Source: Akkermansia sp. | GTDB lineage: Bacteria > Verrucomicrobiota > Verrucomicrobiia > Verrucomicrobiales > Akkermansiaceae | Assembly (NCBI GenBank): GCA_030536145.1 | Contig: JAUNQN010000004.1 | Location: 34,239-98,238 of the forward strand | Length of the DNA stretch: 64,000 nucleotides | Reading direction: 5' to 3' | Shown here: positions 1-64,000 of the stretch, in pieces | Position numbering within the stretch: the first letter of the stretch is position 1 | Layout of the letters: each line of letters opens with the position of its first letter | Program-made: the position numbers and the translations under genes | The notes under the pieces: generated by a model | Database searches by the model: none | Seen by the model: the letters and a program-made list of their open reading frames with translations, nothing else | What the model was told of the DNA's origin: nothing

Positions 1-64
1 TCACGGGGCGGGAATATACACAATGGGCAGGGTGTTTGTCAAGCGCGATATGATACGGTTACGC

Positions 65-93
65 TTGCAAACCCGCGCCGCGTGTGGTAGAAT
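65..93 (+). promoter_or_regulatory. sigma70-type promoter of metG (TTGCAA-N17-TGTGG-TAGAAT), near-leaderless
   Basis: -35 TTGCAA at 65-70 and TGTGG+TAGAAT at 83-93. The metG ATG (103) lies only 9 nt after the -10. The same extended -10 recurs before rnc, thiC, panC and typA. Confidence 0.55.
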
Positions 94-102
94 CCGCGCG
101 CT

Positions 103-1722
103 ATGTTCTACATTACGACAGCAATCGACTACACGAACGGTGCCCCGCACATCGGGCACGCCTACGAGAAGGTGTTGGCAGACGTATTGGCCCGCTGGCA
201 CCGAATGTGCGGCGAGGACGTGTATTTCCTGACGGGTGTGGACCAGCACGGCCAGAAAGTGCAGCAGAAGGCAGAGGCCGCCGGCATGGAGCCCAAGGAG
301 TACGCGGATGCGGTGATGCAGAAGTTCATCGCCCTGTGGGAGCGCCTGGGGATTCAGTATGACGGCTGGGCCGCCACCTCTGAGCCGCTGCATGAGCGCT
401 GCGTGCAGAAGATTCTCAGCAACCTGAAGGAGAAGGGCTGCCTGTACAAGAAGGCCTACAAGGGCTTCTATTCCGTGCGCCAGGAGCAGTTCCTCACGGA
501 GAAGGAGCGCGGCGAGGACGGCAATTTCGGCCCGGAATGGGGTGAGGTCATCGAGCTGGAGGAGGAGAACTGGTACTTCAATCTCAGTCAGCACATCGCC
601 TGGCTCAAGGAGTATGTGGAGACCCACCCGGAGGTGGTGACCCCGGAGTTCCGCCGCAAGAACCTGCTCAACGCCATAGAGCGCTCCGAGGGCGTGGATC
701 TGTGCATCTCCCGCCCCAAGTCCCGCCTCTCCTGGGGCATTCCGCTGCCTTTCGACCCGGAGTTTGTGACCTATGTGTGGTTTGATGCTCTGGTGAACTA
801 CATCTCCTTTGCCGGCTACCTGGCGGAGGAAGGCTCCGGCCTGCCGGATTTCTCCAAGCTCTGGCCCGCCGCATGCGAGGTCATCGGCAAGGATATCCTG
901 GTGCCCGCCCACGGCATCTACTGGCTGTGCATGCTGCATGCCATGGGGTTCGAGGACTGCGACATCCCCCGCCTGCTGGTACACGGCTGGCTGAACATCA
1001 ACGGCGAGAAGATGAGCAAGAGCCTGGGCAACATCGTGGACCCGAACGACCTGTGCGACGCTTTCGGCGCGGAGGCCGTGCGCTACTACCTGGTGCGCGA
1101 CACCAAGACCGGCTACGACAGCGACTTTGACCCGGAGCGCCTGAAGATGATTTACAACACGGAGCTGGCCAACGACCTGGGCAACCTGTGCAACCGCTCC
1201 CTGAACATGTGCCTGCGCTACTGCGGCGGCACCGTGACCGTGGGCGCGGAGGACGACGAGCTTTCTGCCAACCTGCGCAAGAGCCTGGCGGATACCGTGG
1301 CCCGCTTCCGCGAGCTGATGGACGCCTACAACACCGCCGATGCCCTGGGCGCGCTTAACGCCCACGTGGCCCTGTGCAATGCCTACATTGAGCAGAAGCA
1401 GCCCTGGGTGCTGGCCAAGGACGAGACCAAGCTGCCGGAGCTGCAGCGCACGCTGGCCCACCTGCTGGAGAGCTGCGCGCAGATAGGCTACCTGCTGGGC
1501 TGCGTGCTGCCGGATGCCTCCGCCCGTATCCTGGAGCAGCTGCAGGTGGATGCCGCCGGCCTGCTGCCGCAGCACCTGGCCTGGGGTATCATCCGTGATG
1601 GCCACACCATCCAGGCTCCCAGCCCGGTGTTCCCCCGCATCCTCTCTGAGGAGGAGAAGGCCAAGATGGCTGCCAAGGCTGCCAAGGCCGCGGAGAAGGC
1701 CGCCAAGAAGGCCCAGCAGTAA
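103..1722 (+). CDS. metG: methionyl-tRNA synthetase
   Basis: 539-aa ORF. N-terminus MFYITTAIDYTNGAPHIGHAYE carries the HIGH-type motif. KMSKSLGN is present. The C-terminal tail is Lys/Ala-rich. Confidence 0.95.
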   Translation: MFYITTAIDYTNGAPHIGHAYEKVLADVLARWHRMCGEDVYFLTGVDQHGQKVQQKAEAAGMEPKEYADAVMQKFIALWERLGIQYDGWAATSEPLHERCVQKILSNLKEKGCLYKKAYKGFYSVRQEQFLTEKERGEDGNFGPEWGEVIELEEENWYFNLSQHIAWLKEYVETHPEVVTPEFRRKNLLNAIERSEGVDLCISRPKSRLSWGIPLPFDPEFVTYVWFDALVNYISFAGYLAEEGSGLPDFSKLWPAACEVIGKDILVPAHGIYWLCMLHAMGFEDCDIPRLLVHGWLNINGEKMSKSLGNIVDPNDLCDAFGAEAVRYYLVRDTKTGYDSDFDPERLKMIYNTELANDLGNLCNRSLNMCLRYCGGTVTVGAEDDELSANLRKSLADTVARFRELMDAYNTADALGALNAHVALCNAYIEQKQPWVLAKDETKLPELQRTLAHLLESCAQIGYLLGCVLPDASARILEQLQVDAAGLLPQHLAWGIIRDGHTIQAPSPVFPRILSEEEKAKMAAKAAKAAEKAAKKAQQ

Positions 1723-1746
1723 GGCCGGGTGCAACAATTCAATCCC

Positions 1747-1780
1747 ACCCTGCGGGCGGTGCGCCTGCAGGGTGTTTTTT
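1747..1780 (+). terminator. rho-independent terminator of metG
   Basis: GC hairpin ACCCTGC..GCAGGGT (1747-1773) followed by TTTTTT (1775-1780), 25 nt after the metG stop. Confidence 0.8.
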
Positions 1781-1801
1781 CAGGGAAGGGTGAAAAAACG
1801 C

Positions 1802-1829
1802 TTGACTCCCCCTGTGGCGGTGTTACAAT
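1802..1829 (+). promoter_or_regulatory. orphan strong sigma70-type promoter (TTGACT-N16-TGtTACAAT) with no downstream ORF
   Basis: -35 TTGACT at 1802-1807 and extended -10 TGT+TACAAT at 1821-1829. It points into the structured AT-richer intergenic region 1836-2086. Confidence 0.5.
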
Positions 1830-1835
1830 GCAGCC

Positions 1836-2086
1836 AAGCTTAACAAGCTGACTATGTTATTATACTTTGTATAACCAAAACCCCGCAGCCGGTTGCCGCC
1901 GGCTGCGGGGTGATTCGTCTATATCATTTCAACGAATCTGGCGGCAATCAATGCGCACAAGTCGCATATCTGAGGCCACCATAGGACTATGTTATACATT
2001 TGGTATAACCGCCGCTGTTTTACGGCGGCAATGCAACCATAACACAACCGGGCGTGGCCTAACAAGAAAAAAGAGCTGCAGGGAGC
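1836..2086. ncRNA. candidate structured small RNA or 3'UTR region (family unknown)
   Basis: Non-coding, AT-richer than its surroundings. It holds a 26-27-nt direct repeat (1850-1876 and 1985-2010) and stems at 1881-1910 (12 bp), 1912-1938 (7 bp) and 2009-2028 (6 bp). A promoter lies on the + side and a terminator on the - side. Confidence 0.3.
1877..1910 (-). terminator. rho-independent terminator (minus orientation) downstream of the 5-FCL operon
   Basis: Perfect 12-bp stem CCCCGCAGCCGG/CCGGCTGCGGGG (1881-1910), followed on the minus strand by TTTT (1880-1877). Confidence 0.7.
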
Positions 2087-2635
2087 CTACAGGTGGATGA
2101 CCTGGGGGATGGGCAGGTCATGCCTGTCCACGGGTACAAAGGGTATGATTTGCTCCGCAAAGGCGGCGGCGCAGAGGCGGGCGCAGGTGCAGCGGGGCAG
2201 GTAGCGGTCATAGTAGCCGCCGCCGTAGCCCAGGCGTGCGCCGGCGGTGGTGAAGGCCACGCCCGGAACGATGACCAGGTCCAGCTCCTGCGGGGGGATG
2301 ACCGGCAAGTGGGCGTGCGGGGCGGGTATGCCCATGGCGGCGGGTGCCATATCCGCTGCGGGATCCTGCACGGGGTGGAACTCCATGCGGTGCTCCCGCC
2401 CGCAGCGGGGAAAGCAGAAGGTGTGCTGCGGGTATTCCTGCAGCAGGGGCAGCAGGTCCACCTCATGCGGCAGCGGCGCATAGATGGCCACGCGGAGCGG
2501 CTGCGGTACCGCCATCAGGGGCGCCAGCAAACGGCGCAGGGCGGCTGAGCGCCGCCCCGCGGGGTCGTTTGCCGCCGCATCCTTCAGCCTTAGCAGCATG
2601 GTGCGGCGCAGTTCCTGCTTGCCGGTGGGGAGCAT
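2087..2635 (-). CDS. 5-formyltetrahydrofolate cyclo-ligase
   Basis: 182 aa. GYGGGYYDR signature and VPGVAF motif. The internal Met of the 301-aa ORF was chosen because its ATG overlaps the upstream pgeF stop (ATGA at 2633-2637). Confidence 0.85.
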   Translation of the reverse strand: MLPTGKQELRRTMLLRLKDAAANDPAGRRSAALRRLLAPLMAVPQPLRVAIYAPLPHEVDLLPLLQEYPQHTFCFPRCGREHRMEFHPVQDPAADMAPAAMGIPAPHAHLPVIPPQELDLVIVPGVAFTTAGARLGYGGGYYDRYLPRCTCARLCAAAFAEQIIPFVPVDRHDLPIPQVIHL

Positions 2636-3318
2636 CAGGCTTGCGGTGTCTCCGGCAGGCGGCCGAAGAGGGCGAGCATGCGCCCGGTGTTGCCCTTCTC
2701 CATGCGGTAGGAGTAGAAGGTTTCCAGGTCTGAGGCGGTGTCCAGTCCGCAGTCGGTAATGTTCTCCGGCAGCAGGCCGGCTTCCGTCAGCTCCTCCTTG
2801 ATGCGGGTCACGATGTCCACCTCGTAATGCGGGGGGCGGATGCAGGGGGAGATGACGGCCACGCAATTGATGGGCTGCACGCCCAGGATCTTGTGCATGG
2901 CGGCCAGGGCCTCTCCCACAATGTTCTGCTGGGTGCCCAGCTTGCCGGAGTGGAGCAGGGCGCGGCTGCCCGTCACCGTATCGTAGATCCACACGGCGGC
3001 GCAGTCTGCCACATAGATACCCAGGCAGCAGTCTGCCTTGCTGCCGCAGAACAGGCCGTCCACGCCCTCCACGGGGTACGAGCAGCCTATATCGCCCACC
3101 AGGGCCACCTTGTTGCCGTGTACCTGCTGGGCGCGGCGGAGCATCTTGGGGTCCAGTCCGGCCTCGCGCAGCACTTCCTCATGGGTGGGGGAAAGGGCGG
3201 TGATGACGGCGGCGCGGTCCGTGGTGGTGGCCACGCCGGGAATGCGGGTGACAAAGCGTGCAAAGTTCTCCGGGTAGGAGTTGAGCTTGTCCAGGTATGC
3301 GGGGGAATACTTGTTCAT
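2635..3318 (-). CDS. pgeF: YfiH/PgeF-family (DUF152) peptidoglycan editing factor / purine nucleoside phosphorylase-like protein
   Basis: 227 aa. VADCAAV...LHSGKLG...SPCI..PHYEV matches the ADC / HAGWRG-like / CI..YEV layout of the YfiH family. Confidence 0.8.
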   Translation of the reverse strand: MNKYSPAYLDKLNSYPENFARFVTRIPGVATTTDRAAVITALSPTHEEVLREAGLDPKMLRRAQQVHGNKVALVGDIGCSYPVEGVDGLFCGSKADCCLGIYVADCAAVWIYDTVTGSRALLHSGKLGTQQNIVGEALAAMHKILGVQPINCVAVISPCIRPPHYEVDIVTRIKEELTEAGLLPENITDCGLDTASDLETFYSYRMEKGNTGRMLALFGRLPETPQA

Positions 3319-3343
3319 CGTCTTGGTATGAAAGGGGGTGGGG

Positions 3344-3802
3344 TCAGTCCTTGGTTGCGGCGTGGCGGGTGATGAGGCGGCGGGCGGGGGCCAGCTTTTC
3401 CGCGCGGTCGTCGCTGGCCATCAGCTGGGCCAGCTCCTCGGCTATGTTGTTGCGCATCTGAGCCACCAGCTCACGTCCCTGGTCCGTGATGCGCACCATA
3501 ATCTTGCGGCGGTCTGCCGCGGCGGTGTAGCGCTTCAGGTGCCCCAGGGTCTGCAGCTTGTCCACCATGCCGGTGGCGGCTGCGGTGGAGTGGCCCATCA
3601 TGCGGGCTATGTTGCTCATGGACAGGCAGTCCTCCTCCGCCAGGTAGGTGAGCAGGAAAAACTGCGGGTAGGAGACCTTGCCGCGGTTCAGCTCCGGGGA
3701 AAGGCTCAGGATGCAGCTGCGCTGTGAGAAAAGGACAAAGTCTGCAAGATGTTGTACCTCGTCTGTCGTCAATGCGTGGTTGTGACTTGTATCTGGTTTC
3801 AT
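3344..3802 (-). CDS. MarR-family transcriptional regulator
   Basis: 152 aa. Winged-HTH segment LSMSNIARMMGHSTAAATGMVDKLQTLGHLKRYTAAADRRKIMVRITDQG is typical of MarR. Confidence 0.85.
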   Translation of the reverse strand: MKPDTSHNHALTTDEVQHLADFVLFSQRSCILSLSPELNRGKVSYPQFFLLTYLAEEDCLSMSNIARMMGHSTAAATGMVDKLQTLGHLKRYTAAADRRKIMVRITDQGRELVAQMRNNIAEELAQLMASDDRAEKLAPARRLITRHAATKD

Positions 3803-3826
3803 AAGTTTGACCTTTCCGTGTGAGTG

Positions 3827-3854
3827 ATATTAAGGTTTTGCTGACCTTTTGCAA
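3827..3854 (-). promoter_or_regulatory. putative promoter of the MarR gene (TTGCAA-N16-TAATAT)
   Basis: Minus strand: -35 TTGCAA (3854-3849) and -10 TAATAT (3832-3827). An SD-like GGAAAGG lies about 9 nt before the ATG at 3802. Confidence 0.45.
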
Positions 3855-3920
3855 GCTTAAAATTTGCGGGCTTCCGAAGCTGCGAAGCCTCTTTTTCCAC
3901 CGCTCAAATGATGTGGGGTG

Positions 3921-3958
3921 AAGAGAAAAGGGACACCACAATATCTTGTGGTGTCCCT
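3921..3958 (-). terminator. rho-independent terminator after the 3996-4391 gene
   Basis: 11-bp stem GGGACACCACA/TGTGGTGTCCC (3930-3958), followed on the minus strand by TTTTCTCTT. Confidence 0.75.
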
Positions 3959-3995
3959 AAAATGCATTTTTTTCGTCAGCCAGGGAAGGCGGGGG

Positions 3996-4391
3996 CTATT
4001 CCAGCCCGGCTTGCAGGATTTGGCGCAGCTCGTCCGTCATCAGCCCGTCCTTTTCCAGGCGGTCCCGGTGGGAGCGGATGGTGCGCCAGATGTGCAGGAA
4101 CTGCACGGCCAGGCTCTGGGATGCCAGGTAATCCTGCACGGTGGGTTCCGGCAGGGCTTTCTGCGCCTCGGAGAGGTTGCGGGCCTCCTTGGCCAGCTCA
4201 CGGAGCTTGGGCATGGCAGCCTGTACGGATTCCGCATCCGTGCAGGAGCGCAGGCAGAGCTCCGTGCGGGAAAGGAAATCCGTGATGGCGCGCGCCAGGT
4301 CGCTGTGGCTTTCCGGCAGGGCGGGTGCGGTTTCCGCAGCCGGGGCGGTGGCGGCCAGGGCGCAGGGGAGGATGGCGGCAGCGCGGAGCAT
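3996..4391 (-). CDS. secreted helical hypothetical protein
   Basis: 131 aa. Signal-like N-terminus MLRAAAILPCALAATAPAAE. It shares a helical 'A..MPKLRELAKEA' module with the ORFs at 61008, 32866 and 33793. Confidence 0.6.
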   Translation of the reverse strand: MLRAAAILPCALAATAPAAETAPALPESHSDLARAITDFLSRTELCLRSCTDAESVQAAMPKLRELAKEARNLSEAQKALPEPTVQDYLASQSLAVQFLHIWRTIRSHRDRLEKDGLMTDELRQILQAGLE

Positions 4392-4407
4392 GGCAGGGGG
4401 CGGTGGG

Positions 4408-5277
4408 TTAGTTGTTCTCGTCCAGCTCTTCTTCCACTATCTCCTCCACATATTCCTCATGGTAGTGCTCGCGGTGGCCCAGGCGGAGCTTGGTGCCGCA
4501 GGCGGGGCAAGTGAACTTGCCGGTGAAGACAATGCGCAGGGCCAGTGTGAAGGTGTACCCCAGCAGCGGCAGGTAGTGCGCGTATTTGTTGCGCGGGTAG
4601 TTGCGGAAGCTGAACAGGTGGATGTGGCACACCGTGCACTTGGCGTGGTAGTTGTAGATGAAGTAGATAATGAGCACCGCTGCCATGATGCCCATGTAGA
4701 GCAGAATCTCATCCCTGGATATGCCGTTGCCCAGGATGGCGACCGGCAGGTAGATGGCCATGGCAATGCAGGGAATCAGCAGCAGGGTGACCAGGGCCCC
4801 GAAGAATACCAGGGTGGAGTGGCCGCAGCGGATGGTGCTGAAACGCTTGCTCTTGCCCTTTTCCTCCTGCGCCTGTCCCAGCCCGGAGTTGGGAATAGCC
4901 ATTTGCGGGAGGTCGTCGAAAAACTGGGACTCCGTGGGCTGGCGGCGCACGATGAAATCGTCCACCATGGTTACTTCCGGTTCCTCCTTCTTGGGCGCGG
5001 GGGCTGCATGGCGGAAAGCTGCAGGAGCCTCCTGTCCCCCTTCCTGCGGCTCAATGCCCAGGTGGGCGCATGCCTCGCGGTACAGGTACTCCAGGCGGGC
5101 ATTTGAGAAAGTGCCGTCGTTGATATCCAGCGGGAAGAAGGACCTGGCCTGGTCCAGCTCCCGCCGCAGGGCTGCCGGCGTAATCTTGGCCAGCAGTTCC
5201 ACAGAGGTAATGCCGCAGCATTTCAGCTCGCGGCGCTCATCCTTGCTGACGAGACTCTCGAAGAAATCCTCGCTCAT
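4408..5277 (-). CDS. hypothetical multi-pass membrane protein with CxxC...CxxC zinc-ribbon-like motif
   Basis: 289 aa. Soluble N-terminal region, then about 4 hydrophobic helices. CTVCH and CPACG pairs are present, and the C-terminal tail is acidic. Confidence 0.6.
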   Translation of the reverse strand: MSEDFFESLVSKDERRELKCCGITSVELLAKITPAALRRELDQARSFFPLDINDGTFSNARLEYLYREACAHLGIEPQEGGQEAPAAFRHAAPAPKKEEPEVTMVDDFIVRRQPTESQFFDDLPQMAIPNSGLGQAQEEKGKSKRFSTIRCGHSTLVFFGALVTLLLIPCIAMAIYLPVAILGNGISRDEILLYMGIMAAVLIIYFIYNYHAKCTVCHIHLFSFRNYPRNKYAHYLPLLGYTFTLALRIVFTGKFTCPACGTKLRLGHREHYHEEYVEEIVEEELDENN

Positions 5278-5308
5278 GGTTGACTGCGTGTGTTAGCTGT
5301 GTGGCGTA

Positions 5309-7984
5309 TCAGGAGAGTGCGGAAAGCATGCTTTCCAGCTGGGCCTTCTTGGCTTCCCAGTCGGCCAGGCGGGCGCGTTCCTGCTCCACCACCTCGGCGG
5401 GGGCGCGGTCCACAAAGGAGGCGTTGCCCAGCTTGGCGCTGCACTTGGCTATCTCCTTGGTCATCTTCTCCAGCTCCTTGGTAATGCGGGCGCGCTCCGC
5501 CGCCACATCCACTAGGCCTTCCAGCGGCAGGAACAGCTCACCAAAGGGCGTGAGCGCCGTGGGCGTGCCCTTGGGCGCATCATACGCGGCATCCGCCGTG
5601 GCGGATTGGGCGCCGGCCAGCAGGGCCAGGCGGTCGCACAGGTCGGCATCCACGGGCAGGGCGGGCTTCAGGACCAGGCGCACCTTCTTGTTGGTGGCCA
5701 GGTTGTATTCCGCCTTCAGGTTGCGGGCTCGGTTGGCCGTCTCATACAGGGCTGCGGCCAGCACGCCTGCCTTGGAAACGGCGGTCTCGTCCAGCCCGGA
5801 GAGCAGGGCCTCCGCCTTGGGCAGCGGGGTGCTCATGAGCGGCAGGCCGTTCTCCCTGGCGGCAAATCCCAGGCTGGCCCACAGTTCCTCTGCAATGTGG
5901 GGCATGATGGGTGCCAGCAGCGCCAGGTAGTGGCGCAGCACGGTGTCCATGGTGTGCAGGGTGGCGTTGCGCACGGCGGGGTCGCCCTCGCGCAGGTCGT
6001 TCTTCACCGCCTCCAGGAACAGGGAGCAGTACTCGTTCCAGAAGAAGGAGTAGAGCGCCTGGGTGTAGGTGTTGAACTCGTATTTGGCAAAGGCATCCGC
6101 CACCTCTGCATGCAGCTTCTTGAGCTTGGCCAGGATATCGATGTGCACCGGGGTGAACCTGGGTGCCGGGTCCGTGGTGGCCTCTCCCTGCATCATGCGG
6201 AAGCGCGCGGCGTTGTACAGCTTGTTGGCAAAGTTCTTGCCTTCCTCAATCTGTTTTTCGTCAAACTTCACGTCCGTGCCGGTGGGGGCAATGCGCATCA
6301 GGCCGAAGCGCAGGCCGTCTGCGCCGTACTTGGCGATGAGGTCCAGCGGGTCCGGGCTGTTGCCCAGGCTCTTGCTCATCTTGCGGCCCTGCAGGTCACG
6401 CACAATGGAGGTGAAGAACACGTTGGAGAACGGCTTGCGGCCGCCGGCAAAGCGGTAGCCGGCCATAATCATGCGCGCCACCCAGAAGAAGATGATATCC
6501 GGGCCGGTCACCAGGTCGCTGGTGGGGTAGAACTTGGCCAGGCAGTCCGCATCCATGGTGGCAAAGGGCCACAGCCAGCTGCTGAACCAGGTGTCCAGGG
6601 CGTCCTCGTCCTGCACCCAGTTCTCCGGGTCTGCGGGGGGCTCCACGCCCACGTAGATATCGCCGGCCTCGGCATCGGTCTCGTCCAGCTTGGTGGCCTC
6701 CTGCAGCTCCTGTGCCTTGTCCTTGCGGTACCACACGGGGATGCGGTGGCCCCACCAGAGCTGGCGGCTGATGCACCAGTCCTGGATGCCCTCCAGCCAG
6801 TGGGCGTAGGTCTTGGCCCAGCGGGCGGGGCGGAAGGTGATGTCGCCGTTGGCCACGGCGTCCGCGGCCTCCTGCACGCAGGGGTATTTCAGGAACCACT
6901 GCATGCTCAGGCGCGGCTCGATGGGAGCGTCGGAGCGCTGGCTCACACCCACGTTGTTGTCGTAGTTCTCCACCTTCTCCAGCAGGCCCTTGGCCTCTAT
7001 GAGCTCAATGGACTTGTCACGCGCCACAAAGCGGTCCAGGCCGTGCAGCTCCGGGCACTGCGGGCAGTTGATGTGGCCGTCTGCGGTGAGCACGTCGATG
7101 ATTTCCAGGTTGTTCTTCATGCCCACCTCAAAGTCCGTGCGGTCATGGGCGGGGGTGATCTTGAGCGCGCCGGTGCCGAACTCGATCTCCACGTGGTCGT
7201 CTGCAATGATGGGGATTTCCGTCTCCACCAGCGGGCGGATGACGGTCTTGCCGATGAGGTGGGAGAAGCGGGGGTCCTTGGGGTTCACGGCCACGGCCAC
7301 GTCCGCCATGATGGTTTCCGGACGGGTGGTGGAAACCAGGAGCTGGCCGGAGCCGTCCGCCAGCTTGTAGCGGATGGTGTAGAGCTTGCTGTGGGTGGGG
7401 GTCATGATGACCTCCTCGTCGGAGAGGGCGGTGCGGAGCACGGGGTCCCAGTTCACCATGCGGCGGCCGCGGTAGATGAGGCCCTGCTTGAAAAGCTCCG
7501 TGAAGGCGCGTGCCACCTCCGGGGCAAACACGTCGTCCATGGTAAAGCGCTCGCGGTCCCAGTCGCAGGAGCAGCCCAGTTTCTTGAGCTGCTTGATGAT
7601 GATGCCGCCGTGCTTCTGCTTCCAATCCCAGACCATCTTCACAAAATCCTCTCGGCCCACGTCATAGCGGGTGCGGGGCGGGTTCTCCTTGGCCAGTTCC
7701 TTTTCCACGCGGGCCTGGGTGGCAATGCCGGCGTGGTCCGTGCCGGGCAGCCAGAGCACTTCCTTGCCCTCCTGGCGGGCGCGGCGGGCCAGGATATCCT
7801 GGATGGTGTTGTTGAGCACGTGGCCCATGTGGAGTACGCCCGTCACGTTGGGCGGGGGGATGACGATGCTGTATGCGGGCTTGGAGGAGTGGGGGTCTGC
7901 GTGGAAGCAGCCTTCACCCATCCAGCGGGCCTGCCATTTGTCTTCAACCAGTGTCGGATCGTACGCCTTGGGTAACTCAGTCAT
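5309..7984 (-). CDS. valS: valyl-tRNA synthetase
   Basis: 891 aa. PPPNVTGVLHMGH (HIGH region), KMSKSLGN, and a C-terminal coiled-coil typical of ValRS. Confidence 0.97.
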   Translation of the reverse strand: MTELPKAYDPTLVEDKWQARWMGEGCFHADPHSSKPAYSIVIPPPNVTGVLHMGHVLNNTIQDILARRARQEGKEVLWLPGTDHAGIATQARVEKELAKENPPRTRYDVGREDFVKMVWDWKQKHGGIIIKQLKKLGCSCDWDRERFTMDDVFAPEVARAFTELFKQGLIYRGRRMVNWDPVLRTALSDEEVIMTPTHSKLYTIRYKLADGSGQLLVSTTRPETIMADVAVAVNPKDPRFSHLIGKTVIRPLVETEIPIIADDHVEIEFGTGALKITPAHDRTDFEVGMKNNLEIIDVLTADGHINCPQCPELHGLDRFVARDKSIELIEAKGLLEKVENYDNNVGVSQRSDAPIEPRLSMQWFLKYPCVQEAADAVANGDITFRPARWAKTYAHWLEGIQDWCISRQLWWGHRIPVWYRKDKAQELQEATKLDETDAEAGDIYVGVEPPADPENWVQDEDALDTWFSSWLWPFATMDADCLAKFYPTSDLVTGPDIIFFWVARMIMAGYRFAGGRKPFSNVFFTSIVRDLQGRKMSKSLGNSPDPLDLIAKYGADGLRFGLMRIAPTGTDVKFDEKQIEEGKNFANKLYNAARFRMMQGEATTDPAPRFTPVHIDILAKLKKLHAEVADAFAKYEFNTYTQALYSFFWNEYCSLFLEAVKNDLREGDPAVRNATLHTMDTVLRHYLALLAPIMPHIAEELWASLGFAARENGLPLMSTPLPKAEALLSGLDETAVSKAGVLAAALYETANRARNLKAEYNLATNKKVRLVLKPALPVDADLCDRLALLAGAQSATADAAYDAPKGTPTALTPFGELFLPLEGLVDVAAERARITKELEKMTKEIAKCSAKLGNASFVDRAPAEVVEQERARLADWEAKKAQLESMLSALS

Positions 7985-8134
7985 TTTGTGCTAAAGTTGT
8001 CTTGCGGGGGAGGGTAGCACATACGCGCGCGCATGGCAAGCCAAATGTGCGGCTGCGGGCGCGGCGGGAGGAAAAGCAACGCGCCCCGTGCAGCACATGG
8101 CAGCGCGGGGCGGGGAAGGGAGCGGTGCCCTGCC

Positions 8135-8872
8135 TTACATGGCGGCGGCTGCGGTGCGCAGCAGGCCTGCCAGGTGGCGGTAGTAGGCGGCCATGGCGGT
8201 GCGCTGCCCCTTGCGGGTGAGTTCCGGGTGGGCCATGATATGGTCCGTGGCCTGCTGCAGGAGCTCCAGCTTGGCCATGAGCTGGTGGGCCAGCATGTTC
8301 ATGCGGCGCTCACTGAGCACGGCTGCGGCCTCCGGGTGCTCGGAATCCAGCACGGCCATCTCCCGGCGGGTGGTTTTCACCATGGCGGAAACGGTGGCGT
8401 CCTTGGCATCTTCCAAGGCGGAAATCTCATCCGCCATGCGGGTCAGGCGGGCGTTCTTTGCCTGCAGGTACCTGCGGTGGTTTTCCGGCAGGGCGGTTGC
8501 GGGCTCCCCTGCGGTGGCGCGCGCCGTGTTCACGGCCAGCGTCTTGGGCTCGGCGGCCTTGTCCTGCTCGTACACCTCTGCGGTCTGTTCCATGCCGGCG
8601 GCGGTGGCGTTCAGGATGTAGGCCTGCACGGGGGCGGGCAGGGTGTCAAGCTCCGGCACGGGGGGCAGGGGCGGCAGGGCGGGTTCCGCAGGCTCTGCCG
8701 GGGCAGGCTGCACCGCCGGGGCGGCCGGCTTGGCGGGAGCCGCAGGTTTGGCAGGTTTGGCAGGTGCCTTGGTTGTCTTCGCGGCGGGCTTGGCGGGTGC
8801 CTTGGCCGCAGCGGCGCAGGGCAGGGCCGCGCAGAGCACGGCTGTGCAGAGTATGGCGGGCAGTCCGTTCAT
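8135..8872 (-). CDS. secreted hypothetical protein with Ala/Pro/Lys-rich linker
   Basis: 245 aa. Signal peptide MNGLPAILCTAVLCAALPCAAA, then a KAPAKPAAKTTKAPAKPAKPAAPAKPAAPA low-complexity stretch, then a helical C-terminal domain. Confidence 0.6.
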   Translation of the reverse strand: MNGLPAILCTAVLCAALPCAAAAKAPAKPAAKTTKAPAKPAKPAAPAKPAAPAVQPAPAEPAEPALPPLPPVPELDTLPAPVQAYILNATAAGMEQTAEVYEQDKAAEPKTLAVNTARATAGEPATALPENHRRYLQAKNARLTRMADEISALEDAKDATVSAMVKTTRREMAVLDSEHPEAAAVLSERRMNMLAHQLMAKLELLQQATDHIMAHPELTRKGQRTAMAAYYRHLAGLLRTAAAAM

Positions 8873-8893
8873 GTCATGAAATCCGGCGGCGGC

Positions 8894-9424
8894 TCACATG
8901 CCCAGTTCCTTCTTGGTCTCGGCCACGTTGGCTTCGCGCTTCACCGTGTCACGGGAGTCCTGGAGCTTCTGGATGTATTCCTCCGGCTTCATGTTGGGGT
9001 TGTAGCTCAGGTTGCAGAGGTGCTTGCCCTCCGGGGAGACCACGGCACCCGTGGGCATGCCCTTGTTGCAGTTGTACTTGGGGATGGGGGAGGTGGAGCG
9101 GTAGCCGATGAATAGCCCCTTCTCACGCTTGAGCTGGCGGGAGTTGATGATGTTGGAATCCAGCGCGCGGCACATGCCGCAGGTGGCGGGGTTGGAGTAC
9201 AGCACCCACACGGGCAGGTTGTACTTCTTTGCCTCGTCGAAGGCTTCCTTCTCCGTGTTGTACCACTTGATTTTCAGCTTCTCTCCCTGCTTCTTGATAC
9301 GCTCCGCCTTCAGCTCCTCCTTGGTAGGCTTGGCCTTGGGTGCGGTTTCGGTGTCGTCTTGGGAGAAGGCAAGGCCGCCGGCCATTGCCACTGTCAAAAG
9401 CATTGCGAGGGAAAGAGACTTCAT
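8894..9424 (-). CDS. secreted thioredoxin-fold protein
   Basis: 176 aa. Signal peptide present. VWVLYSNPATCGMCRAL contains a CxxC in a thioredoxin-like context. Confidence 0.65.
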   Translation of the reverse strand: MKSLSLAMLLTVAMAGGLAFSQDDTETAPKAKPTKEELKAERIKKQGEKLKIKWYNTEKEAFDEAKKYNLPVWVLYSNPATCGMCRALDSNIINSRQLKREKGLFIGYRSTSPIPKYNCNKGMPTGAVVSPEGKHLCNLSYNPNMKPEEYIQKLQDSRDTVKREANVAETKKELGM

Positions 9425-9490
9425 CGAAGTTACCTTATGCGCAAAGGTGGGTTATGTCAAGCAGATATGCGCGGCGGGCAAGAAAAAAGT

Positions 9491-9519
9491 TCGCAGTGGG
9501 CGCGCTTTTGTGGTAGAGT
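9491..9519 (+). promoter_or_regulatory. promoter of rnc (TCGCAG-N17-TGTGG-TAGAGT), leaderless
   Basis: TGTGGTAGAGT at 9509-9519. The rnc ATG at 9526 is exactly 6 nt after the -10. Confidence 0.55.
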
Positions 9520-9525
9520 GGGCTC

Positions 9526-10212
9526 ATGCAGAAAGATGTGGTGGAAAAGAGCCTGGGCTATGTGTTTACGGATATCACCTGGCTGGAGCAGGCGCTCACC
9601 CACCCCAGCGTGGACCAGAAGCGCAGTACCAACCTGAACTACGAGCGCCTGGAGTACCTGGGGGATGCCGTGCTGGAACTGGCGGTGAGCCGTGAGCTGT
9701 TTTCCCGCTACCCGAAGGCGGACGAGGGGCTGCTGACCAAGATGCGCGCCGCGCTGGTGAGCCGCCAGCACCTGGCCGGCCTGTGCCGTGAGCTGGGCTG
9801 GGGGGAGCAGCTGGCCATGAGCCCCCAGCTGGAAAAGACGGGCGGACGCACCACGCTCTCCATCCTGGCAAACACCTTTGAATCCGTAGTCGGCGCGGTG
9901 ATGATGGATTCCAACTACAACGCCGCGCGCAAGGTGTCCCTGATGCTGCTGGGGCCCAGCCTGGAGAAGGCGGAGGCCATGGTGGCGGTGAATTCCAAGG
10001 GCGAGCTGCTGGAAACCCTGCAGGCTGTGAACGGCCAGGGGCCGGATTACACGGTGAGCCTGGTGGACCCGGAGAAGGTGGCAGGGCCTTTCCGCGCGGT
10101 GGTTTCCTGGGGCGGCATGGAGCTGGGCTCAGCAGAGGGCACCAGCAAGCACAAGGCGCAAATGGCCGCCGCCGCCGTGGCGCTCAAGCAGCGCCTGTGG
10201 GAAAAGGCCTGA
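9526..10212 (+). CDS. rnc: ribonuclease III
   Basis: 228 aa. ERLEYLGDAVLE signature and a C-terminal dsRBD-like region. Confidence 0.93.
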   Translation: MQKDVVEKSLGYVFTDITWLEQALTHPSVDQKRSTNLNYERLEYLGDAVLELAVSRELFSRYPKADEGLLTKMRAALVSRQHLAGLCRELGWGEQLAMSPQLEKTGGRTTLSILANTFESVVGAVMMDSNYNAARKVSLMLLGPSLEKAEAMVAVNSKGELLETLQAVNGQGPDYTVSLVDPEKVAGPFRAVVSWGGMELGSAEGTSKHKAQMAAAAVALKQRLWEKA

Positions 10213-10241
10213 ACCCTCCCTTGTCTTTGAATATGCAAAAA

Positions 10242-10265
10242 GGCGGGCAGCATGTGCTGCCCGCC
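10242..10265. terminator. bidirectional terminator hairpin between convergent rnc and adk
   Basis: Stem GGCGGGCAGCA/TGCTGCCCGCC, flanked by AAAA on the left and TTGCAAGTTTT on the right. Confidence 0.7.
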
Positions 10266-10291
10266 TTGCAAGTTTTCCGGTGCAGGGGTGT

Positions 10292-10945
10292 TTACTTTTC
10301 TGCGTAGGCGCGGATGGCGGCGGCGATGCGGGCGGAAACGTCCGCGGGCTCGCCCTCTTCCGTCACCTTGATTTCCACCACCTTGCCCTGGGCCTGGTAG
10401 TGCTCGATGACCGGCACCGTCAGGCTCTCGTAGTCCTTCCAGCGCTTGGCGAAAGCCTCCGGGTTGTCGTCGGAGCGCACAATCATCTCCGTGCCGCACT
10501 TCGGGCAGGTCTCCTCGCCGTTGCGGGTGGTCTCGCCGCACTTCGGGCAGGCCTTGCGCTTCAGCATGCGGGCCTGGATGAGCTCCAGGGCCACGTTCAG
10601 GTAGACCACGATGTCGACCTCCATGCCCATCTGGGAGAGGTTGGCATCCAGCGTCTCGGCCTGGGACACGGTGCGGGGATAGCCGTCAAGCAGGCAGCCG
10701 CAGTCCTTGTTCTCGCCGAGCCACTTGGCCACGATGCCGTTCACCACCTCGTCCGGCACGAACATGGCGGCATCCATGTACTTCTTGGCCTCCATGCCCA
10801 GCTCGGAGCCGGCGGCAATCTCTGCACGCAGCAGGGCACCCGTGCTCAGGGGCTTCAGGTCATACGTATCAGACAGGAAAGAAGACTGGGTACCCTTGCC
10901 GGAGGCCGGGGCACCCACCAACACAAATCGCTTGAGCGTTTTCAT
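10292..10945 (-). CDS. adk: adenylate kinase (zinc-lid type)
   Basis: 217 aa from the internal Met MKTLKRFVLVGAPASGKGTQ (P-loop). The lid carries CPKCG...CPKCG. The longer 313-aa ORF extension has no homology-like features. Confidence 0.95.
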   Translation of the reverse strand: MKTLKRFVLVGAPASGKGTQSSFLSDTYDLKPLSTGALLRAEIAAGSELGMEAKKYMDAAMFVPDEVVNGIVAKWLGENKDCGCLLDGYPRTVSQAETLDANLSQMGMEVDIVVYLNVALELIQARMLKRKACPKCGETTRNGEETCPKCGTEMIVRSDDNPEAFAKRWKDYESLTVPVIEHYQAQGKVVEIKVTEEGEPADVSARIAAAIRAYAEK

Positions 10946-11132
10946 GATGTTTGACTTGGTAACGAGCCGCCCCCATGGGCACAGCTCCGCAGGCATTATC
11001 CTCCATCTGCGCGGGAATTGCAATGAAAAGTTGCCGCAGTGGGGGAAAAAGTGTGCCATCCACCGCAGCGGTGCGGGCAAAAGAAAAGGCAGGGAGGATG
11101 AATCCTCCCTGCCCGGTGAAAGGGGTGTGGCC

Positions 11133-11675
11133 TTACTTCTTCCTTTTCTTGGGCTGCGGGGTGCCGGTGGTCTGGCGCCAGTCGTTGAACACCTTGTCCG
11201 CGCGGGCACTCTGCAGCACGTTGCCGTCCGCATCCACTACAATGGCCCAGGGGAAGTTCATGATGCGCTTGAAACCCGGGAGCTTCTGCGTATCCTGTGA
11301 GGCGATGAGGATGCAGGGGAAATCCGCCTTGTACTTCTTCATGAAGGCGGTGGCCTCTTCCGGGGTCTTGTCGCCGTTCACGTACACAATCTCCACCTTC
11401 TTCTTGGCCATGTCCTTGTACTCCTGCACCACGTGGGGCATCTCCACATTGCAGGCGGCACACCAGCTGGCGGACATGAGGTATACGTAGTACTTGGCCT
11501 TCAGGTTGGGCTTTTTCTCCGTGATGAAGGGAATGTCCTTCAGCGCCTCTGCCACGGCTCCGCTGCATTTCACGGCGGCGGGGTCTTTCTTGGCTGCATC
11601 CGCAGCGTGGGCGGCAGGAAGGGAGGCGGGCAGGCAGCATGCTGCCAGAAGCAGGGAAAGGATGGTCTTGCTCAT
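11133..11675 (-). CDS. secreted TlpA/ResA-like thiol:disulfide oxidoreductase (thioredoxin fold)
   Basis: 180 aa. Signal peptide present. YLMSASWCAACNVEMPHVVQEY contains a WCxxC active site. Confidence 0.8.
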   Translation of the reverse strand: MSKTILSLLLAACCLPASLPAAHAADAAKKDPAAVKCSGAVAEALKDIPFITEKKPNLKAKYYVYLMSASWCAACNVEMPHVVQEYKDMAKKKVEIVYVNGDKTPEEATAFMKKYKADFPCILIASQDTQKLPGFKRIMNFPWAIVVDADGNVLQSARADKVFNDWRQTTGTPQPKKRKK

Positions 11676-11692
11676 GGTATCCCGGTAAGCGG

Positions 11693-12340
11693 TTATTTGC
11701 CGCAGGTCTGCTTCCAGTTGCCGATAACCTGCCCGGCGCGGCCGCTGGCCAGGGAGTTGCCCTCGGCATCCACAATGTTGGCAAAGGGAATGGAGTTGCC
11801 GTCTTTCCAGCCGGGCAGCTTGCCGCGCTCCGTGTCACCCATGGCGCAGGGGAACTCCGCACCGTACTTGCTCACGAAACCCTTGGCTGCGCCCTGGTCG
11901 TGGTCGGCACTCACCAGGATAAGCTCCACGCCGCACTGGCGCATCTCCTTGTACTGCTGCACCACGTGCGGCATCTCCTGGTTGCAGGGGCCGCACCAGC
12001 TGGCGGATACCAGGTAGATGTAGTGCGTGGCCTTGAGGTCAGCCTTCTTGGCGGTCACATACTTCACGGTCTTCAGTCCCTTGGCCACGGCGGAAAGGGG
12101 AGACTTGTCCTCCTTTTCCTTCTTGTCTGCCTTCTTGGCGGTCTTCTGCCCGTCCTGCTCGCCGGCAGCCCCGTCATCCTTGGCCTCTGCCTTCTTTTCA
12201 GCCTTCTTCTTGCCGGATTTCTTCTTGCCGTCCGCCTTCTTGGCAGCGTGGGCGGAATCCGGGGCGTTCTGGGAATAGGCGGGCGCACCGGCAAATGCCA
12301 GTGCCATCACAAGGCTGAGAGAAAGCAGCGCAGATTTCAT
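11693..12340 (-). CDS. secreted TlpA/ResA-like thiol:disulfide oxidoreductase, paralog with Lys-rich linker
   Basis: The start was moved to MKSALLSLSLVMALAFAGAPAYS (signal peptide). YLVSASWCGPCNQEMPHVVQQY is present. It is clearly paralogous to 11133-11675. Confidence 0.8.
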   Translation of the reverse strand: MKSALLSLSLVMALAFAGAPAYSQNAPDSAHAAKKADGKKKSGKKKAEKKAEAKDDGAAGEQDGQKTAKKADKKEKEDKSPLSAVAKGLKTVKYVTAKKADLKATHYIYLVSASWCGPCNQEMPHVVQQYKEMRQCGVELILVSADHDQGAAKGFVSKYGAEFPCAMGDTERGKLPGWKDGNSIPFANIVDAEGNSLASGRAGQVIGNWKQTCGK

Positions 12341-12401
12341 AACAGGGTGGAGTCTACACGTTTGCCGGGGCAATGTCAATTCCTGTCAGCGCCGCAAATT
12401 G

Positions 12402-12433
12402 AAAAAATGCCCGTGCGCGGCGCGCACGGGCAT
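12402..12433 (-). terminator. rho-independent terminator after the M16 fusion gene
   Basis: 12-bp stem ATGCCCGTGCGC/GCGCACGGGCAT (12407-12433), followed on the minus strand by TTTTT. Confidence 0.8.
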
Positions 12434-12455
12434 TGGGGGAATGCTGAATGGGGGG

Positions 12456-15400
12456 TTACTTGATGTTCACCGTCTTGGATTCGCCCTTGCCGAGCTCCAG
12501 CTCGTCGAAGAGGATGAAGTCGTTGGTGAAGACGGCCTCCGGGGCATCGCAGCCCTTGGCACCCTTGCCCACGTTCACATTGGGGAACCACACGCCGCAG
12601 CGGCCCTTGTGGGCGCGGTTGGCGGTGATGGTGAACTGCTTGTCACCGTTCCAGGTCACCTTGAAGGGGGACTGGGTGTGGGACTCGTCCAGCGTGGCGC
12701 GCCAGGCGGGGTCGCCGTAGAAGGCGAACACGTCGCGGTCATGCACCAGGCCCAGGTAGTCCTTGGCCTTCTCGTCGTTCTGCAGGTCGCTCATGGGCAC
12801 CTTGGCGCGCTGGATGAGCTCCATGGCCAGCTTGTTCGGGTTGAAGCTCTCGTCGTTGTACTCTATTTCCATGAGCTTGGGATTGAGCTTCATGGTCTTG
12901 TCCAGGATGTACTGGTTGTTGAGCACGGCGGCTTCCGCCAGGCTGATGCCCTCCACCGTGTTGGTGAAGGTGCCGTTGGTGCCCCAGCCGCTGGCGCCGT
13001 ACCAGGAGGGCACGGTGTAGCCGGCCACCTGGTTGCAGGTGTAGGCGGAGAGGGCGGTGATGGCCATGCTGGTATCGCTGCCGCGGGCATTGCCGAAGAG
13101 GCAGTTGCCGGCGGGCAGCCAGATGCGGGTCACGCCGTCCGGCTCGATTGACTTGAACTTGTTCTCCTTGGCAAACTTGGAGAGAGCCTCCGTCTTGCCC
13201 TGCATGGCGCTGCCGAGCACGCGGCCGAAGTCGCGCATGCGGTCGGCGGGCAGCATGTAGAAGCGGCCGTCTGCCGGGAAGATGAGCCCCTTGCCGAAGG
13301 GCATCTCCAGGTTGAACTCCGTGGCGTGGCTGGAGGTCACAATCATCTGCGGCTTCTGGGTGGCCAGCTGGTTGCCGAAGAGCTCCTGCACGCCATGCTT
13401 GTAGATTTCCTTGCCTTCCGGGGTGTTCTCGTCGTACTTGGTCTCCTTGGTGGCGGTATAGCCGGTCTGCTCATGGATGGGGAACCCGGTCCAGTCCGTG
13501 ATGACATAGCTGTGCTCAAAGCGGGAGTGGTCCAGGTTGGTGGTGCCCAGCACGCGCTTGATGACCAGGGGCTTCTTGGCCTTGGCAATGCGCAGGGCAT
13601 CCTGCGCGGTGCGGCCGGTCACCATGCCCCACAGGCAGTCGCCCCAGGGGTCGTCGTCTATCTGGCGCGCCACGCGGTTCAGGATGTCCACCTGCGCGCG
13701 GTCGATCTCCTTGGGCTGCATCACGTAGGCCACGTAGTAGGCATCCGTGCCTTTCAGGGCCTTCTTCAGGGTCTCCTGCTTCAGGTCCGGCACGGTGTGG
13801 ACGATGGCACCGCGGTGCTTGTTCTTGAGAGCCTTCACCACTGCCTTCCAGTCCTCCTTGCCGGCGGTCTCCTTGCTCACCACAATGTGGTAGGGCTGGG
13901 TGGTGGCGGCAGCGGCCTTGTCCTCGGCGGCGGCCTGCGGCGTCACCGGGGCTGCGGCGGGGGCGGCGGTGTCCTTGTCAAAGTCCTTGGGAACGGCAAA
14001 GTAGTAGTTCACGTTCTCGTTGCCGAATACTTCCTTGGACAGGGCCTGGATTTCCTCCAGGGTGATGGCCTTGATGTCCGGCAGCACCTCGCGGATGGTC
14101 ACCAGGGAATCCGGGTCGCTCTGGAGCTTGGCCAGCACCATGCCCCAGAAACCGGGGTCGCGGAAGGCCTTCTCCGTGCTGGATACCAGCGGGCGCACGG
14201 CGCGGTCCACGTCCTCCTGGGTAATCTGGCCCTGGCCCAGGCGGTTGAAAATCATGTCCATGGCGGCGGTCACCTTCTCACGGTTGCCCTTCACGCCGGC
14301 GCTGCTGGCCATGATGAAGGCGGCGTTGTCGAACTGGCGGTTGGTGGCCACGTTCACGCTGGGGGAGTAGGTCTCGCCCAGCTCGGCGCGGATACCGTCG
14401 AAGAGCTTCTCGCGGGTGATGTCGGAGAGGACCTCCAGGCGGCGGTTGTGCTTCAGGTCGCGGCCGTTGCCGGCGGGGCGCACCTGGGCCACGATGGTCT
14501 TGTCCAGCTCCGTGTCATAGCGCAGGAACTCCCGCTGGCCCCAGGGCTGGAACTTCACGGTGCGCTCCGCGTCCGTGAGCGGCTTGAACTCTGCGGCGCG
14601 CTGCGGCATGGCACCGAAGGTGCGCTCCAGCACGGGCAGCACGTCCGCCACCTTGAAATCACCCACGATGGTGACCTCCATGGCGCCGTTCTGCAGGTAG
14701 GGGGTGAGCGCCTGCTTCACCATCTCCGTGGTGCAGGCTTCCACCTGCTCCTGCTCCGGCACCACAAAGCGCGGGTCGTCGCCGAAGAGCTTGCGCATGG
14801 ACTGCATGGAGAATGCGCCCTGCGGGGTGGTCTTGAACTTCTTGTACTGGGAGGGCAGGGCGCGGCGCAGCAGTACCTCGCCGTCCGGGCGGTAGCCGGG
14901 ATGCAGGATGCTGGCCACAATCAGCTTGCACTGCAGCTCCAGGTCTGCGGCGGTGGTGCCGCCCGCAAAGGTGAAGCGGTCGCGGGAGCTGTCGAAGCTC
15001 ACCCCGGCCACGTGGCCGCTGAGCAGGCGGTCCAGGTCCGTGCGGGTGTGGGCCTCCAGGCCGCCCATGTTCATCACGGCACCGGCCACGGTATCCAGGC
15101 CGGGGGCGGGCATGCGCAGGCTGCCGCCATCCACCGCGGCGGAAACGGAGATGCTGCCCTTCTTGAAGTCGATGGGCTTGAGGTTGACCTTCACGCCGTT
15201 GGAGAGGGTGATGGTGGTCACGCCGATGTCCTCGATGGTGTTCTGGAGGACGATGGAGCCGGGCTCGCCCACCTTGTCGTAGGCAAAGGCCACTTCCTGC
15301 TGCTCGGCGGGCTTGGCCACCTCGGTCTTCAGCGCGGCATCATAGGCGGTGCGGAGCTGTTCGGCGGTCATGCCCTCCGGCACGTTGCCGCCCATGATGA

Positions 15401-16832
15401 GCTTGGCGCGGTCCGTCTCAAAGTCCTTGGCGAGCTGGCGGCGGCACTGGTCCGGGTCTGCCAGCAGGCTCTTCACGCTGGCCTCGAAGGCGCGCATGTC
15501 TTCCGCCGGGTCGGTGAACACGTCTTCCTCGTCCAGGCTGTCGATGATGCTGGAGGCGATGTCCTTGGCGGAGATGGTGTCCCAGGTGTTGGCCAGCTGG
15601 GTCAGGCTGGTGCGGTGGGAGGTAAGCACCTCCTCCAGCTCAGACTTGCTGAATCCGTACCGGCAGGCGCGGCGCACCTCGTCCAGCACGGCCTGCATGG
15701 CCTGCTGCCACTTGCCGGGCTCTGCGGAAAGGTCCACGCTGAAACCCTCCATCACGTTGAAATTGCTGCCGTATGACACGCGGGCGCCAGCGAACGGGCA
15801 GTCCGGCTGGCGGGTCATGCGGGCCAGGCGCTGGTTGAGCATGGCGCGGGCCACGGAGCCGGGGAATTCCTTGATGCGCTGCTCAATGGTGTCATGCTTC
15901 TCCGTGTAGTGCTTCACCACGTTCACGGAGACGGTGGTCATGGCGTTCTCCGGGTTGGGGATGATGGTCTGGGAGGGGCCCAGGTCCGCCAGCTTGCCGC
16001 GGTCTGCCGCAGGCTGGTTCGGCACGTCGCGCATGTCGCCAAAGTACTTCTCCACCAGGGCCTTGCCCTGCTCGGCGGTCATGTCGCCGGTCACCACCAC
16101 GGTCATGCGGCGGGGCAGGTACGCATTGCGGTACAGGTTGCGGATGGTCTCGTAGCTGGCGTGGCGCACCACGTCCTCCTTGCCGATGGGCATGTAGTCC
16201 GCTATCTTGGTGCCCTCCATCAGCGCGCGGATGGTCTGGATGCTGGCGCGGTAGCTTGCGGAGTCGCGGGCCTTCAGCTCGCTCACAATGATGCCGCGCT
16301 CGTGGTCGATGGCGTCGTCCTCCAGCAGGGCGCCGTCACCGAAGTCGCGCAGGATGGTGAAGGCAAAATCCACCGTCTCGTCGTTCAGGTTGGGCAGGTC
16401 CAGCATGTACACGGTCTGCTCCAGGCCGGTGTAGGCATTGGCGTCTCCGCCGAATCCCAGGCCCAGCTTCTGCATGGTGGGTATGAGCTCGCCGCGCTTG
16501 AAATGCTTGCTGCCGTTGAACACCATGTGCTCCAGGAAGTGGGACAGGCCGGAGGTGGAGGGATCCTCGTTCAGGGAGCCGTGCTTCACATACAGGCGGA
16601 TGCAGGCGCGCCCGGCGGGCTCCTTGGTGGGGCGCACAAAGTAGTGCAGGCCGTTGGCCAGTTCTCCGGTCAGGGCCAGCGGATCCTGCTGCAGGGCCTT
16701 CAGCTCCTGGGGCTGGGCAGCCGGGGTGGCTGCGGCTTCCGGGGCCGCCGGTGCGGCGGGGGCTGCCGTTTGAGCCTGCATGACAGGCACCGTGAGCGCC
16801 AATGCTATGATTGGGGTGATGAGACGGTTCAT
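12456..16832 (-). CDS. secreted M16 (pitrilysin/insulinase) zinc peptidase fused to a C-terminal gingipain-like (clan CD-like) module
   Basis: 1458 aa from MNRLITPIIALALTVPVMQA (signal peptide). It has the inverted zinc motif HFLEHMVFNGS and about 950 aa of M16 architecture. An Ala/Pro linker follows, then a 482-aa module with strand-His (QMIVTSSH) and strand-Cys (IWLPAGNC). Confidence 0.85.
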   Translation of the reverse strand: MNRLITPIIALALTVPVMQAQTAAPAAPAAPEAAATPAAQPQELKALQQDPLALTGELANGLHYFVRPTKEPAGRACIRLYVKHGSLNEDPSTSGLSHFLEHMVFNGSKHFKRGELIPTMQKLGLGFGGDANAYTGLEQTVYMLDLPNLNDETVDFAFTILRDFGDGALLEDDAIDHERGIIVSELKARDSASYRASIQTIRALMEGTKIADYMPIGKEDVVRHASYETIRNLYRNAYLPRRMTVVVTGDMTAEQGKALVEKYFGDMRDVPNQPAADRGKLADLGPSQTIIPNPENAMTTVSVNVVKHYTEKHDTIEQRIKEFPGSVARAMLNQRLARMTRQPDCPFAGARVSYGSNFNVMEGFSVDLSAEPGKWQQAMQAVLDEVRRACRYGFSKSELEEVLTSHRTSLTQLANTWDTISAKDIASSIIDSLDEEDVFTDPAEDMRAFEASVKSLLADPDQCRRQLAKDFETDRAKLIMGGNVPEGMTAEQLRTAYDAALKTEVAKPAEQQEVAFAYDKVGEPGSIVLQNTIEDIGVTTITLSNGVKVNLKPIDFKKGSISVSAAVDGGSLRMPAPGLDTVAGAVMNMGGLEAHTRTDLDRLLSGHVAGVSFDSSRDRFTFAGGTTAADLELQCKLIVASILHPGYRPDGEVLLRRALPSQYKKFKTTPQGAFSMQSMRKLFGDDPRFVVPEQEQVEACTTEMVKQALTPYLQNGAMEVTIVGDFKVADVLPVLERTFGAMPQRAAEFKPLTDAERTVKFQPWGQREFLRYDTELDKTIVAQVRPAGNGRDLKHNRRLEVLSDITREKLFDGIRAELGETYSPSVNVATNRQFDNAAFIMASSAGVKGNREKVTAAMDMIFNRLGQGQITQEDVDRAVRPLVSSTEKAFRDPGFWGMVLAKLQSDPDSLVTIREVLPDIKAITLEEIQALSKEVFGNENVNYYFAVPKDFDKDTAAPAAAPVTPQAAAEDKAAAATTQPYHIVVSKETAGKEDWKAVVKALKNKHRGAIVHTVPDLKQETLKKALKGTDAYYVAYVMQPKEIDRAQVDILNRVARQIDDDPWGDCLWGMVTGRTAQDALRIAKAKKPLVIKRVLGTTNLDHSRFEHSYVITDWTGFPIHEQTGYTATKETKYDENTPEGKEIYKHGVQELFGNQLATQKPQMIVTSSHATEFNLEMPFGKGLIFPADGRFYMLPADRMRDFGRVLGSAMQGKTEALSKFAKENKFKSIEPDGVTRIWLPAGNCLFGNARGSDTSMAITALSAYTCNQVAGYTVPSWYGASGWGTNGTFTNTVEGISLAEAAVLNNQYILDKTMKLNPKLMEIEYNDESFNPNKLAMELIQRAKVPMSDLQNDEKAKDYLGLVHDRDVFAFYGDPAWRATLDESHTQSPFKVTWNGDKQFTITANRAHKGRCGVWFPNVNVGKGAKGCDAPEAVFTNDFILFDELELGKGESKTVNIK

Positions 16833-17061
16833 GTTGTGTGTTGTTTGGAAGTTTGAATGCGGCTCTACCGGAGCGCACTGCGCTACGCGCGCGCACGCCC
16901 GAACCACATTGCTGCAAAACTAACATTTCACCGCAGGGGTGTCAAGCATGCAGCGCGTAATGATTTTATGCAATGCGCGCACCCCGCAGGGCGGGGTTCC
17001 CGGGCTGGTGGTTCCCTGCATACATTGCATGACCTGTTCCAAAATCCAAAATCCTAAATCC

Positions 17062-18618
17062 TTACTCCATCCCCATCAGTTTCCTTGCCTCTGCATGCCC
17101 TGCCTCTGCGGCCTGGCGGAACAGTTCTATTGCCGCGTCCTGGTCCTTCAGGATGCCGTCGCCCTTGTAGAGCATCACCGCATACTGGAACAGCGCGTTG
17201 ATGTGGCCCTTTTCCCCCGCTATGCGGAACCATTCCGCCGCGCGGGCGGGGTCGCGCTTCAGGCCGCTGCCGGAGGCATACAGCACGCCCATGTTGTACA
17301 TGGCCGTCAGGTCTCCCTGCGCCGCTGCTTTGCCGAACCATGCCGCCGCCTTCGCCACGTCCTTCTTCACGCCTATGCCGCCCGCATACATGGCACCCAG
17401 GCGCTTCTGCGCCTCCGGGTCATCCTGCGCGGCGGCCAGGGCATAGCACTGCGCCGCCTTGGCCATGTCCTTCGGCACGCCGTCCCCTGCGGCAAAGAGC
17501 GCGCCCAGGTTGAATTGCGCGGGCGCATAGTGCTGGATTGCAGACCGGTGGTACAGCTTGGCCGCCTTGTTGCCGTTCCGTGGCACGCCGCGCCCCTCCG
17601 CATACAGCACGCCCAGGTTGAACAGGGCGCGCGCGTGGTTCTTCTCCGTGGCCTTGGCATACCAGTCTGCGGCGGCCTTGTCGTCCTTGTCCAGCAGCTC
17701 GCCCTCCTCCAGCAGCTCGCCCATCAGGCACTCCGCTTCCGCATCCCCCAGCGCGGATGCGCGGGTGAGCCAGTGCCCCGCCTGCTCCGCAGATTTCTCC
17801 ACGCCCAGCCCGGTGACGTATGCCAGCCCCAGCTCTAGGCACGCGGCGGAGCAGTCCTGCTCCGCAGAGCGCTGCAGCCATTCGGCGGACTTGGCATCAT
17901 CCTGCGGCAGGCGCATGCCGCGGCGGTACTGCATGGCCAGGTTGAACTGGGCAATGGGGTCTCCCAGCTCTGCGGCGTTGCGCAGCTCGGTCATGCGGCG
18001 CAGCTCCTCTGCGTCCTTGGCGTTCAGGTGCTCCTGCTCGCGGGTCAGCAGCGGGCCGTCCTTGCCGCGTTCCTCCGTGTCCTTGTCCGGCAGGTCGGCG
18101 GGGGTGTCCGGCTCGTCCGCCACATCGGGCACGTCCGGCAGGTCGGGTACGTCCGGCACGCCCTCCAGGTCCGGTACATCCGGCAGGTCCGTTATGTCCA
18201 CCGCCCCCTGCTGCCTGGCGCGGGATATGGCGGAAAAATCCCGCGGCCCCCGCGGCTTCTGCACGCCCTCCTCCGCACGGCGGGCGGCGGCGCGGCGCGC
18301 CTGTTCCGCCCAGGGCAGCCGCGCCTCTATCCGCGCGGCGGTATCGTCGCCCTGCGATCCGTAGTACCATATACCCGCAGAGCCGCCGACTGCCACCACG
18401 CCCGCCAGCGCCAGCAGCATGATTTTCCTGCGCCACGCGCTGCGGTAGCGCTCGTTCGCCTGCTCTCGTCCCTCGCGGTCCTCGTCCGTCAGGTACAGGT
18501 GCGGTTCCCCCACCCGGGTGGTTACGGATTCAGGGCGTATGGGTGTCCAGTCGGCGTCCAGGTGGTCGTTCGGGACCATGCGGTCGGGTTTAAGGTCGGC
18601 TGATTCGGGTTCGGACAT
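17062..18618 (-). CDS. membrane-anchored Sel1-repeat protein
   Basis: 518 aa. TM helix IMLLALAGVVAVGGSAGIWYY, an acidic DLPDVPD repeat, then about 8 Sel1 units (A..W..KAA.QG...A...LG..Y..G.GV). Confidence 0.85.
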   Translation of the reverse strand: MSEPESADLKPDRMVPNDHLDADWTPIRPESVTTRVGEPHLYLTDEDREGREQANERYRSAWRRKIMLLALAGVVAVGGSAGIWYYGSQGDDTAARIEARLPWAEQARRAAARRAEEGVQKPRGPRDFSAISRARQQGAVDITDLPDVPDLEGVPDVPDLPDVPDVADEPDTPADLPDKDTEERGKDGPLLTREQEHLNAKDAEELRRMTELRNAAELGDPIAQFNLAMQYRRGMRLPQDDAKSAEWLQRSAEQDCSAACLELGLAYVTGLGVEKSAEQAGHWLTRASALGDAEAECLMGELLEEGELLDKDDKAAADWYAKATEKNHARALFNLGVLYAEGRGVPRNGNKAAKLYHRSAIQHYAPAQFNLGALFAAGDGVPKDMAKAAQCYALAAAQDDPEAQKRLGAMYAGGIGVKKDVAKAAAWFGKAAAQGDLTAMYNMGVLYASGSGLKRDPARAAEWFRIAGEKGHINALFQYAVMLYKGDGILKDQDAAIELFRQAAEAGHAEARKLMGME

Positions 18619-18691
18619 GGGAAAGTAAGGTGTACGAAGTAAGAGATGCCCCGTCTACGCTCCGTTGGAGTTTCGGCGTTACAAGCCTAAT

Positions 18692-19423
18692 CTAACATAG
18701 GCCGGCGGCAGAGTCAAGCGTGAGCTTGGCGGGTTCGTAGCCTTGCGCGGCGGATAGGGTGAGCCAGCGGGTGGCCTCGGTGTCGTCCTGCGGTACGCCC
18801 TTGCCTTGGCCGTAGCAGGAGGCCAGGCCGTACTGGGCTTCCGGCATACCCTGTTCCGCCGCACGGCGGTACCACAGGGAGGCTTGCGGAAGGTCCTGCT
18901 GGGTGCCGGTGCCGTGCTCGCAGCACACGGCCAGGTCATACTGAGCCAGCGCCATGCCCTGTTCCGCCGCCAGCCGCAGCCAGCGAACCGCCTCCGGCAG
19001 GTCCTGCGGGGTTCCCGCGCCATCCAGCATGCAGAGCGCCAGGTTGTACTCGGCGGGGGCAAGCCCCTGTTCCGCCGCCACGGCGTACCAGCGGGCGGCT
19101 TGCGCCATATCCAGCGGCACACCCCGCCCCAGCTGGTAGCATGCGCCCAGGTTGCAGGCCGCCTTGCCGTGCCCCTGCTTGGCTGCCAGCCGATACCAAT
19201 GGGCGGCTTTCTTCATGTCCTTGCGCAAGCCCAGACCGTACTGGTGCCCCACGCCGTAGCGGAACTGCGCATCCGCATGGCCCATGGCCGCTGCCACCGC
19301 AAAGCAGTGCGCCGCCAGCCGCAGGTCCTTCGGCACGCCGTAGCCGTCTGCATAGCACAGCCCCAGCAGGCAGAGCGCGGAGGCATTGCCGCTGCGCGCG
19401 GCCTCTTTGATGCTTTGCATCAT
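18692..19423 (-). CDS. Sel1-repeat protein
   Basis: 243 aa made almost entirely of about 6 Sel1 repeats (e.g. AAHWYRLAAKQGHGKAACNLGACYQLGRGV). Confidence 0.85.
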   Translation of the reverse strand: MMQSIKEAARSGNASALCLLGLCYADGYGVPKDLRLAAHCFAVAAAMGHADAQFRYGVGHQYGLGLRKDMKKAAHWYRLAAKQGHGKAACNLGACYQLGRGVPLDMAQAARWYAVAAEQGLAPAEYNLALCMLDGAGTPQDLPEAVRWLRLAAEQGMALAQYDLAVCCEHGTGTQQDLPQASLWYRRAAEQGMPEAQYGLASCYGQGKGVPQDDTEATRWLTLSAAQGYEPAKLTLDSAAGLC

Positions 19424-19549
19424 GGGGAAGTAAGATGTGAGAAGATAGCGCCCTTCGGGCGCAGGTGAATTTTGGATATTCCCGGGCAGCCGAAGCCCCG
19501 TCCGCCTTTCGGCGGGCGGGGCCTGGGGGGTACCCGTACAGGGCTTGGG

Positions 19550-22500
19550 TTAGTGCTTCCTGCGGCGGCGGGCGCACAGGCCGGCCAGCGCCAGCAGGGA
19601 CAGCGTGCCGGTGGTCGGCTCGGGAACACGGGTGGTGGAAAGCACCGCCTTGTCTCCCACTGTCTGGAAATAGACCGTGGGCTTCGGATCCCCGCTGCCT
19701 TCGCTTGCAGTCACAAGCTCGCAGAAGACATAGTCGGTGACATCCATGCAGAAGCTGTTGTCCACCCCGTTGAACAGGGTGACCATACCGCCATCCTGCA
19801 GCTTGGCAAAGTCTGCACTATTGATCACGATGTTGGTGCCCTTGCCCATGTTCACATCGCAGCCCATGGTGAGTGCAACACCGGCGGTGAAGTTCAAGGT
19901 GGAACCGCCTTCAGTGGTCAGGTTGGCCTCCAGCGTACCGCCTTTCTGGCCAATGACAATCATGCTGCCGTTGGCCAGGGTCAGGCCGACCACGTTGCTC
20001 TCGACCGCATCCGTACCGCTGTACACGCCAAAGGTGCCGCCATCTATGGTCAATTCGGTCATGGTAACATCTGCACCGTGTTCCATGCCAACCAGGTTGA
20101 CGGTGGCACCGCCGGAAACGGAAACCTTGCGCTTGGAATCTATCGTACCCGTCAAGGCCACCTTCTCCAGTTCCAGCGTACCGGCGGATGCATTAATCTC
20201 ACCCGTGAAGCCGGAAGCATCCTTTACAGTCAGCTTGCCTGCGCCCGTCTTGGACAGGTCGCCGGAACCGCTCAGGGACTTGATGGAATCGTTGCCAGCC
20301 TGCTTGCTTACCAGCTTGGATTCTGCGCCCAGCTCCACGGAGCTGAAGGAGGCGATAGAGGCTTTGTTTTCCAGATTCAGGGTTTGTCCACCATCCACCA
20401 CCAGCTTGCCCTCCATCTTGGCCTCGGTGGAGAAGGTGGTGGAAGCATCGCTCAACTTCATGGTGGCATCACCCGCCAGCTGGGAGAGCTTGTCTGCGTT
20501 ATCCAGCAGCACGGTGCCGGCACCGGTCACGTGAACCTCGTTCGCCTCGCCCTTGATTTCGGTCTTGGATGCATCCAGAACCACGTTTTCTGCGACCGAT
20601 ACCTTGGCGTGGTCGGACGCGGAGGTAATCGTGACACTATTGTCCCAAGAGCTGTCCAGCGTCAACTGGTGCTTGTCACCGGTACCATCGTTACCGATGG
20701 CAATCTTCTTCAACACCTGGTCGTCTGCCTCCTTGATTTTCGCGTAGGTCACCTCGCCCTCGCGGACGAAATAGGTTCCCTGTACAAGCTCTGCAAAACC
20801 GCTGATGCTGAGTGTGTCTCCATCTGTCGACAGCCCCAACTTGTCAGATTTAACCCCGTCGAGAGTCAGGTTTACGTCTTCCTTGACGACGCTGTAGTTA
20901 TTACCCGTTGTCAGGCTAATCTCTGAGTCTGCAAAGAAGCCGTTCTTCGCCGTTTTATCACCATTATGCACAAAATGGCCATTGCGAATCAGGCTTTCCT
21001 CGTCGATGTTGATGGTGGAGCCGCTGGCAATGGTAAGCGCGCCGTTCCCATTATTCACGGCACCCTCAAACGTGATGTTGCCGGACAGGTTGGCCCCATC
21101 TTCCCCCACGGCGGTGTTCTTCAGGATCAGGTGGCCCTTGGTGGCATCAATCTCGCCGGACATGGTGACCACTGCGTCATTGTTGACCTCAGAGCCGAAG
21201 GATACATTATGATTGCCGGAGATGGCGACATTGCTCACGGAAGCAGACTTGTTCAGCGTCCAGTTGCCGTCGTCAGCCCTCAGGGTGGTGTCGGACAGGG
21301 AGATTTCGCCGGTAGTCCCGGAGAAGAGGTCGCCTTCCTTGACGGACAAGACGGCACCATTGGCCATCTTCAGGGAAGAAGCAGCGGATGCTCCGCTCAG
21401 GTGCAGCTCACCGCCCTTCACATCAAGCGTGCCGGTAAAGCCCGTAGCTTCCCCGATGGTGAGCTTGCCCGCACCGGTCTTTGCCAGCGTGCCTTCACCG
21501 CCCAGGGTCTTGCTGCTCAAATCCCAGTTTTGCCCGGTGCCGTTCTGCAAGGACAGGGTGGAGCCGGAATCAATGGTGACGGAGGAAACATCGCCGAGGG
21601 TTGCGTTCGTGTCCTGGGTAAGCGTCAGGTCGGAACCTCCCGTCACTTGCATGGAGGAGAACTGGGAGAGCTGGGCAACGATGGTGGCATCGACATGGTT
21701 CATTACCAGTGCGCTTGTCTGCTGGCCACCCATCACCTTGAGCTGATTGTTTGTAGCCAGGCTGCTGGCGCCTGTCAGGTTGGCAAGTGTGACCGTGCTG
21801 CTTGTTACACCGCTGAGATCAGCAGAACCATTCGGGTGATATCCTGCCGAAATGGTGTAAGCACCTTTTGTGGTGTCAAACTGGACCTTGTCGCTGTTGA
21901 TGGTCAGATTAATATCGCCGTTTACCTTGCCGTTGGCACCGGCTGCATATAAGCCATAGCCTGCCGCATCAGGACTTGCAAACCTGCCGCCATCGATAAA
22001 AACTTCTACGCCGCCTTCGACAACATTGCTTGTGGAGCCGTAGCTGCCACCATAGACATTGTGGTTGAATGTACCGCCCTTGATGAGCAGGTGGGTACCG
22101 TCCTTGATAGTTGCGGTGCCGGAGGAAGCAGCATTGCCTGCAACGACATGCCTATTAAAGGTGCCACCGTCGATTTGGAGGTACGTGCCCCCGCCGATGG
22201 TGCCGCCAGTGGCGCTGGTGCTGCTACCTGCTGCAACAAGCGCGTTGAATGTTCCGCCTTTGATGACGATGGTATTGTTTTTGCCTATCTTTCCAGCACT
22301 AGATGTGATACCACTCACGGAAGAATAAGTTGCGTCGCCTGACAACTCCATGTACGCGTTGCCAGTTGTCTGCGAACCTCCTACGACTTGCACCGTGCCG
22401 ACCGTGCCATTTCCGCTTCTGCGGAAGAATATATCTCCGGTCCTAACGTGGTCGCCATTATCTGCATACACGGTGATGGCCGGAAGTGAGACGTTATTCA

Positions 22501-22828
22501 TCTCAATATATGTTTTTGTAGTATCATAGGCCACATTAGACCCGCCGCTTTTATTATAATGTATTGCATAGGTAACCGATTTTGCCGGGTCCACGCCTGT
22601 AATTCCTGAGTAATAGTATTTGTCTCCGAAGTAGTATGTTCCATTGGCTTCTTTCCACCCGTTGTACTGTTTAACGTTCACTCTGCCCATATTTGTTGCC
22701 GAGGGCCAGGCAACCGTCCAATCCGTGTTTTCATTTATAGCGCTTGCGCCATAGGCCGCAGTGATAGAAACGGAAGCGAGTGCTGCCATGAGGGCAGCAC
22801 GCAATCCCTTTGGAAGATGCGTTTTCAT
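19550..22828 (-). CDS. giant PATR (autotransporter-associated beta-strand repeat) surface protein with PEP-CTERM anchor
   Basis: 1092 aa from MKTHLPKGLRAALMAALASVSITAAYG. It has repeated G.G.L.KTGAGKLT..G...FTG....GG.L units. The C-terminus is VPEPTTGTLSLLALAGLCARRRRKH (PEP motif + TM + Arg cluster). Confidence 0.85.
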   Translation of the reverse strand: MKTHLPKGLRAALMAALASVSITAAYGASAINENTDWTVAWPSATNMGRVNVKQYNGWKEANGTYYFGDKYYYSGITGVDPAKSVTYAIHYNKSGGSNVAYDTTKTYIEMNNVSLPAITVYADNGDHVRTGDIFFRRSGNGTVGTVQVVGGSQTTGNAYMELSGDATYSSVSGITSSAGKIGKNNTIVIKGGTFNALVAAGSSTSATGGTIGGGTYLQIDGGTFNRHVVAGNAASSGTATIKDGTHLLIKGGTFNHNVYGGSYGSTSNVVEGGVEVFIDGGRFASPDAAGYGLYAAGANGKVNGDINLTINSDKVQFDTTKGAYTISAGYHPNGSADLSGVTSSTVTLANLTGASSLATNNQLKVMGGQQTSALVMNHVDATIVAQLSQFSSMQVTGGSDLTLTQDTNATLGDVSSVTIDSGSTLSLQNGTGQNWDLSSKTLGGEGTLAKTGAGKLTIGEATGFTGTLDVKGGELHLSGASAASSLKMANGAVLSVKEGDLFSGTTGEISLSDTTLRADDGNWTLNKSASVSNVAISGNHNVSFGSEVNNDAVVTMSGEIDATKGHLILKNTAVGEDGANLSGNITFEGAVNNGNGALTIASGSTINIDEESLIRNGHFVHNGDKTAKNGFFADSEISLTTGNNYSVVKEDVNLTLDGVKSDKLGLSTDGDTLSISGFAELVQGTYFVREGEVTYAKIKEADDQVLKKIAIGNDGTGDKHQLTLDSSWDNSVTITSASDHAKVSVAENVVLDASKTEIKGEANEVHVTGAGTVLLDNADKLSQLAGDATMKLSDASTTFSTEAKMEGKLVVDGGQTLNLENKASIASFSSVELGAESKLVSKQAGNDSIKSLSGSGDLSKTGAGKLTVKDASGFTGEINASAGTLELEKVALTGTIDSKRKVSVSGGATVNLVGMEHGADVTMTELTIDGGTFGVYSGTDAVESNVVGLTLANGSMIVIGQKGGTLEANLTTEGGSTLNFTAGVALTMGCDVNMGKGTNIVINSADFAKLQDGGMVTLFNGVDNSFCMDVTDYVFCELVTASEGSGDPKPTVYFQTVGDKAVLSTTRVPEPTTGTLSLLALAGLCARRRRKH

Positions 22829-22936
22829 GATGCTTGTATCTTGTGTAAGTGTTGTTTCTGAATTGAAGGCGAGGAGAAGGGGCAAAAGGCTCCGGACGCG
22901 GCAAAACGAATAGTCGTGCTCCTCTAACGGGTAGAG

Positions 22937-22957
22937 TACAGCATTCCCAATGCTGTA
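22937..22957. promoter_or_regulatory. perfect palindrome TACAGCATT-ccc-AATGCTGTA upstream of the PATR adhesin gene
   Basis: 9-bp arms read directly from the sequence, 109 nt upstream of the ATG at 22828. Its right arm plus spacer forms a 13-bp inverted repeat with 23092-23104. Confidence 0.5.
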
Positions 22958-23091
22958 GATCAAAACCGCGCCGTAGGTCGTTTGTTATCAAGAAGTAGCG
23001 TTTTTGTCCGGTGCGTCTTTCTGCGCTGGTCGGCAGGGGCTCACCTCCTCTAACTCAAGAAAAATCAATCTTTCTAACATTTAGACTTGAC

Positions 23092-23112
23092 TACAGCATT
23101 GGGAAAGCTGTA
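23092..23112. promoter_or_regulatory. second copy of the TACAGCATT motif (TACAGC-N9-GCTGTA)
   Basis: TACAGCATTGGGA is the exact reverse complement of 22945-22957. The -35-like TTGACT at 23087-23092 overlaps its first base. Confidence 0.45.
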
Positions 23113-23182
23113 TGACACAATGGAGTGCCGGGAGGGTGGCATGTTTTTAATGATAACGCAGGTTTCACTGGAAGTTGCCTTG

Positions 23183-23212
23183 TAAAATCCGGGAAAGGAG
23201 GCACCTTTCCCG
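23183..23212 (-). terminator. putative terminator after the IdeS-like gene pair
   Basis: 10-bp stem CCGGGAAAGG/CCTTTCCCGG (23188-23212), followed on the minus strand by ATTTT. Confidence 0.45.
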
Positions 23213-23351
23213 GCTCATTCAGCAGGAAATTATCGACTTGGCCCGGCAGGAAGGGCAGAGGCAGGGGGCACTTTCCCGGGAGAAGCGGAAAGCGTGCGCG
23301 TAATGCCCGGCTTATTTATTGTAAAAATTCCAAAACGTGATGGTTCGTCAC

Positions 23352-24902
23352 TCAGTCCACTTTCACGCCGGTGATTTGGGGATTGCCGGAGATGGTGGCG
23401 TTCCTGATACAGGCGGCGGGGGAGGTGCCGCGGATTTCCGTGGCGGAGATGGTGACATCCTTCAGCACGGCGGGAGCCTTGGCGGATGAGGTGATGGAGC
23501 AGGACTTTCCGTCTGCTGCGGTGAAGGTGATGGTGGTGGGGCTGGCACCTGCGGAATCCTGCCCCAGGATGACGGTGCCGCCGGTGGAATCCAGTGTAGT
23601 ATCCCGGAAGGCGGCGGGGAACTTGCCGCAGATGAGCAGGGTGCCGGAATTGCGCAGGGAGCCTTTCAGCACGGTGGACTTGCAGCCGTGCAGGGCCATG
23701 CGGCCCGCATTGGCTACCCCGGTGAGCGCCACGCTGCCGCCCTGCATGATTTCCAAGTAGCCGTGGTTCTGCAGGCCTTTCAGTTTCACGTCCCCATGGT
23801 GCAGGCACAGGCGGCCGTGGTTCTGCACGCTGCACTTGCCGCCGCCGGAGAGGGCGGAGATGCTGGCCAGGCTGCCTGCCGCCACGGAGAGTGCGGGGGA
23901 ATCCCCCTTGGGGGATTTCAGTTTCAGCGTATCTGCAGAGAAGATGACGAGGTCCCTGCCGTTGCCCACCTGTATGGGGGCTGCGGCGGAGATGCTGCCG
24001 GTGAGGGCTGTGTTCACCCGGTCCGCCTTGGCGGGGTCCGCATTCGGCGCGGCGGCGGGCTTGGCCATGTCCTTGGGCGTGGAGATGGCGGCCAGGGAGT
24101 GCAGGTTCGGCTCGTACTCGCCGGGGGAGTAGCCGTCGATGTCGTCGTCCGTATACAGGGTGATGGAGGCGAAACGGCGGCCGGTGAAGGGGTCTGCCGT
24201 GGTGCGGGTGGCCACGTGCACCTTGAACACGCCGTACGCGCAGTCGTCTGAATCTGCCAGGAACAGCGCGGTGAGCCTGCCGGCGGCATCTGTTTCATAC
24301 CCCCAGCAGGTGATGGCGTGGAAGCGGGTCTTGGAGGGGAAGGTGCCCGGTTTTTCCGTGCGGCAGATTTGCCAGATGTTCAGCCCGGCGGCCTGGCCCT
24401 GCACGGCAAAGGCCTGCTCCAGGTCCTTGCGGAATTTCTCCAGGGTGGGGTTCTCGAAAAGGTAATCTGCGGTGAAGGCGGGGGAGGAGAAGCCGGGGTA
24501 GTAGGCTTTCCTGGCGTCTTTCAGCTCTTCCGTGTGCTTGTCCATGAACCACCAGTCGAACGCGAGGGCCTGGCCGCCGCCCTCGTCCTGCGCGGATTCC
24601 TGCAGGAATTTCTCATACACCTGCAGGTAGCGGGTTCCCGCGGGCTTGCCGTAGGTGGTGCCGTTCAGCCCGTTGGGCGTGCCGGGGGCGGCGTGGCCCT
24701 TGTAGTGGGAGTCCTGCCAGTACTGGATGAGGTTTGATGCGGATGCCGCCCAGCACAGCACGGTGTCTGCCGTGCCCCGGGCGGCGGGGTCCTGGCTGAA
24801 GGAGCCCTTGCCCACGTCATAGCACACGCCGGGGCCGGTGATGGTGGCGGCACCGGCGGCAAGCGCGGTGCAGAGGAGCAGGGGAATCGAGTGGCGGAAC
24901 AT
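23352..24902 (-). CDS. secreted IdeS/Mac-like (peptidase C66-like) cysteine protease with beta-helix C-terminal region, no PEP-CTERM
   Basis: 516 aa with a signal peptide. TVLCWAASASNLIQYWQ parallels IdeS LLCGAATAGNMLHWW. FHAITCWGYETDAAGRLTALFLADSDD parallels IdeS NHVINLWGADFDSNGNLKAIYVTDSDS, with Asp at His+22 and His+24 exactly as in IdeS. Confidence 0.75.
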   Translation of the reverse strand: MFRHSIPLLLCTALAAGAATITGPGVCYDVGKGSFSQDPAARGTADTVLCWAASASNLIQYWQDSHYKGHAAPGTPNGLNGTTYGKPAGTRYLQVYEKFLQESAQDEGGGQALAFDWWFMDKHTEELKDARKAYYPGFSSPAFTADYLFENPTLEKFRKDLEQAFAVQGQAAGLNIWQICRTEKPGTFPSKTRFHAITCWGYETDAAGRLTALFLADSDDCAYGVFKVHVATRTTADPFTGRRFASITLYTDDDIDGYSPGEYEPNLHSLAAISTPKDMAKPAAAPNADPAKADRVNTALTGSISAAAPIQVGNGRDLVIFSADTLKLKSPKGDSPALSVAAGSLASISALSGGGKCSVQNHGRLCLHHGDVKLKGLQNHGYLEIMQGGSVALTGVANAGRMALHGCKSTVLKGSLRNSGTLLICGKFPAAFRDTTLDSTGGTVILGQDSAGASPTTITFTAADGKSCSITSSAKAPAVLKDVTISATEIRGTSPAACIRNATISGNPQITGVKVD

Positions 24903-24924
24903 GGTGGCGGATGGCGGTAAGTGG

Positions 24925-33792: not shown

Positions 33793-34593
33793 CTACAGAG
33801 AGGTGAGGATGCGCAGCAGCTCGTCGTTGCCGTAGGCTGCCTCCTTCAGGATTCGGGAGACTTCCTTCTTTTCCTCCTCGCGGGCCTTTGCTCCCTGCTT
33901 GCGGTACTTCTCCGGCATCACGGCCATCATGTGGTTGATCAGGCTCATGTTCTCCGCGTAGGGGTGCTGCTTGCGGAAGGTCATGAACTCGTTGTCCAGG
34001 GAGCTGAGCTTGGGCGCCAGGTTGCGCACCTGCGGCAGGCATGCCTCTGCCGTGCGGGCATCCTTCACCTCCGCCAGGGCGCGGGTCAGCTTCTTGTGGG
34101 TGGCGGTTATCTTGCGGTAGTAGTCCTCCACCTTCTGCTTGTCCTCGTCGCTGGCGGCCTTGCCGGGTATGATTTCCATGCGGGCAACCATATCCGTGAT
34201 GGCGGCCTTGTTCGGGCCATCGTAGATGATGATGCGGCACTTGGCGCCCTCCGGGCCGCAGGGAAAGTCGTACATGTCCCCCGTGAGCCCCTTGTTCAGC
34301 TTGGCGTGCTTGCCCGCCATCTCCTTGCCGGCCACGGTGCCGCGCATGGGCGTGCCCTCGTGGTCGCCGTTCAGCTCCAGGGCGGAGTAGATGAGCAGCT
34401 GGGGCTTGTCTCCCTCCTGCACATAGAAGTAGCGCAGGTTCAGGCCGCCGTGGGATTGGATGCTGATGCCCGGCACCTTGGGAATGCGGAAGGTGGACCA
34501 GGACTCGAATGTGTCGTATGCCGCCGTATCCGCCGCCCAGGCGGCGGGGATGAGCAGGGCGGCTGCCAGGTTGCGCAGGGTGAATGTGTGCAT
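33793..34593 (-). CDS. secreted hypothetical protein, paralog B
   Basis: 266 aa from MHTFTLRNLAAALLIPAAWA. It has FPCGPEGAKCRIIIYDGP. The 437-aa ORF-track version reads through into the DUF456 gene region and is rejected. Confidence 0.7.
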   Translation of the reverse strand: MHTFTLRNLAAALLIPAAWAADTAAYDTFESWSTFRIPKVPGISIQSHGGLNLRYFYVQEGDKPQLLIYSALELNGDHEGTPMRGTVAGKEMAGKHAKLNKGLTGDMYDFPCGPEGAKCRIIIYDGPNKAAITDMVARMEIIPGKAASDEDKQKVEDYYRKITATHKKLTRALAEVKDARTAEACLPQVRNLAPKLSSLDNEFMTFRKQHPYAENMSLINHMMAVMPEKYRKQGAKAREEEKKEVSRILKEAAYGNDELLRILTSL

Positions 34594-34604
34594 ATTCAAG
34601 TAGG

Positions 34605-35117
34605 TTAGAGCATGAAAATCCAGCAGTAGGCAATCATGATGGCCGCCACCAGCGTGCGGCCCGCCACGCCGCCCACATAGCCCAGCGTGGCGCCTATGCC
34701 GGATACGGTGGATTTGCCCAGGCTGTGCCGCATGATGAGCACCTCTGCCAGGAAAGCCGCTATAAACGGCCCCGCCAGCAGGCCGATGGGCGCAAAGAAC
34801 GCACCCACGATGGCACCGGGGATGACCGCCCACATGGCGGCCTTTGAGCCGCCGAAGGTCTTGGCCCCGGCCATGGAGCACATGGTATCCACCACCATGC
34901 CCAGCGCCGTGAGCGCCGCCAGGATAACCCAATGCCACCAGGCCGGGTACGGGCTGCCGTGCCCCAGCACGGCACAGGTGCAGCCCGCCAGTACGCACAG
35001 GTGGCCGGGGAAAGGCAGCACGCAGCCCACCAGCCCCACGGCCGCCAGCACCAGGGCTGCCCCATACAGCAGCCCGGTGGTGCCGTAGCTCAGTACTGTC
35101 TCCCACATGGCGCGCAA
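34605..35117 (-). CDS. DUF456-like small membrane protein
   Basis: 170 aa with four hydrophobic segments. The FGGSKAAMWAVIPGAIVGAFF..GLLAGPFIAAFLAE pattern fits DUF456. The start could instead be the Met at 35108. Confidence 0.65.
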   Translation of the reverse strand: MRAMWETVLSYGTTGLLYGAALVLAAVGLVGCVLPFPGHLCVLAGCTCAVLGHGSPYPAWWHWVILAALTALGMVVDTMCSMAGAKTFGGSKAAMWAVIPGAIVGAFFAPIGLLAGPFIAAFLAEVLIMRHSLGKSTVSGIGATLGYVGGVAGRTLVAAIMIAYCWIFML

Positions 35118-35126
35118 CGAAGGTGC

Positions 35127-36962
35127 TTAGCCCAGCTGCTGCTCTGCAAAGCCGGCGCGCTTGCGGGCCGTGGCATCCAGCAGGCGCTTGCGCATGCGGA
35201 TGTTGTGCGGGGTGGCCTCCACCAGCTCGTCCGGCTCAATGTATTCAATGGCGCGCTCCAGGGAGAACACGCGCGGCGGCGTAAGCTGGATGGACACGTT
35301 CTTGTTGGCGGAGCGGTGGTTGGTCAGGTGCTTCTCCTTGGTGGGATTCACGGGAATGTCGATGGGCTTGGGATTCTCACCCACAATCATGCCTTCGTAC
35401 ACCTCGTCGCCCGGGCCCACGAAGAGCGTGCCGCGCTCCTCCATGGCCTGCAGGGCGTACGGGCTGGCCACGCCGTTCTCCATGGAGACCAGCGTGCTGC
35501 TCTGTCGGGTGGAAATCTCCCCGGCATACGGGGCGTACTCCTTGAACAGGTGGGAGAATATGCCGTGGCCGCTGGTCAGGTTCACCAGCTCAAACTCGAA
35601 ACCGATAAGGCCGCGCGTGGGAATGGTGGCCTGGATGTACGTGCGGCCCGTGCCGTTCGTCTCCATGTTCTCCAGTATGCCGCGGCGGTTGCCCAGGATG
35701 CGCACCGCACCGTTGGCGCACTCGTCCGGCACCTCGATGTACACCGTCTCGAACGGCTCGCACTTCACGCCGTCGATGTCGCGCAGGATTACCTTCGGGC
35801 GGGATACCAGCACCTCGTAGCTCTCACGGCGCATCTGCTCTACCAGGATGGCAATCTGCATGGTGCCGCGGGCGGATACCGTGAACACGCCCGCCAGGTC
35901 CGTGTCCTCCACCTTGATGGAGATATTCGTGCGCATCTCGCGCATCAGGCGCTCGCGGATGATGCGGCTGGTCACGTTCTTGCCGTCCTTGCCGCCCAGC
36001 GGGCCGTCGTTGATGCTGAACTCCATCTGCACCGTCGGCGGCTCAATCTCCACAAAGGGCAGGGGCTCGCCCTCCGGGTCGCCCACCAGCGTCTGGCCGA
36101 TGTCCACGTCCTCGAACCCGGACAGGCCGATGATGTTGCCGGCCTCTCCCACCGCGGATTCCGTGTTCTGCAGCCCGCTGTATTCAAAGAGCTTGGTCAC
36201 CTTGGCCGCCGTGCGGGTGCCGTCCTGGCGCACCAGGTACAGGGTATCACCCTTGCGCACGCTGCCGCTGCTGATACGGCCCACGGCCACGCGGCCCACG
36301 TAGTCGTCCCAGTCTATGTTGGAGATAAGCATGCGGAACGGCTTGTCCGGGTCCGCATCCGCCGGGGCGGGGATGTGCTTCACAATCTGGTAGAGCAGGG
36401 GCGTGCAGTCCACGGGGGGCTCGCCCTCCAGGCTGTTCATGAAATAGCCGTCGCGCGCAGAGCCGTACACAAACGGCGCCTCGAACTGCTCCTCCGTGGC
36501 ATCCAGCTCCAGCAGCAGCTCCAGCACCTGGTCGTGCACCTTGGCCGCATCCGCATGCGGGCGGTCTATCTTGTTCACCACCACAATGGGCAGCAGCCCC
36601 TCCTGCAGCGCCTTGCGCAGCACAAAACGCGTCTGCGCCTGCGGCCCCTCGTACGCATCCACCACCAGGATCACGCCGTCCACCATCTTCATCACGCGCT
36701 CCACCTCGGCGCCGAAATCCGCGTGCCCGGGCGTATCCACAATGTTGATGGTGTACCCGTTCCAGTGGATGGAGGTGTTCTTGGCCTTGATGGTGATGCC
36801 CTTCTCACGCTCCAGGTCCATGGAATCCATGGCGCGCTCCTGCACTTCCTGGTTTTCACGGTACGTGCCGCCGGCTTTCAGCAGCTGGTCCACCAGCGTG
36901 GTCTTGCCGTGGTCTACGTGGGCGATAATAGCGAGATTGCGGAATTTCGTGGGGTCACTCAT
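35127..36962 (-). CDS. typA: translational GTPase TypA/BipA
   Basis: 611 aa. NLAIIAHVDHGKTTLVD (G1), DTPGHADF (G3) and NKID (G4), plus EF-G-like domains. Confidence 0.95.
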   Translation of the reverse strand: MSDPTKFRNLAIIAHVDHGKTTLVDQLLKAGGTYRENQEVQERAMDSMDLEREKGITIKAKNTSIHWNGYTINIVDTPGHADFGAEVERVMKMVDGVILVVDAYEGPQAQTRFVLRKALQEGLLPIVVVNKIDRPHADAAKVHDQVLELLLELDATEEQFEAPFVYGSARDGYFMNSLEGEPPVDCTPLLYQIVKHIPAPADADPDKPFRMLISNIDWDDYVGRVAVGRISSGSVRKGDTLYLVRQDGTRTAAKVTKLFEYSGLQNTESAVGEAGNIIGLSGFEDVDIGQTLVGDPEGEPLPFVEIEPPTVQMEFSINDGPLGGKDGKNVTSRIIRERLMREMRTNISIKVEDTDLAGVFTVSARGTMQIAILVEQMRRESYEVLVSRPKVILRDIDGVKCEPFETVYIEVPDECANGAVRILGNRRGILENMETNGTGRTYIQATIPTRGLIGFEFELVNLTSGHGIFSHLFKEYAPYAGEISTRQSSTLVSMENGVASPYALQAMEERGTLFVGPGDEVYEGMIVGENPKPIDIPVNPTKEKHLTNHRSANKNVSIQLTPPRVFSLERAIEYIEPDELVEATPHNIRMRKRLLDATARKRAGFAEQQLG

Positions 36963-37001
36963 AACTGGTCTGCAGCACGCGCTCCGGCGTGCGGGCGCGG
37001 G

Positions 37002-37030
37002 ATTCTACCACACTTCCCCAGCCATGGAAA
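37002..37030 (-). promoter_or_regulatory. promoter of typA (TTTCCA-N17-TGTGG-TAGAAT)
   Basis: The reverse complement of 37002-37012 is TGTGGTAGAAT. The -35 TTTCCA lies at 37030-37025. The predicted leader is about 33 nt. Confidence 0.5.
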
Positions 37031-37089
37031 GCCTAAACACGCCCCGCACCCGCGGAAAACGGGATTTTTTTCGTTGGTTTTGCCCGCCG

Positions 37090-37110
37090 CCTAACAATTG
37101 GATTGTTAGG
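37090..37110. promoter_or_regulatory. perfect 9-bp inverted repeat CCTAACAAT-tgg-ATTGTTAGG in the typA/AP2-like divergent region
   Basis: Read directly from the sequence. It abuts a -35-like TTGCAT (37111-37116). An ACAAT/ATTGT half-site pair also occurs at 27008-27020. Confidence 0.5.
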
Positions 37111-37203
37111 TTGCATTGTGTGCGGGTGTGTGGCATTTTGTACGTGTCGGGCGCGGAGACTTGCCTTGCCTGACACCAATCCTAAACCAGAGATTACACA
37201 ACC

Positions 37204-37476
37204 ATGACACAGCGTAACATTACGCGATACACGTACGAGACGACCTCCTTCCAGGGGTGGAGGCTGAGTATCTGCCGCAAGTGGAACCAGTTCACCAAGT
37301 ACTTCTCTGACCGCCAGTACGGCACGGAGGAGGCCGCGCTCCAGGCTGCGCTAGAAATGCGCGACAATATCTACGCAGCCCTGCGCCAGACCCCCGACAA
37401 GCCCCGGGAGGTGTTTGAGCATTTCAAGAACCTGGATACAGCCCCCGCCCACCGCACGGCGGAGCACCATGGCTGA
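37204..37476 (+). CDS. small AP2-like DNA-binding domain protein
   Basis: 90 aa. FQGWRLSICRKWNQFTKYFSDRQYGTEEAALQAALEMRD resembles the AP2/integrase DNA-binding fold pattern (GW.a.I....k..lG.F.t.EeAa.A). A terminator follows. Confidence 0.55.
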   Translation: MTQRNITRYTYETTSFQGWRLSICRKWNQFTKYFSDRQYGTEEAALQAALEMRDNIYAALRQTPDKPREVFEHFKNLDTAPAHRTAEHHG

Positions 37477-37508
37477 CCGGGAAGCCGCCGGGACATGATT
37501 TCCACCGG

Positions 37509-37540
37509 GCCGCTGCGCTCCTGCGCGCAGCGGCTTTTTT
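37509..37540 (+). terminator. rho-independent terminator after the AP2-like gene
   Basis: Stem GCCGCTGCGC/GCGCAGCGGC (37509-37534), followed by TTTTTT (37535-37540). Confidence 0.8.
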
Positions 37541-37586
37541 CTACCAAGTTTGCAACTGCGGGGTGCGCGGCGGCATCACACCCCGT

Positions 37587-37805
37587 ATGGACGATGACAA
37601 GAATACAACGGTAACGGATGCGGCGGTGCAGGAGTTCAACACCAGCCTGTTCAAGGGCTGCCCTGCGGGTTCCGTGGAGCTGGCGTCAGAGCTTACGGAG
37701 CGCTCCCTGGGCTACCCGCTGAATGTGATGAGCCTGCTGTACTACGAGTGCGGCGACAGCGTGAAGATGGAGGACCCCCATGCCCCGGATGTACCCCGCA
37801 GTTGA
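37587..37805 (+). CDS. small hypothetical protein
   Basis: 72 aa from the ATG (the ORF track begins at a GTG at 37563). Third-position GC and codon choice look genuinely coding. No recognisable motif. Confidence 0.4.
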   Translation: MDDDKNTTVTDAAVQEFNTSLFKGCPAGSVELASELTERSLGYPLNVMSLLYYECGDSVKMEDPHAPDVPRS

Positions 37806-37923
37806 GCCTGCGTGGCTGCGCCCCGCGCCGGCCTGGCACCGCATGCCGCCCTGCCGCCGCGCCGCCAGCCTGTAGCTCCCCCGCACCGGCGCGGCGGGAT
37901 TGAGTCAGCACGGCTGATTTTGC

Positions 37924-39768
<1,845 letters not shown>

Positions 39769-40115
39769 TGCGGCTGACGGGTGGCGGGTTGTGCTGCACC
39801 ACGTCCGCCGTCAGGGTGGGGTTCCCGGGTTGGGTGGTGCACCCCGCCGGTTCCGCGGGCTGACGCGCCGTGGCTCCGGCCACCCCGCCGTTCGCCCGTC
39901 TCCGCTTCGCTTCCGCTTTCTCTGCGATACGCATCGTTCGGAGAAATCGGCACATTGGTAAGACTCAGCCAATCTTTATAGGATTGGGATACCTGTTTGC
40001 CTTGCGGCAGAGCCGTGCGGTGCCCCGCAAAAAAAAGGAACAGTCCCGTTTTTTTGCCTTGAGTTCTCGTGAAAAGGATTGTATCTTGAGGAAAAGATTT
40101 TTCACATTTTACACC

Positions 40116-43100
40116 ATGAACGAATATTTTTCCGTATCTCCGTCGGCTCCTGAACCGGATTCCACTTTCTCCAAGGTATACAACCGCCTGGATATGCGGT
40201 GCTACCGGGGTTACGGCGTGCCGCGCGATGCCGCTGTGGCTAGTTCCGCAGGGTGGTATGCCCGTGCGGCGGGGCAGGGGGATGTGATGGCCCAGGTTAC
40301 CCTGGCAGAGTGCTATGCAGCGGGGCAGGGTGTGGAGAAGGATGCCGCGCGGGCGGCAGAATGGTACGGAAAGGCAGCGGAGCAGGGGCATGCCGGGGCG
40401 CAGTATGCCATAGGCGATTGCTATGCCCGCGGCTTGGGTGTGGAGCAGGATGCCGCGAGAGCTGCGGAGTGGTACGCCAAATCCGCCATGCAGGGGGATG
40501 CCCGTGCGCAGTTTGCCATGGGAGAGTGCTGCAGCTCCGGGCAGGGAACCGCCTGTGACTTGGTTCAGGCGGCAGACTGGTATGCCAGGTCTGCCGCGCA
40601 GGGGTATGCCCCGGCGCAGTATGCCCTGGGTGCCATTTGCTTGGAGGGCCGTGGCCTGCCGCAGGAGCCTGCCAGGGCGGTGGAATACCTGGTCAAGGCG
40701 GCGGAGCAGGGTTATGCGCCTGCGCAGTACCGCCTGGGCTGGTGCTGTGTGGAGGGCGTGGGGCGGGAGGCGGATGCCGCTGCGGGGGCAGACTGGTACG
40801 CCCGCGCCGCCGCCCAGGGCCATGCCAAGGCGGAGAACCGCCTGGGCCAGTGCTGCTATTATGGCATAGGCATGCCGCAGGATATGGAGAAGGCTGCGGA
40901 GTGGTACGCAAAGGCGGCAGGGCAAGGGCTTGCCGAGGCCTGCTTCAACCTGGGCCGCTGCTATGCCTACGGTGAGGGCGTGGCCCGTGATGCCGCCCGT
41001 GCCGTGGAGTGGTACGCCAAGTCTGCGGAGCAGGGCTATGCCCTGGCTCAGTATGCCCTGGGCCGGTGCTATGAGACGGGCGAGGGCGTGGCCGCCGATG
41101 CCGGGCAGGCCGTGGATTGGTACACGAAGGCCGCGGAGCAGGGAGATGCCCCCGCCCAGTGCAGGCTGGGGCTCTGCTATGCAGAGGGGCGCGGCGTGGA
41201 GCAGGATGCCGCCCGTGCCGTGGAATGGTATACGCGTGCTGCGGAGCAGGAGTATCCCAAGGCGCAATACGCCCTGGCCACCGCCTGTGCGCAGGGTGAC
41301 CTGCTGCCCCCGGATATGGAACAGGCGGTGTCATGGTACATGAAGGCCGCGGACCTGGGTTACGCGGAGGCCCAGTATGCGCTGGGCGCCTGCTATGCAG
41401 AGGGCGTGTGCGTACCGCAGGATTTGGTCATGGCCATGAATTGGTACACGAAGGCGGCAGAGCAGGGGCATGCCCGCGCCCAGTACACCCTGGGCCGCTG
41501 CTGTATGACCGGGCTGGGCGTGGAGCATGATGCCGCCAAGGCCGCCGGCTGGTTTGAGCGCGCGGCCGTGCAGGGCTATGCCAAGGCGCAGAACCGCCTG
41601 GGGCTCTGCTACCATTCCGGGTACGGCGTGCCGCTGGATATTGCCCGTGCCGCAGAGTGGTATGCCAAGGCTGCGGAGCAGGGCGATGCGGAGGCCCAGT
41701 ACAACCTGGGCCGCTGCTGCATGTACGGCGAGGGTGTGCCCGCCGATGCCGCTCGCGCCGTGGACTTGTACAGCCGGGCCGCCGGGCAGGGCTATGCCCT
41801 GGCCCAGCTGGCCCTGGGGGTGTGCTATGAGCGCGGTGACGGTGTGGAGCCGGATGCCGTGAAGGCGGCAGGATATTACGTGCAGGCGGCTGCCCAGGGG
41901 GTGGCGCGCGCCCAGTTCTGCCTGGGCATGTGCTACAAGGACGGGCGCGGCGTGGAGCAGAGCGACGAGAAGGCCGCAGAGCTGTACAGGCAGGCGGCAG
42001 AGGGCGGCTATGCGCGCGCCCAGTACACCCTGGGCAGGTGCTATATCAAGGGGGAGCTGTTCCCCGTGGATGCATTCCTTTCCGCAGACTGGTACCGGCG
42101 CGCGGCGGAGCAGGGCTTTGCCGATGCCCAGTACGAGCTGGGCTTGTGCTATGCCAATGGCGGCGCGCTGCCGCGCAACTGCATCCAGGCCGTGGAGTGG
42201 TACACCAAGGCGGCGGAGCAGGGGCATGTGGATGCCCAGTACGCCCTGGCCGCCTGCTGGCACCAGGGGCTGGGAACGCCGCGCGACAGCGAGAAGGCGG
42301 TGGAATGGTACACCCGCGCCGCAGAGCAGGGGCACGCCCGCGCCCAGTATGCGCTGGGTACCTGCTATGCCGGGGGCGACGGCGTGACGCAGGACCCCGC
42401 CCGCGCCGCAGAGTGGTATGCTATCTCCGCAGGCTGGGGCTATGCCCGCGCCCAGACCGCCATGGGCCGCTGCTGCCTGGACGGCGCCGGCGTGGAGCAG
42501 GATGCCGCCAAGGCGATGGAGTGGTTCCAGAAAGCCGCGGAGCAGGATTTCCCGGAGGCCCAGTACCAGCTCGGTCTTTGCTTCTTCCAAGGCATAGGCG
42601 TGGAGCAGGATGCCGCCCGTGCCGCAGAGTGGTATGCCAGGGCCGCGGAGCTGGGGCATGCAGAGGCCCAGTTCTGCATAGGCCGCTGCTGCTATTACGG
42701 GGAAGGCGTGGGGCAGGACTATGCCAAGGCTGCGGAATGGTACACCAGGGCAGCCGAGCAGGGAGTGCTCCTGGCCCAGTTCGCCCTCGGCGTGAGCTAT
42801 GAGCAGGGCCTCGGCATGGAGCCCGATGCCGCCCAGGCCGCCTTCTGGTATTCCCGTGCCGCAGAGCAGGGATACGCCCGAGCGCAGTTCAACCTGGCCC
42901 TTTGCTATGAGCAGGGGCGCGGTGTTTTCCCCAATCCATCACAGGCCGTGGCCTGGTACCTGAAAGCCGCAGGGCAGGATTACGCCCGAGCCCAGTACAA
43001 TCTGGGGCTCTGCTACGGCAAGGGAAACGGGGTCACGCAGGATGCCGCCGCCGCCGTGAAATGGTACACCAAGGCTGCGGAACAGGGCAACGCGGAGGCA

Positions 43101-43532
43101 CAGCTCACCCTGGGCTACTGTTATGCAGAGGGCGAGGGCGTGCCGCAAGACCCCGCCAAGGCCGTGGAATGCTACACACTGGCGGCGGAACAGGGCAATG
43201 CAGAGGCCCAGCTGGCCCTGGCCTGCTGCTACGCAGACGGCGATGGTACGCCCAAGGACCCCGCCAAGGCCGTGGAATGGTATACCAGGGCCGCGGAGCA
43301 GGGCAATGCCTGGGCCCAGTTTGTCCTGGGGGTCTGCCATGAGCAGGGCGTGCTGGTGGACCGGGATGCCGCCAAGGCTGCGGAGTGGTATGCCAAGGCT
43401 GCGGAGCAGGGGCATGCCGATGCCCAGCAGAGCCTGGCCCGCTGCTATGCGGAGGGCAACGGCGTGCCCCAAGATGCCGCCAAGGCCGCCGAATGGGCCG
43501 CCAAGGCCATCGCCGCACCCGCAGGGACCTGA
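40116..43532 (+). CDS. giant Sel1-repeat protein (30 tandem 36-aa repeats), no signal peptide seen
   Basis: 1138 aa from MNEYFSVSPSAPEP. I counted 30 consecutive units of the form A.(E/D)WY.KAAEQG.A.AQ..LG.CY..G.GV.QD...A. Confidence 0.88.
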   Translation: MNEYFSVSPSAPEPDSTFSKVYNRLDMRCYRGYGVPRDAAVASSAGWYARAAGQGDVMAQVTLAECYAAGQGVEKDAARAAEWYGKAAEQGHAGAQYAIGDCYARGLGVEQDAARAAEWYAKSAMQGDARAQFAMGECCSSGQGTACDLVQAADWYARSAAQGYAPAQYALGAICLEGRGLPQEPARAVEYLVKAAEQGYAPAQYRLGWCCVEGVGREADAAAGADWYARAAAQGHAKAENRLGQCCYYGIGMPQDMEKAAEWYAKAAGQGLAEACFNLGRCYAYGEGVARDAARAVEWYAKSAEQGYALAQYALGRCYETGEGVAADAGQAVDWYTKAAEQGDAPAQCRLGLCYAEGRGVEQDAARAVEWYTRAAEQEYPKAQYALATACAQGDLLPPDMEQAVSWYMKAADLGYAEAQYALGACYAEGVCVPQDLVMAMNWYTKAAEQGHARAQYTLGRCCMTGLGVEHDAAKAAGWFERAAVQGYAKAQNRLGLCYHSGYGVPLDIARAAEWYAKAAEQGDAEAQYNLGRCCMYGEGVPADAARAVDLYSRAAGQGYALAQLALGVCYERGDGVEPDAVKAAGYYVQAAAQGVARAQFCLGMCYKDGRGVEQSDEKAAELYRQAAEGGYARAQYTLGRCYIKGELFPVDAFLSADWYRRAAEQGFADAQYELGLCYANGGALPRNCIQAVEWYTKAAEQGHVDAQYALAACWHQGLGTPRDSEKAVEWYTRAAEQGHARAQYALGTCYAGGDGVTQDPARAAEWYAISAGWGYARAQTAMGRCCLDGAGVEQDAAKAMEWFQKAAEQDFPEAQYQLGLCFFQGIGVEQDAARAAEWYARAAELGHAEAQFCIGRCCYYGEGVGQDYAKAAEWYTRAAEQGVLLAQFALGVSYEQGLGMEPDAAQAAFWYSRAAEQGYARAQFNLALCYEQGRGVFPNPSQAVAWYLKAAGQDYARAQYNLGLCYGKGNGVTQDAAAAVKWYTKAAEQGNAEAQLTLGYCYAEGEGVPQDPAKAVECYTLAAEQGNAEAQLALACCYADGDGTPKDPAKAVEWYTRAAEQGNAWAQFVLGVCHEQGVLVDRDAAKAAEWYAKAAEQGHADAQQSLARCYAEGNGVPQDAAKAAEWAAKAIAAPAGT

Positions 43533-43561
43533 CCTCCGTTCCTCTGCACGTGAACATGAAC

Positions 43562-43597
43562 CCGCGCCCCCGCAACCATACGGCTGCGGGGGCGCGG
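43562..43597. terminator. 13-bp-stem hairpin between convergent Sel1 and IdeS-like genes
   Basis: CCGCGCCCCCGCA (43562-43574) pairs with TGCGGGGGCGCGG (43585-43597). No clear T-tract on either side. Confidence 0.55.
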
Positions 43598-43613
43598 TGT
43601 GATGCAAAAACTG

Positions 43614-46600
43614 TTATCGGCGCCTGCGGCGGGCGGCCAGCGCGGCCAGGGCCAGCAAGGAGAACGTGCCCGTGGCGGGTTCCGGAACGTTGATTTCCGG
43701 GGTGTCTGCCCCCGCCGCGCCAAAGTACACTACGCCGCTCTTGAGTTTCAGCTCGCTGATGGTTACCTCTGTTTCACCCACGTTGCGCACCATGGTGGCA
43801 TTGGAGCTGTTCGAGATGTTCACGTCGTCGCCGAAGTTCACTGCCACGCAGTCTCCATCGCCTACCTGCATGCCGTCAAACATACTGGCATCGAACTTTA
43901 CGTTGGCCATGGTCAGTTCACAGTTGATCATGTTGCGCACGTCGAAGATGTAGCAGGTCCCCGTTTCCGTGTCCTGCGTGGTGTAGGCGGTCCCGGTGAG
44001 GTCGATGACCACGTTGCTGAGCGTGATGGCATGGCTGCCCGTGGAGATGCTCACATCTGCCGCCATGCCCACGTTTTCCACGCACAGGTTGTCATTGGAG
44101 ACGATATCCACGCCGCGCAGCATGCTTTCCACCGGGTTGGCGTCTGATGCCCCGGAGATGAGGTTGTAGGAAATAGTCAGTTTTTCCAGCTCGGCAGCCT
44201 TTGCCTCCCGGTTGGTGATGGACATGGCGGAGCTGCCCTGAGTGAATCTCACGCCGGTGGCGGTACTCTTGCTCTCCGCCTTGTCCGTGCCCAGCACCAC
44301 CTTGCCGGCAGAGCTGTCCAGCTTGCTGTCCTTGAACTCTATCTTCTTGCCCGCCTCCGCTGCCAGGTACAGGGTGCCCTTGTTCACCACGGCTGCCTTT
44401 CCGTCCGTGTTGCTGCCGAAGGATACGTCCCCGTTCCACGCAAATTCCGCCGTGGCTCCCTCTGCGTTGTACAGGTCGTTGCCCTCCTGGGCTGAGTTGC
44501 CGGAGAAGGTGACCTCCTTGTTGCCGGAGACGGAAAGGGCGCTTTCATTGTAGATGGCGCCGCCCTGCGCGGTTTTGTCTGCCGTGACGGAGTTGCCGGT
44601 GAAGCGGACGACCTGGTTCTCTCCCGAAATCTCCAAGGATGATTCCTGGGCCAGGTGGATGGCTCCGCCGCGTGCCACGCCTTCATGAACGGGGGTGGAG
44701 GCCGTGGCGGAGTTGCCGGTGAAGATTACTTCCCGGTTGTCGCAGATGCTGCCTTGTGCTCCGTATCTGCCGTTTTCGCCAACGTTCATGGTATCCAGGA
44801 ACAGGGCACCGCCGCGGGCAAAGGCGGCAGTGTCGTTTGTGCTGTCCTGCGGGTCTGTGAATTTCGCGGTGGCACTGTTGGCATGGAACACCACACTATC
44901 GTTCCCTTGGATGCTCATGGATGGGATGGCGTAGAGGAAAGAACCATCGGACTGGAGGTAGCTTGTACTCAGGCCGTCAAACTTGACAGCCAATGCACCG
45001 CCGGAGGCATGGCTGCCCTGGATGTATTCTTTTAGCCTGGTGTCGTAGTAGTAGTTTCCGGGGTTGTTGACCTCCACGGAGTTGTTGCTGAACTCTATAT
45101 TGTGGTTCCTGTCCAGCTCGATATACATGGCTGCCAATCCGCCGCCGCAGCCGAACACGTCCTTGCCGCTCACGGAGTTGCCGGAGAAGGTGATGCCGGC
45201 ATTGTCGTTCATGTAGGCGCGTTCCAGGGCATAGGCTCCGCCGCCGTGTACATGGGTGCCCTCTACCCGGTTGTTTGAGATGAGGACTTGCCCGCTGGAC
45301 TTGATGGAGAAGGAGTCCTCCGAGCCAATGCCTCCGCCGCCGTATGCGGAGAATTTTCCCCAATCGTCCGCCATTGTGTTGGAGATGGTTGCTTGGTTGC
45401 CGCTGATATTTACATCACCGCCGCCCTTGATTTCCACATAGGATTTGGCGGAAATGCCGCCACCGGTGCCGATGTACTTGGCATTGGTGACGGAGACCTC
45501 TCCGCCGTGGATATAGAGCTGCCCCTCTGCCACCACCCCCCCGGCCTGCCAGCGCCCGCCGCCTGCTACCTCCAGCCCGCCGTTCAGCAGAGCCATGGCA
45601 CCGTCTGCCACTTTGAACATGGGGGAAAGCGGGTCGGCTGTGTAGGAAACGGAAATCTTGGCATCCCTTTCCGTGGTAAACACAATGGCTGCAGGTGTTT
45701 GGGTCCCCTCGTACGTGCCGCCACCTATGCACAGTGTGGAATCGGTAAAGGTGGCAGATTGGGTGAGGGTGCAGGTTTGGTTCACTTGGTCGCTGATACT
45801 TGCTACACTGGTTTGCGATGCTCTCTCAGCCACCTTTTTCCCTGTGGTGTGTGATGTTTCGGGTGTATCGATGTAGGAGACATCGTAAAGCATGTAATTG
45901 TACATGGAATACCAGCTGCCGTACCGATCGTTGCCAATCGTGACTGTGCCATCGGCCTCCTCTTTCAAGGTGAGAATGATGGCTCCATACTGCTTGTCAT
46001 CGGAATCCGTGACAATCAGGCCGGTGATATTGCCCTTGTCATCGGTCTCATACCCCCAGCAGGTAATGGCATGCATGCCTGAGTAGTACCTGTCGTTATG
46101 GCATACTGACAAGTTGACCGCCTGCCCTTGGGTGGAGAATGCCTTTTGCAGGGTGCTGTCGATGATAGACTTGTTGGTCTTCAGCCCCTTGTCGATAAAC
46201 AGGGAATAGAATGAAGCGTCTTGCAATCCGGAGGCATAGGCAGGCTGGGTACTGCCGAAGATTTTCGTGTAATAGCCGCCGGAATTTTCATCCTTGAGGG
46301 AGCTGCCATAGGGTACGTATCTCCCGCCTGTCATCCACCAGGAGTATGCACTGTACACATAGCCGCTGCTTTCCGTCCAGCTTGCCAACAACTCGTCGTA
46401 CACTGCCAGGGAATCCGTGCCTGCAGGTTCTGTGTAGCCTGTTGTCACGCCCATGGCCGGGTCCGTTCCCTGGTCGCGGAAGTTGTAATAGGTATCCTGC
46501 CAGTACTGTATGACGTTGGAGGCTGCCGCAGCCCAACACATCACATAATCGTTCCGGTATCCTTCTGCTTTATACGCAGGAAGCGAAGCATCAGCGCTGT

Positions 46601-46748
46601 ACGTCAGTTTGCCGTTGTCATACACATTGCCGGAGACAATGGTGCAGTCTGCCTTTGCCGCAGGGGAGAGCGCGGCGAGCAGGAGTGCCATGGAAAGGGA
46701 ACAAATCTTCACACCCGTGTTTATAGCTGTTATAGGGTAGGATGTCAA
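43614..46748 (-). CDS. IdeS/Mac-like cysteine protease domain + long beta-helix repeat region + PEP-CTERM anchor
   Basis: 1044 aa. It has YVMCWAAAASNVIQYWQ and MHAITCWGYETDDKGNITGLIVTDSDD (Asp at His+22 and His+24). The C-terminus is VPEPATGTFSLLALAALAARRRRR. The start is uncertain (46748, or the Met at 46691). Confidence 0.78.
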   Translation of the reverse strand: MTSYPITAINTGVKICSLSMALLLAALSPAAKADCTIVSGNVYDNGKLTYSADASLPAYKAEGYRNDYVMCWAAAASNVIQYWQDTYYNFRDQGTDPAMGVTTGYTEPAGTDSLAVYDELLASWTESSGYVYSAYSWWMTGGRYVPYGSSLKDENSGGYYTKIFGSTQPAYASGLQDASFYSLFIDKGLKTNKSIIDSTLQKAFSTQGQAVNLSVCHNDRYYSGMHAITCWGYETDDKGNITGLIVTDSDDKQYGAIILTLKEEADGTVTIGNDRYGSWYSMYNYMLYDVSYIDTPETSHTTGKKVAERASQTSVASISDQVNQTCTLTQSATFTDSTLCIGGGTYEGTQTPAAIVFTTERDAKISVSYTADPLSPMFKVADGAMALLNGGLEVAGGGRWQAGGVVAEGQLYIHGGEVSVTNAKYIGTGGGISAKSYVEIKGGGDVNISGNQATISNTMADDWGKFSAYGGGGIGSEDSFSIKSSGQVLISNNRVEGTHVHGGGAYALERAYMNDNAGITFSGNSVSGKDVFGCGGGLAAMYIELDRNHNIEFSNNSVEVNNPGNYYYDTRLKEYIQGSHASGGALAVKFDGLSTSYLQSDGSFLYAIPSMSIQGNDSVVFHANSATAKFTDPQDSTNDTAAFARGGALFLDTMNVGENGRYGAQGSICDNREVIFTGNSATASTPVHEGVARGGAIHLAQESSLEISGENQVVRFTGNSVTADKTAQGGAIYNESALSVSGNKEVTFSGNSAQEGNDLYNAEGATAEFAWNGDVSFGSNTDGKAAVVNKGTLYLAAEAGKKIEFKDSKLDSSAGKVVLGTDKAESKSTATGVRFTQGSSAMSITNREAKAAELEKLTISYNLISGASDANPVESMLRGVDIVSNDNLCVENVGMAADVSISTGSHAITLSNVVIDLTGTAYTTQDTETGTCYIFDVRNMINCELTMANVKFDASMFDGMQVGDGDCVAVNFGDDVNISNSSNATMVRNVGETEVTISELKLKSGVVYFGAAGADTPEINVPEPATGTFSLLALAALAARRRRR

Positions 46749-46961
46749 GTGCGCGTTTCCGGGGGATAAATCGGAGGTTTGCAGGGGCGTTTTATGGGTA
46801 AGTTCCTAGTTTTCAGGGTAATGTGTAAAATGGGAAAGCGCCGGGGGAGGAAAATCTGAAAGTGCGTATCCAATATGCACGGTATGTGTAAGTCTTTGAT
46901 AGTAAATATCCCCAAAGGGTGGTTTTGCGGGAAATTGAAAAAAACGGAAAAAGATGGCCGA

Positions 46962-48017
46962 ATGGAGTCAACTACCGTGAATGAAAGAGAAAAGGACTAT
47001 GAGCAGCTGCTGCGCGGCACAGGGCTGACCCTGATGGAATGTGTGTGCCTGGGCAAGAGCCTGAGTGAACAGAGGGCGGAGCTGGATCTGCCGCCGGAGC
47101 TGAGCCTGGTGCGTGATGCCAACCTGTACGGCAACGCGCTGCGGCAGTGGGTGGAGATGCAGCAGAGCCGGAGTTTCCGGGAGGTGGCGCGGCTGCATGT
47201 GGAAGACAAGCGGAACAAGCGCAGCCGCACGCGCAGGGAGTGCAGCGAGATGCTGGCGCGGATGATGCGGGAGGTCCCCGGTCTGGCGGGGCAGATGGTA
47301 CGGAGTATAACCACGGAGTATTGCCGCCAGGTGATAGGGCGGGTGTTTGAGACCCAGGCCATGCGGAACAAGGCCCGGCGTATCCTGCACAATTTTTTCG
47401 AGACCTGCCGGATTAACGGCTGGTGCGGGAAAAACCCCGTGGCGGATATACACTACGCCGCCGCAGAGGAGAGTACCATCCATGTGCTCAGCCTGCCGCA
47501 GATAGGGAGATTGTTGCAAACGGTGTACAAGCCGGAGCACCGGGATTGTGCCGCAGCCGTGGGGCTGATGCTGTGGTGTGGCATACGCCCGTATGAGGTG
47601 GCGCGCCTGCAGTGGGGTGATGTGGACCTGGCGGAGCGTGTGGTGTTTGTAAGCCCGCGGCACAGCAAGACCGGCGGTGCGCGGCAGGTGCCCCTGCGCG
47701 CGCCGGTGCTGCGGCTGCTGCGCCGGGAATCTGCCGCCCGTGCGGCGGGGGGCAGGATTGTGCCGCGCGACTGGACCCGGCGCTGGAAACGCCTGCGCCG
47801 GGCGGCAGGGTTTGCCGTGTGGCGGGCGGATACGCTGCGCCACACATTCGCCAGCTACCATTTCAAATTCTTCCAGGATGCCGGGCAGTTGCAGTGGGAG
47901 ATGGGCCATACCAGTGCCGCCCAGCTGCGCAGCCGCTACCTGAACATGCGCGGTTTTACCCGTGCGGAGGCTGCGCGGTTCTGGCACCTCCGCCCGGAGC
48001 TGGAGCCTGCGGGGTAA
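46962..48017 (+). CDS. tyrosine recombinase / phage-type integrase
   Basis: About 351 aa from MESTTVNERE. It has GIRPYEVARLQWGDVD (box I Arg), HSKTGGARQVPL, LRHTFASY, GH and RSRYLN (catalytic Tyr region). Confidence 0.85.
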   Translation: MESTTVNEREKDYEQLLRGTGLTLMECVCLGKSLSEQRAELDLPPELSLVRDANLYGNALRQWVEMQQSRSFREVARLHVEDKRNKRSRTRRECSEMLARMMREVPGLAGQMVRSITTEYCRQVIGRVFETQAMRNKARRILHNFFETCRINGWCGKNPVADIHYAAAEESTIHVLSLPQIGRLLQTVYKPEHRDCAAAVGLMLWCGIRPYEVARLQWGDVDLAERVVFVSPRHSKTGGARQVPLRAPVLRLLRRESAARAAGGRIVPRDWTRRWKRLRRAAGFAVWRADTLRHTFASYHFKFFQDAGQLQWEMGHTSAAQLRSRYLNMRGFTRAEAARFWHLRPELEPAG

Positions 48018-48021
48018 TAAA

Positions 48022-48047
48022 ATACGCGCCCGGTATGGGGCGCGTAT
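48022..48047. terminator. hairpin between convergent integrase and HU genes
   Basis: 10-bp stem ATACGCGCCC/GGGCGCGTAT with a 6-nt loop. Confidence 0.55.
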
Positions 48048-48073
48048 GGAAAGGGGATGGAACCCGTGTGGGG

Positions 48074-48340
48074 TCAGCCCTTGATGGAGGAGGAGGGCTT
48101 GAATGTAACGGTGGAGCTGGCGGGAATCTCCATGGTCTCACCGGTACGGGGATTGCGACCCTTGCGGGCAGGACGGTTCTTGGTCTCGAAGGAGCCGAAA
48201 CCCACGAGCTGGACCTTCTCCTTGGCCACGGACTTGATGATGGCGGCGAGAGTGGCGTTCAGGGCGTCTGCGGCAGCCTGCTTGGTGGCCTCCGGGCCAA
48301 GCTCCTTCTGGATAACGTCGATAAGCTGAGTCTTGTTCAT
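48074..48340 (-). CDS. hup: HU-family nucleoid-associated DNA-binding protein
   Basis: 88 aa from MNKTQLIDVIQKEL. It has GFGSFETKNRPARKGRNPRTGETMEIPA (the HU beta-arm). Confidence 0.92.
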   Translation of the reverse strand: MNKTQLIDVIQKELGPEATKQAAADALNATLAAIIKSVAKEKVQLVGFGSFETKNRPARKGRNPRTGETMEIPASSTVTFKPSSSIKG

Positions 48341-48453
48341 AAATGTTTTCTGCGGGATTGCCCAGCGAAGATAGCAGCTAACTCCCTTTTTTGCAAGCAC
48401 TAAATACCCGTGATGACTAACAAATATGCGTGCGCGCCGGCCTGCCGCAGGGG

Positions 48454-49035
48454 TCAGGGGGAGAAAGCCAGGGCACCCATGAATCCCGGTGCCGGGGAAA
48501 AGAGCTCCACCTGCGGCGCATCCGGGAATTGCGGGACAATGCGGCCTGCATCATACAGGAATGGGAACCGCCCCTGAGCGTGCCAGATGCCGGAGCCGGC
48601 GTGCTTGACCAGGGCCTCTGCGGCGCACCAGCATGCATAGAACTCCTGCTGCGGGCAGCCGCGCTCCATGAAGGCGGCCAGCTGCGGTGCGGCCATGAAC
48701 CGCTCCGCCAGGGCGGCAAAGGGGCGCGGGCGCATGTACTCCACATCCACGCCTATTTCCCGGTGGTGGAAAGCCAGGCACAGGCAATCACGGGAGTGGC
48801 TCATGTTGAACGGCTGCGGGGGGAAGTGCGGCTTGCCGTTCTCCCCGTATTGCAGGCGTATCCCCTGCACCTGCAGCCCGGTGAGCCGTGCCAGCTCCCG
48901 CCGCAGGAGCATGCGGCGTGCCAGGTAGGGCGCGCCGTGGCGGGCGTATGCCTCCTGCTCATGCGCATCCAGCAGGGCGGCATCCGCCGGGGCTGCGGGG
49001 GGGATTTGGCTGCTGTTGTAAACCAGGTAGTGCAT
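48454..49035 (-). CDS. Sfp/EntD-type 4'-phosphopantetheinyl transferase
   Basis: 193 aa. It has GKPHF, FNMSHSRD, IGVDVE and WCAAEALVKH motifs. Its start overlaps the upstream stop (TGATG). Confidence 0.85.
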   Translation of the reverse strand: MHYLVYNSSQIPPAAPADAALLDAHEQEAYARHGAPYLARRMLLRRELARLTGLQVQGIRLQYGENGKPHFPPQPFNMSHSRDCLCLAFHHREIGVDVEYMRPRPFAALAERFMAAPQLAAFMERGCPQQEFYACWCAAEALVKHAGSGIWHAQGRFPFLYDAGRIVPQFPDAPQVELFSPAPGFMGALAFSP

Positions 49036-49532
49036 CAGAGCGGAAGGATGGCGGCGGTGTTGGCCGCCGTATCATACACGGCCAGGGAGGGGTGGCCGCC
49101 GCGGCCCAGGATTTCCCCGGGATTGCACACCAGGGTGCTGCCGCTGCAGCGGTTGAAGGCCTGGTGGGTGTGGCCGAAGAATACGGCATCATACCTGCCG
49201 AACATGAGCGCCTTTTCCGCCTGGGCGGGCAGGTGGGTGAAATAGACCCGGCGCCCGCCCAGCTCCAGCTCCCCGGAGAAGCCGTGCAGCGTGGTGCAGG
49301 GGTAGGATTCCGCCTGGGTGCGGAAAGAGTCGTGCTCAAACTCGTTGTTGCCGAACACCAGGTCCAGCTGCAAATGGGCGGGCCAGGCGGCACGCAGGGC
49401 GGCAAAGGTGGCGCTGCGCACCATGTCCCCCATGCAGAGCATGCGGGTGCAGCCCTGCTGCAGGGCCAGCTCCACGGCGCGCTGCATGTTGGCCGTGTTG
49501 TCGTGTATATCTGATACCAGTGCTGCGCGCAT
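49035..49532 (-). CDS. YfcE/MJ0936-type metallophosphoesterase
   Basis: 165 aa. It has SDIHDN, MGDMV, GNNEFE and FGHTHQ motifs. The start is 6 nt after the upstream stop. Confidence 0.85.
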   Translation of the reverse strand: MRAALVSDIHDNTANMQRAVELALQQGCTRMLCMGDMVRSATFAALRAAWPAHLQLDLVFGNNEFEHDSFRTQAESYPCTTLHGFSGELELGGRRVYFTHLPAQAEKALMFGRYDAVFFGHTHQAFNRCSGSTLVCNPGEILGRGGHPSLAVYDTAANTAAILPL

Positions 49533-49538
49533 GGCTTG

Positions 49539-51689
49539 CTATTTCTTCTTTTCAGCGGTAAAGAGGGGGGAGAAGGGGATGGCACCCTGCATCTCCTCCC
49601 CGTGGCGGGCGGTGCTCAGCCCCTCTTCGGTCAGGAACCACACCATCTGCCTGCCCTGCGGGCGCAGGCTGTAGCAGGGGCTGCCGTCCGGCTGCACGAA
49701 ACCGCAGAAACGCGGGCTGATATCCATGAACCCGGTAAAGTTCTCTGCCATTTCCCCGCTGTAGTCCGCGCGGGTGTGCTTGCCGAACCATTCTGCAAAG
49801 GCCTTCTCCGCGCGCTCGTGCGCGGGGTCTGCATGCAGCCAGCAGTTGCCGTCCAGCTCCACGCCGCAGCGCTTGCGCAGCTGGTCGAACTCACGCATAT
49901 CCGCCTGCAGGGAGGGGGAGTAGGGCAGGCCGGTGAGCATGCGCTGCCCGCTGCCTTTCACCATGTCCAGCAGCTTGCCGTACACATAGGCGCGCGCCAG
50001 CGCCGGGCATTCCGGGGCCTGGCAGCGTATCACGGCGGCCAGGGCCTTGCCGTAGTTCAGCCCGGCATAGAATTCCGTGCGGTCCTGCGTGTGCAGGCAG
50101 GCGGCCAGGGGGGAGGGGTCTATGCGGCGGGAGCTCACCCAGTGCGGGTCCGGCCAGGTGGTGGCGGCATCGCTGCCGGTGGGCTTGCCGGGGTCCAGGT
50201 TGGAACGCAGGAAATGCACCCGGCCGTCCTTGACCTCCGGTGCGGCCTCGGAGAAGAAGGTGTCTCCCTTCTCATTGCTGATGGCGTACAGCGGGGTGGA
50301 GAGGGCGGTGCAGCCCAGCAGGTCGTCCGCCGCATGCGTTTCCGCCGTGGTGGCGGGAAACTCCGGGGAGATGGCGGATTCCCCCTGCACCAGGGTCCTG
50401 CGGGCGGCGGCCAGCAGGTTGTGGGGAATGTTCTTGCCGCTGCTGATGAGCTCCCGCAGCATGGTGCCGTGGTCCGGCAGGGTGGCGGCGGTCTCCTTGG
50501 CGGCGGCCAGGGCGGTGTAGTATTTTGGGGAAACCAGGGCCAGCTGGTGGCGGTAGCTGCCGTAGTCCTGCGCAGCGGCCAGCCTGGCCAGGCTCTCCTG
50601 CAGGCGGCGGTTCTCCCGCAGCATGGCGTTCACTTTCTTGAGCGCCCGTTGCGCGGGTTCCACCAGCGCCTCGTCCTCCATGCCGGTGCTGTGGGAATCT
50701 GCAAAAATCAGGCAGCGTTCCATCAGCTCGGAGCGCAGGCTCTCCAGCTTCTGCTCGTCCGCCTTCAGGTCGTTCCCCGGCTCCACCATGGAGGGCAGGG
50801 GCTCTGCCAGCTTGCGCATCAGCTGCATGCGCTGGGCGGCCAGCTGCTGCTTTTCCGCCTCGCAGAACTTGGCCCAGTCCTTGCGGAGCTTGTCGGCGGA
50901 CTTGGGCAGGGCATCCAGGCTCTGCTCAATCTCCATGCGGCGTATGGGACCCATCTCTGCCACGGAAAGCTTTCCGGCGCCGATGCGCTGCATCAGCCCG
51001 GCAAGCTCCTTCATGGTGGCTTCCTCCCTGCGGATGCGGGTGCGTGCCGCGTTTACCAGGAAATCCATGCGCTTGCAGAAGAAGCGGTTGAATCCCGTAT
51101 CCACCGCTTTCAGGCAGGCGGCCAGCTCCGGGGTATCCCCCGTGCGCAGGCTGGCTTGCAGGCGGTCTGCGCTCTGCTCCGCATGGCGGCCCAGCAGCAC
51201 CCAGGTGAGCACCAGCAGCGCGGCCGCCCCTGCGGCTATGCCGCCCGCCACCACCTGGCGGCGCATGGGCTTGGCACGGCGTGCCAGCTCACGCTCCAGC
51301 GCTTGGCTGTACTGGCGGTAGGTGCGCTGCCCCTCTGCATCCAGCAGGTGCCCGGCCAGTTTTTCCTTGCGGGTGATTTCCTTGCGGGCGCGCTTGAGCC
51401 TGGCCCGTTTCCACCCGACAAAGAGCTGGGGATCCTGCCGGAAGGCCTGCAGGGCATCCGTGAGCCGTTCCAGGTTCTGGTCATCCTTTGCCTGCTCCTT
51501 GCGGTGGAAAATCGCCAGGGTCTGGAGCGGCTGGCCGGAATCCAGGCGCTCCAGTTCTGCGCGCGCCACCGCGTGGTTGGGGTTCTTGCGCAGGATGTCT
51601 ATCAGCACGTTGCGGGCGGCTGCCATGTCCCCCTGCGCGGCGTATTTGCGCAGGGCCTGAAAGGCGGGGTCTGCTTTTCTTCTGCTCAT
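49539..51689 (-). CDS. large single-pass membrane protein with TPR-like N-terminus (GTPase-operon gene 3)
   Basis: About 716 aa from MSRRKADPAFQ. It has a TPR-like AAQGDMAAARNVLIDILRKNPNHAVARAEL segment and a TM helix VVAGGIAAGAAALLVLTWVLLG after RRAKPMRR. About 540 aa follow the TM. Its ATG overlaps the upstream stop (ATGA at 51686-51689). Confidence 0.7.
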   Translation of the reverse strand: MSRRKADPAFQALRKYAAQGDMAAARNVLIDILRKNPNHAVARAELERLDSGQPLQTLAIFHRKEQAKDDQNLERLTDALQAFRQDPQLFVGWKRARLKRARKEITRKEKLAGHLLDAEGQRTYRQYSQALERELARRAKPMRRQVVAGGIAAGAAALLVLTWVLLGRHAEQSADRLQASLRTGDTPELAACLKAVDTGFNRFFCKRMDFLVNAARTRIRREEATMKELAGLMQRIGAGKLSVAEMGPIRRMEIEQSLDALPKSADKLRKDWAKFCEAEKQQLAAQRMQLMRKLAEPLPSMVEPGNDLKADEQKLESLRSELMERCLIFADSHSTGMEDEALVEPAQRALKKVNAMLRENRRLQESLARLAAAQDYGSYRHQLALVSPKYYTALAAAKETAATLPDHGTMLRELISSGKNIPHNLLAAARRTLVQGESAISPEFPATTAETHAADDLLGCTALSTPLYAISNEKGDTFFSEAAPEVKDGRVHFLRSNLDPGKPTGSDAATTWPDPHWVSSRRIDPSPLAACLHTQDRTEFYAGLNYGKALAAVIRCQAPECPALARAYVYGKLLDMVKGSGQRMLTGLPYSPSLQADMREFDQLRKRCGVELDGNCWLHADPAHERAEKAFAEWFGKHTRADYSGEMAENFTGFMDISPRFCGFVQPDGSPCYSLRPQGRQMVWFLTEEGLSTARHGEEMQGAIPFSPLFTAEKKK

Positions 51690-54445
51690 TCGGAAAGGGC
51701 GGGTTGCAGCTGGAAGCACCATTTCAAGCCTCCCTCCTCAGGGGGCTCCAGGCGCTCCAGCACCAGTTTGTAGCTCACATGCGGTGCCGGGGTGCCCTGC
51801 CTGCCCTTGGCGGCGGTGCGCTCGCAGAAATCCCGCAGCTCGTCCTCCAGTGCGGCGCAGATGGCGCGGCGCAGCATGGCGCGCTCCTCCGGCCGGGCCA
51901 GCATGCGGCACACGGCGGCGCAGCGCGCCGGGGCATCCGCGCTGGTGCCGTGCGCCTGGTCTACCGTGAGCAGCAGCTCCGGCTGGGCGGCCAGCAGCAG
52001 GCTCATCTCCGCGTTCAGCACGGGGTTGGCCAGCATGCGCACGTACGCCTTGCTCATTTCCTCCATGTGGCCCGCATCTGCGGTGGTGTCCATCTCGCAG
52101 GTCATGTTGTACAGGGTGGCGCGCAGGGGAATGCCCGTGCCGTAGTCTGCCCCGGCCAAGCGGTTGAAGAGCGCATCCACCAGCTGGCGCATGTAGGGCG
52201 CGGCGTTGATACGGCAGTTGAAGATGGTGGTGTCTCCCTCCACGGAGCTGCTGTCGCACACCCATTTGGAGGAGACATTGGCGGCGGGCGTGAGGGCCTG
52301 GAGCCTGTTCTCACCCACCACCACGGGGAGCTGCAGGGTGAAGGCGGTGCCGGCCACGGCGGCCAGGGCGGGCAGGCGGGTCAGGCGCTCCGGGGTGAGC
52401 CGCAGGCCGGGCATGCCGTGCAGCCCGCGCAGCCCGGGTATGGCCGTGGAGCTGCGCTGCACGTCCGCCTCAGTGATATGCAGGTCCAGCGGCGCCAGGG
52501 ACGGGCGGTCGTTCAGCGGAATCTCGATGTGCGGTGTCAGCACCATCGTGTGGGCCACGTTGTCATGGTCTGCATCTGCGGTGATACAGAGCACGGCGGG
52601 CCTGCCGCCGCTGGTGATGGAGCGCAGGATACCCGCATCCGCCTCTATCACGATGGGCGGGGTCAGGTGGCTGGGGCGCCCGTTCTCCTCCAGGGAGAGG
52701 GTGACGCGGCTTTCCGAATCCTGGTGCAGGCGCAGGCTCTGGCCGCCCGGCTGCAGGCGGATGCGCTGGGTGGTGTCCAGCTTGCCTGTGGGGGAGAAGG
52801 TGGCTACCACCAGCTCACCGGAGGTGATGACCTGTGAGAGGGAGATGTGCTTGCAAACCTCCGGCAGCGGTGAGCCGGAGATGGCGGTCTGCACCTTGCG
52901 CTCCGCCGCAGGCACCGCGGGGCGCGCGGGTTCCTCCTGCTTGGCGATGGTCACCGTGTCTGCACCGGGGAGCTGCGGGAAGATGTTGGCAAAGTACGGG
53001 GAGCGGGAGCGCAGCAGGGCATCCCGCAGCAGCGGGCGCTCCGCCAGGAACGTGTCCCACTCGTCCGCCTCTGCGCGGGAAAGGTGCTCCGTGCCGCCGC
53101 GTGCCATGGCCTGCTGCATGTACAGGGCCACCAGCGCACCGGGGGCTATGCCCAGCATCTCCGCGCAGTCTGCCATGCGGCGCAGGTTGCCCACGCGGTG
53201 GTCTGCCGTGCGCAGCAGGCGGCAGCACTCCCGGATGGCCCCTGATGTCACGTCGGACATCCTGCCGTTCCCCTGCGCCGCTTGGGCGGAGATGGCATCC
53301 AGGCGGGCGGCGGTGTAGGCGGCGTCATACGGGCGCTCTGCCAGCCCGGTAAGCTCTGCAATGAGTGCGCCCGGCCCGGCGGGTTCCACGGTGGTGGCGG
53401 CAGCGGCGGGCTTGCCCTTGGCTCCGTGTTGCACGCCCAGCACCCAGCCTGCCGCGCAGAGCACGCAGGCGGCGGAGGCGGTGATGGCCACCATGCGGCG
53501 TTGCCTGCGGCGGCGGTATTCCTTGGGGCAGGGTGGCTTTTCCGCCAGGGGCGGGGCGGTTTCCTTGGGCGTGGCGGTGGTGCCGCAGCTGCAGGGGACC
53601 GGGGTGCCGGGCTGCTCCTTGGCCGTATCCCGGCTTTCCGGGCCGGGCTGGGGCTTGGTGTCCACGGGCATTTCCGGCAGCTCCATGGCGGGGCTTATCT
53701 CCAGCATGGGGTGGCTGGCGCGCCGGGCACGCTCTATCAGGCGGTAGTTGTCCGTGGCGCAGACAATACGGTTGGTATCCGCAAAGGAATCACAGTCCTC
53801 CCCGCAGGTGGTGAAGGTGTGCCCCCAGCCGCGCAGGTGGGTGAGCCAGTCCGCCTCATGCAGCAGGGCCAGTATATCCAGCCCGGCGGTGCCGGGTGCC
53901 ACCAGCACCAGGCTGTCGTTCTCATACGGGGGCGTGCAGAAGGCGCGCGCGTTGCTCTTGTGCCCGGTCAGGCGCTTCCATGCCGGCTGGGTGGAGGCAT
54001 CCGGTATGTCATCCGTGCAGAAGGCGGGGGCAGCGGTCAGCACGCGCGGCGGCCCCTCCCAGCGCTGCTGCCAGAGCCCGCGGTTCTCCATGGCCAGCAT
54101 GATTCCGGCCGGCGTGGGGCGGGCGGGATTGCGGCACAGGGCGCACACCTCGTCGTTCCCCAGGATCAGGTGGTGGGCTATGTGGCAGTTGCGGCCGCTG
54201 TAGTCCGCCCCGGCCATCTGCACGCGCGTCATCACGTGGTAGGTGGTGCCGCGGTATTCCAGCACGCGGTAGGAATACTGCGGCCCCGGCAGGGACTGGG
54301 CGGATTTCTCACGGAACCCGCTCAGGGCGGTCAGCTTGTCGCACAGGATGCGTGATATCCCCTCGCTGCGGGCCACGGTTCCGTAACCCGGCTGGTCGCA
54401 GTCCAGTAGGTGCTTGGCGCTGGTATGGATGAGCTGCAGGGGCAT
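51686..54445 (-). CDS. large single-pass membrane protein with GAP1-like (GTPase-associated protein) N-terminal domain (GTPase-operon gene 2)
   Basis: 919 aa. The N-terminus is MPLQLIHTSAKHLLDCDQPGYGTVARSEGIS. The TM helix MVAITASAACVLCAAGWVLGV follows RRRRQRR. About 580 aa follow the TM, with no motif I recognise. Confidence 0.72.
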   Translation of the reverse strand: MPLQLIHTSAKHLLDCDQPGYGTVARSEGISRILCDKLTALSGFREKSAQSLPGPQYSYRVLEYRGTTYHVMTRVQMAGADYSGRNCHIAHHLILGNDEVCALCRNPARPTPAGIMLAMENRGLWQQRWEGPPRVLTAAPAFCTDDIPDASTQPAWKRLTGHKSNARAFCTPPYENDSLVLVAPGTAGLDILALLHEADWLTHLRGWGHTFTTCGEDCDSFADTNRIVCATDNYRLIERARRASHPMLEISPAMELPEMPVDTKPQPGPESRDTAKEQPGTPVPCSCGTTATPKETAPPLAEKPPCPKEYRRRRQRRMVAITASAACVLCAAGWVLGVQHGAKGKPAAAATTVEPAGPGALIAELTGLAERPYDAAYTAARLDAISAQAAQGNGRMSDVTSGAIRECCRLLRTADHRVGNLRRMADCAEMLGIAPGALVALYMQQAMARGGTEHLSRAEADEWDTFLAERPLLRDALLRSRSPYFANIFPQLPGADTVTIAKQEEPARPAVPAAERKVQTAISGSPLPEVCKHISLSQVITSGELVVATFSPTGKLDTTQRIRLQPGGQSLRLHQDSESRVTLSLEENGRPSHLTPPIVIEADAGILRSITSGGRPAVLCITADADHDNVAHTMVLTPHIEIPLNDRPSLAPLDLHITEADVQRSSTAIPGLRGLHGMPGLRLTPERLTRLPALAAVAGTAFTLQLPVVVGENRLQALTPAANVSSKWVCDSSSVEGDTTIFNCRINAAPYMRQLVDALFNRLAGADYGTGIPLRATLYNMTCEMDTTADAGHMEEMSKAYVRMLANPVLNAEMSLLLAAQPELLLTVDQAHGTSADAPARCAAVCRMLARPEERAMLRRAICAALEDELRDFCERTAAKGRQGTPAPHVSYKLVLERLEPPEEGGLKWCFQLQPALSE

Positions 54446-54461
54446 GGCGGCGCGGGCGGAA

Positions 54462-56198
54462 TCAGCTGTTCTGTGAGCAGGGGAGCAGTGAGGGAGCCAG
54501 GCAGCTCAGTGCCCACAGCGTGGAATCCGTGACGCGGAACGGGTGTACCTGGCCGGATGCCGGGCCGATGAGGCGGCTGCCGCTGTGCTCGTCCGTGAAC
54601 TCCACCGGGGATTCTCCCAGGGAGGAGGCGGCAAAGTAGCGCACGTTGGAGGAGATGGCCTCCGCATTCGTGCAGATGTGCGGGGCTATGTTGAAGATGA
54701 ACTGGCGCAGGCGCGCGGAGTTTGCCTGGATAAGCTCCGGCATGAACATGCCGTTGCGCGTGGCGGGCAGCAGCGGCTCCGGCCCCAGCAGGTGGGCCCA
54801 GGTATCGCTCTTGCCGATGATGACGGCCAGCGGTACGTCCAGCTTCTTGCCCGGCGGCAGGTTCAGCTTGGTGCGCACGCGCATCTCAGATTCCGCCAGC
54901 AGCAGGGCCTGCCGGCCCGGGGGATGCAGGTTCAGGCGCAGCTGCGGGTCCTCGTTGTCATGCAGCAGCTTGCGGAACCCGGGATTGGCCGTGGGGTCGA
55001 AGAGGAACAGGATGGCATCCGCCACGCTCAGGTGGGCGCCGCCGGGGTTGATTTCAGAGTCCCGCCCCGGCTGGAAATCCTCTCCCGCATTGTCGTACAG
55101 CACAATGGAGTGGGTCTCGGAATCCTTGTTCAGGTTGTAGATGAAGGGGCGGGGCATGTTGGCCTGCACGCCGTGGCGCCATACCTTGTGGTACAGGCGG
55201 CCCTGCAGCTGGGTCTTGCCGATGTAGGCCTCCTGCGGGGTCTGGGCGGAGAACAGGCGCATGCGCATGTCGTTCAGCGGCTCGTTCATCACCGGGTCCG
55301 CATCACGGAACGGCAGGCCGAAATCCCGCGGGAACTCCAGCTCCAGCTCCCGCACCAGGGAGGTCAGGAAATACGACTTGCCCGCCGCCGGCACACCCAC
55401 CAGGGAGATGAGGTGCTGCCTGGTCTGCGTGAAGAAGGGCGGCAGTTTCTCATGGCAGTGCGGGCAGGCAAAATCCGGGCAGGGGGAGCCTTTGGCATCC
55501 ACCGGCAGGCCCTGGCAGTTGCGCTCCGTGGGCTTGAACCGCAGCATGGCGTCCTCCCCCAGCACGGAGTCCCCGCACAGGGCGGGGTGCACGGCTATGG
55601 CCAGCTCCTGGCCGGCGTAGAAATGCTCCCAGCAGTTCGGGCAGCGCAGCAACTGCCCGTCATCCCCGTCAGGCGCCCCGGCGGCAGCATCCTTCTGCGC
55701 GGCAAACACCGCCACCGCTATCAGGTCCTTCAGGTAGAACGCGCAGTTGTCCAGCCCCTGGAAAGTGGCCAGCATCTCCCCCGGGAACTCGCGGGAGGCC
55801 TCCGGCATATCCCCCAGGGAATACGGACCGTACCACTCGTCCTTCTCCGGGCTGTACAGGAACCACACGTTCGGGTCGTACTGGTCGAACGCAGGCTTGT
55901 TGGCCGCATCCCCGTACCAGCACACAAAACACCCGCAATCCAGCACAAAGAGGTACATGGTCTCCTTGCGTATCACCACGTCCGTGTTCATGGGTATGCC
56001 GTTCAGGGAGTATTTCTCCACATGCCCGTGAGGGAAAAAGCGGCAGGTCTCGTCCCGCTGCGCAAAGGAACCGCCGTTCTCCGCCTGCATGCGGATGCGG
56101 AAGGTGTTCTTTTCCCCCGCGCCGATGGTCATGAATACGCCGTCGGATGACCAGAGCTTGGCGGAAAGGCTGTCGTAGATGAAAAGTTGGTTGTTCAT
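54462..56198 (-). CDS. FHA-like / split zinc-ribbon / P-loop GTPase (GTPase-operon gene 1)
   Basis: 578 aa from MNNQLFIYDS, with an AGGAGA SD 8 nt upstream. G1 is GVPAAGKSY, G3 is LYDNAGED and the G4-like motif is IIGKSD. It has CPNCW...CPHCH cysteine pairs and an N-terminal roughly 95-aa FHA-like segment. Confidence 0.8.
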   Translation of the reverse strand: MNNQLFIYDSLSAKLWSSDGVFMTIGAGEKNTFRIRMQAENGGSFAQRDETCRFFPHGHVEKYSLNGIPMNTDVVIRKETMYLFVLDCGCFVCWYGDAANKPAFDQYDPNVWFLYSPEKDEWYGPYSLGDMPEASREFPGEMLATFQGLDNCAFYLKDLIAVAVFAAQKDAAAGAPDGDDGQLLRCPNCWEHFYAGQELAIAVHPALCGDSVLGEDAMLRFKPTERNCQGLPVDAKGSPCPDFACPHCHEKLPPFFTQTRQHLISLVGVPAAGKSYFLTSLVRELELEFPRDFGLPFRDADPVMNEPLNDMRMRLFSAQTPQEAYIGKTQLQGRLYHKVWRHGVQANMPRPFIYNLNKDSETHSIVLYDNAGEDFQPGRDSEINPGGAHLSVADAILFLFDPTANPGFRKLLHDNEDPQLRLNLHPPGRQALLLAESEMRVRTKLNLPPGKKLDVPLAVIIGKSDTWAHLLGPEPLLPATRNGMFMPELIQANSARLRQFIFNIAPHICTNAEAISSNVRYFAASSLGESPVEFTDEHSGSRLIGPASGQVHPFRVTDSTLWALSCLAPSLLPCSQNS

Positions 56199-56221
56199 GC
56201 GGGGAATCTCCTGTGCCTGCA

Positions 56222-56250
56222 ATCTTACCCCAAATGCCCCCGTGAGTCAA
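56222..56250 (-). promoter_or_regulatory. promoter of the GTPase operon (TTGACT-N17-TAAGAT)
   Basis: Minus strand: -35 TTGACT (56250-56245) and -10 TAAGAT (56227-56222). The predicted leader is about 17-20 nt and contains AGGAGA. Confidence 0.6.
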
Positions 56251-56306
56251 GGGTTCAATCCATCCGCCGGCAAGGCAAAAGATTGCCCGTGCTGTGGCAT
56301 ACGCAC

Positions 56307-56334
56307 TTGCAGAATGGCGCGCGTGTGGTAGAAT
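56307..56334 (+). promoter_or_regulatory. promoter of panC (TTGCAG-N16-TGTGG-TAGAAT), leaderless
   Basis: TGTGGTAGAAT at 56324-56334. The panC ATG at 56341 is exactly 6 nt after the -10. Confidence 0.6.
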
Positions 56335-56340
56335 GGGCGC

Positions 56341-57189
56341 ATGCAGATTGCACATACAAAGGAAGAATTGCGGGCCATGCTGGCACCGCTCCGCGGAAAA
56401 GGCAAAATGGTGATGGTGCCCACCATGGGCGCCCTGCATGAGGGGCACGCTACCCTGCTGCGCCAGGCGCGCGCGCTGGCCGGCAGCTCCGGCACGGTGG
56501 TGGCCAGCGTGTTCCTGAACCCTGTGCAGTTCAACGACAGCAACGACCTGGCGGCCTACCCGCGCACGCCGGAGGCGGATATGGACACCTGCCGCAGCTG
56601 CGGCGTGGATGTGGTGTTCATGCCCACGCCGGAGGTGATGTACAGCGGGGACCGCTCCATTACCGTGGAGGAAAACCACCTTTCCACCGTGCTCTGCGGC
56701 GCCAGCCGCCCCGGCCACTTTGCCGGCGTGTGCCTGGTGGTGGGCAAGCTCTTCAACCTGGTCCAGCCCACGGATGCCATCTTCGGCAAGAAGGATTACC
56801 AGCAGCTGGCCATCCTGCGCCGCCTGGTGCGTGATATGGATTTCCCCGTGACCATCCACGGTGCGGAGATAGTGCGCGGGGAGGACGGCCTGGCCCTCTC
56901 CAGCCGCAATGCCCTGCTCACCCCGGAGCACCGCGCCGCCGCCCCCTGCATCCGCAAGTACCTGCTGGAGGCCAGGGACGCGTATGAATCCGGCGCCGCA
57001 GCAGCCGCCGTGTGCGCGGAGCTGCGCGCCAAGCTGGAGTCCATTCCCGGCGTGCAGGCGGACTACGTGGAGCTGGTGGATGCCGAGACGCTGCACGAGG
57101 TGACGGATGAGAAGCGCCTGTGCCTGCTGGCGGTGGCCGCCTGGTTCGGCAAGGTGCGCCTGATTGACAATACGGAACTTTCCCGCTGA
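56341..57189 (+). CDS. panC: pantoate--beta-alanine ligase
   Basis: 282 aa. It has the VPTMGALHEGHATLL signature. Confidence 0.95.
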   Translation: MQIAHTKEELRAMLAPLRGKGKMVMVPTMGALHEGHATLLRQARALAGSSGTVVASVFLNPVQFNDSNDLAAYPRTPEADMDTCRSCGVDVVFMPTPEVMYSGDRSITVEENHLSTVLCGASRPGHFAGVCLVVGKLFNLVQPTDAIFGKKDYQQLAILRRLVRDMDFPVTIHGAEIVRGEDGLALSSRNALLTPEHRAAAPCIRKYLLEARDAYESGAAAAAVCAELRAKLESIPGVQADYVELVDAETLHEVTDEKRLCLLAVAAWFGKVRLIDNTELSR

Positions 57190-57191
57190 CC

Positions 57192-57845
57192 ATGATACAC
57201 GCAGAGAATCTTCACCGCTCCTACACCATCGGCCGCAAGCAGGTGGAGGTGCTCCACGGCCTGAACCTGCACATCAAGCGCGGGGAGAAGGTGTTCCTGT
57301 GCGGCCCCAGCGGCGCTGGCAAGACCACGCTCATGTACACGCTGGCAGGGCTGGAGCAGCCGCTGCAGGGCAGGGTGCTGGTGGACGGGCAGGATATCTA
57401 CGCCATGTCCCTGAAACAGCGCGCCCTGTTCAGGAACAAGACCATGGGTTTCATCTTCCAGAACTACATGCTCATGCCGGAGCTTACCGCGCTGGAGAAC
57501 GCATCCCTGGCCACGGCTATCTCCGGGCAGGAGGCCACGGAGCGCGTGACCGCCCTGCTGGAGCGCGTGGGCCTGGGCGGCCGCCTGGACCACCTGCCCA
57601 GCGAGCTTTCCGGCGGTGAGCAGCAGCGCGTGGCCATTGCCCGCGCCCTGGCGCACGATCCCGCCGTCATCTTTGCGGATGAGCCCACGGGCAACCTGGA
57701 TTCCCGCAACGGCGGGCAGATTCTCGATCTGCTCTTTGACCTGGCGGACCAGGGCGGCAAGACCCTGGTGATTGTAACCCATGATGCGGAGATAGCCAAG
57801 CGTGGGGACCGCGTGCTCACCATCCGCGACGGCGTGGTGGCCTGA
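57192..57845 (+). CDS. ABC transporter ATP-binding protein (LolD/MacB/FtsE-like subfamily)
   Basis: 217 aa. Walker A is GPSGAGKTT, the signature is LSGGEQQRVAIARAL and Walker B is VIFADEPT. No permease gene is adjacent. Confidence 0.9.
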   Translation: MIHAENLHRSYTIGRKQVEVLHGLNLHIKRGEKVFLCGPSGAGKTTLMYTLAGLEQPLQGRVLVDGQDIYAMSLKQRALFRNKTMGFIFQNYMLMPELTALENASLATAISGQEATERVTALLERVGLGGRLDHLPSELSGGEQQRVAIARALAHDPAVIFADEPTGNLDSRNGGQILDLLFDLADQGGKTLVIVTHDAEIAKRGDRVLTIRDGVVA

Positions 57846-57870
57846 CCCGCACCTTACCGTACCCCGCTGC

Positions 57871-59583
57871 ATGAAACGCGCCGCATACAGGAGACAGGTG
57901 TTCCTGGTGCGGCTCATGCAGCGCCTGCATTTCGGCCAGCAGCAGGCCATGCTCCTGCAGGCCGTGCTGCTGGGGCTGGCCGGGGCGCTGGCCGCCCTGG
58001 CGTTTGATGCGGCCACGGATGCCGTGCAGTGGCTCTGCACCGGGACCTGGTGCGGCCGCGTGGACTGTTTCATGCAGCTGCCGGATTGGGCGCGCGTGCT
58101 GCTGCCCGCCCTAGGGGCGGCGCTTGCCGCGCTGGTGCTGCTGTGGGCGCGCCGGGTGGACCCGCGCCCCATGCCGGAGTACATGGAATCCTTTTCCCTG
58201 CGGAGCGGGCGGCTGCCGCGCCGCCAGGGGTTCCTGCGCAGCTTTTCCGCCGTGCTCTCCCTGGGCACCGGAGCCTGCATCGGCAAGGAAGGCGCTCTCA
58301 TCCAGGTTTCCGCTGTGGCGGCATCCGCCGCCGGGCGCTGGCTGAACGTCTCTCCCACGCGCCTGCGTGTGATGGTGGGCTGCGGTGCCGCCGCCGGCAT
58401 GACCGCCGCCTTCCACACCCCGCTGGCGGCCTGCCTGTTTGTGAGCGAGGTGCTGGTGGGTACCTTCAGCATCAGCTACCTGGCCCCGCTGCTGCTGGCC
58501 TCCTGCACGGCATACGTGCTTATTTGGATGCTGGGGCGCACGGAGGCCCTGTACGCCGTGCCCGGCCCCGCTTTCTACTCCCTCTCCCAGGTGCCGGCCT
58601 GTGTGCTGCTGGCGGTGCTGGCCGCGCTGTGCGGGCGTGCCTGGGTGGGGTTCACCCGCCTGGCGCGCCGCCACCTGGGCGGCAAGCCTTGCTGGCTGGT
58701 GCCGCGCATGGCCGCCGCCGGGCTGCTGGTGGGCCTGGCCGCCGTGGCGGACCCGTATGTGGTGGGCCACGGGCATGAGTCTATCTGCGCCCTGCTGCAG
58801 GGGCGGCTGGATGCGGCGCACGCCGCCACCCTGCTGGGGATGAAGGCCGTGCTGGTGGCCGTGGTCTTCGGCGTGGGCACCATGGGCGGCATGCTTACCC
58901 CCACGCTCATGGTGGGCTGTTTCACCGGGGCCCTCTTCGGCTGGGGGGCGCAGGCCATGGGGCTGGGCGGCGGCATGGTGCCGTATGCCTTGGCGGGCAT
59001 GGCCGCCTTCTTTGCCGTGGCCTGCCGCGCGCCCGTCACCGCGCTTATCCTGGTCATAGAGTTCACCATGGATGCCGCACTCACCTTTCCGCTCATGCTG
59101 GCCGTGGGCGCGGCATACGGCGTTTCCCGCATGCTGCCTGCCGGGTCCCTGTATGACGGCGCCGCCGCGGATTCCGGCCCGGGCGTGGATTCCTCCCGCG
59201 TGGCGTCCATCATGCGCCGCAGCCCCCTGCGCGTGGCCACCTCCACCCCCATGGAGCGCGTGCTGCACCAGATGGTGCGCTTCCCGGATGAGAACGTGCC
59301 CGTGGTGGATGAATCCGGCCGCTTTGCGGGCGTGCTGGCGGCGGAGGATATAGCGGACTCCGCCCCGGACACCCCCGCCGGGTCCCTGATGCGCACGGAT
59401 ATTCCCCGCCTTTCCCCCACGGATGGTATCCCGGAGGCCCTGGCCGCCTTCCGCGCCACTCCTCTCAATTCCCTCCCGGTGGTGCATCCCGGTTCCCATG
59501 CGCTCTTCGGCATTGTCAGCCGGACGGAGCTGTACCGTACCAGTGCGCTCCTGCTCAGGAAAGAGCTTTCGCGCAGGCGCTGA
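57871..59583 (+). CDS. ClC-family chloride channel / H+-Cl- antiporter with C-terminal CBS pair
   Basis: About 570 aa from MKRAAYRRQV. It has GKEGALIQV and GGMLTPTL selectivity-filter motifs and a CBS-like tail. Confidence 0.88.
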   Translation: MKRAAYRRQVFLVRLMQRLHFGQQQAMLLQAVLLGLAGALAALAFDAATDAVQWLCTGTWCGRVDCFMQLPDWARVLLPALGAALAALVLLWARRVDPRPMPEYMESFSLRSGRLPRRQGFLRSFSAVLSLGTGACIGKEGALIQVSAVAASAAGRWLNVSPTRLRVMVGCGAAAGMTAAFHTPLAACLFVSEVLVGTFSISYLAPLLLASCTAYVLIWMLGRTEALYAVPGPAFYSLSQVPACVLLAVLAALCGRAWVGFTRLARRHLGGKPCWLVPRMAAAGLLVGLAAVADPYVVGHGHESICALLQGRLDAAHAATLLGMKAVLVAVVFGVGTMGGMLTPTLMVGCFTGALFGWGAQAMGLGGGMVPYALAGMAAFFAVACRAPVTALILVIEFTMDAALTFPLMLAVGAAYGVSRMLPAGSLYDGAAADSGPGVDSSRVASIMRRSPLRVATSTPMERVLHQMVRFPDENVPVVDESGRFAGVLAAEDIADSAPDTPAGSLMRTDIPRLSPTDGIPEALAAFRATPLNSLPVVHPGSHALFGIVSRTELYRTSALLLRKELSRRR

Positions 59584-59644
59584 TTTTCACCTGCCGGGAA
59601 CTGCGGGGAAACGGCGCTACATGCGGATGTGACGCGGATTTTTG

Positions 59645-59673
59645 TTGTATTGACGGCGGGATTGTGGTATATG
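59645..59673 (+). promoter_or_regulatory. possible leaderless promoter of fucO (TTGTAT-N17-TGTGG-TATATG)
   Basis: TGTGG at 59663-59667 and TATATG at 59668-59673, with 6 nt to the ATG at 59680. The -10 lacks the final T, so this is a weaker instance of the motif. Confidence 0.35.
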
Positions 59674-59679
59674 GGAGTC

Positions 59680-64000: not shown

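Follow-up and report, generated by a model that had tools for sequence, protein, structure and literature searches.

A five-gene GAP1-N2-type GTPase operon of an Akkermansia-like gut bacterium and its predicted transmembrane switch

Organization of the operon

The window, a 64,000-nucleotide stretch of DNA from an uncultured Akkermansia-like gut bacterium, carries five co-oriented genes on the minus strand (48454-56198), and all five ORFs were found where the original prediction had placed them. They encode P1 (54462..56198; 578 aa), P2 (51686..54445; 919 aa), P3 (49539..51689; 716 aa), an MJ0936/YfcE-type metallophosphoesterase (49035..49532; 165 aa), and an Sfp-type 4'-phosphopantetheinyl transferase (PPTase; 48454..49035; 193 aa). 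The junctions also read as claimed, with a 16-nt gap between P1 and P2, an ATGA overlap between P2 and P3 (51686-51689), a 6-nt gap between P3 and the phosphoesterase, and a TGATG overlap between the phosphoesterase and the PPTase (49033-49037). The start codons of P1 and P3 were set by ortholog alignment (MN.QLYIYD and MS[RK]R.PDPA, respectively), and AGGAG lies 10 nt upstream of the P1 ATG. The ATG overlapping the P2 stop codon gives a P3 of 716 aa, as in the public gene call for a second strain of the same species, and an alternative 727-aa reading from 51722 is likewise open.

The proposed sigma-70-type promoter TTGACT-N17-TAAGAT was present on the minus strand at 56250-56222 (56222..56250). 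The consensus scan alone was not significant (one site observed and 0.9 expected from shuffles). In the alignment of 15 orthologous loci, CTTGAC and TA.AAT boxes approximately 17 nt apart were invariant or nearly so, and the upstream DNA outside these -35 and -10 boxes was unalignable. The five tightly packed genes are predicted to be driven by one conserved promoter. As each ORF has full-length homologues and the dN/dS between two strains of the species was 0.07-0.40 across the genes, corresponding to purifying selection, they were judged to be real genes rather than open frames arising by chance in a genome of 65% G+C.

Domain architecture of the encoded proteins

P1 is a cytoplasmic protein in which an FHA fold is followed by a small alpha/beta domain, then by a four-Cys zinc ribbon, and finally by a DO-GTPase2 domain; its AF2 model had a pLDDT of 92.1. 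The N-terminal beta sandwich (aa 1-96; 55911..56198) was recognized by Foldseek on this model, matching the FHA domains of Rv0020c (3po8; TM 0.77, rmsd 2.3 Å, 96 columns) and Ki67 (TM 0.67-0.71). The FHA-signature Gly, Ser, and Asn are retained, but the Arg after the Gly, which just 14 of 96 orthologues have, is missing (IGAG); the Pfam FHA profile matched neither P1 nor the orthologues checked. The zinc-ribbon region CPNC...CPHC (aa 183-250; 55449..55652) contains four Cys (C186, C189, C245, and C248), all invariant in the 96 orthologues, and its second knuckle, CPxCHxKLPP, aligns with that of a Rhodococcus DO-GTPase2. The TRAFAC GTPase domain (aa 259-578; 54465..55424), identified from motif counts and Foldseek, matched EF-Tu, eRF3, G-alpha, GBP1, Rab, and Era (E 8e-6 to 2e-4). 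Its Walker A (GVPAAGKS, aa 268-275), DxxGE Walker B (YDNAGE, aa 368-373), and xKxD G4 motif (GKSD, aa 462-465) are all intact in the window. Among the 96 orthologues, K463 and D465 were invariant, D-x-A-G-E was kept in at least 66, and Walker B was degenerate (Asp to Asn) in at least eight. P1 scored 29.7 bits against Pfam PF19993 (DO-GTPase2; GA 27), which was matched by 12 of 18 P1 orthologues, and hhalign against the Rhodococcus DO-GTPase2, which adjoins a GAP1-N2+GAP1-M gene, gave a probability of 99.1 and an E of 1e-18 over 270 columns. On these sequence matches, P1 is assigned to the DO-GTPase2 family. The FHA-like, zinc-ribbon, P-loop GTPase of the original prediction was therefore recovered in each part, the FHA fold by structure, the ribbon by its four Cys, and the GTPase by Pfam and hhalign. 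Its supposed novelty did not hold, as the Pfam family was described in 2020 and the whole system falls in the GAP1-N2 class.

P2 is predicted to consist of a cytoplasmic head of approximately 250 aa, one N-in/C-out TM helix, and a 579-aa periplasmic domain. The head (aa 1-250; 53696..54445), delimited by the conservation profile, combines GAP1-N2 with approximately 150 further conserved residues, and its alignment invariants include TPAG (111-114) and GWG (206-208). The anticipated GAP1-like partner was found here, as P2 starts with GAP1-N2 (Pfam PF20013) at 42.8 bits (cut-off 24; range 42.8-46.6 bits), which also matched 17 of 31 orthologous heads. Profile searches detected neither GAP1-M nor GAP1-C in P2 or orthologous heads, nor the FNIII-repeat partner typical of GAP1-N2 systems. 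A Thr/Pro-rich juxtamembrane linker occupies aa 250-317. The TM helix lies at aa 318-340 (53426..53494), preceded by RRRRQRR, and a hydropathy scan of the P2 orthologues found one TM at approximately aa 285-345. The ectodomain (aa 341-919; 51689..53425) is hypervariable between species, with 15-23% or undetectable identity to relatives. The length of P2 varies between 266 and 1174 aa, and the ectodomain is missing in some lineages, including four genomes with a 266-aa P2 that has neither TM helix nor ectodomain. The ectodomain had no Pfam match and a single marginal Ig-domain match (CEACAM1, E 0.0024); its dN/dS between the two strains was 0.10, indicating purifying selection within the species.

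P3 is bitopic as well. Its TPR-like head is followed by a TM helix and then by a periplasmic part, helical in nature, that contains a barrel and a conserved C-terminal domain. It had no match in Pfam, NCBIfam, or PADLOC, and its relatives comprised only 109 representatives among 1.84 billion proteins. The TM helix was placed from the sequence at aa 146-167 (51189..51254), after RRAKPMRR; the AF2 model (pLDDT 75.6) has a helix at 155-183 following a low-confidence stretch (140-155), and no PDB or viral fold matched it at E<0.01. Local Foldseek pointed to a small beta barrel (aa 467-523; 50121..50291) like those of YgdR/DUF903-type SH3-like lipoproteins, with a probability of 0.97-0.99 and a TM of 0.6-0.75 over approximately 60 residues, but with E>0.4. 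The C-terminal domain (aa 550-711; 49557..50042) is the sole part in common with approximately 30 longer (850-1107 aa) uncharacterized proteins. Both large proteins have the single TM helix after an Arg cluster that had been proposed, and the 579 (P2) and 549 (P3) residues beyond it agree with the expected 540-580 aa.

The last two genes were recognized from Pfam, PDB matches, and motifs as the YfcE-type metallophosphoesterase and Sfp-type PPTase named in advance. The phosphoesterase scored 89.9 bits against Metallophos_2 (Pfam) and matched MJ0936 (PDB 2ahd/1s3l; E 2e-11), with readable DIH, GD, GNNE, and GHTH motifs; its TIGR00040 score was 43.7 bits, under the cut-off of 56.25. The PPTase scored 42.5 bits against ACPS (Pfam), matched Sfp (1qr0; E 8e-11) and, partially, HetI and AcpT (NCBIfam), and contains the motifs GVDVE and WCAAEALVK. 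Both enzymes resemble MJ0936/YfcE phosphodiesterases and Sfp/AcpT PPTases in sequence and catalytic motifs but score below the NCBIfam equivalog/subfamily cut-offs, so substrate assignment is not implied. No carrier-protein-like motif as a PPTase target was found in P1-P3 or the window.

Conservation and genomic context

Synteny was compared in 73 related loci whose sequence extends at least 7 kb downstream. P2 was present in 73 and always followed the GTPase gene, P3 and the phosphoesterase were each present in 66, and the PPTase was present in 72, with median intergenic distances of 0-6 nt; the synteny of the five genes is far above chance. The adjacency of the three large genes, on which the original prediction depended, was observed across approximately 80 species-level genomes, and a relative of the GTPase occurred in 252. 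P1 is strongly conserved, its GTPase being 45-82% identical to relatives. One clade has an operon without P3 and no copy within 10 kb, and the phosphoesterase is missing in one clade. A distant Akkermansiaceae genome (L078) has only the GTPase and GAP1-N2 genes, followed by tig-clpP-clpX. An FHA protein and two bactofilins lie just downstream in one relative, which is not general.

The block stays together while its flanks vary among approximately 20-40 different contexts. The flanks are housekeeping genes, and the G+C content of the operon equals that of the surrounding sequence. Among the 80 loci listed, no assembly appeared twice, and the window contained no second copy. No phage homologues were found, and plasmid matches were confined to two Rhodococcus megaplasmids. 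The operon is passed down vertically, as single chromosomal loci among housekeeping genes, and its hosts are unicellular gut bacteria. The five proteins matched no PADLOC model, even with the threshold relaxed to E<=1, in agreement with the earlier view that no named defence system fits. The Pfam search of the operon proteins recognized no toxin, nuclease, pore (SLATT), or peptidase domain, the window contained no Ser/Thr kinase motif, and HMM and structure searches assigned the three large proteins to no known housekeeping machine.

Class membership and candidate functions

With a DO-GTPase2 P1 and a P2 carrying GAP1-N2, a TM helix, and an ectodomain, the operon is classified by sequence as a GAP1-N2-type GTPase-centric system, a family known only from a computer prediction (Kaur, Burroughs, Iyer, Aravind 2020; PMC7159879); the suspected likeness to Aravind-type GTPase-centred systems is thus a class membership. 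In that description, a Zn-ribbon GTPase is followed by a downstream GAP1, often with C-terminal TM segments, and the authors infer GTPase/GAP1 co-evolution and a membrane-proximal role and read the whole class as conflict systems (PMC7159879). They also report a statistical association of the class with multicellular habit (Table 1), note pointers to cytoskeleton-like assemblies in GAP1-N2 neighbourhoods, and give a calcineurin-type phosphoesterase as the most frequent effector in the sister GAP1-N1 systems (PMC7159879). PPTases are absent from their description of these systems, as is FHA from that of DO-GTPase systems (PMC7159879), and no description of phosphoesterases or PPTases linked to a DO-GTPase operon was found there or in the literature searched.

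The operon shares with the class a TRAFAC GTPase of the DO-GTPase2 family whose Walker B contains Glu and which has an N-terminal zinc ribbon, a GAP1-N2 protein with a TM segment directly downstream, a constant core joined to a rapidly varying non-enzymatic module, and occurrence in Verrucomicrobiae, where the class has been reported. It differs in having one GTPase gene with one four-Cys ribbon instead of two ribbons, an FHA-fold domain fused to the GTPase, and unicellular gut commensals as hosts. GAP1-M, GAP1-C, and the FNIII-repeat protein were not detected, no tubulin, HSP70, or kinase theme was seen, and P3, the MJ0936-type phosphodiesterase, and the PPTase stand in their stead. The Rhodococcus opacus pRho-G13 locus (NZ_CP110470.1, 555745-574647) shares the GTPase domain and second Zn knuckle (270 columns, 30% identity) and, in its gene cluster, a comparably sized GAP1-N2 protein (925 aa). 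However, its GAP1 has a detectable GAP1-M and sits upstream of the GTPase, its 385-aa GTPase has no FHA or middle domain, and the locus, on a 1.1-Mb linear plasmid near TerD/TerC genes, is without P3, phosphoesterase, and PPTase. Mycobacterial FhaA (Rv0020c; PDB 3po8), which P1 aa 1-96 resemble most closely in structure, docks on a phosphorylated juxtamembrane MviN region, a model for FHA docking on P2 aa 250-317; the fold alone is in common, and P1 has no canonical phosphothreonine-binding Arg and no kinase lies nearby. Eleos (the LeoA/LeoBC dynamin-like GTPase) and other PADLOC GTPase systems likewise pair a large GTPase with membrane-associated partners, but none of their models matched the five proteins. 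The Streptomyces conservon (CvnA-D) is alike in outline, coupling a membrane sensor to a cytoplasmic GTPase switch in one operon; its families are unrelated (sensor-kinase-like CvnA, Roadblock CvnB, Ras-like CvnD), and no sequence or domain match to it appeared among the searches run on the operon.

A dedicated conflict (anti-phage/anti-invader) function, as proposed for the whole class, would have the variable P2 ectodomain recognize an invader at the envelope and the GTPase set a threshold; infection would then be limited by an effector, here either of the two enzymes or P2/P3 acting at the membrane. The conflict reading of the class by Kaur et al., the constant core beside a fast-changing P2, and the preference of GAP1-N1 systems for calcineurin-type effectors agree with this. 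However, the PADLOC search was negative and no phage homologues were found, and because of the housekeeping flanks, which show no compositional anomaly, the single locus per assembly among the 80 listed, the absence of a recognizable toxin, nuclease, SLATT pore, or peptidase domain, and the purifying selection on the P2 ectodomain, the local evidence leans away from a mobile defence island. The unicellular gut hosts also contrast with the multicellular habit of the class; "conflict system" is still a prediction, and we consider it unlikely here.

It is quite possible, if short of an even chance, that one transcript holds two mechanistically unlinked units, with genes 1-3 forming the GTPase system and the two enzymes being housekeeping passengers, of which the PPTase might serve fatty-acid or other carrier proteins. 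Both have intact catalytic motifs and come from families that are widespread and of a housekeeping type, the GTPase-GAP1 pair of L078 and the operon of one clade do without them or without the phosphoesterase, respectively, P1-P3 offer no carrier-like target, and PPTases go unmentioned in the 2020 description. Against this, the retention of the PPTase in 72 and of the phosphoesterase in 66 of 73 loci, with 0-6 nt gaps or overlapping codons despite lineage-differing flanks and down to approximately 45% GTPase identity, is difficult to account for unless co-expression is under selection. Alternatively, the operon could serve Akkermansia-like bacteria as a housekeeping part of the envelope, cell-shape, or division apparatus, a GTPase-regulated membrane scaffold comparable to the FHA-dependent regulation of mycobacterial cell-wall synthesis. 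Such a role would suit the retention in at least 80 species-level genomes (252 for the GTPase relative), the strong P1 conservation, the FhaA match, the bactofilin neighbourhood, and the cytoskeleton-like assemblies suggested by Kaur et al. This appears improbable, as no known division, secretion, or cell-wall family was matched (Pfam, NCBIfam, PDB), the P2 ectodomain and TM helix can be lost altogether, the Asp-to-Asn change, seen in at least 8 of 96 orthologues, would be unusual in an essential machine, and the bactofilin neighbourhood is not general.

The operon is a chromosomal, vertically inherited variant of the GAP1-N2-class DO-GTPase systems and probably acts as a transmembrane GTPase switch. 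In such a switch, the GAP1 head of P2 would bind P1 and hold it at the inner membrane, a contact inferred from family-level co-occurrence only. The P2 and P3 ectodomains would sense a periplasmic or envelope cue and relay it to the P2 head, which would determine whether P1 is in its GTP or GDP state. In the GTP-bound form, P1, probably a homodimer, would dock a partner peptide, phosphorylated or not, through its FHA domain, and the output might, more speculatively, pass through the two presumably co-translated enzymes. Since one clade has no P3, another has no phosphoesterase, and four genomes have a 266-aa P2, the core mechanism must be able to work without at least some of these parts (the ectodomains, P3, and the phosphoesterase). 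Several observations run against a switch of this kind: the strong between-species variability of the P2 ectodomain would also be the outcome of an arms race, the FHA domain has no canonical Arg and the window no Ser/Thr kinase motif, and GAP1-M, GAP1-C, the FNIII-repeat partner, and a carrier-like PPTase target were undetected.

Relative to the described class, the new features are the FHA fusion to DO-GTPase2, a lineage-restricted TPR-like/TM/periplasmic protein without a Pfam or PDB match (gene 3), the two tightly linked enzyme genes, for an MJ0936/YfcE-type phosphodiesterase and an Sfp-type PPTase, that accompany the system in 66-72 of 73 Akkermansia-like genomes, and the single chromosomal loci among housekeeping genes. 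For this variant of the family, envelope surveillance or signalling is judged more likely than suicidal anti-phage or mobile abortive defence.

Operon structure and conservation

The five ORFs of the minus-strand operon were located exactly as originally predicted: a GTPase gene (gene 1, 54462-56198, product P1 of 578 aa), two genes for large proteins (gene 2, 51686-54445, P2 of 919 aa; gene 3, 49539-51689, P3 of 716 aa), a metallophosphoesterase gene (gene 4, 49035-49532, 165 aa), and a PPTase gene (gene 5, 48454-49035, 193 aa). The junctions also agreed, comprising a 16-nt gap, an ATGA overlap (51686-51689), a 6-nt gap, and a TGATG overlap (49033-49037). The start codons of genes 1 and 3 were set by ortholog alignment (MN.QLYIYD and MS[RK]R.PDPA, respectively), and the resulting length of 716 aa for P3 was the same as that in the public gene call for a second strain of the same species. 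Although long antisense ORFs occur frequently in this genome of 65% G+C, the five ORFs were judged to be real genes because each had homologs and the dN/dS values between the two strains were 0.07 (GTPase), 0.12 (P2), 0.15 (P3), 0.40 (phosphoesterase), and 0.25 (PPTase).

The predicted promoter-like site TTGACT-N17-TAAGAT (56250-56222, minus strand) was recovered by a consensus scan as the sole such site in the 8.7-kb region, compared with 0.9 expected by chance. It is convincing not because of this count but because of its conservation: across 15 orthologous loci, CTTGAC was invariant and TA.AAT nearly so, approximately 17 nt apart in the alignment, and the other upstream DNA was unalignable. 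An AGGAG sequence lay 10 nt ahead of the gene 1 ATG. The stretch from the PPTase gene to the HU gene (48074-48337) showed no terminator-like site, the first one being located after HU (48047-48022), and the operon region had no match in an Rfam search.

The window is otherwise ordinary chromosome, encoding ValRS, M16 and M3 peptidases, a phosphate transporter, panC, an ABC ATPase, a ClC channel, and HU. The G+C content of the operon (0.64-0.69) was near that of most of the window (0.55-0.68 elsewhere). In a 1044-aa protein (43614-46748, minus strand), a Mac-1/IdeS-like cysteine protease domain (PF09028, 24.8 bits, cut-off of 20.3) was combined with Chlamydia-PMP repeats and, at the C-terminus, a PEP-CTERM signal; a gut Akkermansia-like bacterium may secrete this protein to degrade immunoglobulins. 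A tyrosine recombinase gene (46875-48017, plus strand; Phage_integrase, 62.5 bits) was placed between it and HU, an arrangement also present in the second strain (locus L088), and the 44-48 kb part of the window had a lower G+C content (0.58). The window also encoded a 1220-aa protein of 27 Sel1 repeats (39870-43532, plus strand; 877 bits) and contained three large ORFs of 1137, 697, and 720 aa (19550-22963 and 24925-27018 on the minus strand and 34932-37094 on the plus strand) that matched no Pfam family at E ≤ 1e-4. Its lowest G+C content (0.55-0.57) was at 20-24 kb.

P1 shared 99% identity with MDO5449630.1, which is encoded by a MAG labelled Akkermansia sp. A scan using one genome per species yielded 252 stretches with a relative of the GTPase, and the best 80 of the 252 were all from Akkermansia, Akkermansiaceae, or Verrucomicrobiales MAGs, mostly of animal gut origin. 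Every named homolog was annotated as a hypothetical protein from a MAG, and no ortholog was identified for the Akkermansia muciniphila type strain. Downstream sequence was sufficient at 73 related loci; P2 directly followed the GTPase in all 73, P3 was present in 66, the phosphoesterase in 66, and the PPTase in 72. The order of the genes was constant, with median gaps of 0-6 nt. The flanks were unconserved (for example, pgk with a response regulator, the ATP-synthase operon, an NTP-transferase, and panC), with approximately 20-40 different contexts from a rough clustering of the flanking ORFs, and the block of genes therefore behaves as a unit. One clade had no P3 in the operon or within 10 kb, another had no phosphoesterase, and a distant Akkermansiaceae genome encoded the GTPase and a GAP1-N2 protein alone, followed by tig-clpP-clpX. 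By this pattern of gene presence, the operon is layered in composition, and the GTPase-GAP1 pair is its irreducible core. In one relative (L004/L046, 17350-19644), the genes after the operon encoded a stand-alone FHA protein (Yop-YscD_cpl and FHA) and two bactofilins; this neighborhood was absent from the other loci inspected.

The GTPase and the GAP1-N2 protein

P1, originally predicted to be a novel GTPase, does not represent a new family; it is a DO-GTPase2. As the match to the Pfam DO-GTPase2 model (PF19993; 29.7 bits, GA of 27) covered only 55 residues, the assignment was checked in three further ways. DO-GTPase2 was matched by 12 of 18 orthologs, and matches to DO-GTPase1 were also obtained for seven. 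A tblastn search retrieved a gene of 24% identity from a megaplasmid of Rhodococcus opacus; the product of this gene matched the full DO-GTPase2 model, and its cluster also encoded a GAP1-N2+GAP1-M protein. Finally, hhalign of a 96-sequence P1 family profile against this Rhodococcus protein gave a probability of 99.1 and an E-value of 1e-18 over 270 columns, aligning CPxCHxKLPP, Walker A, D.AGE, ADAILFLFDP, KxD, and FFAvSALG.SP.

The GTPase motifs of P1 in the window were all intact (GVPAAGKS, YDNAGE at aa 368-373, and GKSD). In the 96 orthologs, Walker A had an invariant G268 and G273 and a nearly invariant K274, the G4 residues K463 and D465 were invariant, and the D-x-A-G-E Walker B with its conserved Glu was kept in at least 66. 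In at least eight of the 96, Asn replaced the Walker B Asp and the Gly and Glu were lost as well (e.g., YNNTAI and YNHAA); these retained Walker A, KxD, and the zinc-ribbon Cys residues, and in such lineages the GTPase probably binds GTP without hydrolyzing it. The zinc ribbon was formed by CPNC (aa 186-189) and CPHC (aa 245-248), a single four-Cys site rather than two ribbons, and its four Cys were invariant in the 96 orthologs. No second GTPase gene was present in the operon, nor was a paralog found within the 64-kb window.

No solved structure with detectable sequence similarity to the P1 family was found. An AlphaFold2 model of P1 had a pLDDT of 92.1 and a pTM of 0.71, and Foldseek matched its C-terminal 320 residues to TRAFAC GTPases (eRF3, EF-Tu, G-alpha-s, GBP1, atlastin, Rab, and Era; E-values of 8e-6 to 2e-4). 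The FHA-like domain of the original prediction was right at the level of the fold because Foldseek matched residues 1-96, modelled with a pLDDT above 93, to the FHA domain of Rv0020c (3po8; probability of 1.00, TM of 0.77, rmsd of 2.3 Å) and to that of Ki67 (TM of 0.67-0.71). The FHA fold is an eleven-stranded beta sandwich. The sequence of the P1 domain was atypical. The phosphothreonine-binding signature of FHA domains is G-R ... S-x-x-H ... N-G, in which the Arg after the Gly normally binds phosphothreonine. P1 kept G26, S44, and N66 and lacked the His; the Arg was absent in the window (IGAG) and present in only 14 of the 96 orthologs, and the Pfam FHA model (PF00498) was unmatched by P1 and the orthologs searched.

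P2 carries a GAP1-N2 domain (PF20013) at residues 4-100, scoring 42.8 bits with the full protein and 46.6 bits with the isolated head (GA of 24); the model was also matched by 17 of 31 orthologous P2 heads (best E-value of 1.6e-18). The head was conserved to approximately residue 250. GAP1-M and GAP1-C had no match at E ≤ 1 in P2 of the window or at E ≤ 0.1 in the 31 orthologous heads, and GAP1-M was detectable in the Rhodococcus comparator; the conserved residues 100-250 could be a divergent GAP1-M. The head was followed by a Pro/Thr/Cys-rich linker that was not conserved, and then by an Arg cluster and a TM helix (aa 318-340). Both P2 and P3 have a single TM helix, and the Arg clusters point to an N-in topology for the two proteins.

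The 579 residues of P2 past the membrane were the most variable part of the operon, with 15-23% identity to relatives or none detectable. They matched no Pfam family, FNIII was unmatched in P2, P3, and 22 ectodomains searched against Pfam, and a profile of the ectodomain gave one marginal match to an Ig domain among solved structures (CEACAM1, E-value of 0.0024). The total length of P2 ranged from 266 to 1174 aa among relatives. The 266-aa form, found in four MAGs (L006, 11763-12560; L007; L008; L010) with GTPases approximately 80-82% identical to that of the window, is a GAP1 head without TM helix or ectodomain and stops right at the start of P3; P2 was 488 aa in L005, L009, and L058. Most P2 orthologs had a conserved acidic juxtamembrane motif, Y-x-Y-[TS]-E-x-x-D-x-x-x-[YF], 15-25 aa before the TM helix (for instance, at aa 287 in L001, aa 294 in L011, and aa 299 in L037; examples PYKYTETPDEDVFNILP, HYHYTEEPDWLMYDV, and PYQFSEEPDEELYDL), and the FHA domain or the TPR-like head of P3 might dock onto it. 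P2 of the window and its nearest relatives lacked this motif.

P3 and the two small enzymes

P3 had no match in Pfam, NCBIfam, or PADLOC, and when 1.84 billion representatives were searched exhaustively with a profile, only 109 relatives were retrieved, approximately 70 of them full length. Gene 3 defines a protein family that has not been described before. A paralogous relationship between P2 and P3 was rejected, as BLASTP was empty and the P3 profile matched no P2. The structural model of P3 was built from eight sequences because a word-indexed search gave only 7-8 homologs, even with a 35-sequence profile. The model (pLDDT of 75.6) was mostly helical; a TPR-like cytoplasmic head preceded the TM helix, beyond which lay a long helical stretch in the periplasm, a small beta barrel (aa 467-523), and a C-terminal domain of mixed structure. 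The fold matched nothing in PDB and BFVD at E < 0.01; hints were limited to a weak TPR signal and a local likeness of the barrel to YgdR/DUF903 SH3-like lipoproteins. Approximately 30 longer uncharacterized proteins (850-1107 aa; P0202-P0230 of the profile search) had TPR-like N-termini and shared with P3 only its last ~160 residues (aa 550-711, window 49557-50042), which contain the motif P.LARAY...G..[FY]SPSL..D...F......GCW and look like an undescribed domain family. An alignment of 25 of these proteins was too divergent for scanning, a metagenome scan for their context gave one irrelevant match of 1.8 kb, and the single contig recovered for protein P0128 did not extend far enough to reveal a GTPase.

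Gene 4 was assigned to the MJ0936/YfcE-type metallophosphoesterases on the basis of its matches to Metallophos_2 (89.9 bits) and MJ0936 (PDB 2ahd, E-value of 2e-11) and the presence of the motifs DIH, GD, GNNE, and GHTH. Its score against the YfcE subfamily model TIGR00040 (43.7 bits) was under the cut-off of 56.25, which places it in the wider Metallophos_2/MJ0936-like group. Sfp-type PPTases are ACPS-superfamily domains of about 190-230 aa. Gene 5 was assigned to this type from its matches to ACPS (PF01648, 42.5 bits) and Sfp (1qr0, E-value of 8e-11 over aa 40-188) and from GVDVE and WCAAEALVK, which correspond to the Mg-binding G-x-D-x-E and W/F-x-x-x-E-x-x-x-K; it scored under the HetI and AcpT equivalog cut-offs. 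CDSF in P2 was considered as a carrier-like target of the PPTase and rejected since the motif was not conserved. No carrier-like motif was found in P1-P3, and no ACP, AcpS, or kinase motifs were found within the window. The literature yielded no Akkermansia transposon data on the PPTase.

Relationship to DO-GTPase/GAP1 systems and predicted function

The likeness to the GTPase-centered systems of Aravind and colleagues, noticed from the sequence, was correct, as both DO-GTPase2 and GAP1-N2 were matched. The DO-GTPase/GAP1 systems form a large class, in which GAP1-N2 systems were counted in 904 organisms in 2020 and for which a conflict function was predicted (Kaur et al., PMC7159879). The searched supplement of that paper contained no Akkermansia or Verrucomicrobia entry. 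A full-text search retrieved no later papers studying these systems, and neither an experimental study nor a solved structure of any member was found in the literature. The class typically has GAP1 downstream of the GTPase, GAP1-M/GAP1-C after GAP1-N, and a partner with rapidly evolving FNIII repeats; it usually carries two N-terminal zinc ribbons and is statistically tied to a multicellular habit (Table 1, PMC7159879). The Akkermansia operon shares with it a DO-GTPase2 with the Walker B Glu and a zinc ribbon, a downstream GAP1-N2 protein, and TM segments. It differs in having one four-Cys ribbon and one GTPase gene, although two paralogous GTPase genes are found in 38% of systems and are not obligatory (PMC7159879). 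It also differs in the FHA fold on the GTPase, which is unmentioned in the published description of DO-GTPases (PMC7159879), in the undetected GAP1-M and GAP1-C, possibly in the undetected FNIII protein, and in having P3, a phosphodiesterase, and a PPTase instead of tubulin, HSP70, and kinase themes. In the sister GAP1-N1 class, the most common effector is a calcineurin-type phosphodiesterase, and PPTases are not mentioned (PMC7159879). The operon is a further variant of a known but purely predicted system, and its new and experimentally tractable elements are the FHA fusion, the protein family of P3, the fixed pair of enzymes, and core-genome behavior in a gut commensal lineage.

A conflict (defense) system with the role typical of the class would account for the GAP1-N2 membership and for the pattern of a constant core with a variable ectodomain. 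Other observations run against it. As originally predicted, no named defense system was matched: none of the five proteins had a match in PADLOC-DB v2 at E ≤ 1. No toxin-type domain was found, and an association with mobile elements was rejected, as no phage homologs were found and the only matches on mobile DNA were distant ones on two Rhodococcus megaplasmids. The flanks are housekeeping genes without compositional anomaly, no assembly occurred twice among the best 80 of the 252 loci, and the window held no paralog. The within-species dN/dS of the P2 ectodomain was 0.10, a value derived from just 36 substitutions between two strains. Akkermansia-like hosts are unicellular, whereas the class is tied to multicellularity. 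We consider a conflict role rather improbable on this evidence and therefore favor a transmembrane signaling switch for envelope or extracytoplasmic cues.

In such a switch, the ectodomains would sense a cue, and the GAP1 head, whose binding to the GTPase is suggested by family-level co-evolution (PMC7159879), would then set the nucleotide state of the GTPase, with the FHA domain docking a peptide. The phosphoesterase and PPTase might, more speculatively, provide the output; whether the two enzymes are mechanistic partners or passengers appears evenly balanced. A far more specific scheme, which we regard as a long shot, is a core envelope-to-cytoplasm signaling pathway of Akkermansia-like gut bacteria rather than a defense island. 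A periplasmic cue would be relayed through the FHA-bearing DO-GTPase to a writer/eraser pair, in which the PPTase would add phosphopantetheine to a non-carrier target and the MJ0936-type phosphodiesterase would remove the mark, making the modification regulatory, reversible, and GTPase-controlled.

The Akkermansia version is compact and confined to a single locus, with a conserved promoter and a confidently modelled GTPase, and offers a clean entry point for biochemistry. It challenges two expectations for the class, being found in unicellular gut commensals among housekeeping genes and having two small metabolic-type enzymes, not toxins, as constant companions. A mechanistic linkage to the PPTase and phosphodiesterase would point to an output that is new among bacterial GTPase switches; if, instead, phage or host factors are what the system senses at the envelope, it would bear on the persistence of Akkermansia-like bacteria in animal guts.

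Follow-up and report, generated by a model that had tools for sequence, protein, structure and literature searches.

The closest described relatives of the locus studied here are the GAP1-N2-type DO-GTPase systems reported by Kaur, Burroughs, Iyer and Aravind (eLife 2020, PMC7159879), which have verrucomicrobia among their carriers and include GAP1 proteins fused to a transmembrane (TM) segment. The GAP1-N2 systems were proposed to be conflict systems, GAP1-C was proposed as an effector-docking domain, and a non-enzymatic variable module beside GAP1 was predicted to be the sensor; in GAP1-N1 systems calcineurin-type phosphoesterases are the commonest effectors (PMC7159879). The family models used here for systems of the GAP1-N2 type are Pfam PF20013 (GAP1-N2), PF20014 (GAP1-M) and PF19993 (DO-GTPase2). 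A full-text search found no paper on DO-GTPase/GAP1 systems beyond the comparative-genomics study of Kaur et al.

We analysed a window of 64,000 nucleotides from Akkermansia sp., a genome of 66% G+C, in which inspection of the open reading frames gave a GAP1 gene at 51686-54445 on the minus strand, as are all features described below, with an ATG start and a product of 919 aa. The original prediction had these coordinates and the length exactly, leaving the strand unstated, and read the N-terminal sequence MPLQLIHTSAKHLLDCDQPGYGTVARSEGIS correctly. It implied that a membrane-spanning GAP1 would be new; TM-fused forms are in fact already present in Kaur et al. (PMC7159879), and the Akkermansia protein is a correct family assignment within a known kind rather than the discovery of a new one. 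As in the published systems, GAP1-N2 is followed by GAP1-M (putative here), the gene directly follows one for a DO-GTPase with a zinc ribbon (ZnR) and a Walker-B glutamate, GAP1 carries a fused TM helix, the operon holds further TM-containing variable components and the carriers are verrucomicrobial. In contrast to those systems, the Akkermansia GAP1 has no GAP1-C, its TM following directly after GAP1-M, and no FNIII-repeat, cadherin, SLATT, tubulin, HSP70 or kinase/PP2C theme is detectable. The locus also differs in having a single GTPase gene, whose product carries an FHA domain at its N-terminus, a domain absent from the paper's account of DO-GTPases, and in its fixed core-genome location under purifying selection, as opposed to island-like variability.

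The GAP1-N2 domain (aa 1-130; 54056..54445), which we predict to be cytoplasmic, was suspected in the original prediction from the look of the N-terminus. Pfam confirms the assignment far above chance, with PF20013 matching aa 4-100 at E 6.8e-11 and 42.8 bits (curated cut-off 24) and matching all 38 of 38 homologues (best E 4.6e-18). Residues G20, Y21, V24, A25, Y59, H70, D81, R85, H91, H92, T111, P112, G114, W125 and W129 are invariant in the homologue alignment. The structure model of the N-terminal module is confident (pLDDT 94, pTM 0.91; above 90 across the N2 domain) and gives the element order strand-strand-helix-strand-strand-strand-helix-helix. The hmmscan proposed in the original prediction succeeded for GAP1-N2 only: PF20014 gave no direct match in the protein even at E up to 10, and GAP1-C is absent, with no Pfam match in the protein or in its 38 homologues. 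A putative, divergent GAP1-M domain of alpha/beta character, also cytoplasmic (aa 131 to about 252; 53690..54055), emerged from hhalign, where the family profile over aa 1-216 aligned to residues 1-209 of the canonical GAP1 protein P0079 (prob 98.3%, E 2.4e-14), of which residues 166-215 are Pfam GAP1-M. The match ends at aa 216, with the linker and TM coming directly after GAP1-M. These profile comparisons support a reading of the cytoplasmic N-terminal 250 aa as GAP1-N2 plus a putative, divergent GAP1-M.

A proline-rich linker ending in RRRRQRR (aa 253-313; 53507..53689) comes next, predicted to be disordered (pLDDT below 50 at residues 263-315) and the fastest-changing segment of GAP1 between strains, with 7 non-synonymous and 0 synonymous differences. 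The linker and the hydrophobic stretch MVAITASAACVLCAAGWVLGV after RRRRQRR had been correctly picked out beforehand (residues 311-338). A single TM helix with its N-terminus inside and C-terminus outside is predicted at aa 314-338 (53432..53506) from hydrophobicity, K/R bias and the AlphaFold model, in which an isolated helix at 314-336 is flanked by disordered stretches. The position of the hydrophobic segment (about residues 290-370) is shared by 72 of 79 homologues, and in 62 of these 72 the N side is richer in K/R than the C side, as in the GAP1 of the window (8 versus 2). The bitopic layout originally suggested is borne out by the conserved segment, the charge bias and the modelled helix, and a single N-in TM helix after the cytoplasmic module is strongly supported as a prediction.

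Beyond the membrane, AlphaFold models a periplasmic helical bundle (aa 358-488; 52982..53374), a beta-rich region that may comprise two beta-sandwich-like domains (aa 517-747; 52205..52897) and a C-terminal helical domain with a beta-hairpin (aa 749-915; 51701..52201), with pLDDT mostly above 90. The original prediction had called these roughly 580 aa unassignable, and they indeed returned no Pfam, NCBIfam, PADLOC or PDB sequence match. Pfam at E up to 10 with GAP1 and 38 homologues gave nothing consistent, PDB sequence searches with the GAP1 profile yielded only noise, and a Foldseek comparison of the full model with PDB and viral structures found no ectodomain neighbour worth naming, the beta-rich region having only weak Ig-like neighbours in the PDB (prob <0.1). 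Only 22 relatives, all of the same architecture, were found by phmmer among 1.84 billion representatives, and distant verrucomicrobial GAP1 and partner proteins carry no informative domains either. The models and searches give strong support to a C-terminal 580 aa that is predicted to be a folded, lineage-specific periplasmic region.

The adjoining GTPase of the original prediction proved to be a DO-GTPase2-type protein of 578 aa (54462..56198), whose ATG at 56198 has AGGAG 9 nt upstream and whose gene ends 16 nt upstream of GAP1. It scores 29.7 bits against PF19993 (cut-off 27), a model matched by 26 of 26 homologues, and it lies directly upstream of GAP1 in every locus long enough to tell, about 84. 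From the N-terminus, the protein has a divergent FHA domain at about aa 1-95, then a small domain with a W..Y..W.GP pattern, a zinc ribbon (about aa 184-250) and a P-loop GTPase domain (about aa 258-578). The FHA assignment draws on Pfam matches in 3 of the 26 homologues (best E 9.3e-6) and on a weak match of the GTPase profile to the FHA domain of 3hx1 among PDB sequences (E 0.55). There is one clear ZnR, not two, of the form CPNCW...ACPHC, with CPxCW and ACPHC invariant. GxPxxGKS, KT, DNAGE and GKxD are likewise invariant, the Walker-B glutamate being kept (D369-N-A-G-E373), and by these motifs the GTPase is apparently catalytically intact. A promoter-like site, TTGACT-17-TAAGAT, falls in the divergent panC/GTPase intergenic region (56222..56250); it is a consensus match only, one such match being found where 0.9 were expected.

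On the other side of GAP1, the third gene (49539..51689) overlaps the GAP1 stop codon with its own ATG (ATGA) and encodes a 716-aa bitopic protein, predicted to have a cytoplasmic helical N-terminus, a TM segment (about 51189-51254), a coiled coil in the periplasm and a globular part at the C-terminus. Profile searches found no Pfam or PDB relatives, and the gene is 3' of GAP1 in most Akkermansia loci. Gene spacing and overlap strongly support a triad of FHA-ZnR-GTPase, GAP1 and second bitopic protein that would be translationally coupled, with GAP1 at its centre. Among the closest relatives, GAP1 has lost its ectodomain in steps, to 488 aa in those that retain the helical bundle (L005, L006 and L011) and to 266 aa in others. 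As four species carry the 266-aa form without an ectodomain, the ectodomain is not essential to the core switch. Relatives with GAP1 shortened to 266 or 488 aa retain the third protein and relatives without the third protein retain full-length GAP1, so that each still has at least one large periplasmic part. Homology between the ectodomain and the third protein was considered as an account of this complementary loss and rejected (hhalign prob 1.8%).

The triad occupies the same chromosomal position, adjoining panC, in dozens of Akkermansia species, and its flanks, panC/ABC on one side and Metallophos_2/ACPS on the other, are identical in kind across many of them. These observations strongly support vertical inheritance at a fixed site in Akkermansia. 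No plasmid origin was indicated by megablast against PLSDB. The GTPase-GAP1 pair recurs across Verrucomicrobiota. Within the genus the triad appears to be accessory, because the clusters of GTPase homologues are small and come entirely from Akkermansia sp. MAGs, the name A. muciniphila occurring only on MAGs prone to mislabelling; accessory status would equally fit a conflict role. All parts of the triad are under purifying selection. The GTPase has a dN/dS of 0.03-0.06, as low as the neighbouring housekeeping genes, and the GAP1 ectodomain has a dN/dS of 0.11-0.27 (gene segments, 45 species or strain pairs).

How might such a system work? We lean, at somewhat better than even confidence, towards the view that the three genes form a DO-GTPase system of the GAP1-N2 type, to which GAP1 contributes a membrane-spanning component, and that this system acts as a resident envelope-to-cytoplasm GTPase switch. 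The N2/M module, with its longin-like topology, would probably bind the GTPase and set its nucleotide state as a GAP-, GEF- or GDI-like regulator, in which the GYG loop and the hairpin with the invariant D81-x-x-G-R85 are candidates for contact or catalysis. Input, be it a ligand in the periplasm or some condition of the envelope, may come from the periplasmic domains of GAP1 and the third protein and be passed on through the TM helix, and the FHA and zinc-ribbon domains of the GTPase may carry its output onwards. The interaction of GAP1 with the GTPase is proposed from their strict adjacency, translational coupling and parallel conservation. Conserved synteny, strong purifying selection and the lack of a recognisable effector argue for a resident switch of this kind rather than a mobile abortive-infection cassette.

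It is possible, though in our judgement rather unlikely, that the triad is instead an anti-phage or anti-invader system as envisaged by Kaur et al. 2020, in which the fast-evolving periplasmic domain detects invaders at the envelope, GAP1-N2/M hands the signal on to the DO-GTPase as a threshold switch, and an effector brings about cell death or arrest. An association with conflict was part of the family's original definition, with the sensor predicted in just the variable position beside GAP1 (PMC7159879), and the ectodomain and third protein diverge much faster from the window proteins (about 24% and 30% identity) than the GTPase does (about 70%). Closely related species differ in which parts of the system they have gained or lost, and the triad seems to be missing from some Akkermansia lineages. 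However, dN/dS across the ectodomain as a gene-wide value is 0.11-0.25 and positive selection is not seen at that resolution; an arms-race signature in the ectodomain was likewise rejected at the level of gene segments (0.11-0.27, 45 pairs). Further against a conflict role, the triad holds its fixed position between housekeeping genes, with no defence island, and no known effector, EAD or defence model was matched in Pfam, NCBIfam or PADLOC. NCBIfam gave no match for any operon protein, PADLOC-DB 2.0 defence-protein models gave none for any of the eight ORFs scanned, no SLATT, tubulin, HSP70, kinase/PP2C, FGS or GYF-trypsin component was found in the operon or its flanks (Pfam, NCBIfam, PADLOC), and FNIII repeats had no Pfam match in the three triad proteins or their homologues. 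In a conflict system the effector role could fall to the third bitopic protein, with the membrane as its target, or to the adjoining calcineurin-like phosphoesterase. The Metallophos_2 gene does follow the triad in most loci, which recalls the commonest effectors of GAP1-N1 systems, but one subclade with the triad lacks it, and outside Akkermansia it is unlinked to the GTPase-GAP1 pair.

A more specific form of the switch, to which we give only tentative and low credence, would make the GAP1-N2/M module a bacterial longin-type, TagF-related GTPase regulator and the triad a vertically inherited inner-membrane signalling device that is not immune in function, running from periplasmic domain through TM and longin-like module to an FHA-bearing TRAFAC GTPase. 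The best PDB neighbour of the N2+M module in Foldseek is TagF (9t0n; E 3.3e-4, prob 0.99, about 308 aligned columns, TM 0.39/0.33, rmsd 10 Å). TagF (DUF2094, PF09867) represses type VI secretion post-translationally and has the FHA protein Fha as its binding partner (PMC5995506); GAP1 would likewise have an FHA-domain partner, the GTPase with its divergent FHA. Both also carry an invariant D-x-x-G-R, found as PSVDRVGR in TagF, where S79, D81 and R85 are needed for Fha binding, and as GADYSGR in GAP1-N2, where D81 and R85 are invariant. TagF differs in being soluble and without linkage to a GTPase, whereas GAP1 spans the membrane and is paired with one. Sequence homology between the two was rejected, since hhalign against a 30-sequence TagF alignment gave prob 0.1% in two comparisons, and the shared D-x-x-G-R is therefore an unaligned coincidence; PF09867 matched neither GAP1 nor its 38 homologues in Pfam.

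Further PDB neighbours of the module were FLCN, DENND10, FNIP2 and the GATOR1/SEAC longins (prob 0.25-0.75, low TM-scores), and PAS/LOV domains score similarly to the longins. In global terms the modelled longin/TagF resemblance is weak (TM-score 0.33-0.39). The module shares with longin and longin-DENN regulators (FLCN-FNIP, C9orf72-SMCR8, GATOR1 Nprl2/3, DENN Rab-GEFs) the longin element order followed by an alpha/beta domain, and with these and the bacterial roadblock protein MglB (PMC3521125, PMC12290439) its dedication to one GTPase partner. In contrast to these regulators, to which no sequence similarity was found, the partner of GAP1 is a large TRAFAC-class DO-GTPase and not a Ras-like small GTPase, and an arginine finger in GAP1 is a candidate only. 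A literature search found no link between DENN and TagF, and no bacterial DENN was reported by Zhang et al. 2012.

The longin-like topology of N2, together with the vertical inheritance and strong conservation of the system, might also fit a periplasmic region that fixes GAP1 and the GTPase at a polar, septal or other envelope site, for instance a cell-wall structure, with the GTPase as a spatial or cytoskeletal organiser; this idea is modelled on MglA and its roadblock/longin-related partner MglB. We consider it improbable, as the neighbourhood of the triad contains no cytoskeletal gene, some species dispense with the ectodomain, and no peptidoglycan-binding or other anchoring domain was detectable there by Pfam or Foldseek. 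Finally, although many long spurious ORFs overlap the GAP1 region in other frames and on the opposite strand, the notion that GAP1 is an artefact (an ORF arisen by chance from high G+C content, two genes joined through a sequencing error, or a hydrophobic segment mistaken for a TM helix) is refuted and has next to no chance of being right, given 78 full-length homologues, found in independent assemblies and alike in length and layout, and a dN/dS well below 1 in every segment, which show the gene to be real, together with a confident AlphaFold model and a TM position and charge bias conserved among homologues.

Were the longin-regulator interpretation true, the triad would be a prokaryotic counterpart of the eukaryotic longin-GAP/GEF logic of membrane signalling, and it would offer a concrete biochemical mechanism for the whole DO-GTPase/GAP1 class, with D81 and R85 as candidate catalytic or contact residues. 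The Akkermansia family is a compact three-gene version of these systems, free of distracting effector domains and with a regulatory module that is confidently modelled, and its relatives form a natural deletion series in which the ectodomain is missing or halved, or the third protein is lacking. It is therefore a convenient entry point to the effect of GAP1 on its GTPase, and raises the question of whether some of the GTPase systems described as conflict systems may really be resident envelope-signalling modules of gut Verrucomicrobiota.

The gene for the GAP1 protein lies at 51686-54445 on the minus strand, a strand that the original prediction had not given, and encodes 919 aa from an ATG start. 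The G+C content around it is 66-69% and many spurious long open reading frames overlap the region. Despite this the frame is a genuine gene, as it has full-length homologues (n = 78, 917-954 aa, some falling outside this range), a 98% identical counterpart in L085, a strain-level relative of the window, and purifying selection in all of its segments. The N-terminus, MPLQLIHTSAKHLLDCDQPGYGTVARSEGIS, from which membership of the GAP1-type GTPase-associated proteins had been proposed, is present, and the identification was correct. Using hmmscan against Pfam, residues 4-100 matched GAP1-N2 (PF20013; E 6.8e-11, 42.8 bits, curated cut-off 24), the sole Pfam match in the protein, and the same model matched all 38 homologues scanned (best E 4.6e-18). 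This annotation is already attached to all these proteins in the public protein collection. The GAP1-M and GAP1-C models gave no match even at E up to 10. A family profile aligned residues 1-216 to P0079, a canonical GAP1 protein carrying Pfam GAP1-N2 (1-130) and GAP1-M (166-215), with a probability of 98.3% (E 2.4e-14), and from this alignment across GAP1-M residues ~131-250 appear to be a divergent GAP1-M; GAP1-C is missing. Conservation is concentrated in the first 250 residues, where G20, Y21, V24, A25, Y59, H70, D81, R85, H91, H92, T111, P112, G114, W125, W129, W156, L194, E197, W207 and R226 are invariant in the family.

The AlphaFold2 model of the whole protein, built from the 78-sequence alignment (mean pLDDT 83.9), places a two-domain module at residues 1-250 (pLDDT above 90), a disordered linker at 263-315 (below 50) and an isolated transmembrane (TM) helix, flanked by disordered stretches, at 314-336. 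Beyond this follow the putative periplasmic parts, a helical bundle (358-488), a beta-rich region (517-747) and a helical domain (749-882) closed by a beta-hairpin (892-915). The Pro-rich stretch, RRRRQRR with MVAITASAACVLCAAGWVLGV behind it and the ~580 further residues described from the sequence are all there. This single-TM layout is conserved, with one strongly hydrophobic 19-mer at residues ~290-370 in 72 of 79 homologues. Of these, 62 carry more Lys and Arg in the 15-residue flank on the N side than in that on the C side (8 against 2 in the window), a bias that under the positive-inside rule predicts a cytoplasmic GAP1-N2/M module and a periplasmic C-terminal 580 aa. This ectodomain folds confidently in the model and had been called unassignable, which held in our searches: Pfam, NCBIfam, PADLOC and the PDB by sequence gave no match, and Foldseek returned at best weak Ig-like pairs (probability below 0.1) and nothing among viral structures. 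Searching 1.84 billion representative proteins with phmmer recovered 22 relatives, 21 of them comparable in size and aligning to the same positions of the C-terminal part, and the other a 487-aa relative aligned only to the region right behind the TM helix. With no outside relatives in these searches, the ectodomain is private to the Akkermansia GAP1 family.

The predicted neighbouring GTPase was also confirmed. Its gene (54462-56198, minus strand; 578 aa) ends 16 nt upstream of GAP1, with a likely ATG start at 56198 and AGGAG 9 nt upstream, and the product matches Pfam DO-GTPase2 (29.7 bits, cut-off 27), as do 26 of 26 homologues. DO-GTPases, GAP1 and the N1/N2 subtypes were defined by Kaur, Burroughs, Iyer and Aravind (eLife 2020, PMC7159879), the Walker-B glutamate being the defining feature of the GTPase. 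In the family alignment GxPxxGKS, KT, D-N-A-G-E, which contains this glutamate, and GKxD are invariant, as is a zinc ribbon (CPxCW...ACPHC), and from these motifs the GTPase looks to be an active enzyme. The N-terminal ~90 residues (55914-56198, minus strand) form a divergent FHA domain. Pfam FHA was matched by 3 of 26 homologues (best E 9.3e-6), the FHA-like Yop-YscD_cpl by one, and the family profile gave a weak match to 3hx1 in the PDB. On visual inspection the ~70 residues behind it (W.Y......W.GP..L..L) resemble a GYF domain, but they matched no Pfam model.

The third gene of the triad (49539-51689, minus strand) has a start codon that overlaps the GAP1 stop codon (gaATGAgc), and the three genes are coupled as an operon. 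Its 716-aa product is predicted to have a helical cytoplasmic N-terminus, one TM helix and a large periplasmic part; a search for known domains found none, and homology to the GAP1 ectodomain was rejected, as similarity was absent. A promoter-like site lies within the panC/GTPase intergenic region. Only a few bases behind the triad are genes for Metallophos_2, a 165-aa calcineurin-like phosphoesterase, and ACPS, a 4'-phosphopantetheinyl transferase (48454-49532, minus strand), which are syntenic in most Akkermansia loci, one subclade being without the phosphoesterase. Behind these and an HU-like gene sits a strong terminator-like hairpin (48022-48047, minus strand; 10-bp stem, T-run). No convincing terminator was found between the GTPase promoter region and this hairpin, so transcription may continue past the triad. 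Among the effectors of GAP1-N1 systems, calcineurin-type phosphoesterases are the most frequent (PMC7159879), so by analogy a functional link between Metallophos_2 and the triad is conceivable. Next to the downstream flank, 43614-48017 has a lower G+C content (~58% against ~65%) and encodes a tyrosine integrase (46875-48017, plus strand) and, at 43614-46748 on the minus strand, a PEP-CTERM protein of 1044 aa that bears Mac-1 (IdeS-like protease) and Chlam_PMP repeats. L085 shares this arrangement, which may be an integrated element; no tRNA was found near it. A second low-G+C stretch (19550-24902, 55-57%) contains an ORF of 1137 aa that matched nothing in Pfam and encodes a protein of 516 aa in which a Mac-1 fragment was found, and a 1220-aa protein with 27 Sel1 repeats (Pfam E 1.4e-274) lies at 39870-43532 on the plus strand.

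Modelled alone, GAP1 residues 1-262 reached a pLDDT of 94.2 and a pTM of 0.91. The N2 part runs strand-strand-helix-strand-strand-strand-helix-helix, which is the longin order, and the M part is alpha/beta. The sole Foldseek match in the PDB below 1e-3 was TagF of Acinetobacter baylyi (9t0n; E 3.3e-4, probability 0.99, 308 columns), with TM-scores of only 0.39 and 0.33; the next neighbours, all of low probability, were FLCN, FNIP2, DENND10, the GATOR1/SEAC longin subunits and many PAS/LOV domains. TagF is a repressor of type VI secretion that acts by binding the FHA protein Fha, with S79, D81 and R85 among the residues used (PMC5995506), and its family motif PSVDRVGR can be set against the invariant GADYSGR (D81, R85) of GAP1-N2, which makes the match suggestive. 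Because two profile-profile comparisons of GAP1 with a 30-sequence TagF alignment gave a probability of 0.1%, a longin/TagF-like GTPase regulator is a lead from modelling, not a result. TagF, longin, roadblock and DENN are not mentioned by Kaur et al. (PMC7159879).

The architecture of the system is plastic. In three loci (L005, L006, L011) GAP1 is ~488 aa long and retains the TM helix and periplasmic helical bundle, while in four others (L022, L024, L025, L062; GAP1 at 6001-6801) it is reduced to 266 aa, N2 and M only, with no TM helix. These truncated forms belong to the window's nearest species (GTPase ~81% identical), each in several independent MAGs, and all retain the third protein. An Akkermansia subclade (L027, L032-L034, L036, L041) has a full-length GAP1 followed directly by the Metallophos_2 gene, with no third gene. 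Among the loci examined none lacked both large periplasmic parts. In Prosthecobacter and Brevifollis (L072-L074, L078; 8619-12250) the GTPase and a TM-bearing GAP1 are followed by a ~990-aa bitopic protein and a small 2-TM DUF4190 protein, and no informative domain was found in any of the proteins of this stretch.

We scanned one genome per GTDB species and kept 80 of the 96 loci found. Most GAP1 loci come from animal-gut MAGs of Akkermansia or Akkermansiaceae, with more distant GTPase-GAP1 pairs in Prosthecobacter, Brevifollis, Luteolibacter, Chthoniobacter, Terrimicrobiaceae and Opitutales, and GAP1 directly follows the GTPase wherever there was enough sequence. The GTPase homologue clusters are small and carry only the name 'Akkermansia sp.', and A. 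muciniphila proper probably lacks the system. Within Akkermansia the triad occupies a single chromosomal position, between panC with an ABC ATPase gene and Metallophos_2 with ACPS, and dnaA lies a few kb beyond the latter in the single locus read that far. The triad in the window has the same flanks as other Akkermansia triads, and this shared position indicates vertical inheritance rather than an island. Identity to the window and dN/dS across 45 pairs were ~75% and 0.06-0.11 for PanC, ~83% and 0.00-0.03 for the ABC ATPase (one pair 0.11), ~70% and 0.03-0.06 for the GTPase, ~55% and 0.05-0.14 for the GAP1 N-module, ~24% and 0.11-0.25 for the ectodomain and ~30% and 0.05-0.18 for the third protein. 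When the window is compared with its strain-level relative, 7 non-synonymous and no synonymous changes fall in the linker, against 1 and 22 in the GTPase. The ectodomain, lineage-restricted yet constrained, therefore evolves fast, without gene-wide positive selection.

In the mechanism we propose, the N-module would bind and regulate the GTPase, input would come from the periplasmic regions of GAP1 and the third protein, and output would pass from the GTPase through its FHA and ZnR domains. The discoverers of the family proposed a role in conflict (PMC7159879), and defence is a possible but less likely function here, given that the locus is syntenic, that dN/dS in the GTPase is as low as in the housekeeping genes nearby, and that no effector or defence model was matched. 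On the same evidence we lean towards resident envelope signalling.

N-terminal zinc ribbons are usual on the GTPase of these systems, and further TM-bearing variable components are common (PMC7159879). Kaur et al. also describe TM-fused GAP1 proteins and name verrucomicrobia as carriers. A membrane-spanning GAP1-N2 beside a ZnR-DO-GTPase in a verrucomicrobium, for which the original prediction had implied novelty, thus falls within the published description. The system differs from those of Kaur et al. in that GAP1 has no GAP1-C, the FNIII-repeat protein and listed effector themes were not detected, the GTPase bears an FHA domain, which their DO-GTPase description does not mention, and the triad sits in a fixed, housekeeping-like genomic setting. 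The protein belongs to a known, uncharacterised class and its novelty is modest. No further paper on GAP1-N1/N2 or DO-GTPases turned up in a full-text search, so the class is experimentally untouched; leads worth following are the possible longin/TagF-like fold, the FHA domain of the GTPase and the series of natural truncations.

What the first reader, a model, noticed from the sequence alone, without database searches (positions are those of the whole stretch)
54462..56198. Unusual GTPase architecture: FHA-like N-terminus, four-Cys split zinc ribbon, then a divergent TRAFAC-like G domain
Residues about 1-95 (…MTIGAGEKNTFRIRMQAENGGSFAQRDETCRFFPHGHVEKYSLNGIPMNTD…) have the rhythm of an FHA domain.

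CPNCW and CPHCH lie about 65 aa apart, giving a split zinc ribbon immediately before the Walker A.

The G domain has G1 GVPAAGKSY, G3 LYDNAGED and a non-canonical G4 IIGKSD (Gly where N/T is expected), followed by a roughly 130-aa C-terminal extension.

I do not recognise this domain order from any characterised GTPase family. The ORF-track start (56222) is a TTG inside the -10 box. The ATG at 56198 has an AGGAGA SD 8 nt upstream.
Basis: partly seen in the sequence, partly recalled or inferred. Interest (0 to 1): 0.75.

Follow-up and report, generated by a model that had tools for sequence, protein, structure and literature searches.

The report
Akkermansia DO-GTPase switch with FHA-GYF head
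The gene encodes a real GTPase with an FHA-fold domain and a four-cysteine zinc ribbon, but its core belongs to the "double-GTPase"/GAP1 family predicted by computer analysis in 2020, so it is a new member with an unreported N-terminal add-on and not a new kind of GTPase.

Summary
All are conserved in at least 100 Akkermansia orthologues.

The AlphaFold2 models are confident (pLDDT 92-94). Residues 1-100 match only solved FHA domains. Residues about 105-175 link by profile search to GYF_2 domains. Two CPxC knuckles that never vary (C186/C189, C245/C248) flank a conserved insert of about 55 residues. Residues 259-578 form a complete TRAFAC G domain, so the supposed "C-terminal extension" actually holds G5 and the last helix.

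The architecture is not unprecedented. The zinc-ribbon-plus-GTPase core (residues 176-578) recurs in about 2,900 cluster representatives and hits Pfam DO-GTPase2. Its Walker B is DxxGE, and the G4 motif GKxD is family-wide. The next gene encodes a GAP1-N2 protein. This is the DO-GTPase/GAP1-N2 "GTPase-centric" system of Kaur et al. (eLife 2020), which that paper reported in Verrucomicrobia and Planctomycetes. I found no experimental work on the family.

What seems new is the fused N-terminal module, in which the FHA domain has lost its phosphothreonine-binding residues. The operon also sits at a fixed chromosomal position across the genus. Its two membrane partners evolve much faster (about 30% identity) than the GTPase (73%).

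Interest is moderate.

The parts
54462..56198 (-). DO-GTPase2-family gene, 578 aa (stop codon 54462-54464)
   Evidence: ORF and translation. Full-length orthologues at 44-99% identity across Akkermansia. Pfam PF19993 at 29.7 bits against a cut-off of 27. AF2 model pLDDT 92.4.
56207..56212 (-). AGGAGA Shine-Dalgarno-like sequence, 8 nt before ATG 56198
   Evidence: Read directly from the sequence. Orthologue N-termini support this start.
56222..56250 (-). Sigma-70-like promoter match, TTGACT-17-TAAGAT (weak evidence)
   Evidence: 9 of 12 positions match. One site was found in the region against 0.9 expected, so the match is not significant on its own.
55899..56198 (-). Residues 1-100: FHA-fold beta-sandwich lacking the canonical phosphothreonine-binding residues
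   Evidence: AF2 N-terminal model pLDDT 94. Foldseek top 50 hits are all FHA domains. Pfam FHA is not detected. The canonical Arg position is A/S/R/K/N, the S-x-x-H motif is lost and the S/T-N-G loop is variable.
55674..55886 (-). Residues about 105-175: GYF_2-like small alpha/beta domain plus a linker helix
   Evidence: The iterated profile aligns query 112-150 with the Pfam GYF_2 region (111-147) of P0224. P0245 and P0217 match this part only. 6 of 61 related N-termini carry Pfam GYF_2. Pirellula encodes GYF_2 as a separate gene in the same locus. The fold was not tested separately.
55425..55652 (-). Residues 183-258: four-Cys zinc ribbon split by a conserved insert of about 55 residues (HP.L.GD..LG......RF.P...D..G)
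   Evidence: C186, C189, C245 and C248 never vary in alignments A2, A4 and A6. R220 and F221 likewise never vary. D210 and D234 never vary in A2 and A4 and are at least 90% conserved in A6. Beta-strands flank each knuckle. The regex matches 137 of 150 representatives.
55632..55643 (-). Zinc knuckle 1, CPNC (C186-C189)
   Evidence: CPxC in 100 of 100 orthologues.
55455..55466 (-). Zinc knuckle 2, CPHC (C245-C248)
   Evidence: CPxC in 100 of 100 orthologues.
54465..55424 (-). Residues 259-578: complete TRAFAC-type G domain with inserts in switch I and after beta6
   Evidence: Foldseek against PDB: all 50 hits listed are GTPases. Secondary-structure order. Aligns end to end with Psta_1114.
55374..55397 (-). 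G1 / P-loop, GVPAAGKS (268-275)
   Evidence: G268, G273 and K274 never vary across distant representatives.
55212..55214 (-). G2 / switch I, Thr329 (KT motif)
   Evidence: T329 never varies in A4 and A6.
55077..55097 (-). G3 / Walker B, YDNAGED (368-374). Glu373 sits at the position of Ras Gln61
   Evidence: YDNAGE[HDN] is the family consensus. Kaur et al. list a conserved Walker-B glutamate as the family hallmark.
54804..54821 (-). G4, IIGKSD (460-465)
   Evidence: K463 and D465 never vary. Gly462 is family-typical and alternates with Thr.
54621..54638 (-). G5, YFAASS (521-526)
   Evidence: Y521 and F522 never vary among Akkermansia orthologues. S525 is at least 90% conserved in both the orthologue and distant-representative alignments.
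51686..54445 (-). GAP1-N2 partner, 919 aa: cytoplasmic GAP1-N2 (+M) domain, Pro-rich linker (245-312, 23.5% Pro), transmembrane segment 317-339, and a variable periplasmic region of about 580 aa
   Evidence: Pfam PF20013 at 42.8-45.7 bits. Residues 4-332 align with a GAP1-N2+GAP1-M protein. Transmembrane segment and linker. Starts 16 nt after the GTPase stop.
49539..51689 (-). Third gene, about 716 aa: cytoplasmic helical/TPR-like N-terminus, transmembrane segment 145-169, and a large periplasmic domain. No family match
   Evidence: Orthologue alignments begin at M12 of the listed ORF, which gives an ATGA overlap with the GAP1 stop. Transmembrane segment. No Pfam, NCBIfam or PADLOC family.
49038..49532 (-). 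Metallophos_2 (calcineurin-like phosphoesterase) gene, about 163 aa, 6 nt downstream of the third gene. Whether it belongs to the system is uncertain
   Evidence: tblastn with orthologues from L001-L003. The Pfam assignment comes from those loci. It is absent from the Planctomycete loci.

Best explanation
The gene encodes the GTPase switch of a GAP1-N2-type 'GTPase-centric' three-part system, the DO-GTPase2 family of Kaur et al. 2020.

Shown here:
- The protein is soluble and has four modules. These are an FHA-fold domain, a GYF_2-like domain, a four-Cys zinc ribbon with a conserved insert, and a complete TRAFAC G domain carrying G1-G5, a switch-I Thr and a DxxGE Walker B.
- It sits in a tight operon with two single-pass membrane proteins, each predicted to have its N-terminus in the cytoplasm and a large periplasmic domain. 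One is GAP1-N2. The other has no family match.

Inferred:
- The zinc ribbon and its insert are an integral part of the G module. The insert holds family-invariant R220 and F221, plus D210 and D234, which are invariant or nearly so.
- The protein binds GTP, because K463 and D465 never vary. It hydrolyses GTP with help from Glu373.
- It acts as a timed on/off switch at the inner membrane by docking on the cytoplasmic GAP1-N2/M domain.
- The fast-evolving periplasmic parts of GAP1 and the third protein sense an envelope or extracellular cue and alter the nucleotide state of the GTPase.
- The FHA-fold and GYF-like domains are protein-recruitment surfaces. The FHA part has lost its phosphothreonine-binding residues, so it is probably phospho-independent. 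The GYF part may bind proline-rich segments such as the GAP1 juxtamembrane linker.

The biological role is unresolved. I lean slightly towards envelope surveillance or conflict sensing, as proposed for the family, over a housekeeping envelope function.
For: Family and system membership:
- PF19993 hit on the query, on 23 of 33 distant relatives and on 53 of 61.
- Profile search: 2,918 cluster representatives at E <= 1e-3 and 453 at E <= 1e-30. Most share only query residues 176-578, with variable N-termini.
- DxxGE, GKxD, KT and the four Cys are conserved family-wide.
- A GAP1-N2 gene lies 16 nt downstream. The same GTPase-then-GAP1 order is seen in Akkermansia loci L001-L003 and in more distant relatives' loci L004-L006, including Pirellula staleyi.
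- The family description in Kaur et al. fits: TRAFAC, Walker-B Glu, N-terminal zinc ribbons, membrane proximity, presence in Verrucomicrobia and Planctomycetes.

Folds:
- AF2 pLDDT 92.4 and 94.
- The G domain matches only GTPases among the hits listed.
- The N-terminus matches only FHA domains among the hits listed.

FHA/GYF homology chain.

Topology of the partners.

Pattern of a sensor evolving faster than the switch: against L002, the GTPase is 73% identical, panC 74% and the ABC ATPase 83%, but GAP1 is 31% and the third protein 30%. GAP1 comes in 919-930 aa and 488-506 aa forms.
Against: - The Pfam hit is weak and partial (29.7 bits; only profile positions 83-132 of 226).
- Kaur et al. say GAP1-N2-type GTPases 'usually' have two zinc ribbons and that the systems contain an FNIII-repeat protein. 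Here there is one four-Cys site and no fn3 hit.
- No recognisable effector domain is present. PADLOC finds nothing.
- The operon sits in a fixed, syntenic, housekeeping neighbourhood (panC upstream, ACPS downstream) across the genus. That is unlike a typical mobile defence island.
- Zinc binding, GTP specificity, hydrolysis and every protein-protein contact are untested.
- I could not inspect model coordinates, so the closeness of the four Cys to each other, and of R220 to the P-loop, is unverified.
- The Pro-rich GAP1 linker is common (median 14% Pro) but not universal (range 4-23%).
Confidence: 0.75

Rival explanations
1. The family is the same, but the biological role is housekeeping. The operon would be a vertically inherited trans-envelope signalling or organising module, for example for cell-envelope or surface-structure assembly. 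It would not be an anti-invader conflict system.
For: - The operon is at the same chromosomal position (panC/ABC upstream, Metallophos_2 and ACPS downstream) in the window and L002. The downstream genes are also kept in L001 and L003, which span GTPase identities of 50-81%.
- The GTPase is as conserved as panC.
- No toxin or effector domain is present and PADLOC finds nothing.
- GC content does not differ from the flanks.
- Distant relatives' loci pair the system with a MotA/ExbB-type channel, as envelope energy-transducing machines do.
- Kaur et al. themselves note that GAP1-N2 systems point to assembly of cytoskeleton-like complexes.
Against: - GAP1 and the third protein diverge far faster (about 30%) than the flanking housekeeping genes (49-83%).
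- GAP1 gains or loses a C-terminal region of about 430 aa between close relatives. That is the signature of an arms race.
- Relatives fuse the same core to TIR, kinase and FGE-sulfatase domains typical of conflict systems.
Confidence: 0.4
2. This is a previously undescribed GTPase family with an unprecedented domain order.
For: - NCBIfam has no model for it. Every database name given is 'hypothetical protein'.
- There is no sequence relative in the PDB.
- Pfam does not call the FHA or GYF parts.
- The main text of Kaur et al. does not mention FHA or GYF fused to the GTPase.
Against: - The core 176-578 is PF19993 DO-GTPase2, with the family's DxxGE motif, zinc ribbon and a GAP1-N2 neighbour.
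- Only the N-terminal fusion is unreported, and it is shared with many other relatives, some of which carry a canonical FHA.
Confidence: 0.04
3. The FHA domain is a working phosphothreonine reader, which would make the GTPase an output of Ser/Thr-kinase signalling.
For: - The FHA fold is confirmed.
- Relatives have canonical FHA motifs (GR, SxxH, S/T-N-G), and some fuse a protein kinase to the same core.
- Kaur et al. describe a kinase/PP2C theme in GAP1-N2 systems.
Against: - In Akkermansia the canonical Arg position is A/S/R/K/N (Arg in only 17 of 100). The His position is Gln. The beta6-beta7 S/T-N loop is unconserved.
- No kinase or phosphatase gene lies in the operon.
- Pfam FHA is not detected even at E <= 10.
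Confidence: 0.12

Closest known systems
DO-GTPase type 2 / GAP1-N2 'GTPase-centric' systems (Kaur, Burroughs, Iyer & Aravind, eLife 2020, PMC7159879; Pfam PF19993 + PF20013)
   Same: - TRAFAC G domain with a DxxGE Walker B.
- N-terminal zinc ribbon.
- GAP1-N2 gene immediately downstream.
- Membrane-anchored partners.
- Occurrence in Verrucomicrobia and Planctomycetes.

   Different: - There is a single GTPase gene with no paralogous second copy.
- There is one four-Cys site, where two zinc ribbons are described as usual.
- A degenerate FHA plus a GYF_2-like domain is fused to the N-terminus. The paper's main text does not list this fusion.
- No fn3, tubulin, HSP70, kinase or SLATT component was detected.
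- The operon is fixed in a housekeeping neighbourhood.
Pirellula staleyi Psta_1114 locus (P0487, L005)
   Same: - 33% identity across the whole of query 176-578 (E 1e-70).
- Same zinc ribbon, insert and G motifs.
- Followed by a GAP1-N2/GAP1-M protein.

   Different: - No N-terminal FHA/GYF module. A GYF_2 protein is a separate gene in the locus.
- G4 is TKxD, not GKxD.
- The locus also encodes MotA_ExbB and a conserved partner of about 277 aa, both absent from the Akkermansia operon.
FHA domains (PF00498), e.g. Ki67, M. tuberculosis EmbR, GarA/OdhI, FhaA, Rv1747
   Same: Same beta-sandwich fold: target TM-score 0.67-0.77 for the standalone-domain entries named, rmsd 2.2-3.4 A.
   Different: - No Pfam match.
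- The phosphothreonine-contacting Arg, Ser/His and Asn positions are not conserved.
- From my own knowledge, it more closely resembles the phospho-independent FHA folds of secretion-system proteins such as EssC, which also appears in the hit list (rank 23).
Classical TRAFAC GTPases (EF-Tu, G-alpha, Ras/Rho/Rab, GBP/atlastin)
   Same: - G-domain fold.
- P-loop, switch-I Thr, DxxG, the [NT]KxD-type Lys/Asp pair, and an SA-type G5.
   Different: - Only about 8-13% identity.
- Gly replaces Asn/Thr in G4.
- Glu replaces the catalytic Gln after DxxG.
- Helical and hairpin inserts lie between G1 and G3.
- A zinc ribbon is fused directly onto strand beta1.

Membership tests
DO-GTPase type 2 (PF19993) | Match to the Pfam model above its gathering score | tested here: met
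   29.7 bits against a cut-off of 27, covering only profile positions 83-132. 23 of 33 and 53 of 61 relatives also match at the E-value limits used.
DO-GTPase type 2 (PF19993) | TRAFAC-class G domain | tested here: met
   All 50 Foldseek PDB hits listed are TRAFAC GTPases. The switch-I Thr329 never varies.
DO-GTPase type 2 (PF19993) | Conserved glutamate in Walker B (DxxGE) | tested here: met
   DNAGE at 369-373. YDNAGE is the consensus in orthologues and in distant representatives. The feature is stated in Kaur et al..
DO-GTPase type 2 (PF19993) | N-terminal zinc ribbon(s); two are described as usual for the GAP1-N2 type | tested here: inconclusive
   One four-Cys site made of two CPxC knuckles that never vary. 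There are not enough Cys/His residues for a second ribbon. The paper may have counted the two knuckles as two ribbons.
DO-GTPase / GAP1 system | GAP1 gene immediately downstream, of the matching subtype | tested here: met
   PF20013 GAP1-N2 at 42.8-45.7 bits, 16 nt downstream. Residues 4-332 align with a GAP1-N2+GAP1-M protein.
DO-GTPase / GAP1 system | FNIII-repeat component (GAP1-N2 subtype) | tested here: inconclusive
   No fn3 hit in the periplasmic parts of GAP1 or the third protein, even at E <= 10. One distant relative carries fn3.
DO-GTPase / GAP1 system | Variable effector component | tested here: not met
   No effector-type domain was found. A Metallophos_2 gene follows the third gene, but it is absent from distant loci.
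DO-GTPase / GAP1 system | GTP binding and hydrolysis acting as a switch | not testable with these tools
   Only the motifs are intact.
FHA domain (PF00498) | Eleven-stranded beta-sandwich fold | tested here: met
   Foldseek top 50 hits are all FHA domains.
FHA domain (PF00498) | Match to the Pfam HMM | tested here: not met
   No FHA hit in any of 24 Akkermansia N-termini at E <= 10. hhalign against a single canonical relative was negative.
FHA domain (PF00498) | Phosphothreonine-binding residues (Arg in the GR motif, Ser/His in SxxH, Asn in the beta6-beta7 loop) | tested here: not met
   Position 27 is A34/S19/R17/K16/N10 out of 100 sequences. The His-equivalent position is Gln. The beta6-beta7 loop is variable. 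These equivalences rest on a sequence-profile alignment, not a structural superposition.
FHA domain (PF00498) | Homology chain to canonical FHA domains | tested here: met
   The iterated hmmsearch reaches P0224 (Pfam FHA 21-81) with a final E of 1.3e-18. 17 of 61 linked proteins carry Pfam FHA.
GYF_2 (PF14237) | Pfam match or profile link | tested here: inconclusive
   No direct Pfam hit. The iterated profile aligns query 112-150 with the GYF_2 region of P0224 and with P0245 and P0217. 6 of 61 linked proteins carry GYF_2. The fold was not searched separately.
Zinc ribbon | Two CxxC knuckles on beta-hairpins that bind one zinc ion | tested here: inconclusive
   The knuckles never vary and are flanked by predicted strands. 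They are separated by a conserved insert of 55 residues. Site geometry and metal content were not testable.

The most novel reading that the evidence does not exclude
The Akkermansia operon is not a mobile defence island. It is a genus-wide, vertically inherited trans-envelope sensing module. In this reading, two fast-diversifying periplasmic proteins (GAP1-N2 and the unclassified third protein) set the nucleotide state of a slowly evolving cytoplasmic zinc-ribbon GTPase. That GTPase passes the signal on through a phospho-independent FHA fold and a bacterial GYF domain. This would be a Ras-like receptor-switch-adaptor logic in a major gut commensal. Lineages whose Walker B has decayed would represent pseudo-GTPase versions of the switch.
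Probability: 0.3. Interest if true: 0.6.

Novelty: new member of a known kind. Interest (0 to 1): 0.35.

Why it matters
DO-GTPase/GAP1 systems were predicted purely by comparative genomics. I found no experimental work on them: the literature search returned only the 2020 paper and one passing mention.

The Akkermansia version is compact, with three core genes and no bulky effector array. It is conserved across an important gut genus and now has a high-confidence model. That makes it a practical entry point for testing three questions:
- Are these proteins real GTP switches?
- What does the zinc-ribbon insert do?
- How does GAP1 talk to the GTPase?

The contrast between a conserved switch and hypervariable periplasmic partners could also show what pressure, from phage, host or neighbouring bacteria, acts on the Akkermansia envelope.

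For the scan itself, the result is a calibration point.

Tried and rejected
- NCBIfam and PADLOC scans of the three operon proteins found nothing relevant.
- A profile search of PDB sequences found no relative; the best hit was gluconate kinase, on the P-loop only, at E 0.15.
- Direct Pfam detection of FHA or GYF in 24 Akkermansia N-termini at E <= 10 was negative. hhalign of the N-terminal profile against the single sequence P0224 was also negative. The link needed an iterated profile through intermediates.
With the single protein P0224 it found nothing. Context for distant relatives came from the look-up of encoding contigs instead.
- The first local iteration crashed on a mafft temporary-directory error. 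I redid it using hmmsearch alignments.
- No second, paralogous GTPase exists in the window.
- The third protein has no detectable homologue in the Planctomycete loci.
- The supplement of Kaur et al. held in the library has no architecture tables.
- I considered a second metal site in the FHA-like domain (C10/C52/C90/C93) and dropped it. The query has Ser at position 10, C93 is Cys in only 57 of 100 sequences, and the columns are not Cys in more distant relatives.
- The idea that the GYF domain binds the GAP1 Pro-rich linker stays a hypothesis only. Pro enrichment is common (median 14%) but ranges from 4% to 23%.
Full report
**1. The observation**

The minus-strand ORF 54462-56222 is real. The listed TTG start at 56222 overlaps the last base of a promoter-like -10 hexamer (TTGACT-17-TAAGAT). 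That promoter match is no better than chance (1 found, 0.9 expected). ATG 56198 lies 8 nt after AGGAGA, and almost all orthologues begin MN(K/N)QLYIYD. The protein is therefore 578 aa, starting at 56198.

- CPNC 186-189 and CPHC 245-248. They are 59 residues apart, not about 65.
- P-loop GVPAAGKS 268-275.
- YDNAGED 368-374.
- IIGKSD 460-465.

They are not chance. A database search gave 183 hits, the best 120 of them 44-99% identical and mostly full-length, all from Akkermansia or Akkermansiaceae metagenome-assembled genomes and all unnamed or 'hypothetical'. In a 100-sequence alignment, all four Cys, G268, G273, K463, D465, D401-P402 and F522 never vary.

**2. Structure**

AlphaFold2 on the 100-sequence alignment gives pLDDT 92.4. 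Its secondary structure divides the protein into four parts:
- a ten-strand beta module (4-96);
- a small beta-beta-alpha-beta-alpha unit (108-174);
- a strand-rich region that holds the two knuckles (183-258);
- a full G domain (259-578).

Foldseek of the whole model against the PDB lists only TRAFAC GTPases among its 50 best hits: EF-Tu/eEF1A, G-alpha, Rho/Rab/Ras, GBP and atlastin (E about 1e-5 to 1e-4).

The G domain includes strand beta6 with a G5-type YFAASS motif (521-526) and a final helix (558-567). Thr329, in a KT motif, never varies in distant relatives and is the switch-I threonine.

**3. The N-terminus**

A separate model of residues 1-178 (pLDDT 94) was searched against the PDB. 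All 50 top hits are FHA domains, including Ki67, EmbR, GarA/OdhI, FhaA, Rv1747, MDC1 and kinesin-3. Target TM-scores are mostly 0.56-0.77 and rmsd 2.2-3.4 A over about 95-100 residues. The FHA guess is correct at the level of fold.

Pfam does not see FHA in any of 24 Akkermansia N-termini, even at E <= 10. An iterated profile search among the N-termini of 150 cluster representatives grows from 13 to 60 proteins. It reaches P0224, which Pfam calls FHA (21-81) + GYF_2 (111-147) + DO-GTPase2. The final E-value is 1.3e-18, aligning query residues 16-150. Of the 61 linked proteins, 17 carry Pfam FHA and 6 carry GYF_2.

The alignment shows a gradient. It runs from canonical FHA motifs (IGR ... VSRRH ... 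GS.NGT.VNG) through intermediates to the Akkermansia form. In Akkermansia the Arg position is A/S/R/K/N, the His position is Gln, and the S/T-N loop is unconserved. I infer an FHA fold that no longer reads phosphothreonine.

The second domain (about 105-175) aligns with GYF_2. In Pirellula staleyi, a GYF_2 protein is a separate gene in the same locus. A domain that is fused in one genome and separate in another is evidence that it works with the GTPase.

**4. The family**

A profile of 25 orthologues, searched against 1.84 billion cluster representatives, finds 2,918 proteins at E <= 1e-3 and 453 at E <= 1e-30. Most of them share only query positions 176-578 and have different N-termini or none. 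The regex CxxC-(40-75)-CxxC-(8-30)-GxxxxGK[STA] matches 137 of 150 of the best representatives.

Across distant members, these features are invariant or nearly so:
- the four Cys;
- D210, R220, F221 and D234 in the ribbon insert;
- the P-loop, K328-T329 and YDNAGE;
- FDP;
- GKxD.

So the split ribbon, the Glu after DxxG and the Gly in G4 are all family traits. Psta_1114 has TKxD at G4.

Pfam calls DO-GTPase2 (PF19993) on the query (29.7 bits against a cut-off of 27; partial) and on 53 of 61 relatives. Kaur et al. 2020 (PMC7159879) defined this family as follows:
- TRAFAC GTPases with a conserved Walker-B glutamate;
- 60% of them with one or two N-terminal zinc ribbons;
- paired with a downstream GAP1 protein;
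- the GAP1-N2 subtype found in Actinobacteria, Firmicutes, Planctomycetes, Verrucomicrobia and Chloroflexi.

Other fusions seen here on the same core are TIR, protein kinase, FGE-sulfatase and GAP1 itself.

**5. The operon**

Sixteen nucleotides after the GTPase stop begins a 919-aa protein with a GAP1-N2 domain (PF20013, 42.8-45.7 bits). Its first 332 residues align with a GAP1-N2+GAP1-M protein from a distant relative's locus. It then has a Pro-rich linker (23.5% Pro), an RRRRQRR stretch, one transmembrane segment (317-339) and about 580 periplasmic residues.

A third gene overlaps the GAP1 stop by ATGA. Its real start is 51689. It encodes a protein of about 716 aa with a helical cytoplasmic head, one transmembrane segment (145-169) and a large periplasmic body. 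No family matches it.

A Metallophos_2 gene and a phosphopantetheinyl transferase (ACPS) gene follow tightly on the same strand. panC lies divergently upstream.

The string GTPase-GAP1-third-Metallophos_2-ACPS is kept in three other Akkermansia or Akkermansiaceae loci, with GTPase identities of 50-81%. No second GTPase paralogue is in the window.

Three loci of more distant relatives have GTPase-GAP1(N2+M) followed by a MotA/ExbB-family protein and a conserved partner of about 277 aa. One of these is Pirellula staleyi. The other two are metagenome contigs whose GTPases carry an FHA domain.

**6. Rates of evolution**

Identity against locus L002:

| Gene | Identity |
|---|---|
| ABC ATPase | 83% |
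| panC | 74% |
| GTPase | 73% |
| ACPS | 53% |
| Metallophos_2 | 49% |
| GAP1 | 31% |
| Third protein | 30% |

The GAP1 homologue list drops from 98% straight to about 33%. The closest relative by GTPase identity (81%) has a 488-aa GAP1 that lacks the C-terminal region of about 430 residues.

This is a conserved switch paired with hypervariable periplasmic partners, the pattern Kaur et al. read as invader sensing. Against that reading, the operon is not mobile, its GC content matches the flanks, it has no recognisable effector, and PADLOC finds nothing.

**7. Mechanism**

Steps shown:
- the domain folds;
- motif integrity;
- operon coupling;
- the membrane topology predictions;
- the rate asymmetry.

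Steps inferred:
- one zinc ion held by the two knuckles;
- guanine specificity through K463 and D465;
- hydrolysis helped by Glu373, which sits at the position of Ras Gln61;
- docking on the GAP1-N2/M domain at the membrane;
- periplasmic sensing that controls the nucleotide state;
- FHA-fold and GYF domains acting as recruitment surfaces.

The idea that the GYF domain binds the GAP1 Pro-rich linker is speculative. Linker Pro content has a median of 14% and ranges from 4% to 23%.

**8. Verdict**

This is a new member of the computationally defined but experimentally untouched DO-GTPase2/GAP1-N2 family. It has an N-terminal degenerate-FHA plus GYF fusion that the defining paper's main text does not mention. 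Interest is moderate (0.35).

Noticed in passing
L004 12550-13443, L005 17039-17929, L006 13806-14684 (loci of more distant relatives): In all three of these loci the DO-GTPase2-GAP1 pair is followed by a MotA_ExbB (PF01618) channel protein and a conserved partner of about 277 aa. Neither MotA nor ExbB appears in the main text of Kaur et al. 2020. The arrangement recalls proton-motor-based envelope sensors such as Zorya; that comparison comes from my own knowledge and was not tested.
   Followed up: partly
window 49038-49532 (-) and 48454-49035 (-): A 163-aa Metallophos_2 (calcineurin-like phosphoesterase) gene starts 6 nt after the third gene and abuts a phosphopantetheinyl transferase gene. 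This five-gene co-directional string is conserved in L001-L003. Calcineurin-like phosphoesterases are the commonest effectors of the GAP1-N1 subtype, so a functional link is possible but unproven. The gene is absent from the Planctomycete loci.
   Followed up: partly
alignments A1/A2 (orthologues such as P0101, P0107, P0109, P0113, P0116, P0119): Roughly 10-15% of the Akkermansia orthologues have a decayed Walker B (YNNTAIS, YNHAA--, YNTGNES). A few also have Ala or Val in place of the P-loop Ser/Thr (GKA, GKV). The zinc Cys and the GKxD Lys/Asp stay invariant in them. These may be pseudo-GTPase lineages that bind nucleotide but do not hydrolyse it.
   Followed up: partly
window 51686-52980 (-) (GAP1 residues about 490-919): The C-terminal periplasmic region of GAP1, about 430 residues, is present in the 917-954 aa forms but missing from the 488-506 aa forms in L003 and L001. 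L003 is the closest relative by GTPase identity.
   Followed up: partly
window 46875-48017 (+): A tyrosine recombinase (Phage_integrase, 62.5 bits) sits just beyond the ACPS gene, where locus L002 has Rce1-like, AIRS and dnaA genes. This suggests an insertion or rearrangement at that border.
   Followed up: no
window 43614-46748 (-), with GC 0.51-0.60 over 44000-47000: A 1044-aa ORF has Chlamydia-PMP repeat, Mac-1-like and PEP-CTERM hits. It lies in a stretch of clearly lower GC than the window's usual 0.64-0.72. It may be a horizontally acquired surface protein next to the integrase.
   Followed up: no
window 39870-43532 (+): A 1220-aa protein is made almost entirely of Sel1 repeats (29 matched stretches, 877 bits).
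   Followed up: no
P0186 (774 aa) and P0128 (713 aa), distant relatives: The same degenerate-FHA + GYF-like + zinc-ribbon + GTPase chain is preceded by a TIR domain in P0186 and by extra zinc-ribbon-like CxxC pairs in P0128. This ties the module to NAD-cleaving-type conflict domains in other lineages.
   Followed up: partly
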